Below the pieces are notes generated by a model that ran no database searches, was not told where the DNA came from, and worked only from the letters and a program-made list of their open reading frames with translations. A stretch of DNA of 64,000 bases, taken from NCBI GenBank assembly GCA_015680685.1, contig MNCI01001499.1, positions 183,349-247,348 on the forward strand. Direction: 5' to 3'. This DNA is from Gnetum montanum (Eukaryota; Plantae; Gnetophyta). Shown piece after piece: positions 1-64,000 of the stretch (its first letter is position 1; the number at the start of each line of letters is the position of its first letter). Made by a program: the position numbers and the translations under genes.

Positions 1-1878
1 TTCTTCTTGTAGGGTGATAAGTATCTTGGCATGTGCATAAGTTTGTGCTTTGGCAACTGAGGCAACCCACACCACCACCTTCTTCTCATGTTTCATCTTC
101 ACATTGTGTTCACTAAGGAAATTAATGTGTTTGGTTCTAAACTAATCTAGTTAGTCATGCATAATAAATTGAGTGGGATCTCTCTTCTCTACCCTCAAAG
201 TCATGAGCTCTTCTTGTAATTTATGAACTTCATTTTCAGCATCATCTACCTTGTTTTCTGCCACGACCACTTTTCTTTAGTGACTATGAGATCAAAATGA
301 ACTACAATGACATCATTATGGATGTTAAAAATATTTTGCATGACATGTGCTATCTATATTAGTTTGTTAAGTACATCTTTGTGTTTTGTAGGAATCATTG
401 AGGTACCAACTAACATTTTAGCAACTTTGGCTCCAAAAAGATTGGCTACTAGCACAATAAGAACATTTAAAAACTCTTTGATGCGACCGTTGATCACTTC
501 TATAGCTTCCACTACATATTGACATTGCATAATCATGACCATGGCTCCTTCTCTAGTCTCTAGCATCATTTGGAATGATGCAACATTCATAGAAATTTGT
601 TGTGACCATCCTCCTCTCCTCCTATTTGCAATGAGATTTGGCCACTGGTAGGATATATTGAGATTTTTGTCTTGATTGCATCATTACTTACTTTATAGAG
701 GTTGCCTCCATCACTTGTTCCCCAACTAATAGTCTCTACAATTTGATGCAGATGACTCATTGATGTCCTTTGGTACTATGGTGGCTATGCTAGAACTTGC
801 TATTGTTGTTCTTCTTGTTGTTACTATTGCTGCTACTAATTAGTTGGTTGCTAGGAATTGGGTCCTACTTGCTACTACTAAACAATAGTTTAGATGGTTG
901 TAGTAGGAGTTGAGCCTGTTAGTCCCATAGTACCTTCCTATTGCTTCACCTAATCTTTCTTTGGTAGCATTGGCTTTGACAACTCATCATACGAAGCATT
1001 TTGTGCTTTCCTCAAAACATTGTTGGTGTAGCCTACAATGCTTGCTTATTTGCAAAATTTCCTAATAACGCAAGAGAATGGTAGTGTAGGTTTCCCCACC
1101 TTCTTCTCTTCAAATCACTGTTGGATTTCTAGGAAGTAGAGATTGGCAATGTTAGCATTGAATTTCCCCACAAAAATGGTACTTCCTCTAGCCTCATATG
1201 TGGATATTTTGTTCAATCTCTTTATAGGGAATAAGTGATAGGTATGAATCTTCAAATAAATTTTCTTTTTCACAATTAACTCATTGTATTCTTTTTTTTC
1301 CTTACCATAGGCTTTGTGTAGCCCCAATCTCTTAGTATCAATGTCAAACCTTGTTGGTAATTATGTAATATTAGCCTCTTCATTGGACACATTTAGAGCT
1401 TTGGCTATCACCTCAATTGAGTATGGCACAAGAATTTCTTCAATTTTCACTGTAGCATTTGTTTGCCTATTATGCCAAAATTGAAGTGTCGCTCCTAAGT
1501 ACCAATCTCCACCTACTATCAAGGTGGTTCACAATGGAGATAATTAGAGTTGGGTTTTAATAGAATCTAGGGAAAACTCCATGAATGGGCCAAAATTAAG
1601 TTCCACAATCACTGTGAACATGATGAACTTCTCTTGAATGGCTCAAAGTTATTCATGTGACAACATAAGTTGCTGTTCTAGTGCTTGTGGTGCCTTAGCC
1701 TCTACTTGGAAAGATTGCTTAGTAGCAGGTGTTTGTCAATGGATGAAAAAGGATCATGCTTCCTACTCTACATGTTCTATTAATGGAGTTTGTTCTCTAG
1801 TGTAGCCTCTTCCTTGGCCTCTTAGTCTTTTGATTCCCTATTATGAGGGTCCTCCCTTCGATATCCCTTTTGTGTCAT
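1..1878 (-). pseudogene. Element E extra 3' ORF (Athila ORF2-like): Transposase_32/ATHILA-ORF1-like domain followed by a coiled-coil region; truncated by the window edge
   Basis: Manual translation gives LQFWHNRQTNATVKIEEILVPYSIEVIAKALNVSNE...NANIANLYFLEIQQ*FEEKKVGKPTLPFSCVIRKFC. Putative ATG at 1878, many stops. Confidence 0.6.
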
Positions 1879-2401
1879 TTGTAATCCATAAGGATTAAAG
1901 ATCATTAAAATGTTCGTATTATTTTGAGGTAAGTCTTTACCTTAATCATTCCTTTAATTAGATTAGGTGCTTACTATACTATGATTACAGAGTTAGAGAA
2001 AATTCCAAAAAGAAATCTTTTGGATGTTATTTCTTTTGTTTCATGACCTTCCACACTTATTATCTTTCAACTCATAATACCTTAGAATTGTTTGGAATGG
2101 GTTATTAAGAGAGTTTATTCAAATTATTTGGCTTAAATATACTAAGCTTATTCATGTTCTACTTACTTACCCTTATAAACTATTATCCAGGATTAGAAAA
2201 GTTTTCAAAAATTTTGCTCATATTATCCTTGAGATCATCCCCTCACCATTCCACAACAAAGATGAACACTTCGAGATCAAATAGAATAAAAAATAATGAA
2301 AATTAAAGTTATAGGACACAAATTATGGGTTGGGAAAGTTGATGGAGCAGATCTCAAGAGAATAAATGAGGCAATTTGAAAAAGCAACTAAGTCCTCATA
2401 G

Positions 2402-2458
2402 ATATATATAGGATTTTTGCTATGTGACATCATTGATTCAACATTGGATCAATGACAT
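2402..2458 (-). promoter_or_regulatory. Putative internal promoter of the element E extra ORF (TATA plus an LTR-shared motif)
   Basis: CTATATATAT on minus at 2402-2411. The 18-mer ACATTGGATCAATGACAT (2441-2458) is identical to 49415-49432, upstream of the LTR TATA. Confidence 0.5.
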
Positions 2459-4049
2459 ATGAGGACCTCATACATCATATCAATGAAGTCATTGTAAAAG
2501 TTTTCAATTTTCATGTTTAATTTTTGGTTGAAAAAATGGGTCGAATGGAAGGATAGGAAGATAGTAAGCATTCCTAAAGGGTCTTGGAGTAGATATAATG
2601 CTTTTGTTGTGACAAATAGTCATCTATAGTTATAAAGAAGGAATCTTAGTCTATGAAAGTTTATTAAGTATATATAGAATGGATGAGATGGATGATGAAT
2701 TCTTGGTGTTTGAAAAAACTAATTAGATGTTAAGGGAAGTATTTATTAACATTTATTATTTCTATAAGGCACAAGATGATGTGGGATTTCTTGTCAAGTA
2801 TAAGATACAATAGTTATACAAGTGGATCCTCCTTAAAGTAGGCTCCAACCCTTAATTCCCTTATATAGAAACACCAAAATGTGTCCTTAGGCACTCAAGG
2901 TGTTGAATGTAATGCATGCCTTTTTTACAAACACACATATTAGTATTACCAAGTTGGGAAAACTACTCTATGTCATACAAAAACATAAGTTATAATTAAA
3001 TATATAGTGAGGGATCATAGAAAGGATTGTAGAGAATTGAAATGTGAGGTATCATACCATAGGCATAATGAATCTTGCATTTTATTAGTGGTTAAAGTAT
3101 TCATTAGCCTTTCTATCCAAGATCCAAACCAAGTTCAAACCACATTCCAATGGCATCATATTCTTTCATCTCTTGGAGTTACAACTATAAGACTACCACT
3201 GTTCTAAGAAGTATTACCACTTGGCATATTATTCAAAGAAGGAGTTTATTCATTGCACTTTGTTATTTTTTAGCTTTCTAAGAAATCATCTAGCTTCAAC
3301 ATGGATAACATTTCTTTTTACTGGAATCCCCAAAAATTTTTCTTATGCATTTATTTTATTTTTAACTATGTCAACTTTACTAGAGGACTACCTTTAGGCA
3401 CGGGTAACATGTCTTTCTAGTAACATAGTAGGACAACACTTATTTTACTCTTACTTCCATTGTTTCTTAGATCTACAAGGATATAATACAACCTAAGAAA
3501 TAGGATAAAAATTACATAGCAATCCAAGAGAATCAACAAATCCCCTTAAGATCACACCTCTTACATTCCCATTTGGTTACTAACTTTTCTTAACTTAACA
3601 AATCAACAAGAGAACCATTCTTACTTTTATGATGGAGGAAAATATCTTTATGGAGATGGTAAGAACCTCTTATTGTTGGAATGGCTGGATGGATGTTGTG
3701 GTCTCATTGTACAAATAATCAGTCCCTTATGACTTGATAACATAGAGAAATGTTCACCTTATTGGACTACATATTGCTTTATTCTTAATGTGTCTTATTA
3801 CCAATCAAAACTATGTACAAAGAAAATGAAAACAAAGTATGAAAAATTGTAAAATATAGTAAGAATGAAAAAAAAATGAAAAGAATGAAAAATGTTTTAA
3901 AAATGAAAAATCATCAAAGAACTAAAAATTGTAAAAGAAAACTAAAAAGTATAAAACAATGGGAAAAAATGACTATTATAAGGACTAACTATTCTAAAGA
4001 AGGAACAAGTTGAATATGTTTGGATTGATTGGGTATATCCCTTGAGAAC

Positions 4050-6001
4050 ATTAGAATATTCATGATATGGTTTAACCTATTAGATGTTGACAAGAATGAG
4101 CTTATGTGGGTTGGATAGGTGAGAAATGTATAAGGCACTTGAAAGATAAGTTGATTGAACAATGTATGGTCCTTCCCAAAGCATTTGAAATTTAGCCTTT
4201 TGTGGCACATGATTGGTATAATAGTAAAGGACCTTATCTCTTAGTTGGATTATCACTTTTTTTATCCATGTGTCATGTCTATGTTTGGATTAATGCTTAT
4301 GGACCTCATTGTGCATTACCGCTACTAGCCTATTTTAATCTAAAAGAGTAAGATTCATCAATTGTTCATTTTGTGCTAGGCTTAGGCTTAGGTCAAGTTC
4401 ACTGGTAGTCACTAAAGTTTGGATCTCTACTTGGGTAGGGAGCATTAGTAGTTTTCCGTAAACTAGATCATATGGTGAATATCCAATAGGTAGTTTTCAT
4501 GACTTCATATAAGCCCATAGAGCGTTATTAAGTTTAGTGCTCCAATTCTTCCTAAACTTACTAATTGTTCTAGTTAAAATTTAGGTAATTTCATAGTTAG
4601 TAACATTTAGTTGACCATTGGCTTGGGAACGATTTGGTGTAGATAGTTTATTTTAACCCCCAATTGTTGCATGTGATTTTTAAAGGTAGCACTTGTAAAA
4701 TAAGTTCCATTTTCAAATATAAGCATTCTAGGCATATCAAATTTGATTGCTACATTCTATTCAGAAACTTTTGTAGTGGTCTTGGTTGTGCAATCTTTAA
4801 CTATTTCTACCTTTGGTCACTTAGTATAGTAATTCATGGTCACGGTAATGTATTCTTTTCCATTTGACATAGGTGTTATGGGTTCCATGAAATTAATTTC
4901 CCATATATCAAATGGCTCCAAAGGTTATATCTATTTCTATGGCCTTTCATTTCTAGTTGTTATTCCTCCATCCTTTTAACACCTTTCGCAAGACTATGCA
5001 AAGTTGTGGGCATCTTTGAACAAGCTAGGCCAAGAGTAGACTATCATCATCAATTTTAGTGTCATTCTTCACCTTGCATAGTGATCTTTTAATGCACCTT
5101 CATGAGAATCCTGTAAGATTCGTTGTTGATCATACTTCAACACACACCATCTAACTAGTCCATCTGCACAAATCTTGTACAAGTCACCATTCATTTCCAT
5201 GTATCTTTTTATCTTGTAAACCAATTTCTCTCTTTGATTTTTTCTTCATTCAATGGGAAGTTCTTGTGTAGTTAAGTAAGTCATGTAATCATCCATCCAT
5301 GACTTCCCCATTTATTTTATAGCCATCACTATTTGGATAAATAGGTTTTCATTAGGGAACTAGTTAGATAACAATACTGTATGATCCTATAAATCCCATC
5401 TAAGCCTTGATAAATGATTAGCAACAACATTTTTAGTGTTATTTTTATCAATCATTATGATGTTGAATTCTTGAAAAATTATAAGCCATATGATCACTTT
5501 GGGACTAATGGTTGGCTTATTCATAAGAAAGAGGATTGTATTGTGGTTGGTATTAACATAAATTTGGTATCCAAACACATAGTGTCAAAATTATTAAAGT
5601 GCATAAACCATGTTCATGAGATCCTTTTCTGTTGTGATGTAGTTTAGTTGTTCCCTAGTGATGCTTCTGCTAGCACAATATATATAGTAGGGTCTCTTAT
5701 GATCATCTAACTACATTAATACTATAACAAGTGCATAGTTGGAAGCATCTATCATAATATGAAAAGACCTAGACTAATTTGGAGCTTGAAGGATTAGTGT
5801 CTCAATCAATTTCTGTTTTAGGGTTTTAAATGCCTTTTCACAAGCCCCTATTCATTTGAAGAGTGTATCCTTCTTTGTAAGTTCTACTAATGCTTTTTTA
5901 GTCTTAAATAAATTCTCTATGAACCTTCAATAGTATGTTGTATGGACTAATAATCATCTAATATCTTTCACTATCTATGACCTCTAAGTGATGTTTTGTA
6001 T
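4050..6001 (-). pseudogene. pol: Element E pol, RNase H-integrase part
   Basis: KPTISPKVIIWLIIFQEFNIIMIDKNNTKNVVANHLSRL (RH end, ORF 5387-5578), integrase core remnants at about 4400-4900, and WEGPY motif near 4165. Confidence 0.8.
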
Positions 6002-7591
6002 TGAAACACCAATAAACTTCATGTTGCAACTTTCACTTTTCAACTTGGGCAAGGACTCATTGTAAATGTGGGATATGTAGATCAAGAGCTACAATCTTTC
6101 ATACTTCAACTTTCTAAGGCAAAAAAATGCTTCAAAAGTTGTTATTTCCTTGTTTTCCAAGTAGAAACGAATATCCCATGTCCATAGTTGGGCTTGGGAA
6201 GGCCGAAAATGCCTTTGGAATGGCTAAAAATGGCATGTTTATGGGTTTTTGTAGGGGTATATCCCCAACTACGCTAAAGTCATTTTCAATAGTTATTGGA
6301 ACTACACTTTTAGTAGTCATAGTAATTACACCTTTAGTACTCACAATAGATATAGCTAGTGTAGTCACCATTAGGACCTAGTAGAAGTGCAACAATGGGA
6401 TTTTTGGAATTTCTAGTTTCCCAACAACACCCAGCATAGTCATTCCAAGTCCAAATTGGCTAGCGTAGATAGTATTCATCACTAGGCATAGCACTTTTCA
6501 ATGAATCACATCATTTCTATAGTTCCCAAAATTTGTACCATTTTCCAGCACCTCTAACGTAGTCACAAATTCCTATTTGCTATGTATAGTAAATAGATGG
6601 GTTTTGTGGATGTAATCCTTTTCAAATTTACCATAAATGACAACTACACTAGTAGTAGTTCACTAACTATGCTAATAATAATTAGCAGACTATGTTAATA
6701 GTAGTTAGTGGACTTTGTTGACAGTAGTTACTGGGACTACGATGATAGTAGTAACCTTTACAAACCCACAATCAAAACCAATCTATTAGCAATCAATGAC
6801 AGTCAATAGTAGACCCAAAAATGGTAATCCTAAATCTATAAATATCCAATGTCAATACTATTACTAGGTTTTGAATTTTGGCATTTTGGCTTCCTATCGA
6901 GAATTTCAAGCACTTTGGAATTTTCATAACCTTTTGGCACCAACAACATTTGTAATTCCTTCAGCACCCAAAGCCTGTTACAACCCTTGTAATCCAACTA
7001 CACTTGTAGTAGCAAAAATTAGCACTACACTGGGTGTAGACTTCCCTACATAATTTCCATTGCACTAAAAGCGTAAACCCATTTCCATTCCCACTTTGCA
7101 AATTTTGTGAAAACCAATAGAAAGTTGTAGAAAAAGCAAAGCTAGGAAGAAACTAGATCATGGAGGCAACCTTCTCCAATGAACTTCTATCTTCAGAAAG
7201 CAACTTTCTATGCCCCTAGGCACATACTTGTACATTGTGAATCCAATCCTTTTATATTTTTATATAAATTTGGTTGTTCATGCTATGAAATTTTTGGTTT
7301 CTATTTCCATTTTTGCATTACATGTCATAACTACAATTTTGTTTCCATTGTTGTTTGACTAGATCCATCTACATTTTCATTTTCATTTTCAATTCCATCT
7401 GCAAATACCTCTACTCTTTTCATAGTCATTTCTATTTTACATTCTCTAAGTCCTTGGGTGATCAGTAAGACTGTTCAAGGTACCTTGAATCCTATTTTTT
7501 AGAGGCCACTGGAAATTTGGGTTAAGACTATTCCGGTTCTTGGATCTTTTGGTTTCCCCCATTTCAACAACTAATATTTCTAGCACCAATA
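6002..7591 (+). repeat. Element A 5' LTR
   Basis: 6097-6370 aligns with 43892-44150 and 7480-7591 aligns with 44190-44298. TATA (CTATAAATA) at about 6836; ACTAC(G/A)CT motifs in U3. Confidence 0.8.
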
Positions 7592-7597
7592 GTTTTC

Positions 7598-7616
7598 TTT
7601 TACTAGAAGGAAGGCC
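7598..7616 (+). other. Element A primer binding site, degenerate tRNA-Asn type
   Basis: CTAGAAGGAAGGCC just after the LTR end; consensus is TGGCGCTAGAAGGAGGGC. Confidence 0.6.
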
Positions 7617-7998
7617 TTAACCTAGATTCTTGGCCATGGAACCCATTTAAACCATATATGTCCTTCCATTATACCTGAAAAACTAGTGTTGCCTATTAAA
7701 ACCAGAGTTGGGTTTTTTTGTAGATTTTCCATCTATTATAACACCCATTCCATTTGGCATAGTCCATTTAGTGGCACTTCATTTTCTTACATTCTATTTT
7801 CTATCATTTCATTTTTCAAGATCTCATTTTTTGGGATTCTATTTTTTGGAATTTTGCTTTTTGTCTTTTCATTTAGCATAGTTCCAACTATGACATCTAT
7901 TTTTTATCCAATAGGTAAACCTCTTTTCCTTTTTCCATTTTAGCTGTTTAGCAACAATCTTCTATTTCCTTTCAATTTTTGGTCTACTATAACAGCAC

Positions 7999-10900
7999 AT
8001 GAGGGTTTATGATCCCAAAGACCCAACCTTGATGGAATGTAGGAAATTCCTAAGACTTAGGGGGCAAAGTCCTAGTTTTACAATAATAAATAAAGAGAAT
8101 TATAACTTCATTTGCACTAAGATCCAAGCTCATATGCTAATGTTACAAGTGAAGGTAGAAGCTAAAAGGGAATTCGAGCTTATCCATCATGATGGAAAAG
8201 AGTATATTCCCTCCCCTTATGATCAAATACCCCTTAATGACATCTACACTAGCATTTTAGGCCTCTTCATTGAAGTTGACAAGGCCAATTAGAAGGCTAT
8301 CTTTGATGGGCAACCAAGGGAGGAAGATGAATTTGGAGTAGAGTCTAAGTCTAAAAACCTTTTGGGGGGACATTTCCAATAGGGAACTCCCAATGTGACA
8401 ATGTTCACCTCTATCCCCTTTGTCTCTTCCCCTAAACACATCCCACCACCTTCATCCCCACTATACCTAACCATGTTTAGGTATGCACCCATCATATTTT
8501 CACACCAAAAACACCTGGTACTACAATCCATAACCTTCCACTTTTCTATGTCATTTGCTATGCAATCCTAGATAGTGCATTCATCATCAATGGTTGTCAC
8601 TATGACTAACCCTCCTACCACTCAAATAAGGCCCATCATGGAACCTCAAGCAACCTAGGGGTCACATACCCCTTTCATTCAATTTGTTCCATAGGTACCA
8701 GCACAAGCATCATTCTCTTTATTTAACCCATTGAGCACTATGGTAACCTAGACTCTCCCTTCAATGCCCTAGCCGATAACTAGACCTCAAGCATCATAGC
8801 TTATGCCTCTACCTTTTGTTCAAACCCCATAACTGTTAGGGTTACCTCAAGGTCTAGATCAAGCTTTTGAGATGATATAGGACTTGACTAAAGAGTTAAG
8901 GAAACTCAAAGTCTCAACATGCTAGACTATGAAGATAATAGACTTCTACTAAGATGATTCCATTAGCCCTATAGTCCCACCATTAACTCTTCCTCTTGGT
9001 GTCCCTGTGTCACAATTCATCAAATATAATAGCAAAAGTTATTTGAACACACATCTAATTATCTTTCACTCTGAGCGCTTATTGTTGCATGCTTGGCCAC
9101 AAACAATCATGCAAATTTTTCCTATGTCCTTAGTAAGAAAAGCACTTGACTAGTACTGTCCCTTCCCAAGAGGATCCATATCCTCTTTGGATGAACTAAT
9201 TTTACAATTTGTCAACTATTTCTAGTATAACTTGAAACCTAATATCACATTGGACCAACTGATGAAGGTTAAGTAAGGATCGCTTGAGCCCATGCTAAAG
9301 TTCATCCAATGATGGAACACTCTACTTAAAGAGATACCAGAGCCAATAGCTAAAGCACATCTCTTACCTATCTTCAAGGGGGTGGTTAAGGACTTTATAA
9401 AGTTGAAATTATACAACCTAGATCCACAATCTCTTAGTTAATCCTTTTCCTAGACTAAGAATATAGAAGATGTCATAGAAGTCAGCCATGATCCTACTTA
9501 TGTGGCATAAAAGAACCAACATATGTGGAAACACAAAGAAAAGGGTAGGAAAAAAATGTGGCTATAGCAACTGTAAGCAAGTAAACCAACTAACTAGAGG
9601 CCAAAGAGCAATTAACCCAAGGCCCCTATGACCAACAATAAAAATCAACCATTAACCTATAGAGCCATTACATTAACTACCTCTAGGCCTAACTTGGCAT
9701 GAAATGACCAATCCAATTATACCTAATTACCCCTCAATCCATCAAAGCTTTTGGACCAACTGTTAAACAACAATAGAGTTCAATACAAAGAAATGTTCGA
9801 AACTACCCATAAGAGGCATGATAGGCTATGAAAAATAGTGAAGGACCCCACTTGGGCAACTAAGGATGATTCTCTAGTGTCCAAATACTTTAATCTTAAC
9901 CACTTCTACCATTACATATGTTGCCAAGTCATGACACTAATTTTTTCCTTGCACTTAAGGATGACCTATAAAAGATGATCAATAGGGATGAACTGGTATT
10001 AGACACATCCAACCCTATTAGGCCTTAGAATCAATCAATGCATGTGTACATGGACCCCTTAAATGCAAAAAATAGATCATACACCATAGCAACATTCAAT
10101 ATCCACAACAACCATAGGGCTATGAGGAAATTGTTTGTGATCAGGGTGCCTCCTCACAATGAAAGGGGCCCTCTAACTTTTGCTAACTCAAGGTCCGCCT
10201 TTGTTGTAAGGGTGCCATCACTAGCATCCTTTAAAGAGCCCTTTTGTAATCAAGATGTCCCAATCCAATACAACCCAGTTGATCCTAAAAACTAAGCAAC
10301 AACCTCCTATGGTGGACCATGTAACACCTTCTTCCTCACAACTAACTAGGGATAGTAAGAAGCCCCCAACCAAACAAGGGAAGAAGACCATGCAAAAAGC
10401 CAAAAACATTAATGATAAGTACACCAAGTCAGGGAAAGATGTTAGCCCACCCAAGCCCACTCCCATTTTAGATATTTCCATGACTTCTATAATGTAGGCT
10501 ACTTTAACAAGTAAACCATAAGAAGAACAAAACTAAAAGAAGAAAAGAGAGAAGATAGGTGACAACAAAAACCCAAGCACAAAGTTTGTAGTTTTGGGCA
10601 CATGGAGAAAGTTAAAAATAGCAAATCAACAACTAACAATAAAGAATTCCTTAATGCGATGAAATAAGTTAAGAAATTGCTCAAACAAAAGAATACAACC
10701 TTGATCATATATGACTTAGACATGACTTCTGCTGCCTACCATAAGGCATTGGTAAAGATGTTAACCTTCATTCTTGTTAGCAAAAATGTCCCCACTAACA
10801 AAGAGTCTATCCATTCAATCATGGTATACTTTTCACCCAAGGAATTGAAGTCAACATTGCTAGTGTTTTGTGACAGTGAAGTTAAGATGAACCTCTAAGA

Positions 10901-11080
10901 TGACGAAGTAACTAGGGTGCCTCTCTTTATAACCATATGAGTTGGATAGTATAACATACATAGGGTGCATGTAGATAATGGGGTGGCAATCAATGTCACA
11001 CCCTATACCATTGTTGAATGCTTAGGCCTAATAGAAAAAACTGCAACAAATGATGACCTTAGCCCTTAAATCCTATAATA
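7999..11080 (+). pseudogene. gag: Element A gag-protease, decayed and 3'-truncated
   Basis: Collinear with B gag (NYNFICTKIQA vs QYNFICLKIQA; AWPQTIMQIFPMSL). Protease motif HRVHVDNGVAINVTPY at about 10957-11005. Confidence 0.8.
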
Positions 11081-11277
11081 TTTTAAAACTTAAAATTTTA
11101 ATAGGCCTAATAGAATTTAAAAATTAAAATTTTAATATTAAATTTAAATTTAAAATTTCCATAATATCATAACCATAGCCAAGTAACCCATCAAAAAAAT
11201 AAGTTTTTTTTTTTGGCTAACACTAGCCATACATCACCATCAACATCAAATAAAAACAACTAAAAATTATAAAGCAA

Positions 11278-14200
11278 CTAAGAAAAATAAGGAGCATTTG
11301 GTCTTAGGGATGTATCATAATCTCCACTTTTATTCCTAAAGCCTTTGATGTCTTTTGGTACCTGTAACATGACAACACAAAACCTTTTAGTAACCAATGC
11401 ACATAAAGACAAAATATACAGCTTAAGAAAAACCAAAACTAAAAGCAACCAAACTTGAGATGGTTCCAAAGCTGTATGCTCTTCAAAGAAGTTCTAAAGG
11501 CCAACCTTTAGATGATGGAGGATTTTGTCTTTAAACATGTGGGTCTAGTCCATGTCACCAAGATTAATACCCATTAGGATATTAGTCCTTTTAATGTCGT
11601 TCCATGTAGGGGGCTTTATGAGAATGTGGCGGTGGATGTTTCCCCTGATGCAGTAGTGACTTGACAAGTAGGGGAGTTATCCACAATCATTTCTTTGTGA
11701 ACATCTCATAGACCTTTACATTGATGTCCATCATAAACAATTCAACCTTTTGTTGCTCCATAGATTCATCCTTGAGCTAGTTAAGGGAGGCATCCCATTC
11801 AACTTTGTATATCCATTTGAAATCGTAAGTTGATTCATCCTTCTATGTATAGCCCCACTCAAGGACCAAATCATAGTGATCTTTCCACTCACTAGCTTGC
11901 GATTGATGAGATTGATTTGTAGCTTCTGCTTCACTACCTATTTGGCAAGAGAAATCTTACCTTGAATTTCATTCTAATAATAATCCCAAGTTATCTCCTT
12001 GGTGTGTAAGGATTCTTTGTTGTTCACTTATTCTTCTATGAAGTACTTGTTGTTCTTGAGGTTTGTTACCTTCTCTTTTAACTTCTAATTCTCCTTCCTT
12101 AATGCTACAACTTGTTCCCATAGGAACTCATTGGAGCATCTACATTCCCAAAGGGACTTAGCACAAGAAAGTGCACATCCAGTGGCATCCTCATATAGCC
12201 CATGTGGGACATTCTCCAAATCAGCAGGCAACGGGGACAATGCATCTACCTTCACCAACTTATCAAGGTCCCATCTCAATTTAGGCACTATAACCAACAA
12301 ATAAAACTACTTACCAACAAAAACAACATAACCTTGGATACTAGAAATAAAAAAAATGAAAATACAAAAAAACCCAAAAACATGAAATAAATAATAATAA
12401 ATGAAGAACAAGTTAAAACTCTTACCAATCTTAGGAGTTATTTTCTATAGCTAGCTGACCAGATCCTCAGCTACACCCTACATGAATTCAAGTTTATTGG
12501 GGATTTTTACCCATGGTTACATATGGAAGGTAGAGGTGGAAGCTTCCACCTATAGCTCTTGGCTACAAAAAGTGCAGTAAGAAATCAACAATCATTTCTA
12601 AAAATAGACATAAATCAGCAAAAAAATAATAGGTACAACGCTTAAAGTTTAAAATGACACATACCTAAGAGGTCCTCTAATATGATAATAGGTGGTTTAC
12701 TCATTTGTGGATCTTCTAGCATGGCATCAAAGTGGCCCATAGGAGGAATAGGAGGTAATTCATTGTTCTAGACCTCATCATCATCATAATGTCTTAATAT
12801 CTCATCTTCTTGTCATCAAATTTCATTCTCTTAACATATTTTCTCTACCTCGGCTACCACTGCCATGACCCTAGCTTCCCATTCCTGCTACTTATCTACA
12901 ACAAAATTACTCGTAAGAACATAAAACTACTTAGCACATTTTGTCTAAAAGAAAGTATGTAACTAACTTAAACTTTAAAATAGATTAATGAAATAATAAA
13001 CTAAGATATAACATACCTCTAACTTCATGACGTACATCTCTAAGTTTAATGATTAACTTTTGCTTTTTCATAGGCTCCAGAGTCACTGGTGTAGGTTCAT
13101 TAACCAAACGTATTTTAAGCTTGGCTCTAGCTATCACCTTAGCCTCTTTGTGTATCTTTTGAGCCTTTTTGGTGCTAGCTAGTGCTATGAGAGGTTCAAC
13201 CACTATGTTGTTAGGGGATACACAATGCCTACCAATAGTATCCTTGGTAGTAATGAATAGCAACTCACCTATAATTTCTAGTAGGTCCTAGGTCTATGTG
13301 ATAGGAGCAAGGAGCTTGACACAAGGTTTGGTAAGCTAGGATGTATCTAAGATAACTCATCATCCGCCCTTCCTCACCACTAGGAATTTCAAAAACCTTT
13401 GTAAGTAAGTAAAAAAGAGTGTAAAGTACACATGTCACTTCATAGTGAGGTTGATGTGAAGCTTTTTGAACCTCACTTTGAAGTCAAAAAACTAGGTGTG
13501 TAGCCCAGTTGAACTAAGTAACCTCCATAAGTACTTGCTTCATGGCCCAAGCTTGTTCCACACCTAAGACCTTCCCCTATAATAATAGTTTAGGAAATGC
13601 CCAAGATTGAAATAATGGATACATTTCTATAATCAATGATGACTTGATCTATTTTAGAGGGCATCCATTGCTAGCATGAGGAGTGCCTATCCACTCTTCT
13701 ACTTCCTCTTGATGATCTACCTCCTTACCTTATTTGGCAATAATGGGCATGCCATCATTTGGAACACTGAAGAGGTCATTGAAGATGGATGCACTAACCT
13801 CCAAAATAATGCTCCCATCATGAACCCTGGTGGTGAAATTCTTAACTCCTTGATTAAAGAAGTCAATAATGTTCAACATCTCTATAGTGGGAATGATCGG
13901 GATAGGAGCCATGAAGAGGTCAAACATGCCTACATGAATAACCCTTACATGCATAGCATTGGGAGCATGGTCTAATAGACAATCCTATGAGGATTCTACC
14001 TCATCAAACTTGAGGATTAGGGTCTCCTTAGCATGTCCTAAAGTAACAATTATAACTTCAACTGATGGAGCAACCTCTGTAACATAACAAAGAATAGATT
14101 GTTAGCCTTAGTGTAGGTGCATCATGTAAAGAAAATTACAAAAAAATATATAACTAAGTTAAAACAAAGATCAAAAATGAAAATGATAGCATGTGAATAA

Positions 14201-16472
14201 CCTAAAATCCACAAAGTAAAAATATTCACTTCACTTATTTGATGTAGGCATCTTAGAAGCCCTAGGAGGTGACTTGACATCTAAGCCATCAAGATATGGA
14301 TTGGTCCACAAACTATCCATTGTCACATTCCTTTGGCACCTTGTATAAGCCTTATAGTGACATTGGATGCTATCTTCAAGGTCACTTGCTATCTATTCCA
14401 ACACTGCAAGCCTTACATTTAGGCTTTTGACAAACACCTCCAAAGCTATGTTGCCTAACAACAAGAGGTTATCATGTCTAATGAAACCCCACTCATTCAT
14501 CCTGAAGCTATAAGAAAGTGAAATAAAAAAAACATCATAACAACCTAAGTATACAACTATAAAATAATAAAATAACCATAAACCGAAGACAATATTACTT
14601 ACCCCTCTATGTGATAAATGGTGCCTGGAGGACTTTGGAACAATGTATGTATAAGATGGCCAACAATTAAAGTGTCATCCATATTATAGTGGCTAAAGTC
14701 AAGAATCTCCCAAATTGTTGATAATTTATAAGCACCCACAATGTAACACCATCATATTTTTCTCCCTTTTTATGGGTGTCAGTTTCATCCATCAAGAACT
14801 TGACAATTAGATTAGAGGCTCTAGGCATGATGGTCTCTAGAATCATCGCTACTGCTTTAATCATTAAGTGTGATCAAACCATCACATTGAAGTTTTGCAA
14901 GAGGTATGCAAGAAAGTATTTTGGAATTGGCTTGAACCATATCCCACTATGATCCCACTCCATATTTGGAGCTTGGAAGGTAGGCATGGGAAGGTTGATG
15001 CAACATACTAATCCCACCATCTTTATGAAAATGAGGATTGGCTTTAAGAAGGCCTTGTCACATTCAACATACAACCATCATGACAATGTAAGCTAAATCC
15101 AGAACTAAAAGTACATAAAAAACATTAAAAAAGATAACATCATGACCATACAACATAAAATAACAACACTTATTTAAAGTTCAAAACACGATCTAGGTTT
15201 ACAACTAAAACTTTACACTTTACACCGAAATGGCCATAGGGAAACATGAGAAAATATTTATTTTCATCTAAAAAACTTCTAACCACTTTTCAACATCCCA
15301 ACTATTCCCAAGATTATAGACGTTGATATGAAAAATCTTTCACAACCTCAATGTTACCCATCTTCATAGGGGTAAATGCATCATAGCCTTATAACCATGA
15401 TCTCATATGAGTAAATGAAAACAACCATAACTAATTAACCAGTAAAAAAATTCAATGATTCCATAGCTATTGGAATTGTGAAAAAATGAACTATAGCCTC
15501 ATAATAAGAAATCATTAAAAATCCTAATCTTTTTTCAGAAAAAATTACCAAAATTAACTGCATTGTGATTGTCAACATGAACACCAGTTCATGTAGGGTT
15601 GGCAAAAAATTCATCAAAAATTTGTTTGAGCTCCAAACAAAGTGATTCAAACACCATTTGAAAGATTAAATTAGGTCCTATGCATCTATAGCTATATAAA
15701 ATTTAAAATCCTTTCCATTTTTTCAAAAAATAAATTCATGGACCTTCATGAAATTTGAAAAATGACAAAGAACCATAACTGCACAACCTAACTAAAATAG
15801 CCATAACTTTGTCATTACAACTCCAAATTGAATTATATCACAACCATTGGAAACCTTAACATAGAAATAAAAATCTATAGCATTAGATTTTAAAATATAT
15901 AGTCACTTTCTTAGCAAAAAATGCACAAATTTTCTTTCTTTTTGTACCAAAAAAATTACAAAACTTGTACAACTCAATTTGATCTAACCATTAAACATAG
16001 CCAAAATGGTCAAATCAACTTGTATCCAAGTAACAAAACATCAAACTAAGGGGGTAGGATTTTGTTAAAATTTAATTTTGATAAGTTCTTTGTCCTAGAT
16101 CTAAGAAAAAGTACTCCATGTTTGTAAAATTGGAAAAAGCATCAAAACAACAAACCTAATTTGAAAATCCAATTTTCCAATACAAAAGCAATCAAATAAC
16201 CTTATATCTATGTAAATGTGGCCAAAATATGAGGTAGGATTTACACAAAGTTAAAAAAATAATAAGTACACAAGTGTAGATCTTTAAAAAATGGAATAGA
16301 AAATAAAATGGAATCCATAAAAAAATAGAAAATTGGTTAGAATGGTGTACCTAGGATAGGCAGTGGTGGAACCTTCTACAATCCTTGGCCATGGTAGACA
16401 TGCTAAGGTTTCAACATTGGCATCCACCTCCTCCAACACAAGGCTCTTGATGAGAGTATTTTTCTTCACCAT
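11278..16472 (-). pseudogene. Element A antisense multi-exon gene (homologue of 24767-29214)
   Basis: Exon 1 is 16472-16351 (donor AG|GTAC, phase 2). HAD-like exon is about 15045-14603 (KPILIFIKMVGLV..GIWFKP..FLAYLLQNFNVMV*SH..FQSPPGTIY, donor GG|GTAAGT). Exon 3 has IALEVF, exon 4 has IEMLNIIDFFN..LFSVPNDG, exon 7 has KLRWD..CAKSLWECRCS. Last exon is 11361-11278. Confidence 0.85.
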
Positions 16473-16519
16473 GATGCCAAAAGAAGGTGAGAAACTTGGA
16501 AAATTTTGTCTCTTTAGAG

Positions 16520-17778
16520 TGACTATGTTGCAATAGGCAATGCACTAATGGATGGACTATGCAAGTAGTAGTCCACTAGTGGTTGCTACTATGTTGGGTA
16601 GGGCAATAGACAACAATAATCTAGGTCAAGCTCTCTAAATCAGGTGCAGTGATATTGAAATAGGAAGCAACAATGTTTTTTCCTAAGTTTTTCTAAATTT
16701 ATACCAATCCAAACCTAGCGTCCAAGTTGAAACCCTAGCTTTTTTTTTGAACTACACTTAGTTTCACAAAAGTGGAAACTAGGACTACACTGGAGTTGTT
16801 ATAAGATTTTAAAAAAAATTGTTATTTTTGGTTGGGCCCCATTAGAATTTCCCAAGAATGGCACAAAAAGCCATGACTACACTAGGAGTAGTGGTTTCCT
16901 ATCTAGACTATGTTGAGGTTAACACTCCAAAAATACATAAAAAACTTCCACTTTCATTCCACATTCATCCTATCTCTCCAAAACCTAGATTGGATGCTCT
17001 ACAACCTAGAATATGGTTAAGTATGAGAGCCCTTGTGACTATTCTAATAGCATACCAAGGAGTATGCTAGGGCAGCATAGTCTCAACTACTGCTAGTGTA
17101 GTGCATGATGGGATGGAGTTCCAAAAGATCATCCAACCTCTAAAAGCCTCCAAACTTACCATCCAACCTTACCAAACCCTAGCTAGAACCCCCAACTACA
17201 CTAAAACTTGATCAAAAGCACTTAAACTATGACAAGAATCAAGCTTCTTAATTCACTACACTAAGAGAAGTTGAGGACTATGCTAAACCACTATAGTCCT
17301 AGCTACTGCCTAGTGTAGTCCAACATAAAATATTAGATCCTACAACCCCAAGCAACTCACCTAGTTCATTCAACCCTTAGTTAACCCTGTATTAACACAT
17401 TGTTTCCTTAAACCCTAGCCAAAACCCTTAATAGCACTAAAACTTAATTAAAAGTACTTAAATTGTGATAAGAATCAAGCATCTACATTGACTATGATGA
17501 GAGACGTGGCAAACTATGTTGGACTAGCATACTCCTAGCTATTGCCCAGTGTAGTCCAACATGACATCTTGGGTCCTATAACCCCAAGCAACTCACCCAG
17601 TTCATACAACCCTTAGTTGACCCCAAATTAACACAAAATTTCCCCAAATCCTTACTAGAACCCCTAATAACACTAAAACATGATTAAAAGTACTTAAATT
17701 ATGACAAGAATCAAGCTTCTTCATTCACTACACTAAGAGAAGTGAAGGACTACATTGGGCCAATGTAGTCCTAGCTAC
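16520..17778. repeat. Element A internal tandem array, left part (about 235-240 bp units with palindromic GGACTA(C/T)(G/A)CT..AG(C/T)(G/A)TAGTCC core)
   Basis: Cores at about 17276, 17512 and 17746; the array continues after the B insertion. Confidence 0.85.
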
Positions 17779-19128
17779 TGTACCGTCCGAAATCATCAGT
17801 CTCCAGCTAGAAGGAAACAAAAACTGGGGGATCACAGGACACACACAAAAGACCCTACCTTTGCCTGAGGGCGAGCTAGAATGAACGAAGGTAGAGTACC
17901 TTGAGTGGTCTGCACACGGATTAGGCAAGGATTTCCCCAAACATACACCGAGGTGCTATACGCTGGGTTATACGTGAACGACGTAACAGGCGTAAAACAG
18001 GGCGTAAACAATGTAATTGATGTGAACAGAGCATAAACATAAAAGAGCATAAACAGAATACATGAAACAATTAATGAAAAATGTAACAGATTTTAGGAAG
18101 AANAGAGCATAAACATAAAAGAGCGTAAACAAAATACATGAAACAATTAATGAAAAATGTAACAGATTTTAGGAAGAAAATGTAACAATGGCATTTCAAA
18201 ATGAGAGTTACAATGCACCGGTCTAACGCAGTTGTGGCTTTGACACAAGGCGGACGAAAAGCCCCGATGGATGCAGGGATGATTATGGGCTAGTTCACAT
18301 TGTAGGCACAATGTAGAGGCTATATGCTCAGTGTACAGGGTTGTCCAATGTACAAGGTTCTCTGCTCTGGTTCTCAGCGTCTCTTTTCTCTAGTTTTCTC
18401 CAAAATTTGCCAACCAACCTCGTTCTGGTGAAAAATTGGGACTTTTATACAGGTTTCGATGTTAGACTAGGGTTGGATGACACGTGGCGTGCTGACCGAG
18501 TGCAAAAGAATGAAATTTACAAGTGTAGAGTATATTACATTTGCTGAGCGTATACGCTATATCGAGCGGGCGTAGACTTTGGGTGTATATGTTGGATGTG
18601 TTGGGCGTATACATTGGATGTGCATGGGCGTATACGCTGTGGATATTGAGCGTATACGCTGGAGTGTTTACACCGAAGGTTGCTGGGCATATATGCTAGG
18701 GCGTATACGCTGATGGTTGCTACCTTGTACCAAGTCTTGTTCTGTAGTGTTATTTTCATGCCGTCTTCAGGGATTGCATGCCGAGCATATGCATCAGTCG
18801 TACAAGCTAAACGTATTTGTGAGGTGTGTACGCTGGTCGTGTACGCTATGAACATCAGGCGTATATGCTGGGTGTATACACTGTGAACTTGAGCGTATAC
18901 GCTGGGCGTATATGCTGTGAATGTAAACTTTGAGCGTATACGCTTAGAATGTAGACTTGGGCGTATACGTTGGGCGTATACGCTAAGAATGCATACTTAG
19001 TGAAAATTAAGCATTTGATCTTCTGAAGTTGCCATGTTTGATACCAGATGTAGTCATGATCATCTGTGAGTCCCAGGGACATCCTTCTTGTTGGAAGAGT
19101 ATTAAGCTCAAAATTTTATGGTATTTCA
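17779..19128 (-). repeat. Element B 3' LTR
   Basis: Collinear copy of 34493-35805 with TG..CA ends, adjacent to the PPT. Contains an N-associated duplication at 18103. Confidence 0.95.
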
Positions 19129-19141
19129 TTGGCCCCTCTTT
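19129..19141 (-). other. Element B polypurine tract
   Basis: AAAGAGGGGCCAA on minus, directly before the 3' LTR; identical to the element C PPT. Confidence 0.9.
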
Positions 19142-20146
19142 GTTGACGCTTGGAGGAATCAACCCGAGAAGCGTCGACAAAGAAGTGGAAAACACCACAA
19201 GCAACTCGATAAAGGCATTGTCCTTTGCCACCTAACTAGACATCATCGCACCGTGTTCCATAGTACATAGGATTGGGAAAGTGAAATCTGTAGCTAGTAG
19301 GAAAATAAGGATTGTGGGGATCGGTAACTGACCAAGGGATTGTGCTTGGTAAAGGGGATGCTATGGTGTGTATCATGCTGATCCTTGTCAATAGCCATTA
19401 TTTAGTAGACTCGGAATCAAGACATGAGGTGTGCGTCCTTCGGCGGAACAAGACTCTTGGTTAGTGTTCAAGAGGACTTGTTGGCAAAACCAAAGCTACG
19501 TGATGATGTGTTGCATTATTTGGAGGAACAAGGCCCTTGTTTTAGGGGGAAGCCTGTTGGCGGAGAGCCAAAGCCATGCAACGGGATGTCGCTCGATTAT
19601 TTTTGACATGAGTATTTTTTTTCAAGACAACTGTCGTCTCGTCTTGTGTTTTTTGTGGGAAGAGACATTGTTTTTTTTTTGTCAGGAAGAAGCTTTGTTT
19701 TGATCTTGTACTCACGCTCAAGTGCAAAGGGTATGCTCAAAGTTTTGAGTGTACTGGGTGTATCAGAGGTGTGGCTGAGTACAGTATGTTGATGAATAGG
19801 TAGGAAATGTAGCGGGAAATGGAGATGTACTAGCGAACAGCTTGATTTTATCTTGCCACGTGTGCTGTGAACATTGCCTCATCTTGTTGCTTATGATGAA
19901 GTGCATTCTTGTACGAACACCTCTGAGTGTCATCCTACAAACACAACTCCAAGAAGACAAGAAAACCACTAGTGAGCGTGCGAGCTTAGACTTAAATAGC
20001 AACTGATGAAACATGGTATCGGATGAGAGTTCAGGCACTATATATGAATGCAAGCAATGTTGGTAAGATCGACAGATGGCGAGCGGTATAGCGATTCTGA
20101 TGAAGCTTGAATGTGGCCGTGGATTGAGGAACCAAAAATAAACTTG

Positions 20147-20513
20147 CCAATTTATAGTCTTAGTGGACTATCATGGGTTAGTTTTATGTCATAACCCATT
20201 GGACATTGCCCGTTTAGCGTCGTGGCAGACGGTACATTGCCAGTTTCTAGTCTTAGCAGACCGTCAAGAGGCAAACCAGTTTATAGTCTTAGCGGACTCT
20301 GGTGGATGCAACGGTCGCAGTTTGCTGTCATGTCGGATGGGTGCTATTTTATCATCATTACGGACCTTGTGTGGTATCAGTTTATCGTCATGATGCCAGG
20401 ACGAGCTGTGGTGTCAGTTTATAGTCGTGATCCAGGACTGTTCTATGGTATCAGTTTACCATCATGATTCCAGGATGAGCTGTGGTATCAGTTTATAGTC
20501 ATGACCCCAGGAC
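20147..20513. repeat. Element B 3' UTR short tandem repeats (CAGTTTATAGTCTTAGCGGAC / CAGTTTATAGTCATGA type)
   Basis: About 8 copies just downstream of the pol stop. A homologous array occurs in C at 57427-57730. Confidence 0.8.
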
Positions 20514-20535
20514 TCATACGTACCTGATCTTGTAT

Positions 20536-23500
20536 TCAAGTATAGAACGATTTCAGGAATAAGTGATTGGTTGGATTTGCAAACTCATTTCCTTCCATAT
20601 CAGCTAACTTGAATGCTCCATTGTCGTATGCTTTGGTGACCAAGTAGGACCCTTCCCAATTGGCTGAGAATTTGTTCGAGTGTTCCCGAATGGACTTAAG
20701 CACAAGGTCACCTTCCTTGATGGGGTGCTTATGAATGTCATGCCAATGGCGCTACCGTTGTTCTTTTTGGTACCACTCAATCTGATCGAGTGCACATATG
20801 CGTTCCTCCTCTACTGAGTCCAGGTCAATGATGCGCAGGTCATTATTTTGTTTTTCAATGAGGAGTCCAGAAAGTGTGATCCTTAAAGATGGTGCTTGCA
20901 ATTCTAGAGGTAAGATAGCTTCTGAACCATAAACAAGGCTATATGGTATTTTACCTGTTGAAGTTCAATGTGCAGTATGATATGACCACAATGTGTAAAC
21001 CAACTATTCATGCCATCTTCTCTTTCTTTGGGTAAGCATCTTTTTAAGTATGGTGATGATGGTTTTGTTTTTTGCCTCTGCTTGCCCATTGCTCTGAGGG
21101 TAGTAAGGGGATAAAAATGAGTTTTTGATCCCCAGACTTTCGCAGAAGGTCTTGGTTTCGGCATTGCTGAATTGTGGCCAGTTGTCAGTGATGATTGTCA
21201 TGGAAACACCAAAACGGGTTACAATATTTTCGAGAATGAAGTTGCATACATGTTTAGATGTGGTTTTTCAAAGGGGAACAGCTTCTACCCACTTCGTGAA
21301 GTATTCTGTTGCGGTTATGATGAAACTATGTCCTACAGAAGATGAGGGTGTTATTGGTCTGATAAGGTCCAACCCCCATTTTTGAAAGGGCCACGTGATT
21401 TGCGTTGTATACAACTCATTTGGTGGGACATGGATTAGATTACCGTGTCTTTGACAGGTACTGCATGTTTCTTCTTTAGAGAGACAATCATACTCCATGT
21501 GTGGCCAATAATAGCTTNTCTTTAGAGAGACAATCATACTCCATGTGTGGCCAATAATAGCTTAGACGTCTAATCTTTGTTGCCATTGCTTTTGGTGCTA
21601 TATGTCCTCCACATAGTCCATCGTGTACTTGCTCAACGATGGTTTGGGCTTCGGTGCTACTAACGCATGTTAGCAATATGCCTTTGTAGGATCGATGACA
21701 CAACGTGTCCCCTACCAGTACATATTGCCTAGAACATTTTCGTACCACATCTTTTTGTGCATTCGTTAAGTGTTGTGGTGTTTCACCACATAGAAGGTAT
21801 TCTTTTATGTCATCATACCACTCTATCGTGTGTGTTGTACTAATGGATGCAATTGGCAACGTATCAAGGGTGTCGGTTATTGGTTCGGCATAACTGGTTA
21901 TGGAGCTTGGCAACGTATGGAACATGTTAGGCGATATGTTCAATGCTAAGGTGGCCAATGCGTCCACGATGGTATTATCATTTCTAGATACGTGTTGCAC
22001 ATCAATGTTTTCGAATCGCTTCATTAAGTGTTTTGCCAAGTCACAGTATGGTTGTAAGTGTTGCGCTTTGCATGTATAAATATCTATGACTTGGTTCAAA
22101 ACTAGTTGTGAATCTCCTCTGACCACAAGACATGTGATGTCTGAAGTTAGTGCTGCTGTGAGACCTCTAAGGAGACCTTCGTACTCTGCTATATTGTTGG
22201 TACAATGAAAGTTGAAACAATAAGCAAAGGGTCTAATCTCCCTCGAGGGATAGGTGATGACAGTGGGAGCACTTTCCCCTCAAGAGGTGGAAGCTCCATC
22301 AAAGTTTAGAATGGCGTCGTAGTCATCGGGCACTATGTCTATTGCGCTTATATTCTCATCCGGGAATTCTGGCTCTATTTTTGCTTCATCGTGTGTTGGT
22401 GACGTGACCATTTGATTTGCTATGGCTTGAACCTTAACTAATGATTGCGCTATGTAATGTAGGTCAAACTCAGCTATCATGGCTTTCCAACGTGCTATCT
22501 GACTTGTCTTGTAAATGTTTCTTGTGATGGCTCTGAGCACATTATCTTTGCATATTATGTTAACTTGATTGTGGAAGAGGTAATGTCACCATTTCTTTAG
22601 AGAAAAGACTAAGGCTAAACATGACATCTCTACGTCATTGTATTTCTTCTCATGGCCTACTAATGCATGGCTCAAGTAGTAGACAGGGACTTCGGATCCA
22701 TTATCTTATTTCTGGCAAAGCATGGACGCAATTAATGAATCCGAAGTTGCAAGGTAGATGTAAAATGGTTTATCATTTTGAGGTGGATAAATTGTGGGCA
22801 GTTGGGTAAGTGCCGCTTTAATATTATCAAACGCTTTCTAGCACTATGGAGTCCATTCAAAATGAACATTCTTGCACAACAAGTAATTCATAGGTTTTAA
22901 TTTATCTGTTATTTTTTTGTATGAACCTTCTGATGAACTGTAGTCTACCCTGTAGACCTCGAAGTTCAGTAAGGTTGCTAGGTGGTTTTAGGTTCGTTAT
23001 GACCTTAACCTTATTGGGGTCCACTCGTATCCCTGCTTCTGAGGCTATGAACCCAAGCATTTTGCCTATTTTGACTCCAAAGACACATTTCTTTGGATTA
23101 AGTCACAACTCATATTTTAAACAACGTTTTAACACCAAGTCAAGGTCATGTACGTGTTGTTCCGAGGTCTTTGATTTAACCATAATGTCATCCATGTAGT
23201 CATTGAGCGAGTGTAACATGTAATCGCTAAAGATGAATGTCATCGCCTTTTGATATGTGGCCCCAGCGTTTTTGAGACCGAAGGACATCATTGTATAACA
23301 AAAGGTTCCCCATGGTGTCATAATGGTAGTCCGGAGTTGATGCTCCGGGTTAATACGTATCTGGTTGTATCCCGAGAAGCCATCCATAAAAGATAATAGG
23401 ACGTGCCCAGTGGTCGAGTTGACAAGTTGATCGATGCTGGGTAGGGGAAAATCATCTTTTATTGTTGCGATGTTGAGATCCCAGAAGTCAATGCATAAGC

Positions 23501-24059
23501 GAATGCTTCCATTCTTCTTCGGGATAATGACCATGTTGGATACCCATTCAGCGTAATTGATAGCTCGAATGAAACCAGCCTGATAAAGTTTGGTGATCTC
23601 ATTGCGAACTGTCAATGCCACCTCGGGTTTAACCTTTCACGTCTTTTGTTTTATGGGTCTCAATTTTGGATCAAGGATGATGTTGTGCTGGATGATTCAG
23701 GGATCTAACCCAGGCATGTTGGTGTAAGACCAAGCGAATGCTTTCATGTTGTTTCGAAGCACATATTCTATGTCTTTGGCCAGAGGAGGTTGCAATAGTG
23801 TATTTAATTTTAGTATCTTCGTCTCACTGTCAGACATAATGATGGGGGTTTCGATCAATGGGTCTTCAGTGATATTTTTAGCTTCTATGTCAAGGGACTT
23901 TGTCATACCTTGGTAGTTATCTAGCGTTTGTTGTGTTGGGGCTATGACTACGTCGTCTGTTGATAAACTTAAGTCGATAAGATTTATGTCAATGTCCCTT
24001 GTGATTTTTCCATGTGGCCCATCGATGATTAATGGTGCAGATAAATGTTGATAATCCAT
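20536..24059 (-). pseudogene. pol: Element B pol: RT, RNase H, archaeal-type RNase H, integrase
   Basis: RT: FMDGFSGYNQI, FGLKNAGATYQ, YMDDI. aRH: LNFDGAS..NNIAEYEG..GDSQLV. INT: H-x-GGH..C..C zinc finger, KWGLD, EYFTKWVEA, QSNGQAE. Stop TGA at 20538-20536, with several internal stops. Confidence 0.95.
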
Positions 24060-24180
24060 CGGGCTCACTCCTGCCAATGAACAGAGAGCATAATGAGGCG
24101 ATAAGTATTGCTCGATGTTTTCAAGCAACTTAAATTATGTGCACGTCCATAATGGTGGTTTATCGTCACACTGGGACGCA

Positions 24181-24247
24181 TGGCAGCTTAAGGCCATACC
24201 GGGCCGTGGGGATTTGTATGTGGCAGTTTAAGGCCATACCGGGCCGT
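24181..24247. repeat. Two copies of TGGCAG(C/T)TTAAGGCCATACCGGGCCGT at the pol-side border of the cassette
   Basis: Units at 24181 and 24221; same core as 29445-29531. Confidence 0.85.
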
Positions 24248-24474
24248 ATGTTTATTGAAAAATTTGCATAGGAGTGGTTCTACACCATAATGTTCGACGT
24301 GGACTTCTAGAGTTGGTTTACAAGGGATTCAAGATGTGGTAATATTTATTTTGTTTTAAATATATTTATTTTTTTGCCTTTTTAGAGGAAATTTCGATTA
24401 AAATAAGTAAAGAAGAGCAAAAAGGTACAAACCAGAAGGCGGCGGGGGTGGCAGCGACGACAGCGTCAGAGCGC

Positions 24475-24482
24475 TATAAAAA
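24475..24482 (+). promoter_or_regulatory. Putative TATA box of the element B antisense gene
   Basis: CTATAAAAAG about 290 bp upstream of ATG 24767, followed by AAACCCTA telobox-like sites and AGCGTA motifs. Confidence 0.6.
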
Positions 24483-24766
24483 GGGGGGGGTCATTTGTCA
24501 CATTGTTAAATTTTCAGCTAGCGTAAGTATCGAGCGTAAATCTTGAGCGTAGACGACCCAGCGTAAGCATAAACCACTAAACCCTAGCGTAAGCATAAAA
24601 CCTCAAACCCTGAGTGTAAACATAGAGCATAGAGGTCAAAGCATCAGCGTAGACGCCCCAACTCAGTGTTAGTGTAGACTCCAACTCGGCGTAGAGGCTC
24701 AGCGTAGGCATAAACGGCTTCAACGCTCAACGTAAACCTATTAATCACAGCGTAGAGGACGTCGAG

Positions 24767-27700
24767 ATGGGCAAAGGCAAGGATGTGGAAGGCCAGGGAA
24801 GGAAGGGACCTGAACTAACGTTCGCGGAGGAGAGCGAGGCCATGTTGCAGTGTCTGCCTAGGCAAGGGTTCCATCATGGCCTGGATCGTCACATAGGTAG
24901 GCTTTGATCCTGTCTCTGTTAGTTATTTCCATCTATACCAGTTTTTTAGCGTAGACAGTCAACGTAGAGGGTTTTGGTGTATACACCTGGCATAGATAGG
25001 TAGCGTACACAATTTTCTTGGCGTATATGCTCAGCGTAGGCAGTCAGGGTAGACGGTTTCTAGAGCGTAGAGACTACACATAGCCTAAGTTGTTTGTAGC
25101 GTAATCAGTTTCTGTGAATGCACAGCATAAACAAATTTTACTGGCATGAAGTGTAGACGATTTTATCAGCATATACACTGACTGTTCATAGGTCGTTTAT
25201 AGTGTCTGACGTAGACTGTTCACCAGCGTATACACTGAGGGCTATTACATTGTATACGCTGAGGGCTATTACGACGTATACACTGAGGGTTTTTACGACG
25301 TATACGCTGAGGGTTTCTATGGCATATATGCTAGGCATGAACGGTTTGTAATTTTTTCTAAGTGTATGGCGTAGACCTGTTTTCAGGGTGAGGACTGTTT
25401 TCATAGCGTAAACCAGTTTTACAGCGTATACGCCCAGGGTAAACAGTTTTGACAGTGTATACGCCCAGCATATACGCCGAGTGTAAACAGTTAGCAATTT
25501 TTTCTAAGTGTCGGCTTATAATGTGAAATTTTGTTCTTCATCGCATTTTCCTGCATGGCTGATTTACCATGGCATTTTGGTTGCTTGTAGGGACACTGAA
25601 CCTTTTCTCCTAGTTGTTGAGCTCGTTGGCGTATTAACGTGGTTTGGCCCCATTGAAGCCGATGAACCTACCTCGAACTTGACCATTGACAACAATGGGG
25701 TCTGGTTCAGAGAAGGTGCGTGTGAATTCCTATCCTTCATGCTGGACAGGTTCAAAGTGGTTATCTGGTCACACCTAAGTGAACTGGTGGCATGAAGCAT
25801 GCTTGAGGCCATGCTACTGGGAGCCGCGGAGGGTGTCACAGTCTTCATGGAAGACATTGATGAGGGGTCTCTTGTGATCAAGGGTGGCCCCTCTGGTGGG
25901 CCAAAATCCACTCGCCCGTTAACGCGCATGTGGGCCAAATTGCTGTAAGGGCGCGATTATCTAAAAAACACTCTATTTTTAGCTGTGCACACGCACACAT
26001 TGTTCCAGAACCCTCTTTGTACCGTGTACCGGGTGGATAGGTAGGATCGTTTAAGCTTGTTGTTTCTTTCTGTCGTTTGGCATTTGCTTTTGTTTTAACA
26101 TCCATTCGTTTGTAGGCCTAAAGTTAACCTAGATGGGACATCAATTGAGGATGATGGGCTTACTCTGGCTCGTACTGCTCTAGAGGCTTTTATGGCAGGT
26201 CCCACCCTTCATGGAGCTATATTAGCTCAAACCAAGGGTGATATTGTGCATTTTCAAAAAAGATTCTCTAGAGCGTTCACTCAATGCGCAGCTCGTGGAT
26301 GGTTGCATGGAGATTGGTCACCTAAGGGACCAATTTTTCCTCACGACTCTGACTTGGATAGTACCTCTAAGTCCACAACTGAAGGTAAATGACAATGTTT
26401 TCTAGATGTGTTAACGTGTTTGTTCAACTGCCGGGGGTTATACTGATATGACGATTTCAAATTGTATCTATAGTTGATGTTCCTCCTAGCGGAGACCTTG
26501 TTGCAACCAGATGAACTGAGACTACCCTATCAATGAAGTTCAGGGAGGTCAACAAGGCTCAAAAATGGTTGCGCACTCGTGCCCCGTCATCCATCGTTCG
26601 TTGTTTAGACGATGCTGGCCTTATGGAGTTCTTTACGACCCCGAGCCCTGATGTGTCAATAGTAGAAATGATCGGGATCATAGATTCCTTCAATGAGTCT
26701 GTCTCTTACTACAGCACCCGGATTAAGGGTGTTAAGATAGTTTTCCATCTATCGCCTGAATTTTTTTCAAACTTTTTTGGTGTACCGGCGGATGGTATAA
26801 ATGTAGTTTTAGACAGGGCTCATAAAGAGCTCCATACAGTTCATGAATTAGAGGACTGGTTGGGTGTTGCCAAGGGTGCCAAGGGATTCCCTATGTAGGG
26901 GAAGGTAAAGGTTAAGGAGGTGAATGAATTATATCCCCTGTTTAGGGCACATGCATTTCCTAAATCCCTTTCCCAGGTGTGAAGTCTTGGGGTTGAAGCT
27001 GTACGTATTATGCGCACCGTCCTAGAAACTGGCATGTGTTATAACTGGGCCCAATTTTTGTTGTCAGGCCTGCACAAAGAGATAGTGCGATTGCGCTCAA
27101 ATGTCGAGGCGTAGTCTCACTTTACTTTCTCATTATTTTCCGGTTATCTTCACCGCTTAGCTAAGTTCCTGGTGGTTCATGTGGATAACAAGTATGTTCT
27201 ACGGGATCGAGGTCAATTATCCCGCCCATGGATCAACCACCTATTTGAAATAGCGAAGTCCCAAGATGCGCCCGAGGGAATTGATGAATCTTTCTCCATC
27301 ACGACAGGGGGATCATCTGGTACCTCAATCCACACACGTGACAGTGTGGGATTGGAACTAGACGATGTGCCTTATACTGCGAAGAGAGTAGAACAGGTCA
27401 TCAAAGAAACTATTGGCAAGGCCAAGTCGAAGCTGACAAAACATGAACATCCAACCGAGGAGGCCTCAAATGTGGACAAGCCACAGGTTAAGTGCATACG
27501 ATTCAAGATGCCTGCCCGAGGTAAGTAAACTCAGTACCCTTATTGCTTTATCTTTTTCGTCTTACTCATGATTTTTACTTCGACCACTTACATGTTACTG
27601 ATGCCTTCAGACTTGATTCGAGAAGTGAGGAGGCAGGAATTAGAGACGATCATTGAAGAGGAGGAAACCAGAACAGAGTTATTGATCGATAAGGAAGAGG

Positions 27701-29214
27701 CTGACAAGGATTAGATGGAAAAAATAGAGGAGCTATGGGAAGACACCACGGAGACTAAGCTAGTGGATGACCAGAGTGGTATCGATGAAATGTTCAGGAG
27801 CTTCCTCAAGGGAAAGTTGGACCTTGGCGATCCTCCAAACCCAAAAGGGGACAGGGAACATGGTATATTTTCTTTTATTTTGTTTTATTTTGCTTTGTTA
27901 GCTATTATTTCCATGGTATTTTACTTTTGTGTTTTCATCTCTTCCAGACGAAGGCAGCGAAACTAGGACGATGCGGCTGGATGTACCCATGAAGATGATT
28001 CCCCCTGAAACGACCGCGGAGGTTAGTCCGTCTCATACTCGTGGGTCATTTACTTGGACAGAGATGCTAAGTAAAATGGATTTTGTGGCTAGTATCACTG
28101 AGGAAGTTGTCAAATGAATTTAGGAGGTCCACCCTAAGATAGGTATATATATTTCGAGTTTTTTGCAACTTTAGAGTTTCACCCCCTATTTTTGTCACTT
28201 TAGCATTTTTTTTCTTTTCATGTGAATAGGTGCCAAACTAAGGTGGGATCCTTTTGAGACAATTAACATAGAGAGTTTGCCTACATTATCCCCAGAGGTC
28301 GAGCAGGTGCCTAGGCCAGTTTATGAGGAAGTGGTGGAGGGTCTCGTTCACAACGCCAAATTGCTGTGGACCTGTAGGTGTTCCGTCGAACAGTTATGGT
28401 TGCAGATTCAAACAAAGGAGAAAGAAGTTTCTGAGTTATCAGTTGAGCGTGACAATTTAAAGGCTCGGTATGAGTTTGCCTCCGCTAAACTAAGCGATGA
28501 TCGCTCTTGACGGACCTCTGAGGTCACGTATACCAGGTATTGGAATTTGCTCAATCGTCACGCATCACTAATGCAGAGACTAGCAGAGCGTAAGACTCAT
28601 ATAGACCTACTAAACCTCAAGTGTCAAGATTGGAAAGCTTTCACTTCCAAGGTACGCAAATGGGGTCAGGATGAAAAGAACCACAAACATCATTATAAGA
28701 AATCATTGAAAGAAGTGTCCATTGAAAAGCGTCAACTGGAAATGTTTGTGGAGGGTCTGGGTCTGCGCTCTGCTTTTGATACCTTTGCTCAAAACACAAC
28801 TGTTGAGATGGAATTGCCTGCAAGGGTGATTACAACTGCTTCTAGGGAGGTGTCTATGGGTGAGTTCCCTTTAAAACGTCCTACCTGGTTAGCCATTAAC
28901 AAAGGGAAGGCCTTGGTAGATGTTGACCTAGGCCTCGATGGGACCGACTGGACCAGTGTCTCAGAAGAGGAAATCCTTCGCCGGCTGGAATTCGACTTGG
29001 GGGGATCTCCTGTGGTAAGCATTTTGTTATTATGATCTTTGTTCGTTGCCCATTTTTTGGAATTTCTTCTTTCTCTTATTCTTATGTTGACTATCTCTTT
29101 TTGCATTTTTAGGATCAAGGTAGTGACGATGTCTACGAAGCTGGTCCTAGTGAAGCGGGGGCCCATGATGCTAGCAGGTCTAAAGAGGATGACCCTCCCA
29201 CCCCAGATGTTTAG
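24767..29214 (+). pseudogene. Element B antisense 8-exon gene (about 1,076 aa): FCP1/NIF HAD-like pseudo-phosphatase, Transposase_32-like domain and coiled coil
   Basis: Exons 24767-24896, 25591-26040, 26116-26384, 26474-27520, 27611-27862, 27948-28142, 28230-29014 and 29113-29214. All introns are GT..AG with T-rich 3' ends. Exon lengths keep one frame after restoring a 1-nt deletion in exon 1 (inferred from copy C). About 10 premature stops. Confidence 0.9.
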
Positions 29215-29444
29215 TTTTGTTTGTTTTTTCATTTTTTGACTCGAATTTATACGGGAATTGTAAATTGAAATGAATGAAACCAGTTAACCTTTGTACTTAT
29301 ACATCATTTCATATATAAAAAATGTTGTTGATTTTGAGTTTAATTACAAACACGACACAGCAATGTAAAATGTTTTGGTTGGTTTTTGTGGTTTAAGTGT
29401 AATGCGCGGGTGTAATTATAAGTCAGAAAGCATAAGTGGATGTT

Positions 29445-29531
29445 CTAGTTTAAGGCCAGTTCGGGCCAGATTCACACTAGTTTAAGGCCATTTCGGGCCA
29501 GATTCGCACTAGTTTAAGGCTATTTCGGGCC
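29445..29531. repeat. Three 32-bp units CTAGTTTAAGGCCATTTCGGGCCAGATTCNCA at the gag-side border of the cassette
   Basis: Units start at 29445, 29477 and 29509. Confidence 0.85.
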
Positions 29532-29661
29532 CCAGCGTAAGCAAGGAATGTTTCGAATGACATGGGTGGGTTTCTCGATTGACCGACCATTTCTGATTGT
29601 GGCTAGTTTTATGTCGTTGCAGTCATGGTAGTTTAATGTCATTTCGGACATTTTTCATTAT

Positions 29662-32600
29662 TCATTGGTTTAGTAATTTTTTGATTTTTCGAATTTTTAC
29701 GTTGGGAGCAGAGTTAGAGGGTATGATTCTATATTCAGTGTCTCCTTTGTTGATCACGTTGAATGGTAATTCAGCCCAAGGAACGTTTGATGGAATAGTC
29801 CCCGCATCGATGTTTTCAAGTGTTTCGACATTTGGTGTGAGTTCTATGTTAGTTGTTGTTTCTAAGTGAGGAGGTGTATGTACAATGTCTGGCCTGGGTA
29901 TTTCTATTTTGGGTGGATCTTCTTCTGTGTTTAAAGGATTATCGCTTGTCGGTGATTGTTCATTTATGTCATGTTGTTTAGGCTCTTCGAGCTTAACCTC
30001 TAAGCCTTGGTCTGTGTCTATGTATGATGAGATGATGTGTGTAGCAGCCTCCTCGTGTATGATGATTTCACCACCTTCATATGGCAGGTGAATCTCTTAG
30101 TGTATAGGGGATGAGACTGCTTTTAGTTGGGCTAACCAAGGCCTTCCTAATATTAGGTTGAATCCTGGCATCTCATTGATTACTAAGAATTCGGCAGATG
30201 TGGGGAATTGGTCCCCTGCTATGAAGTCCAAGGTCACGATGCCTTTGACTGCCATGTGCGATCTGCTAAATGATTTTAAGCATGTGGTGGCGGTTGGTCT
30301 GATTAGCTCTGTGAGCCCCAGTTGTTCGATGATGGGATATGGGACTACGTTTATGGTAGCTCCATCATCTACGTGGACCCTATGTATCTGGAATTAGTTT
30401 ACTCTTATTGTTATAAAGAAGGGGTTGTTGTTATCTCCCCTGTTTTCTTATCCACCTTGATGTTATCGTTATGGAAACTTAATGGTTTGGAAGTTGACCC
30501 TTGGGGCGAGTACATTACCGCATGAATCGAAGGTTCATTTGGAGGCAAGTCCTCGCTTACTGGGATCGACGTTAACATGCGTACTAAAGCTTCGTGATGT
30601 GTTTGGGATGTTAAAACTAGGTCATATAAGCTCAGTGAAGTATTCTTTTTCTTGAGCACTTGTGTGACCTGCGTTAGGGCTATTGCTAGGTCTTTACTGT
30701 TGGGCATGTGTTTATCGACAATGACTTGGTCCATTGGGCCCAACAGTTTTATTTCATGCATCGTTGGTTTATCATTTGTTCTTAGAATTGTTGATTCGGG
30801 CTTATCATGTTTTCTGGATGATTCCCCCTTGTGACCTATATTTGGTTGATCATTAGGTAGTGTCATGGGTATCTCATTTAATGGAGTGGGTTTAGGAGGT
30901 CCTAAGGCTAGCCGTTGACGCTCCTTTTCCAAGCGTTTGTGCGTAAGCCTATCTGCTAAGCGTTCTTGTGTGTGATGTGGGGGCGCAGTTGGTTTTGAGG
31001 CCTCAGTTTACCTTGGGATTCGTACTACGTATGGAGTCAGATGGGATTGCGGTTGGACAGTTGCCTACAGTGGGGTGCCAGATGGGCTATGCACCTTGAT
31101 GACATAGGGGTTTGGTTTATTTTTTGTTTGGGAATTAGAGGATTGGGGATCACTAGGACGTTCGGGTGTCCTAACGATGTATAGGGTTGGTTTAAGTGGA
31201 GGTTGGACCTTCGCTGTTGCAATTGCGGGTGGCACTCGGACTACATAAGGGGCAGGCCGAGTAGGAGGGGTTGGTAGATTTGAGGTAGTGATGGCGGGAG
31301 GTATACACACCACGTATGGTTTTTCACGTGTCGAGGTGTTAGAAGCCATTATGGCGAGGGGTAGGCGGACAACATATGGCTACTGCGGGGCGTATGATGA
31401 TTGAGGCATGGATGTTGATGCAGTGGGAGGAATACGTACTACAAATGGCTCGTTGGATGTTTGTTGTTCATTGTCAAAGTAGATGGTGTTAATGCTAGGT
31501 GTTTCAGGTTCATTGTCTAGGTAGATTATGTTAGTAACGTACGATGCCTCTTTGGTATTTAGTGGATCTTTACACACACCCATAGCCTGGTTCTGCGGTT
31601 GGACCGGGTTGGCCTCATCAAAAGTGATTTGGCCTCCATCGATCATTCATTGTATGTCTTGTTTTAGGGTGAAATAGTAATCCGTGCCATGCTTGTTACG
31701 TTGGTGATAGTCGTAGAAATGATCCATCCTAAAACCTTTGGGTACTGGGGGTTCATCCGACATTGCTAAGCTCGGGTTCTGAACCAGTTGACAGAACCGG
31801 TCGTGTCTTTGGATCGCTGCCGGGGACAACTGTTTATGTTTCATTAATCCAGCCCTCAAGAGTTAATCAAATAGCTGGGATGGCTTCATAGGAAATGATG
31901 TATATTGGGAGGGTTCTTTCCTCTCAAAGTTTCTCATATGGTTTGGTGTTGGGTTCTGCAATGAGGAAGATTCCGGTGCAGTCATGGGAGTAGGTTTAAT
32001 AGGGGCCATCGGTAGTTTGTTTTCTTGTGCCACATGTGCTTGTTGTGTTTCCGCTAATGCTGCTATAGTTGTTTTATACTTTTCTTTATCTTTCTTACTG
32101 TGTTGATTTTTGAAGGCTAAATACGTAGGATCATGGCTATTTTGGGCCACCTCCTCTATATTTTTAATCTGTACAAAGGCTTGATTAAGGTTACGCGTAT
32201 TGAGGTAATATAACTTAGATTTAAAAAAGTCGTTAACATCCCCCTTTAGAATGGTGATCAGATATGTCTGTGGGATTGGCTCATGGAGCTCATTAAGAGT
32301 AGTGCCCCACCTCTGGATGAATTTTTGTATGGGTTCTAAAGGTGCTTGTTTGACCTATATCAGGCTGTCAAGTGTCGCTTCAGGTTTCAAGTTATACTTG
32401 AACCTGGTAAGGAATTGATGTAACAACTCTTCCAAGGAAAATATCAAGTTTCTTGGCAAGGCCCGATACCAATCAAGTGCTCTCCCTGCAAGGGACATAG
32501 GGAACACTCGTAAAATGGTGTGTGGCCATGCCTGAAGTAATGCACACTCTAGCCTAAATGTTATAAGGTGAGCATTGGGGTCCATCTCCCTGTTATATTT

Positions 32601-33841
32601 AGTTAGCGTAGGCAATGATACGCCTTTGGGTAAGGTTAGGGGCGGAACGGAAGAGCTGATGGGGTCATCGTTGTAAAAGTCCACTACCTTCAACTCTCTG
32701 TCGGCAGCTGTTTTGAGGCGTTTGACCATATCAGTTGGTTTCTGCATTAGTTTTTTAGCATCTGCCCAGTCTTGAGCGCTAGGTGAGGTGGTAGCTTAGG
32801 GATGTGGTGCAATGTATAGATTAGATTGTTGAATAGTAGGTTGGAAGGCTGAAAGTTGTGTAGTTGGCAGTTGTACTTGTGGAATGTTTATAGTAGATGG
32901 CATCAAGGGCGACATATTGTGAGCAAGGGGTTGCTGTTGTTGTGGTTGTGTTTGGGGGATGTTGACCGGTGGCATTGTATGAGGTGGCATGTTGTAGTGA
33001 GGGGGTTGATGTGGTTGAGCACCCATCGCTATCCATTACCTAGTCATGTTTTTTGTAGGAATCCCTTGAACTTGTTGAGTTACAGTGGTAGAAGGGGCTC
33101 CGTGAGTTTGGACCTGGGGGATATAATGGGTAGACGTAGATGCCGGTATCACATGCGACATCCCAATCACACGAGGTGGGAAGGTTGCCCCTACATTATT
33201 TTGAGGGGGTTGCATTTGTAAGAACGAGGGTGCCATAGCTGCGGGAGGAATTACGAGGGGAAGCGTGTTGACTTGAACGTCGGTTGGTAGAGGAATAGGG
33301 ATGAGTGCGGCTACATCTTGTTGAGGCGCATGCGCTTGCGTGATGTTCAGTGGCTGGAGGGATGAAGTTTCACCCGTGAATGGGTGAAACAGTGGGTTTA
33401 TATAAGTTTGTGGGCTAAGGGTGTGGTACGAGTCTTCATGTTCAGATTGGGCAGCGAACTTGTCCTCCTCTTTCGATTGAGGGTTTACTACAGGCTGATG
33501 CTCCTTTACAGCAGGAGTTGTGTGATCAGCTTAGAGTAAGGCTCTAGAACAGGGATGATATCGTACAGGGAAGGAATGAACTCTTGCCCTCCCCTGTAGA
33601 AAATTTCGTATTGCCTTTTAACTTCTATTTCGGCTTGGTCCACAACTTAGCTGGCTTGTATTTTCAGGCATATGAAGTTGTACTGGTCTTGACTTATGAT
33701 GTTAGATGACGAATTGCTTCCTTGCAACCTAAGGGATCGACGGGGCCCCGCTGTGGGTTGTGCCATGGGCTGTTGGACAGCCATAGTGCCTACGATGTCG
33801 GTGACTTGGGTGGTTATAGCGGTGGTGTTTGCGGTGTTCAT
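29662..33841 (-). pseudogene. gag: Element B gag-protease
   Basis: Retrotrans_gag-like KYNREMDPNAHLITF..FPMSLAGRALDWYRAL, degenerate Zn knuckle near 31700, protease HRVHVDDGATINVVPY at about 30340-30385. Frame ends at TGA 29664-29662. Confidence 0.9.
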
Positions 33842-33899
33842 GATGAACAGTTGAGAATGTCACATAGTGTATGGATGTGAAATTGGTGTACTTAGTGCA

Positions 33900-34440
33900 G
33901 CGTAATCCTAGGTTCGTGGCGTACAACGTATACACTGGGTCTCAGCATATAGGCTTCAGTGTAGACAGCGTAGACAACGTATAGGTATACAGCGTATAGT
34001 GTTAGCGTAGAGAATCTACGGCGTAGAGTGTGCAGCGTATATGCTTAGCAGCGTATACAGCGTCGGCGTACAGCATAAACAAGGTTATAGCTTACAGAGT
34101 GTAGCATATAAGGACAACAACGTAAACTAGTTTAGGGCGTAGACAGGGTCTTGTATGCGGCGTAGACAAAGTCTTCAGCGTAAAGTGGGTAGTGCGTATC
34201 CGGTAGCGTAGATGCTGGGGATTCTGCAGATAGAGTCTGCGTATGTTTGACAGCGTAGACGCTGAGAGACTTGTAGATGGTAAGTTTTAAATGGAGTAAG
34301 TTTTAAATGGAGCAGCATAGACACTTGACAGCGTAGACGCTGGATAGTTTGTATACAGTAAGTTTTAAATCAAGCAGCGTAGACGCTGAGAGGTTTGCAG
34401 AGAGGGTCAGTGTATATTCGATAGTGTAGACGCTGGGAGT
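33900..34440. repeat. Element B 5' leader array of AGCGTA(G/T/A)AC motifs
   Basis: Dense CAGCGTAGAC / AGCGTATA copies between the PBS and gag. Confidence 0.8.
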
Positions 34441-34469
34441 TTTTGAAGCACAATAATTTTAAGGCATAG

Positions 34470-34487
34470 GCCCTCCTTCTAGCACCA
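34470..34487 (-). other. Element B primer binding site, complementary to the 3' end of plant tRNA-Asn(GUU)
   Basis: Minus-strand TGGTGCTAGAAGGAGGGC, 5 nt after the 5' LTR. tRNA-Asn ends CCCTCCTTCTAGCGCCA, so one CpG transition. Confidence 0.85.
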
Positions 34488-34492
34488 ATTTC

Positions 34493-35805
34493 TGTACCGT
34501 CCAAAATCGTCGGTCTCCGGCTAGAAGGAAACAGAAACTGGGGGATCACAGGACACACATAGAAGACCCTACCTTCACCTGAGGGCGAGCTAGAATGAAC
34601 GAAGGTAGAGTACCTTGAGTGGTCTACACGCAGATCAAGCAAAGATTTCCCCAAACGTACACCGAGGTGCTATACACTGGGTTATATGTGAATGGCGTAA
34701 CAGGCGTAAAATAGGGCATAAACAATGTAATTGATGCAAACGGAGCATAAACGTAAAAGAGCATAAATAGAATACATGTAACAATTAATGCAAACTGTAA
34801 CAGATTTTAGGAAGAAAATGTAACAATGGAATTTCAAAATGAGAGTTACAATGCATTGGTCTAATGCAATTGTGGCTTTGACACAAGCCGGACGAAAAGC
34901 CCCGGTGGATGCAAGGATGATTGTGGGCTGGTTCACACTGTAGGCACAGTGTAGAGGCTGTATGCTCAGCATACAGGGTTGTCCAGCATACAAGGTTCTC
35001 TACTCTAGTTCTCAACGTCTCTTTTCTCTGGTTTTCTCCAAAATTTCCCAACCGACCTCGTTCTGGTGAAAAATTGGGGCTTTTATACAAGTTTCGATGT
35101 TAGACTCAGGTTGGATGACATGTGGTGCATTGACCGGGTGCAAAAGAATGAAATTTACAAGTGTACAGTATATTACATTTGCTGAGCGTATACGCTGAGT
35201 GTATATGATGTATCAAGCGGGCGTAGACTCTGAGTGTATACGATGGATGTGCTGGGCATATACACTGGATGTGCATGGGCATATACGCTGGGTGTATACG
35301 CTATGGATGCTGAGCGTATACGCTGGAGTGTTTACGCTGAAGGTTGCTGGGCATATATGCCGAGGCGTATATGCTGATGGTTGCTGCCTTGTACCAAGTC
35401 TTGTTCTGCAGTGCTGTTTTCATGGCATCTTCGGGGATTGCATGTTGGGCATATGCATCAGTCGTATAAGCTAAACATACTTGTGAGGTGTGTACGCTGG
35501 TCGTGTACGCTATGAACATTGGGCGTATATGCTGGGTGTATACGCTGTGAACTTGAGCGTATACGCCAGGTGTATACGTTGTGAATGTGAACTTAGAGCA
35601 TATACGTTGGGCATATATGCTGAGAATGTAGACTTGGGCGTATACGTTGGGCGTATACGTTGAGAATGCATACTTAGTGAAAATTAAGCATCTAATCTTC
35701 CGAAGTTGCCATGTTTGATACTAGATGTAGTCATGGTCATCTGTGAGTCCCAGGGACCTGCTTCTTATTGGAAGAGTACTAAGCTCAAAATTTTTTGGTG
35801 TTTCA
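34493..35805 (-). repeat. Element B 5' LTR
   Basis: Copy of 17779-19128. TATA (TGTATAAAA on minus) at about 35081-35088; AGCGTATACGCT array at 35180-35665 in U3. Confidence 0.95.
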
Positions 35806-38800
35806 ACTACTACCTAGCATAGTCCAACAACACATCTTGGATTCTATAACCCCTAAGAAACTCACCTAGTCCATTCAATCCTCAGTTGAATCCAAATCAA
35901 CACACCATTTCCCAAAATCCTAGCTTGAGTCTCTACCAAGATTGAGACCTAGTCAATTATAGTATATGGTTCAACGTTTTCCTTTTTCCCCATGACTATG
36001 TTGGGAAAAACTAGCATCTAAATTGGGCTAGCATAGTCCTCAGATTCTAGGGATAGTAGACACCATACTAACCCTTACACACCTCCTAAACTACCTTTCA
36101 AAGCCTCCACACCTTGTCAGGACCCCTAACAATCCTAGATTGCTAGTTGATCGAACAAACAACCTTAGGAAAATCAATGAAATTGAGTTTCTACATGTGA
36201 CTACATTGAGGACTTGGACGACTATGCTAGGCCAGCATAGTCCTAGTGATTGCCCAATGTAGTCCACTCAAAACCAAAGAAATAATCATTTGTGAACTCC
36301 AACTCAATTTTCGAGATCCCTAAGACACCAAACTAGGTTAAATCTCATCATTTATACCATATTTCATACCACAACTAAGCCTACACTAAATGGGGAGCTA
36401 GGACTATGCTAGGCTAGCATAGCCCCTTCCTAGGGTCCAACATAATCTCATTAATATACCAAAAACCATGAAACTTGATTTCTGCAAAGCCCTGAAACCC
36501 CAGTTAAAGCTCATCTAACCCTAAAATCTAGTTTCCTTCACAGTTTGTCATCCATCACATGGACTACACTAATGAGGGGAAAAGGACTATGCTAGGCTAG
36601 TGTAGTCCATGCATGAGCCTAGCATTAACCATTTCAAGAATCCATAGAAACCATGGAAATTAACCTTTGGAAAACATTAGAACTTAATTCAAAACTATTT
36701 TTCAACAAGTTTTGTATATTTTTCACCATTTTAGCCACTACAAACTTGGACTATACTAGGGGAGATGGGAACTATGCTAGACTAGTGTAGTTCTAGTCTA
36801 GGATAGTGTAGGTTCTTTTAAAAATTGTAAAAATATCAAAAAAATATACTCAGATCAACACCTAAGAACCCTAGAGTGCTATTTGAAGTTGACTAATAAT
36901 AGAACCTATAATTTTTTCAATTTTTTTGACCTTCCAAAATGGGACTACATTGAAGGACATGAGGACTACGCTAGGCCAATGTAGTCCCTCTCCAAGTCCA
37001 ATGTAGTCTTCCAAAAACTAATGAAATTTGTCAAAAATAACTTAAACTACTACCAAAAAAACATTTTCCAAGCCCATTTAACTTCAAAACCTTCATTTCA
37101 CACCATTTTTGGTTACATCCACCATGACTACACTAGGGTAGAATGAGGACTACACTGGCCAGCATAGTCCTTCTCTAGGCCCAACATAGTCCATAAAAAA
37201 CTAATCAAATTTACTTAATAACCACCTAGATTTTATGTTCATAGACCCTAAAACCTTCTATAAGCCTTTCTGCCTCTAGAAATTAGCATTTTCCATCCCT
37301 TTTTCTCATTCCGACCATGCCTACACTAGATGAAGACTAGAACTATGTTGTGTTAGTGTAGTCCCGCTCTAGGCCCAACGTAGTCTCTCAAAATGGGAAG
37401 AAAACATGCTAGCAATCATCTATGTTTGTTTCCAATCAAATGCAACACCTTGTTGGAAGCCTCCATCAAGCATGGAAACAACTTTTGACAATCCAAACCT
37501 AGACTACACTAACAAGGAGATGGGACTACATTGGGCAGGCATAGTCCCATCCCAAACCTAGCATAGTCCCAACCAAAAATTCCATAGTAGGCTAAAAATG
37601 ACCCAAAAATATGTCTATCAACTATAGGACACTATTGGGACACATTAAGTCTAATAGACCCTAAATTCTAGTCAAAATTCATTGATTTTGAACCCTCACA
37701 CCTTGACTATGCTAAGGAGTGATAGGGACTATGTAGCACCATCATAGTCCCTCTTAATCACCAGTGTAGCCTCCATTAGAATGCCCAAAGTTGATCAAAC
37801 AATCATCAAATCCACTTCTATTCAAGCTTCACACATCACCAGAGACTATTTACTCATGGAACCCAACTTCTCTCATCATTTCTAACCCACAACACTTGAA
37901 TGCAATGAAGATGGGTAAGGACTATGTTGGGCCAACATAGTCCACTCCAAGCCTAGCATAGTCCCCATAAACTTATCCAAAATCATTCAAAATCTACTTT
38001 AAATAGTCCTGGGGCCCATCAAAGTTAATTTTGATTCTAAAATTTGTTTCATTTATTTCAAACTCACTATACTACTAGGCTAGCATAGTCCCTACCTAGC
38101 CCTAGCATATTCCACTTAAAACACTCCAAAAATAACCAAAAATACCTTAGAACTCATTTTTTGGATGTCTTGGAACACTGCCAAAGTTGATTTCAATTGT
38201 AAAACTTAGTTTCTGCAACTCTTGGAATGCAACTACATTGAAGAGGACTGGGACTACATTGGTCTAGCATAGTTACTATCCAAGCCCAGCATAGTTCATT
38301 TGAAGATGATCAAAATAGCTCTAGAACTACCAAATCAACTCCTAGAAAGACCTGGAGCCCTATCAGAACATCTACAAACCTTGGAATCTTGGAAAACAAG
38401 AAAAAATTCATTATTTTTTTAAGCTTTTCTCATTTGGAATCCTTAACTATGGTAGGAATTTCACACCCCATGTAGTCCCATGGTATTTTGGGATTCAAGG
38501 CCCAAATGAGCATGATAATTGGAAATTTCTACATCAAAACCCTAGCCAGTGATACTAGTGATCCCAAAAGCCCATTAGAATGGTTAATCGAATCCCAAAA
38601 TTGACTAAAATTCATATTCCACTTCTAAGTATGTTAAGGAAGTAAGGGACTATGTTGGGCTAATGTATTCCCGCTTGGGAGAAAAAATGTAGCAACCAAA
38701 ACTAACAGTAAGCAACTTAGAATGGTCCAAAATTGATCTAGAATGAGTAGAATCTTATCCCCATGATTCTCAATTGTATATTTCATCTTGTTTAGCCTTG

Positions 38801-39080
38801 GGAACCTCATAAATCATTCATCCCCTTGTGACTATGCTAGGGCCTAGTGTCCTAGCATAGTCATCATAAGAAACAAGTCTCTTCCACTTTTTAGAAGCCA
38901 AAATGGTATCAAAAGCTATCAAATTTCAATACCTACCTACTACACTAGCTATTTAGACCACTAGAAGCCTAAAAATGATCATACCCAGCCCTAGAAAGTG
39001 CCCTGTAGGTTAACTACACTAGAAGAGGATAGGACAATGTTGGGCTAGTGTAGTCACTAGTAGGGCCCAACATAGTCACA
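35806..39080. repeat. Element A internal tandem array, right part (about 185-bp units with palindromic core)
   Basis: Cores at about 36220, 36401, 36584, 36769, 36964, 37147, 37340, 37522, 37726, 37919, 38251, 38647 and 39030. Confidence 0.9.
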
Positions 39081-39529
39081 AAATGATCCCCTCATGGGCC
39101 AAAACTCTTATGACAAACCTATAGCCACATACCATGGCCCACTAAGGCCTAAAATTTGCAAAATCTAATCCTTCTTAACTAGTATTAGCCAAATTTTTCA
39201 TATGTATTCCATTTAGATAAATTTGACCTTGTGTTGCATTACTAACCGTCTTTCTTACCACTTGACTTTATATGACCTTCATATAACTTCCTATTTTACC
39301 ATTTTCACCTTATTTTCAGTCTTATGGCCTTTGATTGACCTTATATGGCCTTTTTTTAATCCCACTAGTCATTATCTATCTCTTATAGCCTTGGTTCACC
39401 TTGTTTTTATTTTTGTTTATCATTGAAATAGAATATGTTTGCATGTTTACTAAATCATTTTAGCATTTTTTATTCATTTTTAACTAGATGACACATAATA
39501 TGCTTATGGTTGCTATGCAAGATTGAACT

Positions 39530-42500
39530 ATGGATAATTGGAACTAAATTGCCTTGCCTTTGAGCCTGAGTGGGCCTCATGATGATGTTGAATGATATAT
39601 CGATTCTTATTGTTTATATCTTGAGCCTAAGAGTCTTATCAACCACATAGCCTCAACCAAAAAACCTCTAGGATCTTCTAAAAATATAGATAAAACCCTT
39701 GATCTAGTGGTTGGTGACATAATTGAAGACTCTTTGGCTAAGGTTCCTATCACAACACATAGTGGTGAGAACAAAACCCTTAAACTAAGTTCCTCATTAG
39801 AACCTCAATAGGCTCAAGNTCCTTAAACTAAGTTCCTCATTAGAACCTCAATAGGCTCAAGACATCACTAAGGTCCTATAGGATAGCATTAAGGCCTTTT
39901 CCTAGTCATATGAATATTTTCAAGGCCTACAACTAGAAATAGTCTAGCACAACATCATACTTGATCCTAGCATTAGACCAATTAAGCAAAAAGTGTGTAA
40001 GATTGGATTGGATTTAACCTTGGTAGTTTGTGATGAAATTAAAAAAATATACCAAGATAGTTTTAGTAGAGCTATTGACTATGCAAACTAGGTACCCAAT
40101 GTCATGTTAGTACCTAAGAAAATAAAAAGTATCTATATTTGCATCAATTTTTGAGACCTAAATAAGGCAAAAATTAATGATGACTTTCCTTTGCCTAGTA
40201 TTGATCAACTCATTGATACTAATTAGCACAACCTTCATGACCCCCTGGGGGACCTTTTGCTACACCATGATGTCTTTTGGTCTTAAGAATGTAGGAGCAA
40301 CCTATCAAAGATCCATGACCTATGTCTTCAGTGATTACATGTTAGGTTTTCTCAATGATTACGTAGACAATATAGTTGTTAAGTCAAAAATTGTCAATGG
40401 CCATGCTAATGACCTAAACCTTGTGCTTAAACAATGCTTTAAGTTTGAACTTAGACTTAATCCTAAGAAGAGTTCCTTTAGCATCAAGACTGGTAAAATG
40501 CTTGGCTTTGTAGTATCATAAGAAAGGATACATGTCAATCCTAAAAAGGTTAAGGCCATCTCCAACTTGGTGCCGACTAACCTCAAGGAGCTTCATGGAT
40601 TACAAGGTATCTTGTAGTTTATTTGTAGATTTATCACTAGGCTTACAGATAAGTTATATCCCATGTAATACTTTCTTAAGAAATGAGTTCACTATGATTG
40701 GATAGTTCAATGTCAAGAAGCCTTTGAAAACCTTAAGTAAGAATTGGCAGAACTACCAATAGTCTACCATTCACAAGAGCGTAAACCATATTACATCTAC
40801 CTCACCATCTCTAACACATCCATCACTTCTCCACTCTATTAAAAACATGATGATAGATCAAATATGCCAATATATTATCTTATTCATGCATTAGTTTTCC
40901 ACAAGACTAGGTATTTTGAACCAGAGAAGTATTGTCTAGCACTAGTCTTCTCATTGAATAAGTGGAGGCACTACCTCTTTAGGATCCATGTCAATGTCAT
41001 TTGCAAAGATAACATACTGAGATCCATCATAACCAATATCTATGAGAGTAGCTATATGGCCCAATGGAAAGCCATAAGAACAAATTTTGACCTTCATTAT
41101 GTTTCTCAGTCCTCAACAAAAGATCAAGCTATAGCTATAAAACTTACTGTTTCACTTGTTAATGACCAAGGAACTATAGACCCTGAGTTTGTTGATGAAC
41201 ATGTAAATACCATTAGCCATGTGCTTGAGGGTTATGAGGTGTCCATGAACTGTGATGAAGCTTCAACTATCCATGGGGCTAGTGCTGCTACCATCATGAC
41301 CTTTCCATCTAGTGAAATCCAATCCTTCACCTATCATTTTGAGTTTCCATGCACTAACAACATAACAAAGTTTGAGGGTTTGATCAAGGTGATAATGGTA
41401 GCACATGACCTAGGAATTAAACATTTGATAATTAAGGATGATTCTCAACTTGTGGTCAACCAAGGAAATGAGGTTTACACGTGTGAAGCTAAACATTTAC
41501 AACCCTACTATGACTTAGGGAAGTAATTGTTACAACAATTTGTAGACGTTGATATCTAGCATATACCCCAAAATGAGAACACCATAGTTGATGCCATCGC
41601 AATGCTAGCCTTCAGTGTTACACTAGATTTTTTTAGTAATTTTTCCACCTTAACTATGGAGTATGCTACACCCATCACATAGAGTGTTGAGGATGCCTTT
41701 GTAGCTATTGTTCATATCACTCTCCCAGGGAGTGGTATGATGATATCAAATTTTACCTTATGCATGGTGAATCCTCATAAGTCTTGAATACTGATCAAAA
41801 GGACATTATACATAAATGATTAAAGCAGTATGTCATCATAGGCAATAACACATTATGTCAATAATTCTACAATGTTGCATTACTAAAGTGGTTGGGTAAA
41901 TTTGAAAACAAAACAATCCTAGATGAGGTTCATAAAGGTGTTTTTGAGGGACATATAGGACCTAGAGCCATGACCACTAAGATTAGATAGTTAGGCTATT
42001 ACTAGTCCCATATGGAAGGTGACTACCTGTAGAAGCATAAGTACTATGCTAATGCTAATGACAAAGCAACCTCATACACATACCACAAACTATGTTTCAT
42101 ACCACTTAGATAACTTGGCCATTTCAATGATGGGGATTAGATATCATTGGACCTATAATGCCTAGGTCTTCTACAGGGCATAACTTCATCATTATTGCAA
42201 TTGAATACTTTACCAAGTAAGTTGAAGCCATTTCCCTAAGGAAGACTACATTTGAACAAGTCTAGAAATTTTTCTTGGATAACATTTTAGCCCATTTTAG
42301 TGTACCCATGACCATAGTTATAGAAAATGGACCATAATCTAGTATCCAAGAAACTAAAGATTTCTTTCATGATCTAAGCATTAAGCATTCTTTCTCGTTG
42401 CCTTACTACCCTCAAGTTAATAGACAAGTAGAATCAAGCAATAAGGCCATCATCAGCTTGCTAAAGAAGATTCTTAACAATAATAATAGAAAATGGCATG

Positions 42501-42972
42501 AGCAACTTTCCCATCCACTATGGGCCTACAGAATGACCTATCGCATGGCAACTAGTTAACCCCTTATAGCCTGGTTTATTGTTCTAAAGTTTTTTTACCT
42601 CTTGAATTGCAAGTGCCATCACTCTAAGGAGCCTTGACTGACTTCATCAATGATGGGCAGAATAAGGAGTTGTGGATAGTAGCCTTGGACTTGGTGGAGG
42701 AGCAATGTATGCAAGTGCTTGCTCACATCGAACAATATTAGGAGAGGTAGAAATGGTATCATTGCCATAACTTGACCATGTAAAAGATCAAGGAAGGTGA
42801 CTTGGTTCTCAAAGCTATTTGTGAACATGCATATAAATTCTTAGCCAACTAGGAAGGGCCCTTCCTTGTTACTAGGTCCTATGGTAATGGAGCATTTAGG
42901 ATAGCTGACATGGATGGGAATGAGTTGGCCAATCCAATTAATCATTCCTATCTAAAACCATATTACATATAG
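39530..42972 (+). pseudogene. pol: Element A pol: RT, RH, aRH, INT
   Basis: TPWGTFCYTMMSFGLKNVGATYQ, YVDNI, PCTNNITKFEGL..DDSQLVVNQ, EYFTK*VEA and EGPFLV; stop at 42970-42972. Confidence 0.9.
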
Positions 42973-43007
42973 CCAACAATAACAAATAAGCAAGCCTACT
43001 TTCTATG

Positions 43008-43178
43008 GCCTACCAAGGCCTAAAACTAGTGCAACCATAGCTTACCAGGGCCTTAAACTGGCAACATGGCTAGCTAAGACCTTAAACTAGCAACATCACT
43101 TGCCAAGGCCTTAAAATAACACCATGGTCTACTAATACCTTAAACTGGAACCATAGCCTACCAAGGCCTTAAACTGGC
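43008..43178. repeat. Element A 3' UTR tandem repeats (ACCAAGGCCTTAAACTGGCAAC type, about 30-bp period)
   Basis: About 6 copies just after the pol stop. Confidence 0.8.
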
Positions 43179-43829
43179 AACACTGGTAGCTTGTGATGAC
43201 TAGATATATTGCACTATTCTACATGATCTTATATATTTCATTGTAACAACATGATTTCTTTACTTGGTTTTCTTATTCCCTTGGAGTTCTATTTGCAAGA
43301 TGAATCTTTAAACCATCGTAAGGGTACAACTCATTATGGCAACAAGTCACTATGTGACCTTGATGTGCAAGATTTGGTAAGTTTTTACTACTTTGTTAAG
43401 AGTGCTTGTACCATTTTCCCTACATATAGCACCACTCCTAGAGCCCAAACCTATAGCCAAATTATAACCTTCCATACCTTGAAGTACAATGCTAACCTAT
43501 GTTTGCCACTCATATACTATAGCCATTTGATATCTCTCTATCATGATCCACCTTTAAGTCCACTTGAATGTAACACACTTTACTTAGTGGAAAGGCACTA
43601 AGTCCATCAAACATAACACATCTTGTTCGGTGGGAAAATCACTAAGTTCGTTAAGTTCATTGAGTGTAATGCATCTCACTCAATGGGAAAACCACTAAGT
43701 CTGTTAAGTGTAACAAAACTTACTAAATAGAAAAACTACATCAAATTGGTCCCAATAATGAAATCCAATGGAGGCTTCACCCCATGAAAATAAATAAAGA
43801 AGAAAATTACAAAAAACTCAATTGGCCAA

Positions 43830-44298
43830 TGAAGCCTCAAAGCCTAATGATAGAAGAAAACTTGGGGCAAACTGATTTGGCTCTCATACATATTTCATAC
43901 TTCAACTTTATAAGGCCAAAAAATACTCTAAAAGTTGTTATTTCCTTATTTCCTAAGTAGAAAAGGGTACCCCATCTCCATAGTTGGGCTTGGAAAGGCC
44001 AAAAATGCCTTTGGAATGACTAAAAATAACATGTTCATGGGCTTTTGTAGGGATATAGCCCCAACTACACTGGAACCATTTTTAGTAGTTATTCAAACTA
44101 CATTTTTAATAGTCATAGTAATTACACCTTCAGTAGTTACAATAGCTACAGCCAAAGTCCCTAGATGATCAGCAATATCATTTAGAACACCCTAAATCCT
44201 ATTTTTCAAAGGCCCTTGGGATTTGGGATTAAGACTATTCCAGCATTCGGATCTTTTGGTTTCCACCATTCTAGCAACCAAGATTTCTAGCACCAACA
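43830..44298 (+). repeat. Element A 3' LTR, internally deleted; left boundary uncertain
   Basis: Homologous to both ends of 6002-7591 but lacks about 1.1 kb of the middle. Candidate start GGCCAA|TGAAG at 43830. Confidence 0.65.
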
Positions 44299-47200
44299 TG
44301 TACAATTATTAACTTCTAAAGTTCTACTTATATTTCTTTTTAAGAAAATTTATGTCCTAACATAATCCCATCCTAGTCCATTAGGTGGCTTTTCTACCAA
44401 TTAATCTTGAAATTTGTTTCTATACATCACTTTAATACTTTCTTTAATTGGTCTAGTGCTTGCTTGAAATCTAGCTCATATGTTGAAAATTCATCCATAA
44501 ACACTTCAATGACATTTACTATTTTCTTTAGAAGATGCTAAGTATAAACCTTGGAAGGTAACTAGTGCTTTAAAAAGATTAAGTGCCATCTATTTGTAGA
44601 CAAACATTCCTCATGGAGTGGGGAACATCATTTTCTCCTAGGCCTTGGATGCACTATAGATCTACTTGTATCCTTTGTATCCATCCAAAAAACTATAGTA
44701 CTCGTGTCTTGCAATAGTATCTAGGACCTTATCAACAAATAGTAAAGGGAAGTAATCCTTGAATGTAGCAATGTTTAATAATTGGAAATTGATGCATACT
44801 CACCACTTTCTATCCTTCTTTGGAACAATTACTAAAAGACTAACCCATTCACTATCCATGATAGGATAGATGAATCCTACCTTCAGTAATTTCTCCAACA
44901 TCTTGTTAACTAGTTTTTTCAATTTGGGATTAAGCCTTCTTTGGGGTTGACATCATGGTTTGACTGCTATATTAGTATATATCCAATGTTAACAAATTCT
45001 TTGATCAATACATGTAATCTCATCCTAAGACCACACAAACATTGTTGACCACTTGTTGATAACTTCCAATAACTTTTTATTTTTTTCTTCATTCAAGTTT
45101 GCATTTATTATTATTGGCTTCTTGTTGTTTAAGAAAGCATATTCTAATGCTGCTAGTAGGGCCTTGAGGTCTAATAGTTCTAGCTCTATAGTATTTGGGA
45201 TCTCTAACTATCTATTTCTTCTTCTATGCCTTCATGTGAAGAAGGGTGCCTCTTTCTTAAGTATTCTAGTTTATCAGTTTCTTCTACATAGGCACTTATG
45301 ATTTAATTAGTTTATTTCATGTATTTTTAGATTTTATCTCATCACCTATAACTAGCCACTAGATACCTTCTTGTTGAGTGGCCACCATACACAAACATTT
45401 CTACACATACATTTTCTCTATGCATCTCTTGCATGCTTTAGTATTTTACTATTGAATTGCCCATATTTTTTGCACATAGTTGTACCTATTATTAGTATAT
45501 ATGATACATGGAATTCTTTATTTCTTAATGATTTTGGCTTCATCTTCCTTGGAAATTTCCAAGGACAAATCCCTAATTCCAAGCTTAGCATCAATAGTGA
45601 TAAGACAAGCCCTTCTTATTATGATTGGGAACTCTCCCCTATTTTTACCTATGTGGATAACTAGAAAATCAACAAGGTAGGATTGGCTACTAATGGTGGT
45701 GATCACACCATCCACTTGTCCTAGTGGAACTATGATCAACTAGTCAACAAGCTCTAGCCATATGTTATTCTTCTTCAATGATGGTAGATTCTAGGCCTAA
45801 TACATATCTTGTAAAATCAAGTTTACCCTAACCCAGAATCTAGTAGATCCTTGCATGATTTTTGTGCTACCACTTCAAGGTATACCAAGGAACTTCTTGG
45901 ATTTGTTTGTTTCTATGGAAATGCTTCTACCTTAATTCAATGAGTAATGGTTTGTGTCCGCATGACAATAATGATGTTTACATTAGTTGATGAAGGAAGA
46001 TCATGACTTATAGGAGGATTGGATATGGATGGGGGAGGAGTAGATGTAATCCCCATCCTTCAAACCTTTTCTAGGGCCATTTAGAAGAATTTTTATTTCC
46101 TAGATTGTGATTCATGTATGATCACTTCTTCCTACATGTTAACCACCCTAGTTTCACTTTTCTATTGTAGTTAAGATGCTAGTTCCCTCTACATTAAAGG
46201 AGGTGGCATTGGTAGTAAAGGTTCGAGATGTTTATTTAAGGAACTAGTTGCTTATGGATGCATGTATGAGTTTGGTTCTATCCTTAGCATCGTAGGTCTA
46301 TGATATTTAGGTAGATAGTACTATGGATCTTTAACAACTACATTACCTAGGGAGATCGGATGTTGTATGTGGTATCCATAAGGATCAAGCTGTCGATATG
46401 GATACTATTAACGTGGTGGTGACATGGCCCAAAATTCGAGTTTTTGCCACTATTGATGATATTTCTCTTATGGTTATGGGTAGGCTAAACTAGGATTGTA
46501 CATGGGTTGGAAATCTTCCCTATAGTTACATTGAGGGCAAGGTAATCATTTGGGCATATTTTTCTTAATAAAATTGGAATTAAGTGCATACACCCCTATT
46601 TCTTATAAATGTGCCATTACATGACAACATCCTTTGGGATGTTCCTATTGGCATATGACACATCCCTCCTCATCTTTGAATCTTGTTTTTGAACATTCAG
46701 CCATTGAGGCAACATTTCCCTTTCATCCAAAGTCTAATTTCTTCTTCTTGTCTTTGCCTTTACTAAATGCTTACTCAGTTCATTCTTCCACTATCTTTAA
46801 GGCTATTGTAAGCTTCTCATCAACCAAATCCCACATCTTCTTTGCCTTAGCTTCTATGTCAGTGATAAATTTTTGAATGGATAGATTCTTTTTCTAAATC
46901 ACCTTATCCAAGGTCTCTTCTTCTTGTGGATTACAAACTCTTTCATCAATTTTTCAAATGGATAGATCTTTGTTGTATTCTTCTATTGATTCTCTTTTCA
47001 TTAATTCATCCTCTTTCTTAGTGACTTAATCAATTAATCTTTGTATCTAATGGGTAGACATTTTAGATAATCGACCTTGGGAATAAACCCCAAGGGTCTC
47101 TTAAGTCTTGTTTCAAAGCCCATCAAAAATGTGGCTTAGTTGCTTTCTTTGAGAAAATGCATGGCATGGGCACTTGTGTAACAATGAATAATATTGGTTC

Positions 47201-48330
47201 ATTACTACATCTAGGGATTCATGGGTTCCTTATTTCCATCCTTAGATCTATTTTTGTAGATTGAAAACTGATGAATATGTTTGATATTTGTTATTAAAAC
47301 GTTATAGCATGGTACTCCATCTTCTAATTGATTCTTATTCAAGTGATCTATACAAACTTTTAGATTCTTTCACAAGTATCCTTGGGAATAACTTTAATTT
47401 TTTCCAATCACTCTCTATGTTTTGTAGGGCATAGGCATCATGAAATTCTTGAATATGGTGTTGAGGATCAACATTGTAACCATCCTTAGATTTGGTCATG
47501 TTATTCATGTCTAACCACTTGATGTCATTGTCCCTTATGTGCATTGTGGGTATATAGATAGATTCTTGGATATTGATCATACTATAGGTTGCCATCATGG
47601 GTTCATCATTGTCATTGGGTACATAAGCTCTATTGTAGCAGTGCCCCCTTTGGTGTTCATACATTTCTCAATCCTCTCTTCTATCCCTATGCCTTCTTCG
47701 TTTATGGTCCTTATCTTCTTCATCATAGTATCTTGGGTGATGTTCATAGTGATCATGAGTACTTCATTCTTTCTTATCATGGTCTCGGTACCTCTATCTC
47801 CTCTTGTCAGAGTTCATCAAAAATCACCAAGATGAAGTTGTAGTAGTAGGAGAATGATGCTACCTTGTTCTCCTTCTATGACTCTAGCAGTCCTCCTTGT
47901 CAAATTCAATAGAAAATCTTGGCCCTGAGTTCTACCTATACTTGGAGTCTATTGCCTCCCTTTGTGTCTCTACTAGGGAAAAATGTAATTGAACTTTGAT
48001 AGGTTCTTCAAGTCAAATGATAGGTATTTGAGAAGGATCCTCATGATTTTGGTGGAGTTTTTCTACAATAAATGCATCACCATAGAGTTCTTCTAGAACA
48101 ACTAGAGTGTTAACCTACTTTACTTTGTTATGTACATGCTTAATTTCCATGGCAACATCTATTTTCATCTACTTCTCTATGGGTTGATAGGGCCTTGTCA
48201 TGTGCTTAATTACATGGTATTCTTCCTATACTAGATTCATCCCCCTTACAATAGTTTGAAGAATGCTAAGTATTTCTCACTCTGGAGGCAAGACTAATTT
48301 TTCCTGTATGTGTCTTGACCTCATTTTTTG
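44299..48330 (-). pseudogene. pol: Element E gag-protease-RT
   Basis: Gag DPQHHIQEF..KLKLFPRIL (47335-47664), protease LLDSG near 45840, RT EWVSLLVIVPKK..KDYFPLLFVDKVLD..YSFLDGYKGY at about 44650-44860. Start position approximate. Confidence 0.8.
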
Positions 48331-48620
48331 GTCTTGATGAAAGATGAAAGTAAAGTATGTATAGTAGGGATTGGTGAGAGCATATGTGATTTTGGTTTGC
48401 ATGGGCATCCCCTAGTCTTCTTCATCACTAGTCCTGTCATTACCTCTATGTAATTCTTTGGCAAGTGGTGATTGGTCTTTAAGTGAAGCCATGTTGAAAT
48501 TATGATGCTTGTTAAGTGTGTGTGTGTGTTTTCAAGTTTACTTAAGAATTATAAGTTTTAACTTTTGAATTCCTAATACAATGAACTTTGTAAAATCAAT
48601 TACTTAGTACACAATGACTA

Positions 48621-48638
48621 TCACCAGCAACAACACTA
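48621..48638 (-). other. Element E primer binding site, degenerate tRNA-Asp type
   Basis: Plus-strand TCACCAGCAACAACACTA resembles a decayed TCCCCGGCAACGGCGCCA and lies next to the LTR. Confidence 0.65.
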
Positions 48639-48639
48639 A

Positions 48640-49522
48640 TGATGAGTGGTGGAATAATCCAACATCCAACCATGTAAGTCACGAGTGTTCACGTGTGACT
48701 TGATCATAATTTGTAGATAGACAATGTTGGTATGATAGTAATTGAGTTGAAGTTCGAGACCATTGTCTTCCCCCTTGGAGCTAGTGAAATCTAAGGATAT
48801 GATTTAGCTCACTATGAGGTGTATGATAGATGATGTTGATAGCCCCACTTTACTCCTAGCCATAAACATAATTGAGAATGAAATCTACTCTAGCCTATAA
48901 CAATGAGCATTTGATCCTGATTTTCTATACACACCTTGATCTTCAAGTAACCGTTACTAGGATACCAAGCATTATGCTACTAGGTGTACCAAGTAATAAC
49001 ACTTTTGGGCTTACTAAACAATTACACTTAAGTGTTCAAAAATCAATCGTACTCATTTCACTTACTATAAATGAGAAAAAGTAAAATGCTTCAAAAAAGT
49101 GAAACATTAAGCTATAAAATAAGAAACATTATTCTAAGTAAAAATAGTAAAAACTAAGTGGATACGGCAATGATATGAAGTAATCTCAATCTTTATTTCT
49201 ATTTGCAAACTGTGCTCAAGTATAATATGTTCAAATAAAGATTTCATTCAACTAGTAGACATCAAATTGTGGGTATTCACTTCTATCACTAAAACTATGT
49301 AACAAAACTACAAGAGTTTCAATAAGGTATGGAATGGAAAGTTTTTGGATCATGTGCCCAAGTGTCGTATTTATAGGACTACATACATCCCGAGACATTG
49401 TATTAAGGAAATTGACATTGGATCAATGACATTGTTGATATGATGTCATTGCTATGACGTCAATTTGACTAAAAATTTGACTTCATTAGTTATTATAAAG
49501 TAAGATGTACTAAGTTACATCA
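48640..49522 (-). repeat. Element E 5' LTR
   Basis: TGATG...CTCATCA termini on minus and TATA (CCTATAAAT) at about 49369-49377. Sequence beyond 49522 switches to an intron of element D. Confidence 0.7.
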
Positions 49523-49547
49523 TGTTTTACTCTTGTTGTTGTTGTAG

Positions 49548-51057
49548 GCAAACAACTAGAGTTAGTAGCCTAGTAGTAGAGGTGGAGCAAAGATGCTTAG
49601 AGGAGGAGATCCTTCAATGCCATAAGGATGAAGGATTATCCAATATTCGATTGGATGACCTTGAGGCCATCTTCGATCCCTCATAGCTAAGTGAACCCCC
49701 TATCATCATCTGAGATGATACTCCAAGTACATATGCATTTGTTTCATGTGTTTCAAGTTGCAATTTTTTGTGCTTAAGCTTGGTATTAATCATTTGTTTG
49801 GTTGTTATGCCTACCTTAGATGTTGATCCTTAGCCCACTACCTCTACTTCGATGTTTCACATGAAACTATGGATGGATGTTCCAGAAAAGAGAGAGTTCA
49901 TGTGAAGGATAACTAAGGACATGATCGATCGATTGCACTTGATATTGGTAAGTACTTAGTTTATCTTTCTTTATGGTCATATGGTTTTAATTATCATGTT
50001 TTTTGTTATACTTTGGCTATTTCACTACTTAATTTTCTTTCTCATGTTTTATTATTTTCAATGTCTAAGCTTAGATGAGATCCCAATCATCCCATTGAGA
50101 TCGATGCCATACCTGGCCTACCATCAAAGAATGTATCACATAAGTTATATGAAAGTACCACTGATTGTGCATTTTCATGTGCCAAAACTTTTTGGGAAAT
50201 TCAACATGCCAATGAGTTCCTATGGAAACACATTTTTGCATTGGAAAAAAAACAAGAGGCTAGCTAAGGCTAATACAGATCTTAAGGATTGCAAGAAATC
50301 CATGGAGACCCAAGTAGCTAATAGGAGTTCTTTATGAACCAAAGAGATCAAATGGGCATGATACTAGAATGCAATCTATGGTAAGGTTTCTCTTTCCAAG
50401 GAGGTTTTCTAATATAATTTACAAATAGACTTGCTAACATGCAAGGCCAAGGAGTGGTGGGACTACTATCCCTAGGTTCTTCAGTGGGATCAGACACAGA
50501 GGGACCACAAGAAGAAGTATAAGGCTGAGCGTGAAACTTACCTTAAGTGGTTGAAGGAGGAGTCCACCAAATAGTGCCAATTAGAGTTGTTTGTGAGGGG
50601 GATTTAAGTAGAGGATGTCTTCAAATTATTTGACGACATCCTAGCCATTTTTGGATTCTCATCTCCTCAGGTCACTATTGCTTTTGAAGAGGTGACTACA
50701 GGGATGTTTTCATAGGAACCACCAACATGGATAGAAGTTGATGACAGCAACACCTTGACAGGCATTAATCTTAGGAGGTGGATTGGGCCACATGAGCAAG
50801 GAATAAATCCTCCATCAATTGGAGGTTGGTCTTTGGAATCTCCCACCAAAGGATGTTGCTCCCAAGCCTTTCTAGGTTTGCTCATATTATTAGTTTTAGC
50901 ATATTTTAGTTTGTTTTGTTTTTATTTATATTTTGATTTTATATGTTGTTAATTCTTTGTTAACTTGTGTTTTATTATGGTATAGGTACCAGGTGATTTC
51001 AACGGCCCCAGTGATAAAGGTCGTAGTGCTCCTTAGTCCCCTCTAGCATCCTCTTAG
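49548..51057 (+). pseudogene. Element D antisense gene, exons 5-8
   Basis: Acceptors at 49547, 49819 and 50985; donor ATTG|GTAAGT at 49948. KLR*DPNHPIEIDAIPGLP..LYESTTDCAFSCAKTFWE..NEFLW matches A (KLRWD..LYEDATGCALSCAKSLWE..NEFLW). Confidence 0.8.
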
Positions 51058-51386
51058 TACCATCTATGGTCATTTACCTATGGTTCTCTCATTGGTTATA
51101 ATAGATGATATTTTTTACATTGTGATGTATTGGCTAGTGTTAGCCATTGGATTTGTTGACAAATGATTTATTATAGTTTAGACTTTTATGGCTACTATGT
51201 TTCAGAAATTAGATAATTATAATTATTATTTTTAAAATTTTAATTTGATTTATATGTTCTAAAATTTTTAATGTTTCATATGCATCTAATGCTCTACATT
51301 TTGTTTATATCATAGGCTATATCGATTGACTATGAAAATGGCCATAATGTAAACTAGGTTGTAAAGGCTATAAATGATTTTCTAAT

Positions 51387-51548
51387 TTTAGGCCATGGTA
51401 GGCCATGTGATTTTCCAATGTTAGGCCATTTCAGACCATAAAATATGTTTTGATTTGCTAGTTTTAGGCCATAGTAGGTTGTACATTTTGCCAGTTTTAG
51501 GCCATGGTGGGCCTTATGTCTTACTAGTTTTAGGCCATGGTAGGTCCC
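51387..51548. repeat. Element D repeats AGTTTTAGGCCATGGTAGGCC at the gag-side cassette border
   Basis: About 5 copies, positional counterpart of 29445-29531. Confidence 0.75.
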
Positions 51549-51875
51549 ACATTCTAAAAGAAAAATTTCTATCAGTTTTTTCTATTTTAATACTTTTTAT
51601 AAGTTTTTCAGGTTTTAAAGTCTTTAAGGTATTTTATGGTTTATGATCAAAGATGAGAAAGACATAAAAGTAAACTGTGAACAACTGTAAACCTTAGGCT
51701 ACATGCAAAGTGATGGTTAAAATAATGTAAAACAAAGGTAAATAAAATGGTGCATATAATAGAAAAATGTAAACTAGCCTATGGAAGGTTATAGAAAAGA
51801 TAGGATATATGGTTATAACTACCAAGGTAAGTGAATCAAGGGGATACATCAATTATCCAAGTGTTTCCTAATCTT

Positions 51876-54341
51876 TCAAAGATTAGGAAACATGTACATT
51901 CTACTTTCCACAATTTTGTATTCCTTGTTTCCGTCACTCACAACATTGAAGGGTAGCTTATCCCATGGTGCATCCATGGACCCATTGTTGTTGTTCTTTG
52001 CTTTCTTTGCTCTTTCATGAGTCTTAATTTTGTGACTTATAGTAAGAGTTTCTTCTTGAAACTCCACCTTGGACCCTTTCTCTATGTCAACATCATTACC
52101 TACCAAGGGCACCATGCTATCACCATGGATGATGATTTCACTCCCTCATAAGGAAGGTGAATTTATTTGTGGGTTGGTAAGGAAACCACTTATATTTGAG
52201 CTAACCAAGGCCTTCCCAAGATAAGGTTGAACCTTGGTGTTTCCTCCACCATCAAGAAATTGGCTGTTACGGGGAATTATTCCCCTAACACAAAATATAA
52301 AGAAATTAAGCCTTTTACAACTACCAAGATTCATTAAAGGACCTAAGAGTGGTTTTCTCAATACATTGAATTTGCTCATTTAAGCCTAAACTTTCTATAA
52401 TAGTGTAAGGTATTACATTTGTTCTGGCTCCATCATCAATGTGCACTATATGCACCTTGTATTGTCCTTCCCTACTAGTTATTAATAGGAGAGCCTTAGT
52501 TGTCTCACCATCTTAGGGATTAGTTTTGACATCACTAGAATGAAACACTAGCATCATTGACCTCATTTATTCTTTTGTGGAAGGTGGTACCATCACTACA
52601 TGAAGGGACTCTTCACTAGCAAGGATATCCTTGCTAACCAAAATAGAGGTCAACATCTTAACTAATGCTTCATGATGTGTAGTGGAAGTCATAAAAAGTT
52701 CATACATGCTAAGAGAAATGTTCTTCTATTTTAAATACTATTTGACTTGTTCCATCACATTGAGGAAGTCTTTATCATTGTTTGTAGGCTTCTCATTCTT
52801 AAGGTTCTTGACTTCATTCATGCATTCCAAGATGTGAACTTCATGCTTCAAATATTATTTGGCTTCATTCCCCTTTCCTTCTAGTTTGGGGTCCTCCTAT
52901 GATTGACTAGTTGATCTAGCTTGACCACTAGAACTCATTAGAATAGATGATATAGGAGTGGGTTTTAGCAAGCCCACTTCCTTCCATGCATTGGCTTGCT
53001 TGTTATTGTTGTTCTTATGCTTTGGTGTGGGCTTCTTACATTATTTACTTGGGGATTTCTTGTTGTTGTTTGTGGGTTGTGTAGAAGCCATTGCATTGGT
53101 TACAATGAGAGGACATTTATCAGTTATAGGGGCATGTTTGGTTTTGGCTTTGAAAGAAGGAGGAATCTTGTTCATAAAAGGATCCTTGGGAAGTGTAGGT
53201 GATGGAACTTTCACAGAAAATGGAGGCCTTGAGCTAGTTGAAGCTGAAGGCCCCCAATCATTGTAGGGAGGTACCCAGATCACAAATGGCTCCCACCTAG
53301 GCCTAGAGTTGTTGGTTACACTAAATCTTATGATAGTGTATCAACTGTTGTTGGCATTTAATAGGTCCTTATAGACTTGCATAGATTGATTTTTTGCTTT
53401 TATTGGGTTAGAGACATCTAGTACTAATTCACCCCTATCTATTATCTTTTGTAAGACATCCTTTAGCACTAGGAAAAATTCTATGTCATGACCTAGCAGT
53501 TGATGGTAATGGCAAAAAAATCAAGTTTGAAGTATTTGGGTATTGGGGGATTTTCCTTGGTTGTAAGAGTGGGATTTTTAGTTGTTTCACATAGCCTGCC
53601 ATGCTTTTAATGAGCAACTTTGGTTATTTATTTGTATTTTATTCTTCTACTCTTCAACATTTGATTAAAGAGTTCTAATGGTTTTAACAATAACTTGGTA
53701 TCCTTTGACTAGTCTTTACATTCAAACATAGGCCTCAAGGTAGTTTATGCAAAGGTTCCATATGTCTAAGGTTGGTTATTATAAATAGGGGCCTTGGGTT
53801 TATTGGTATTAGGCCCCTATGTAGCGGTCTTGTTATTGTCTATAGCCACTGTGCCCATGGTTGTGTTGTTCTACCTGCCTCTCTCCTTGTTCTTCTGTGC
53901 ATGTTGCTTCTTAAATACCACATAGGTAGGGTCATGCCTAGCCTTAGCTGCATCTTCTATGGTCTTCTTTTGTGAAAAGGCTTAAGTGATCGAGGATCAA
54001 GGTAATATAGCTTCAACTTAATAAAGTCATTAACTATGTCCTTGAAGATAACGAGAAGATGTGTTTCAACTATAGGTTCTAAAATCTTGTTTAGGAGAGT
54101 AGTCCATCATTATATAAATTTTTGTACAAGCTCAAGGGATCCCTACTTAACCTTCATTAGTTGGTCAAGGATGGTGCTAGGTTTCAAGTTGTATTTGAAA
54201 TGGTTAATAAACTATAAAATTAAGTCCTTGAGAGAGGATATGAATCCTCTTGGCAATACATGGTACTAAACCAAGGATTTTTTAGTTAGGGACATAGGGA
54301 AGATCCGCATGATGGTATGCAACTAGGCTTGTAGTAATAGG
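51876..54341 (-). pseudogene. gag: Element D gag-protease, 5' part displaced by C
   Basis: Protease VHIDDGARTNV near 52430. C-terminal PWDKLPFNVVSDGNKEYKI matches B PWAELPFNVINKGDTEYRI. Confidence 0.8.
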
Positions 54342-56240
54342 TGTACTGACCAAAATTGTCGATGTAAGGCTAGAAGGGAAAAAAACAAACACCGAGGGAT
54401 CACTGGACAGGTACAGTTGACCCTGCCTTCGCGTGAGGGCAAGCTAGAAAAGGGAAACGAAGGCAAAGTACCTTGGATGGTCTACATGCAAATTAACTAA
54501 GGACTTCCCCGAGCGTAAACTACGGCTTGCGCTGGGGTTATCGTAACTGATAATGCACAAAATGTAAACAATGATGTACTAGATACAAACCAGAGTGTCA
54601 ACAAAACTATATTGTAAACAAAGCATAAACCAAATTTAAAACAAAGTAAATAATGTAATGGAAGGTAAAATGAACTATATTCTATTTCTTAGAAAGGGTG
54701 TGCACCGGTCAAAGCATAGCTATGCGTGTGGATGGAAAATCAAGCGCCAAGACCCAGGATGATGTGTATCAAAATTGCTTGGATGCTAGGAGTCACGTGT
54801 GTCGAAGCATCCAAAGTTGCTGGTTAGTGCTTCCTAAGCCATCAAAATTCAAAATTTCCAACTTTGTTTATGTGAATTAACAGGGTATTTATAAGGTTTG
54901 TCTAGGCTTGGGTGCAGAATTCAAAAATCGAATCAATGGCTGAGAGATGAGAGGAAAACGAATCATGTGACACATGTCTGATGGACAGTTGTGTGTGAGT
55001 TGGATGCACATGTGTAGGCTACATTCTTGACCGGATGCACTATATCTTACAGCGTGTGTTAGCTTACTCAAGCTAGCTTACACTCATGGAAGCACATACA
55101 ATTTCAAGCGTAAGAGCTTGACAAGCTCATAGATGATGAAAATGTACAATGGTAATGTACAACAAGAACAATTGACTCTAGCTCCCTTGAAACTTCTCAA
55201 TCCCTAGATTGACTACTGCAGGATGTCAATTTGAGTGGTTTTGTGGCTATCTGAGGCATCCATGTCCCACAAGAGCTTCTAGCATGAGCAAATTTTATCT
55301 TGGCATGTCCTCAGTGTGTGTTTGGTGTGCTTTTGACTAGGCATGATCAGTATTCACATTGCACTCACGCTGCCAGTGTGACCTCAATGTGAGTGAGGTA
55401 AAAATGAGATATTTCACATCAAATTTTGATTTTTGAAGCCTGTTCTTTAAGTGCAATGATTTCCTTACTGTGTCTAACCCTAAAAGTGATTTGCAAGCCA
55501 AAACTTGAGCTTTAGAGTGACTTGTTTTGAGCCATTTTTGGTAGCTCACGTTGGACTCATGCTGTCAGCATGAGTGTAGTGTGAGCTTAGTGTGAGTGAC
55601 AAAAACTTGTAATTTTGGACCTAAAATTTAGAATTATGGAGGTTGTGACTTGAAGTTGTCAACAATGAACCCTAAAGATGGCTTGCACCTTTGAAATCAA
55701 GTCATTTCGACTCAATTTTGAGGCTTTCATAGTTGCTCATGCTAGACTCACCCTGCTAGCGTGACCTTAGTGTGAGCTCAATGTGAGTGATAAAAACTTG
55801 CAATTTTGAACGTAAAATCTAGAATTTTGGAGGCTAGGACTTGAAGTTGTCGATAATGAACCCTGAAGATGGCTTTCACCTTTGAAATCAAGTCATTTTG
55901 ACTCAGTTTCGAGGCTCTCATAGTTGCTCATGCTGCACTCATGCTGCCAACGTGGCCTTAGCGTGAGTGAGAAAACTTGTACAATTTGACCCGAAATCTA
56001 AACTTTGGAATGCTGAAACTTGGAATGGACCACAATGGCCCTTGAGGATGGCTTGCACCTTTATATTGGACCATGTTTAACTTGATTTTGGAACTTCTGA
56101 AGTTGCTTACGTTGTACTCACGCTGCCAGCGTGACCTCAGCATGAGTTACATGCCTTAGTCAAATCTTCTCTCCCAAAAGCTCAAGAGGCTCTGTGTTGA
56201 TCTTGTTTCAAAGTGTTAGGCAAAAATTAGTAGTTTTTCA
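54342..56240 (-). repeat. Element C 3' LTR
   Basis: TG..CA ends, TATA at about 54886-54893 on minus, and U3 array of ACTCACGCTGCCAGCGTGA in about 185-bp units (55350-56150). Confidence 0.85.
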
Positions 56241-56253
56241 TTGGCCCCTCTTT
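56241..56253 (-). other. Element C polypurine tract
   Basis: AAAGAGGGGCCAA on minus, next to the LTR. Confidence 0.9.
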
Positions 56254-57755
56254 GTTGAAATCTGAAGGAATCCACCTAAGAGGCATCAACAAAGAATTAC
56301 AAAACACCATGACCAACCAAGTACTAAGCATTATCCATCGGCCCTTGGCTGGATGTCATCGCACCGTGTTCAAAAGTACAAGGGATTGGGGGAAATGTAG
56401 TTCAAGATGTAAGGGGATTGGTTGGAACTAGGGAAATCAATAGTTGATCAAGGGTTATAGTTGCTATTGGAAATATGGAAGAGGAATGCTCTCACATGAA
56501 AAAGCCATATCTTTAGTTCTTGTTGGTAGTTAGTTTTCAGTAGACTCAGAATGAAGACATAGGAACTGTGCTCTTTGGAGAAACAGGACTCGTATAGAGT
56601 GTTTACTGGAGCCTGTTGTAAATAGCCAAAGCCACGTGGCGATATGCTACATGATCACTTGAGACACGAGTGTAGCTATTTTTCTAAGACAATTGCCTTC
56701 CGGCCTAGGGCTTGTATGAGAAGAGAAAATGGTCTTGTGATGTCAACGGGGTTATGTAGACATTTTTTGTGCATTTTTCTCTTTGATATTTTATTCTTTT
56801 TTCTTTCTATTTTTTTTTCTTTTCTTTTTGGTTTTTTTTCTTTTTTTTTTCTTTTTGGTTTTTTGTTCTTTTTGGAAGAGCTTGCTTTCAGTGCTATACT
56901 CATGCTCATGCGTTTGCATTTGTATTATGTACCACGTACTATGTTTTGCATTACAACTGCTTAGAGAATCACAGTGTGCAACAGTGTACTAAGAGTTTTG
57001 GGATGCCTATCAAGGGGGTGTAATTGAATAGGGCAAGGGGAACATGATGGGGAATAGGGAATGTATCGAAAGTATACTTATGAACGAATTGATTAACCCA
57101 GTTGCGAGTGTTAGGAAGAATGTGATACCTTGTTGTCATGATGAAGTGCATCTGTGCATGAACACCTCAGGCATGTCATCCTACAAACACAACTCGAAGA
57201 AGATAATAAAACCACAAATGATTCGGTTAACTAAGCACTTTAAACTTGAAAACAACCAAGGAGATGGAGCCATCATGTGCAATTTCATAGTAGAGAGGGT
57301 CATGAACAACATTAGCCTCATCAAGTTCCATGAGACAAATTATGCAGCAAGTGTTTTGTGGAATAGGTACAGCCAATTGTAGCAACATATCTTTTCAAGT
57401 ATTACCTAGTCCTCGATGATGTTTCCAGTTTATAGTCTTATCGGACTGTTGCGGGTTAGTTTCATGTCATAACCCTTTGGACGTTTCCCGTTTAGCGTCA
57501 TGGTAGATGATGCATTGCTAGTTTATAGGCATAGCGGACTATGAAGAAGCAAACTAGTTTATAGTCTTAGTGGACTCTGGATGCTAGTTTCACATTATGG
57601 CAGACAAATATGGCATTTTAGTGTCATACAGGATAGAGCTCTGTGGTTTCAGTTTATTGTCATGATCTCAGGACATTCTATGGTGCCAGTTTTAATTCAT
57701 AGCTCTAAGACCATTTTAGGTCGTGATACCAAGATTGCTACGTATCTCAAGTTTG

Positions 57756-60700
57756 TCAGACATAGTAATGTTTTAGGTACAAGTGATTTGTAGGATTAGC
57801 GAACTCATTCCCATCCAAGTCAGTAAGCTTGAATGCTCCATTATTATATGACTTGGTGACTAAGTAAGGACCTTCCTAGTTAGCTAAGAATTTATCTAGA
57901 TGTTCATGGATGGCCTTAAGGACTAGGTCTCCTTCTTTAATTAGGCGCATATGCAGATCGTGTTTATGTCATTGCTGTTGTTGTTTCTGGTACCACTCGA
58001 TTTGATCAAGTGTTCGTACATGTTTCTCCTCCACCGAGTCAAGGCCAGCAATGTGTAGTTCATTACTTTGGATTTCATCGAGGAGGCTTGAGAGAGCTAT
58101 AGGCAACGAGGGAACCTACAACTCTAAAGGTAAAATAGCTTCAGATTTGGATACAAGACTATATGGAGTTTTACCTGTAGATGTCTAATGTGTCGTTCTG
58201 TATGCCCATAATGCATAGACTAATTTTTCGTGCCATTACCTCTTGCTCTGATTTAGCATCTTTTTGAGCACCATGATGATAGTTTTGTTTGTAGCCTTTG
58301 CTTGACCATTGCTCTATGGGTAGTAAGGTGACGAGAATGCATGTTTAATACCCAGGCTTTCACAGAAGCTTTTAGTATCTGCACTGCTAAACTATGGCCC
58401 ATTTTCAATAATGATAGTCATCATAATACAAAAATGGATCACAATGTTTCCATTATGAAATTGCAAACATGTTTTGAAGTGGTCTTCCTAAGGGGAATAG
58501 CTTCTACCCATTTTGTGAAATATTCAATTGCAGTGATAATGAAGCTATGCCCTACAGAGGATGATGGCGTTATCGGTCCAATTAAGTCTAATCCCCATCT
58601 TTGGAATGGCCATGTGATTTGTGTTGTATGCAATTCATTAGGTGGCACATGTATTAAGTTACCGTGCCTTTTGCAAATGTCACATGTTCTGACCTTGGAG
58701 AAGAAATCGTACTCCATGTGCAGCCAGTAGTAGCCCAAGCACCTAGTCTTTGTTGCCATTGCTTTGGATGGTATGTGCCCTCCACAAAGTCCTTCATGGA
58801 CTTATTCTACAATTGTTTGACCATCGATGCTACTAACACACATCAACAAAATTCCTTCATAGGATTTGCAACACAAGGTGTCTCTTATTAATTCATATTT
58901 CCAAGAGCATTTTCGCATTGCGTCCTTTTGAGCGTTTGTCAAACGTTGTGGAGGTTTCCCTCATAGAAGGTACTCTTTTATGTCATCGTACCATTCTATT
59001 ATGTGTGTTGTGCTAACAGATGCTATAGGCATTTCATAGAGAGTGTTGGTTATAGGTTTGGCATAATTTGTTATGGAGCTAGGCAACGCATGAAACATTT
59101 CAGGTGTCATGTTTAGGGCTAGTGTAGCAAGTGCATTGACAATGGTGTTTTTTCTTCTAGGGAAATGCTTTATATCCAGTTCTACTAGTCGCCTTAGCAG
59201 ATGTTTGGTCAAATCACAATATGGTTGCAAATGGAGAGCCTTACATGTGTAAACTTCTGTGACTTGATTAATGACTAACTATGAATCACCTCAAACTACA
59301 AGACGTGTGATTCCTGAAGTTAATGCTGCTTGAAGACCTCTAAGAATACCTTCGTATTCTACCATATTATTGGTGCAGGGAAAGTTTAATTAGTAGGAGA
59401 AGGGTTGGATTTCTCCAGAGGGGTATGTTAAAATGGCCATAGCACTTCCTCCTCGGGAAGTTGAAGCTCCATCAAAATATAGGATCGCCTCATAGTTATC
59501 GGGCATAGTGTCTATACTATTAATATTCTCATTGGGGAATTTAGGGTTAATCATTGTTTGATCATGCGTTCGCGAGACTGTTAACTGTGTGACTATTGCT
59601 TGACCTTTTGTGGAAGATTGAGCAACATAGTGTAGGTCAAACTCTATGATCATCACTTTCCACCTAACCATCCTACTCGACTCATAGATGTTGTTAGTGA
59701 TGACGTAGAGTACATTATTCTTGCAAATGATGTAAACTTAATTACAAAAGAGATAAAGCATCTAATGAATTGTAGTCTACCTTGAAGACTACGTAGTTTA
59801 GGAAGGTTCTTTGGTGGTTGCATGTTATTATTGCCTTAACTTTATTAGGGTCTACCCGTATCCCTATTCCAGAGAGTATGAAGCCAAGTATTTTTCCCAT
59901 TTTAACACCAAAGACACACTTCTTTGGATTGAGTCTAAGGTCATATTTAAGACAACGTTTAAGCACTAGGTCTAGATCTTTTGCATGTTTTTCGGTTGCT
60001 TTAGATTTAACCACAATGTCATCAATGTAATCATTGAGAAAATTGAGCATGTAATCACTAAATATGTATTTCATTGCTCGTTGATATGTAGCACCTACAT
60101 TTTTAAGAACAAACGACATCATCGTATAATAGAATGTGCTCCAAGGTGTCATAAAGGTTGTCCTGAGTTGATGTTTTGGATTGATTCTTATTTGATTGTA
60201 TCCCGAGAATCCATCCATAAAGGATAACAATGCATGCCCAACAGTTGTGTCAATGAGTTGATCGATGCTGGGTAGCAGGAAGTTATCCTTTATAGTGACT
60301 GTGTTGAGATCATGGAAGTCAATGCATATGCATATGCTACCGTTCTTCCTAGGGACTACAACAATGTTTGATACCTAGTCAAAATAGTCAATAGCTTGGA
60401 TGAAACTAGATTTGTAGAGCTTTGTGATTTCAGCACGGACTGCTAATGCTACCTCAGGTTTAACCGTTTGTGCCTTTTTCTTCACTGGTTTGATTTTTTC
60501 ATCAAGAATGATGTTGTGTTGCATGATTCGAGGGTCTAATCCTGGCATTTCAGTATATGACCATGCAAATGTTTTTATGTTTTCTTTCAGTACATGAGTG
60601 ATGTTACTAACAAGTCGTCAGTCTAGTAGGACACTTAATTTCAATGTTCTAGCTTCGCCATTAGAGGTGGCAATGGGGACTTCAACAAGGGGATCTTCAG

Positions 60701-60890
60701 TGATATTATCTGCCTCTAGATCTAAAGTCATAGTCGCATTTTTAGGCCAATCTGATGTTTCCTGAGTGGAAGCTATTAGGTTAGCATAACCAAATGGGTC
60801 TAGATCCAAGGATTCTAGATTGATTTCTCTTTTTAACTCCCTGTGTGGTCCACTGAGAGATAATGTTGAAAGGATGTTCTTGGCGGCCAT
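57756..60890 (-). pseudogene. pol: Element C pol: RT, deleted RH, aRH, INT
   Basis: FMDGFSGYNQI, YIDDI, LYFDGAS, RWGLDLIGP and EYFTKWVEA. Most of the RNase H is deleted near 59740 relative to B. Confidence 0.9.
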
Positions 60891-61517
60891 GTATTTTCTC
60901 CTACCAATTTAAACCAAGAGTGAAGTAAGTAATGTCTACTTGACTAAGGAGTCGTTAAATGTAAATGGGCATCGGGTAATTAATCTATGTGCTAATGAAA
61001 TTGTAGAACTTAGCAGTGGTCATGGTAGTTTTAGGCTGTACCAAGCCAATAATATTCATGTCAATTTGTCATGTAGGATTTTAAAGTCTTATGGATTTTA
61101 TGTGCATCATTATGTATCTTTAATATATTTTTATATACATATATATATATATATATATTTAACCTTTCTCCCTTCCTTTATAAAAAATTTTATTTCTAAT
61201 ATTTTGGCCTCATCTCCAGAGGCTAGAATAATGAGGAATTCTAGGCAAAGCATGAAATAAAGATGACATAAATAATAACATGCAAAAAAAATTTAAACAT
61301 GAAACATGGTGAATTTAAATAAAAGAGAGAGAGTAAAATAAGAGAAAATAAATTAAATTAAATTGAGAATGAATATTAGGGGTTAGAAAATGGGGGTTTT
61401 GAGGTACATGTCCATTATTTCTACTAGCGTGAGTTCCTGGAAGTTTGGAATGCAGCGTGAGCTAGGGAGTGCAGCAAGAGCATCAACATCAGTGTCAGCG
61501 TCAGCTACAGGGCAGCC

Positions 61518-64000
61518 ATGAAGGGCAAAGGGAAAGCAAGTTGAGAAAAAGGGAAGAGGCAAGAAAATCTAGTATTTGTGGAGGAGAGTGAAGAGCTACT
61601 CCAGCATCTCCCCCAAGCTAGGATTCCAGCATGGGATGGAGCTCTGCACAGGTAGATTTTTTCCTCTTATTTTTCTATTCAACATTTTATGTATGTTGTT
61701 AGTAAGTGTAGCGTGAGCTCTCACTGCCACTGTATTTTGATGCATTTATCATATGATTTTGATTTTTCTATTGGATTTGCTATGTTTTCTCTCCGCATTT
61801 TGGGGCATCAAGTTTTATACTTGGATTCATGACTTGCTATTTTTTTTCGTTCTTGTCTTTGGGGCATCATCATGAGTAATCCAGGGTGTGAGTGTGAGTG
61901 AAGGGCAAGTTGAGTGCCCAGCGTGAGCTAGTGCATGAGTGCCTACTCAACGTGAGTTGAAGCTAGGGAAATTCTCAGCATGAGTTAAGGCAAATGAAGT
62001 GTAAGCTAAGTGCCCAGTGTGAGTTGAAGCTAGGGAAATTCTCAAAGTGAGCTGAAGCAAATGCGATGTGAGCTGAGTGCCTAGTGTGAGTTGAACCAAA
62101 CTCAGCATTAGTTGAATGCATGTGTTACAGGGTATGAGCAGGCATGAGTGGTGTGAGTGGCCCAGGAAATGCGCAGGGCATGTGCAGGTGCATGTTTTGC
62201 AAGGTGCCCAGGGCAAGTTGTAGTGTGATCTTTCCAGGGTAACGTGAGTACCAGCATGAATGCAGGCCAGGATGGCCAACATGAGTGTAGGCTAGGAAAG
62301 GCTAGCGTGAGTGCAGGCCAAGAAGGCCAGCGTGAGTTGCATTGCAAGGGGAGGCTTGGTTTTCTTTTTGGGCAGTGTGAGTTGTGTTGTAGGGTTAGTT
62401 TCTAGCGTGAGTACCAAGGCTTCGTGGGCAGCGTGAGCGTAGGGTTCCTGGGTAGTGTGATCTGCAAGGTTCGCAGCATTAGTTAGAATGCAGGAACCCC
62501 AGTATGAGTTACTGGACGCTGTAGCATGAGTGCTTGGGACAGGTCCAACATGAGTTACTGGACACTACAGCGTCAGTGCCTAGGATAGGCCCAGCGTGAG
62601 TTACTAGATGCTGCAGCGTGAGTGCCTGGGATAGGCCCTAGCATGAGTTACTAGGAAGTTGTAGCGTGAGTTGCTGGGAACAAGCCCCAGCGTGAGTGTC
62701 TAGGCCCCTCTTTGCTAAGATGTAAATTGTTTGCCAAGATGTTTATGTTTTGCTGGTTTTATATCTACACAGTTTATTGTTTTCTTGGGATAGATAAAAT
62801 ATGTTTCTATGTTTTTCTAAGTTTATGTTGAATCTTTGAATGTTCACGTTTTCACACTTATGTATTTATTTTATGTTGCCTACAACAAACTACTGTGTAA
62901 GAGTTTTCAATGTACCCCAGTGAGCATTAAGTACACTAAGTAAATATTGGTGTCCTTGTCTCATGGGGTGCAACTATATATTTGAATGTTTTTTATGTCT
63001 GTTTTTGGCTTATGTGATTTCATACTATTGTTAGCACTTAGACTCTTTACTTACCTAATGTTTTGGCTACATGTAGGGGACCTAAACCTTCTCTTCTTGT
63101 GATTGAGCTCATTGGTGTACTTGCTTGGTTTGGCCCCTTTGAACCAAACATACCTCCTTATGACATGCACATTGGGCCTCATATGATATGGTTCCATCTT
63201 GGTGTTGGTTTATTTTTGCAAAATTTCAGTGTGATTATATGGTCTCACATAAGTGAACAGTTGGCTCGTGATATCATTGACACAATGTTGTCCGGGTCTA
63301 CACAAGACATGCTTGCCTTCATTACTGACATAGATGAGGGACTTTTTAAAGTTGAGGGAGGCCCTGACAAGGGTCCTAGATCTACTCGTCCCTTGACTTG
63401 TGTGTGGGAGCTACCTACTTGTAGTCATTATAACAGCAACAACACACTTTTTCTAGCCTTTCGTGTGCACACTCTATTCCAGAACCCACCTGGGACAGTG
63501 TATAGAGTGGACATGTATGCTTTTTGTGATTTGCTTAAATTTTGATTCCTTTAAAACTGTATCGTTGTCTATGCTTAAATACACCTTTTCTATGCAGGCC
63601 TCATTTTGATGAGAATGGGATGCATGATGATCATGGTGGGCTTGCCTTAGCGCGCACAGCGTTGGAGGCATTCATGATAGGCCCCATTCCTCATGCTGCG
63701 GTACTCTACCAAACAAGAGGTGCTATCGTTGACTACCATAGGAAATTTTTGAGGGCCTTTGAGCACTACCAAGTTCGTGGTTGGTTACATGAGGATTAGT
63801 CCTCCAATAGGCCAATTTTTCCTCAGAGAATTGATCTTGCACCTAATGTGCCTACGCCATTTACTGATGGTAAATGATCACACTTTAGACTCCATTTTCT
63901 TCTGTTGTATCACCATGTACTATATTTTTAAATTTTCTCTTTATGTTTTCCTACAGCGATCGTCCCTTATAATGAAGTTACCATTGTATCAGCGCATCCT
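61518..64000 (+). pseudogene. Element C antisense gene, exons 1-3 and start of exon 4
   Basis: Exons 61518-61651, 63077-63514, 63598-63869 and 63957 onward. Same intron phases (2,2,1) as B; shared peptides LARTALEAFM, RGWLH and FQNP. Confidence 0.9.
61870..62700. repeat. AGCGTGAG(T/C) motif array in intron 1 of the element C antisense gene
   Basis: Dozens of AGCGTGAG / AGCATGAG / AGTGTGAG copies; same motif as the C LTR U3. Confidence 0.85.

Follow-up and report, generated by a model that had tools for sequence, protein, structure and literature searches.

A probable intron-bearing accessory gene, decayed in the copy studied, lies antisense between gag-protease and pol in a Tat/Ogre-type retrotransposon of Gnetum montanum

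Main finding

The window analyzed here, a 64,000-nucleotide stretch of Gnetum montanum DNA, includes a region between nucleotides 24767 and 29214 that we consider, with a probability of roughly 0.8, to be a decayed copy, with 10-11 premature stops and one frameshift, of a genuine accessory gene with introns that belongs to a Tat/Ogre-type Ty3/gypsy lineage and is located in antisense orientation between gag-PR and pol. At the level of sequence comparison, the exon-intron structure and its conservation across four diverged elements are established, as is the action of protein-level constraint while the lineages diverged. Extra genes are common in plant LTR retrotransposons, where surveys find them in the form of single long ORFs located before or after gag-pol (PMC6317226). 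Because single long ORFs are what such surveys seek, an intron-split gene within the polyprotein region would be missed.

Element B

The gene resides in element B (17778..35805, minus strand), a complete Tat/Ogre-type Ty3/gypsy LTR retrotransposon delimited by its LTR pair and flanks and nested in another one, element A, whose 236-nt satellite resumes on either side. The 5′ LTR (34492..35805, minus strand) and the 3′ LTR (17778..19128, minus strand) are 87-91% identical and both include arrays of the palindrome GCGTATACGC, while the flanks, GCTAC and ACTAC, resemble a decayed 5-bp target duplication. The primer binding site (PBS) was read as TGGTGCTAGAAGG..., and the stretch from the 5′ LTR to gag is short. 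The gag-PR region (29662..32747, minus strand) was recognized by a Pfam Retrotrans_gag match at 32747-32355 and by translation, which located PR, with the motif VDDGAT...ILGRPWL, at 30393-30100; the frame ends with a stop codon at 29664-29662. The pol region (19763..24134, minus strand), defined by Pfam matches to RVT_1, RVT_3 and Integrase_H2C2 and by alignment of its pieces to elements C and A, starts at about 24134/24059 and has the order RT, RH, aRH (RVT_3), INT, with RT at 23621-23103 and aRH plus the integrase zinc domain at 22126-21488. A YAG followed by ATGG at the pol start is conserved in A, B and C. In B, pol is interrupted by stops and frameshifts, and the decay of the remaining element equals that of its antisense gene.

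Element B has the LTRs, target duplication, gag, PR, RT and INT expected of the Tat clade (OTA superclade), and the aRH by which this clade is tested is found in B as an RVT_3 match (E = 6.5e-10) directly ahead of Integrase_H2C2; the order in element A pol is RT_RNaseH followed by RVT_3. The separation of the gag-PR ORF (stop 29662) from the pol ORF (~24134/24059) is a trait of Ogre, Tat lineage IV. The PR-RT gap of B is about 5.6 kb and is coding on the opposite strand. Pfam matches and translation agree in this respect with the first-pass annotation, which had placed an opposite-strand gene of that size between a gag-PR ending at 29662 and a pol starting at about 24059.

Structure of the antisense gene

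The model recovered on the plus strand consists of eight exons and seven GT-AG introns with matching phases across all introns, exactly as first proposed. A strong TATA box, CTATAAAAAG, is found at 24475..24484 (plus strand), about 290 nt upstream of the ATG, in agreement with the TATA box of the first-pass annotation; in element C, TTATAAAAAA at 61179 precedes the ATG by a similar distance, about 340 nt. The sequence TATTAAT, 24 nt before the ATG of B, was considered as a TATA box and dropped in favor of CTATAAAAAG.

All exons of B are on the plus strand. Exon 1 (24767..24896) starts with the ATG at 24767 and, near 24855, lacks 1 nt that C has. Intron 1 (24897..25590, 694 nt, GT-AG, plus strand) includes arrays of GCGTAKAC / GCGTATACGC motifs, the palindrome arrays being shared by the LTRs of B and the 5′ region of the antisense gene. 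Exon 2 (25591..26040; premature stops 25793 TGA and 25946 TAA) would code for a UBLCP1/FCP1-like HAD domain without catalytic aspartates, and exon 3 (26116..26384), stop-free in B, is conserved in A and C. The most conserved domain is encoded by exon 4 (26474..27520; 1,047 nt; stops 26512 TGA, 26896 TAG, 26980 TGA and 27112 TAG), which is colinear with 14077-13090 of A. It is followed by exon 5, an acidic linker (27611..27862; stop 27712 TAG), exon 6 (27948..28142; stops 28115 TGA and 28121 TAG), exon 7, which is helix-rich, coiled-coil-like and conserved in A and D (28230..29014; stop 28508 TGA), and exon 8, an acidic tail (29113..29214) with the terminal TAG at 29212 and an AATGAA at 29269. 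The cassette is flanked by plus-strand repeats of the form TTAAGGCC-N5-GGGCC, two copies on the pol side (24188..24245) and three tandem copies on the PR side (29450..29531).

Together the exons comprise 3,230 nt; with the 1-nt gap of exon 1 added, this makes 1,076 codons. The first-pass annotation expected a single open frame after this one correction, an expectation that does not hold: there are 10 premature in-frame stops, and an 11th (TAG at 24859, in the downstream frame) appears if the deletion is placed according to the alignment with C. The B copy is a pseudogene. Its exons have 47.6% GC and 25% T, and introns 2-7, read on the plus strand, are U-rich, at 50% T and 31% GC. Exons were treated singly, with split codons skipped, and were concatenated solely for base composition.

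Conservation in elements A, C and D

The cassette occupies the same place, antisense between PR and RT, in all four elements of the window. Element A runs along the plus strand, its gag-PR at 8.0-11.0 kb and its pol starting at about 39.5 kb; its gene homologous to that of B spans 11278..16472 on the minus strand. Element C includes exons 1-3 (61518..64000, plus strand, cut by the window end), with exon 2 open, and element D includes exons 7-8 (50064..51000, plus strand), tail to tail with the D gag-PR (54337-51864, minus strand). All four window copies are broken. In tblastn comparisons the B exons matched C with E = 8e-43 and 8e-24, A with 1e-29 and 2e-18, and D with 9e-18. Plus-strand frames of B scored 268 bits against A and 102 against D, compared with 69 and 0 for the minus-strand frames. 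Similarity at the nucleotide level is nearly gone: between copies pS is 0.71-0.78 (saturated) and pN 0.33-0.44, both taken from tblastn-selected segments, which favor amino-acid matches. Identity by codon position follows the order 2 > 1 > 3. Donors and acceptors of A, C and D fall on the codon and in the phase that they have in B, despite intron sequences that can no longer be aligned, and B and C exon 2 differ by an in-frame 12-nt indel.

A host gene fragment captured once together with its introns by an ancestral element, and then copied along as a functionless passenger, would decay in the active lineage too. Yet the protein similarity outlasts saturated synonymous sites, splice sites and phases are preserved, indels leave the frame intact, each stop in A, B, C and D is private to one copy, and the gene persists across lineages whose pol is just 52-64% identical. 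We consider such a passenger improbable, even if every copy seen is broken, exon 2 seems to stem from a host gene for a UBLCP1/FCP1-type phosphatase that has lost its catalytic residues, and the RNA reads, at a depth of 0-5x, showed neither expression nor splicing. The occurrence in four of four elements, common splice sites and phases, private stops and similarity at saturated synonymous sites uphold the first-pass view of a stable, selected gene of the lineage, rather than an accidental capture, with introns that survive through their antisense orientation.

The functional product could instead be the antisense RNA, acting either in regulation or by supplying dsRNA against the genomic RNA of the element, with a secondary coding capacity. 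There is an antisense promoter inside the element, reads from relatives run in both orientations over the cassette (the libraries being unstranded), and the possibility has been raised in reviews for antisense extra ORFs (PMC7264820). A function of the RNA only, however, would preserve neither the reading frame, the codon-position bias, the in-frame indels and the exon phases, nor give plus-strand frames scores far above those of minus-strand frames, which makes this reading very unlikely. A chance assembly of ORF pieces and GT-AG pairs in a non-coding spacer, to which the 10-11 in-frame stops of B and the lack of a Pfam domain above threshold might have pointed, is already refuted by homology to three other copies (E down to 8e-43), by conserved, phase-compatible exon boundaries and by the sharp contrast in base composition between exons and introns.

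The predicted protein

A profile of exon 2 had its best match in UBLCP1 (3SHQ, E = 1e-4), and exon 2 of C alone gave the same top match (E = 0.12); the Pfam NIF match to this exon (E = 0.011) is below the curated cut-off. The alignment covers UBLCP1 residues 168-263, with blocks FL..vviwS, kPL..vW and NT.., and shows a weak likeness to UBLCP1/FCP1-type HAD phosphatases of the FCP1-SCP (NIF) group. It differs from them in that the DxDxT nucleophile motif is replaced by ELVGV in B, ELIGV in C and KMVGL in A, and the later acidic pair DD by AV, AF and VG, respectively. As a consequence the domain is not an active phosphatase.

Leads for exon 4 were obtained with a language-model Atlas, in which two pieces pointed to DUF1985 (0.90, 14 of 30 matches), PMD (0.85 and 0.78), Transposase_32 and ATHILA. 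They weakly suggest a kinship to plant-transposon accessory domains such as PMD and DUF1985. No exon-4 piece from B or A had a match in Pfam, to PMD (PF10536) or to any other family, nor was there a Pfam match to PF04195 (Transposase_28); the position of the gene, between PR and RT, is likewise not that of a Retand-type antisense ORF. Pfam searches with at least 30 exon pieces of A, B, C and D gave sub-threshold matches only, among them one of the C-terminal part to PspA (E = 0.04-0.06). AlphaFold drew two long helices for an exon-7 piece at a pLDDT of 39.8, too low to be used, and reached the same unusable value, 39.8, for exon 2 with a 7-row alignment. A PDB profile search with exon 3 and the N-terminal piece of exon 4 returned nothing meaningful.

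No homologue of the antisense gene was found in 1.84 billion representative proteins, Pfam, or a 5.8-billion-cluster collection, and a homologous-protein search with C exon 2 and B exon 4 gave no matches within its length limit; the family and function of the protein are for this reason indicated by weak similarities. Two phmmer matches of the most conserved exon-4 piece among the 1.84 billion representatives were spurious (a Calx-beta-like bacterial repeat and a low-complexity repeat), and the single locus returned by a metagenome scan proved to be a bacterial contig matched through one seeded octapeptide. The best matches of the RT in the protein collection, from Taxus, Prunus, Aristolochia and others, have only 50-57% identity, which indicates that the host species or close relatives are absent from that collection.

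Relation to known systems and proposed working

Element B resembles Ogre in its large size, its Ty3/gypsy membership, a single ORF for gag and PR, a separate downstream pol ORF (RT-RH-aRH-INT) and an extra gene. In Ogre, a non-coding sense intron averaging 274 bp fills the gap between gag-PR and pol (PMC6317226, PMC4408406), whereas the gap of B extends over about 5.6 kb and contains an entire antisense gene; the extra ORF of Ogre (PMD-coiled coil) is sense, upstream of gag and intronless. The Ogre PBS is complementary to tRNA-Arg. A second likeness is to the antisense extra ORFs of Tat lineages III and V and of Retand, Grande and RIRE2, which are also opposite to the gag-pol strand, kept across a lineage and accompanied by tandem repeats. 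These are reported as single ORFs located between pol and the 3′ LTR, with a promoter of their own shown for Grande, and their products have PMD, Transposase_28 or coiled-coil/SMC-like parts (PMC4408406, PMC7264820, PMC11963269). The gene of B differs in its position between PR and RT, its seven introns, its phosphatase-like start and the lack of a Pfam PMD or Transposase_28 match. The first-pass account of the Ogre intron and of Retand/Tat antisense ORFs downstream of pol agrees with the literature, in which introns in antisense Tat ORFs are not reported (PMC6317226, PMC4408406, PMC7264820, PMC11963269). We found no description of a PR-RT position or of introns for such a gene in reviews and surveys of Tat extra ORFs.

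An antisense accessory gene is also known from HTLV-1, as HBZ. Its major mRNA is spliced, with few exons. Both are antisense accessory genes of reverse-transcribing elements, but transcription of HBZ is from the 3′ LTR (cited in PMC11963269 and PMC7264820); the HBZ sequence is unrelated and the gene is not placed inside pol.

In active copies the accessory gene would be transcribed from its own TATA promoter within the element, spliced at the seven U-rich GT-AG introns and translated to a protein of about 1,076 residues, comprising a pseudo-phosphatase (a UBLCP1/FCP1-like HAD domain without catalytic aspartates), a central domain possibly of PMD/DUF1985 type, acidic linkers and, at the C-terminus, a helical part. 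In the genomic RNA, which is sense, the introns read CT..AC, so that they would stay unspliced and be copied at every retrotransposition. A multi-exon gene can in this way be stably carried by a retrotransposon, its introns protected by antisense orientation, and a whole gene can part pol from gag-PR, an arrangement that prompts the question how pol comes to be expressed. By analogy with the proposals for PMD-coiled-coil extra ORFs of other Tat elements, the protein might, tentatively, be a nuclear regulator or adaptor that aids transcription of the element or counters host silencing. An accessory protein of this kind may combine a dead phosphatase domain with a domain of plant-transposon type, a possible pairing reminiscent of the host PMD-PP7L silencing module (Nicolau et al. 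2020, cited in PMC9289625). A more specific and rather unlikely version places the gene inside an intron. Between PR and RT, an Ogre-type sense intron would have grown to 5.6 kb, with the conserved TTAAGGCC-N5-GGGCC repeats at its borders, and would host the antisense seven-intron gene, whose pseudo-phosphatase, PMD-like and coiled-coil product would act on the GCGTATACGC arrays of the family, promoting transcription or blocking silencing. If so, it would be the retrotransposon counterpart of family-specific anti-silencing factors. Young intact copies, if they exist, would permit a tractable test of the function of a Tat accessory gene.

RNA reads

Reads from four unstranded RNA runs were mapped to 5,900 nt of the locus at an 85% likeness threshold. 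Depth was 0-5x, mostly from relatives less than 90% alike. No splice junctions were seen at the seven predicted introns in the four runs, which at this depth is no evidence against splicing, and at the same 0-5x no read was split across the whole 5.6-kb PR-RT interval (about 29.66 to about 24.07 kb). A loose read end lies at 28095, in exon 6. At three stops of B the transcribed relatives have the codons CGT (28115), CAG (28121) and TGG (28508). The bias of the differences between B and the reads, towards A>G and T>C, is the one that decay of B by C-to-T deamination would produce.

Organization of element B

Element B is a complete LTR retrotransposon on the minus strand (17778-35805), defined by a pair of LTRs (17778-19128 and 34492-35805) that are 87-91% identical to each other. 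It was inserted within the 236-nt satellite of the older element A, a tandem repeat (17172-17780 and 35806-39080) located between the antisense gene and pol of A, and its flanks, GCTAC/ACTAC, resemble a decayed 5-bp target duplication. Pfam searches and translation placed gag near 32.7 kb, the protease (PR; VDDGAT...ILGRPWL) at 30393-30100, and the start of pol, which is fragmented into many pieces, at about 24134/24059, all on the minus strand. The reverse transcriptase (RT, 23621-23103) is followed by RH, aRH (RVT_3) and the integrase zinc domain (22126-21488), as identified by Pfam on the same strand. A putative primer binding site, TGGTGCTAGAAGGAGGG, adjoins the 5' LTR (34470-34491, minus strand); the primer tRNA of Ogre is tRNA-Arg.

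The location of aRH between RH and INT and the fusion of PR to gag give B the same layout as the flowering-plant Tat elements Ogre and Retand (PMC4408406, PMC6317226). While the gap between PR and RT averages 274 bp in Ogre (PMC6317226, PMC4408406), in B the gag-PR frame ends at nucleotide 29662 and the separation is about 5.6 kb, as the first-pass annotation had claimed.

An antisense gene between PR and RT

This interval includes a plus-strand gene, modeled from reading frames, splice signals and homology, whose eight exons encompass nucleotides 24767-24896, 25591-26040, 26116-26384, 26474-27520, 27611-27862, 27948-28142, 28230-29014 and 29113-29214. The exons total 3,230 nt, or 1,076 codons once a 1-nt gap in exon 1 (B versus C) is counted, and the model thus recovers the eight exons, seven GT-AG introns and codon number proposed from the sequence at first reading. 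All seven introns show a good consensus (AG/GTAGG, AG/GTAAAT, AG/GTAAGT, TG/GTATAT, TG/GTAAGC) and end in a T-rich tract followed by YAG, and the phases agree across all of them. Introns 2-7 are 75-98 nt long and, on the plus strand, have 31% GC and 50% T, compared with 47.6% GC and 25% T in the exons. U-richness is an expected trait of plant introns, and in B it is specific to the plus strand. A TATA box, which the first reading had also noted, is present as a strong CTATAAAAAG at 24475, about 290 nt upstream of the ATG; its counterpart in C, TTATAAAAAA, lies about 340 nt upstream of the ATG of that copy.

Conservation among the four elements

The antisense gene had been regarded as an accessory gene of the lineage, and this view is supported by its presence in an identical position and orientation in all four related elements of the window. 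In A (plus strand), gag-PR is found at 8.0-11.0 kb, the antisense gene at 16472-11278 and pol from about 39.5 kb, B interrupting the element. In C (minus strand), which is cut off by the end of the window, RT is at 60230-59742 and the antisense gene starts at 61518. In D (minus strand), gag-PR (54337-51864) is accompanied by exons 7 and 8 of the antisense gene (50064 to about 51000). Only gag-PR and these two exons were seen in the region 45000-56000; neither pol nor exons 1-6 could be located to their left, so that D must be interrupted or truncated. This region also contains a tandem repeat with a 191-nt unit, at 55525-55906.

With stops read as X or skipped, tblastn matched the B exons to C (E = 8e-43 and 8e-24), A (1e-29 and 2e-18) and D (9e-18), and blastn gave almost no matches. 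Plus-strand frames scored 268 bits against A versus 69 for minus-strand frames, and 102 bits against D versus none. Exon 4 is colinear between B and A along 933 and 934 nt, respectively, and an in-frame 12-nt indel separates exon 2 of B and C. In tblastn-selected segments, which allow rough estimates, pS was saturated (0.71-0.78) while pN was 0.33 for B-C and 0.44 for both B-A and B-D; in such segments identity per codon position followed the order 2 > 1 > 3. Identity of the antisense protein over these segments, also a rough value, was about 48% (B-C) and 31% (B-A), lower than the amino acid identity of pol (64% and 52%, respectively) or gag-PR (46%, B-A), indicating that the antisense gene evolves faster than gag and pol, yet under constraint.

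Splice sites are conserved while the intron sequences are diverged or unalignable between copies. C has donors and acceptors 1 and 2 at the same codon and phase as B; A conserves donors 2 and 4, acceptors 2, 3 and 6, and intron 7; and D retains acceptor 7 along with an acceptor 6 mutated to AA. By these comparisons the introns are ancestral. On the sense genomic RNA they would read CT..AC, go unrecognised and be reverse-transcribed along with the element, and the pattern fits the argument made earlier that introns survive through their antisense orientation.

Decay of the copies

The first-pass annotation had a frame that was open after one 1-nt correction. This was not the case: ten premature in-frame stops are present in the plus-strand exons of B (25793, 25946, 26512, 26896, 26980, 27112, 27712, 28115, 28121 and 28508), and a TAG at 24859 is an eleventh if the exon-1 deletion is placed according to the alignment with C. 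This copy is a pseudogene, as decayed as the rest of B. The other copies have 11 (A), 2 (C) and 9 (D) stops, none common to two of the four elements, so every copy decayed independently after insertion.

Four RNA runs carrying the same species label were aligned to 23950-29849 at 85% likeness. The majority of the reads were less than 90% alike to B and thus derive from relatives; their differences from B are mostly A>G and T>C, the bias that C-to-T deamination in a decaying B would produce. These transcribed relatives have TGG at the TGA at 28508, CGT at the TGA at 28115 and CAG at the TAG at 28121. No joint with at least three reads was found at the seven predicted introns or across the PR-RT interval, which at the depth of 0-5x is uninformative against splicing. 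In one run, X1, about 85% of the exon depth was in one orientation, which in a library of unspecified type does not assign a strand, and the orientations were balanced at the PR and pol ends. The same run had about 100 reads stacked on a 60-nt segment of exon 7 (28497-28557); they show just 4-5 start positions, have dissimilar flanks, and are probably duplicates from a diverged copy.

Predicted protein

When the exon-2 pieces of B, C and A were combined into a profile, it matched, with modest similarity, the UBLCP1 phosphatase domain (3SHQ, E = 1e-4), which was also the top match of exon 2 of C alone (E = 0.12); Pfam NIF scored E = 0.011 on exon 2 of B. The DxDxT nucleophile motif is replaced by ELVGV, ELIGV or KMVGL and the later acidic pair is lost, and exon 2 is therefore predicted to encode a pseudo-phosphatase domain. 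Exon 4, the best-conserved part of the gene, had no Pfam match and no homologue among 1.84 billion representative proteins, a set in which the host species is not represented. A language-model look-up of two exon-4 pieces returned DUF1985 (0.90), PMD (0.85 and 0.78), Transposase_32 and ATHILA as leads rather than tests; these are accessory families of plant transposons. Both AlphaFold models had a pLDDT of 39.8.

Tat extra ORFs encode PMD and a coiled coil (PMC4408406), a pattern into which the protein would fall if its middle is PMD-like and its C-terminal part helical. Ustyantsev et al. located such ORFs either at the 5' end, in sense orientation, or at the 3' end, in antisense orientation (PMC4408406), and full-text searches of the non-subscription literature turned up no antisense, intron-bearing PR-RT gene. 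The gene is regarded as a Tat accessory gene at a novel position that contains introns and has an additional, dead phosphatase domain.

Motifs around the cassette and pol

At the start of pol, A, B and C have in common a YAG with an ATGG located 8-11 nt further on (39520-39535, 24072-24059 and 60905-60890, respectively), which could be a splice acceptor and the start codon of pol; a phase-matching donor was not found at the end of gag-PR. The motif TTAAGGCC-N5-GGGCC, with 12 matches in the window versus 0.8 expected, is found on both sides of the antisense cassette of B (24188-24245 and 29450-29531), on the PR side in D and immediately upstream of pol in A; the sites other than those flanking the cassette of B include 39136, 43007, 43155 (minus strand), 51387 and 51496. 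RNA reads stack on 29442-29615 with 0-1 differences, and joints there gain or lose 32-nt units. The palindrome GCGTATACGC (GCGTAKA) forms arrays at 18822-18998, 35237-35675 and 24540-25470; 55 of its 62 occurrences in the window are in the two LTRs of B and the 5' UTR/intron 1 of its antisense gene, a distribution that suggests shared regulation.
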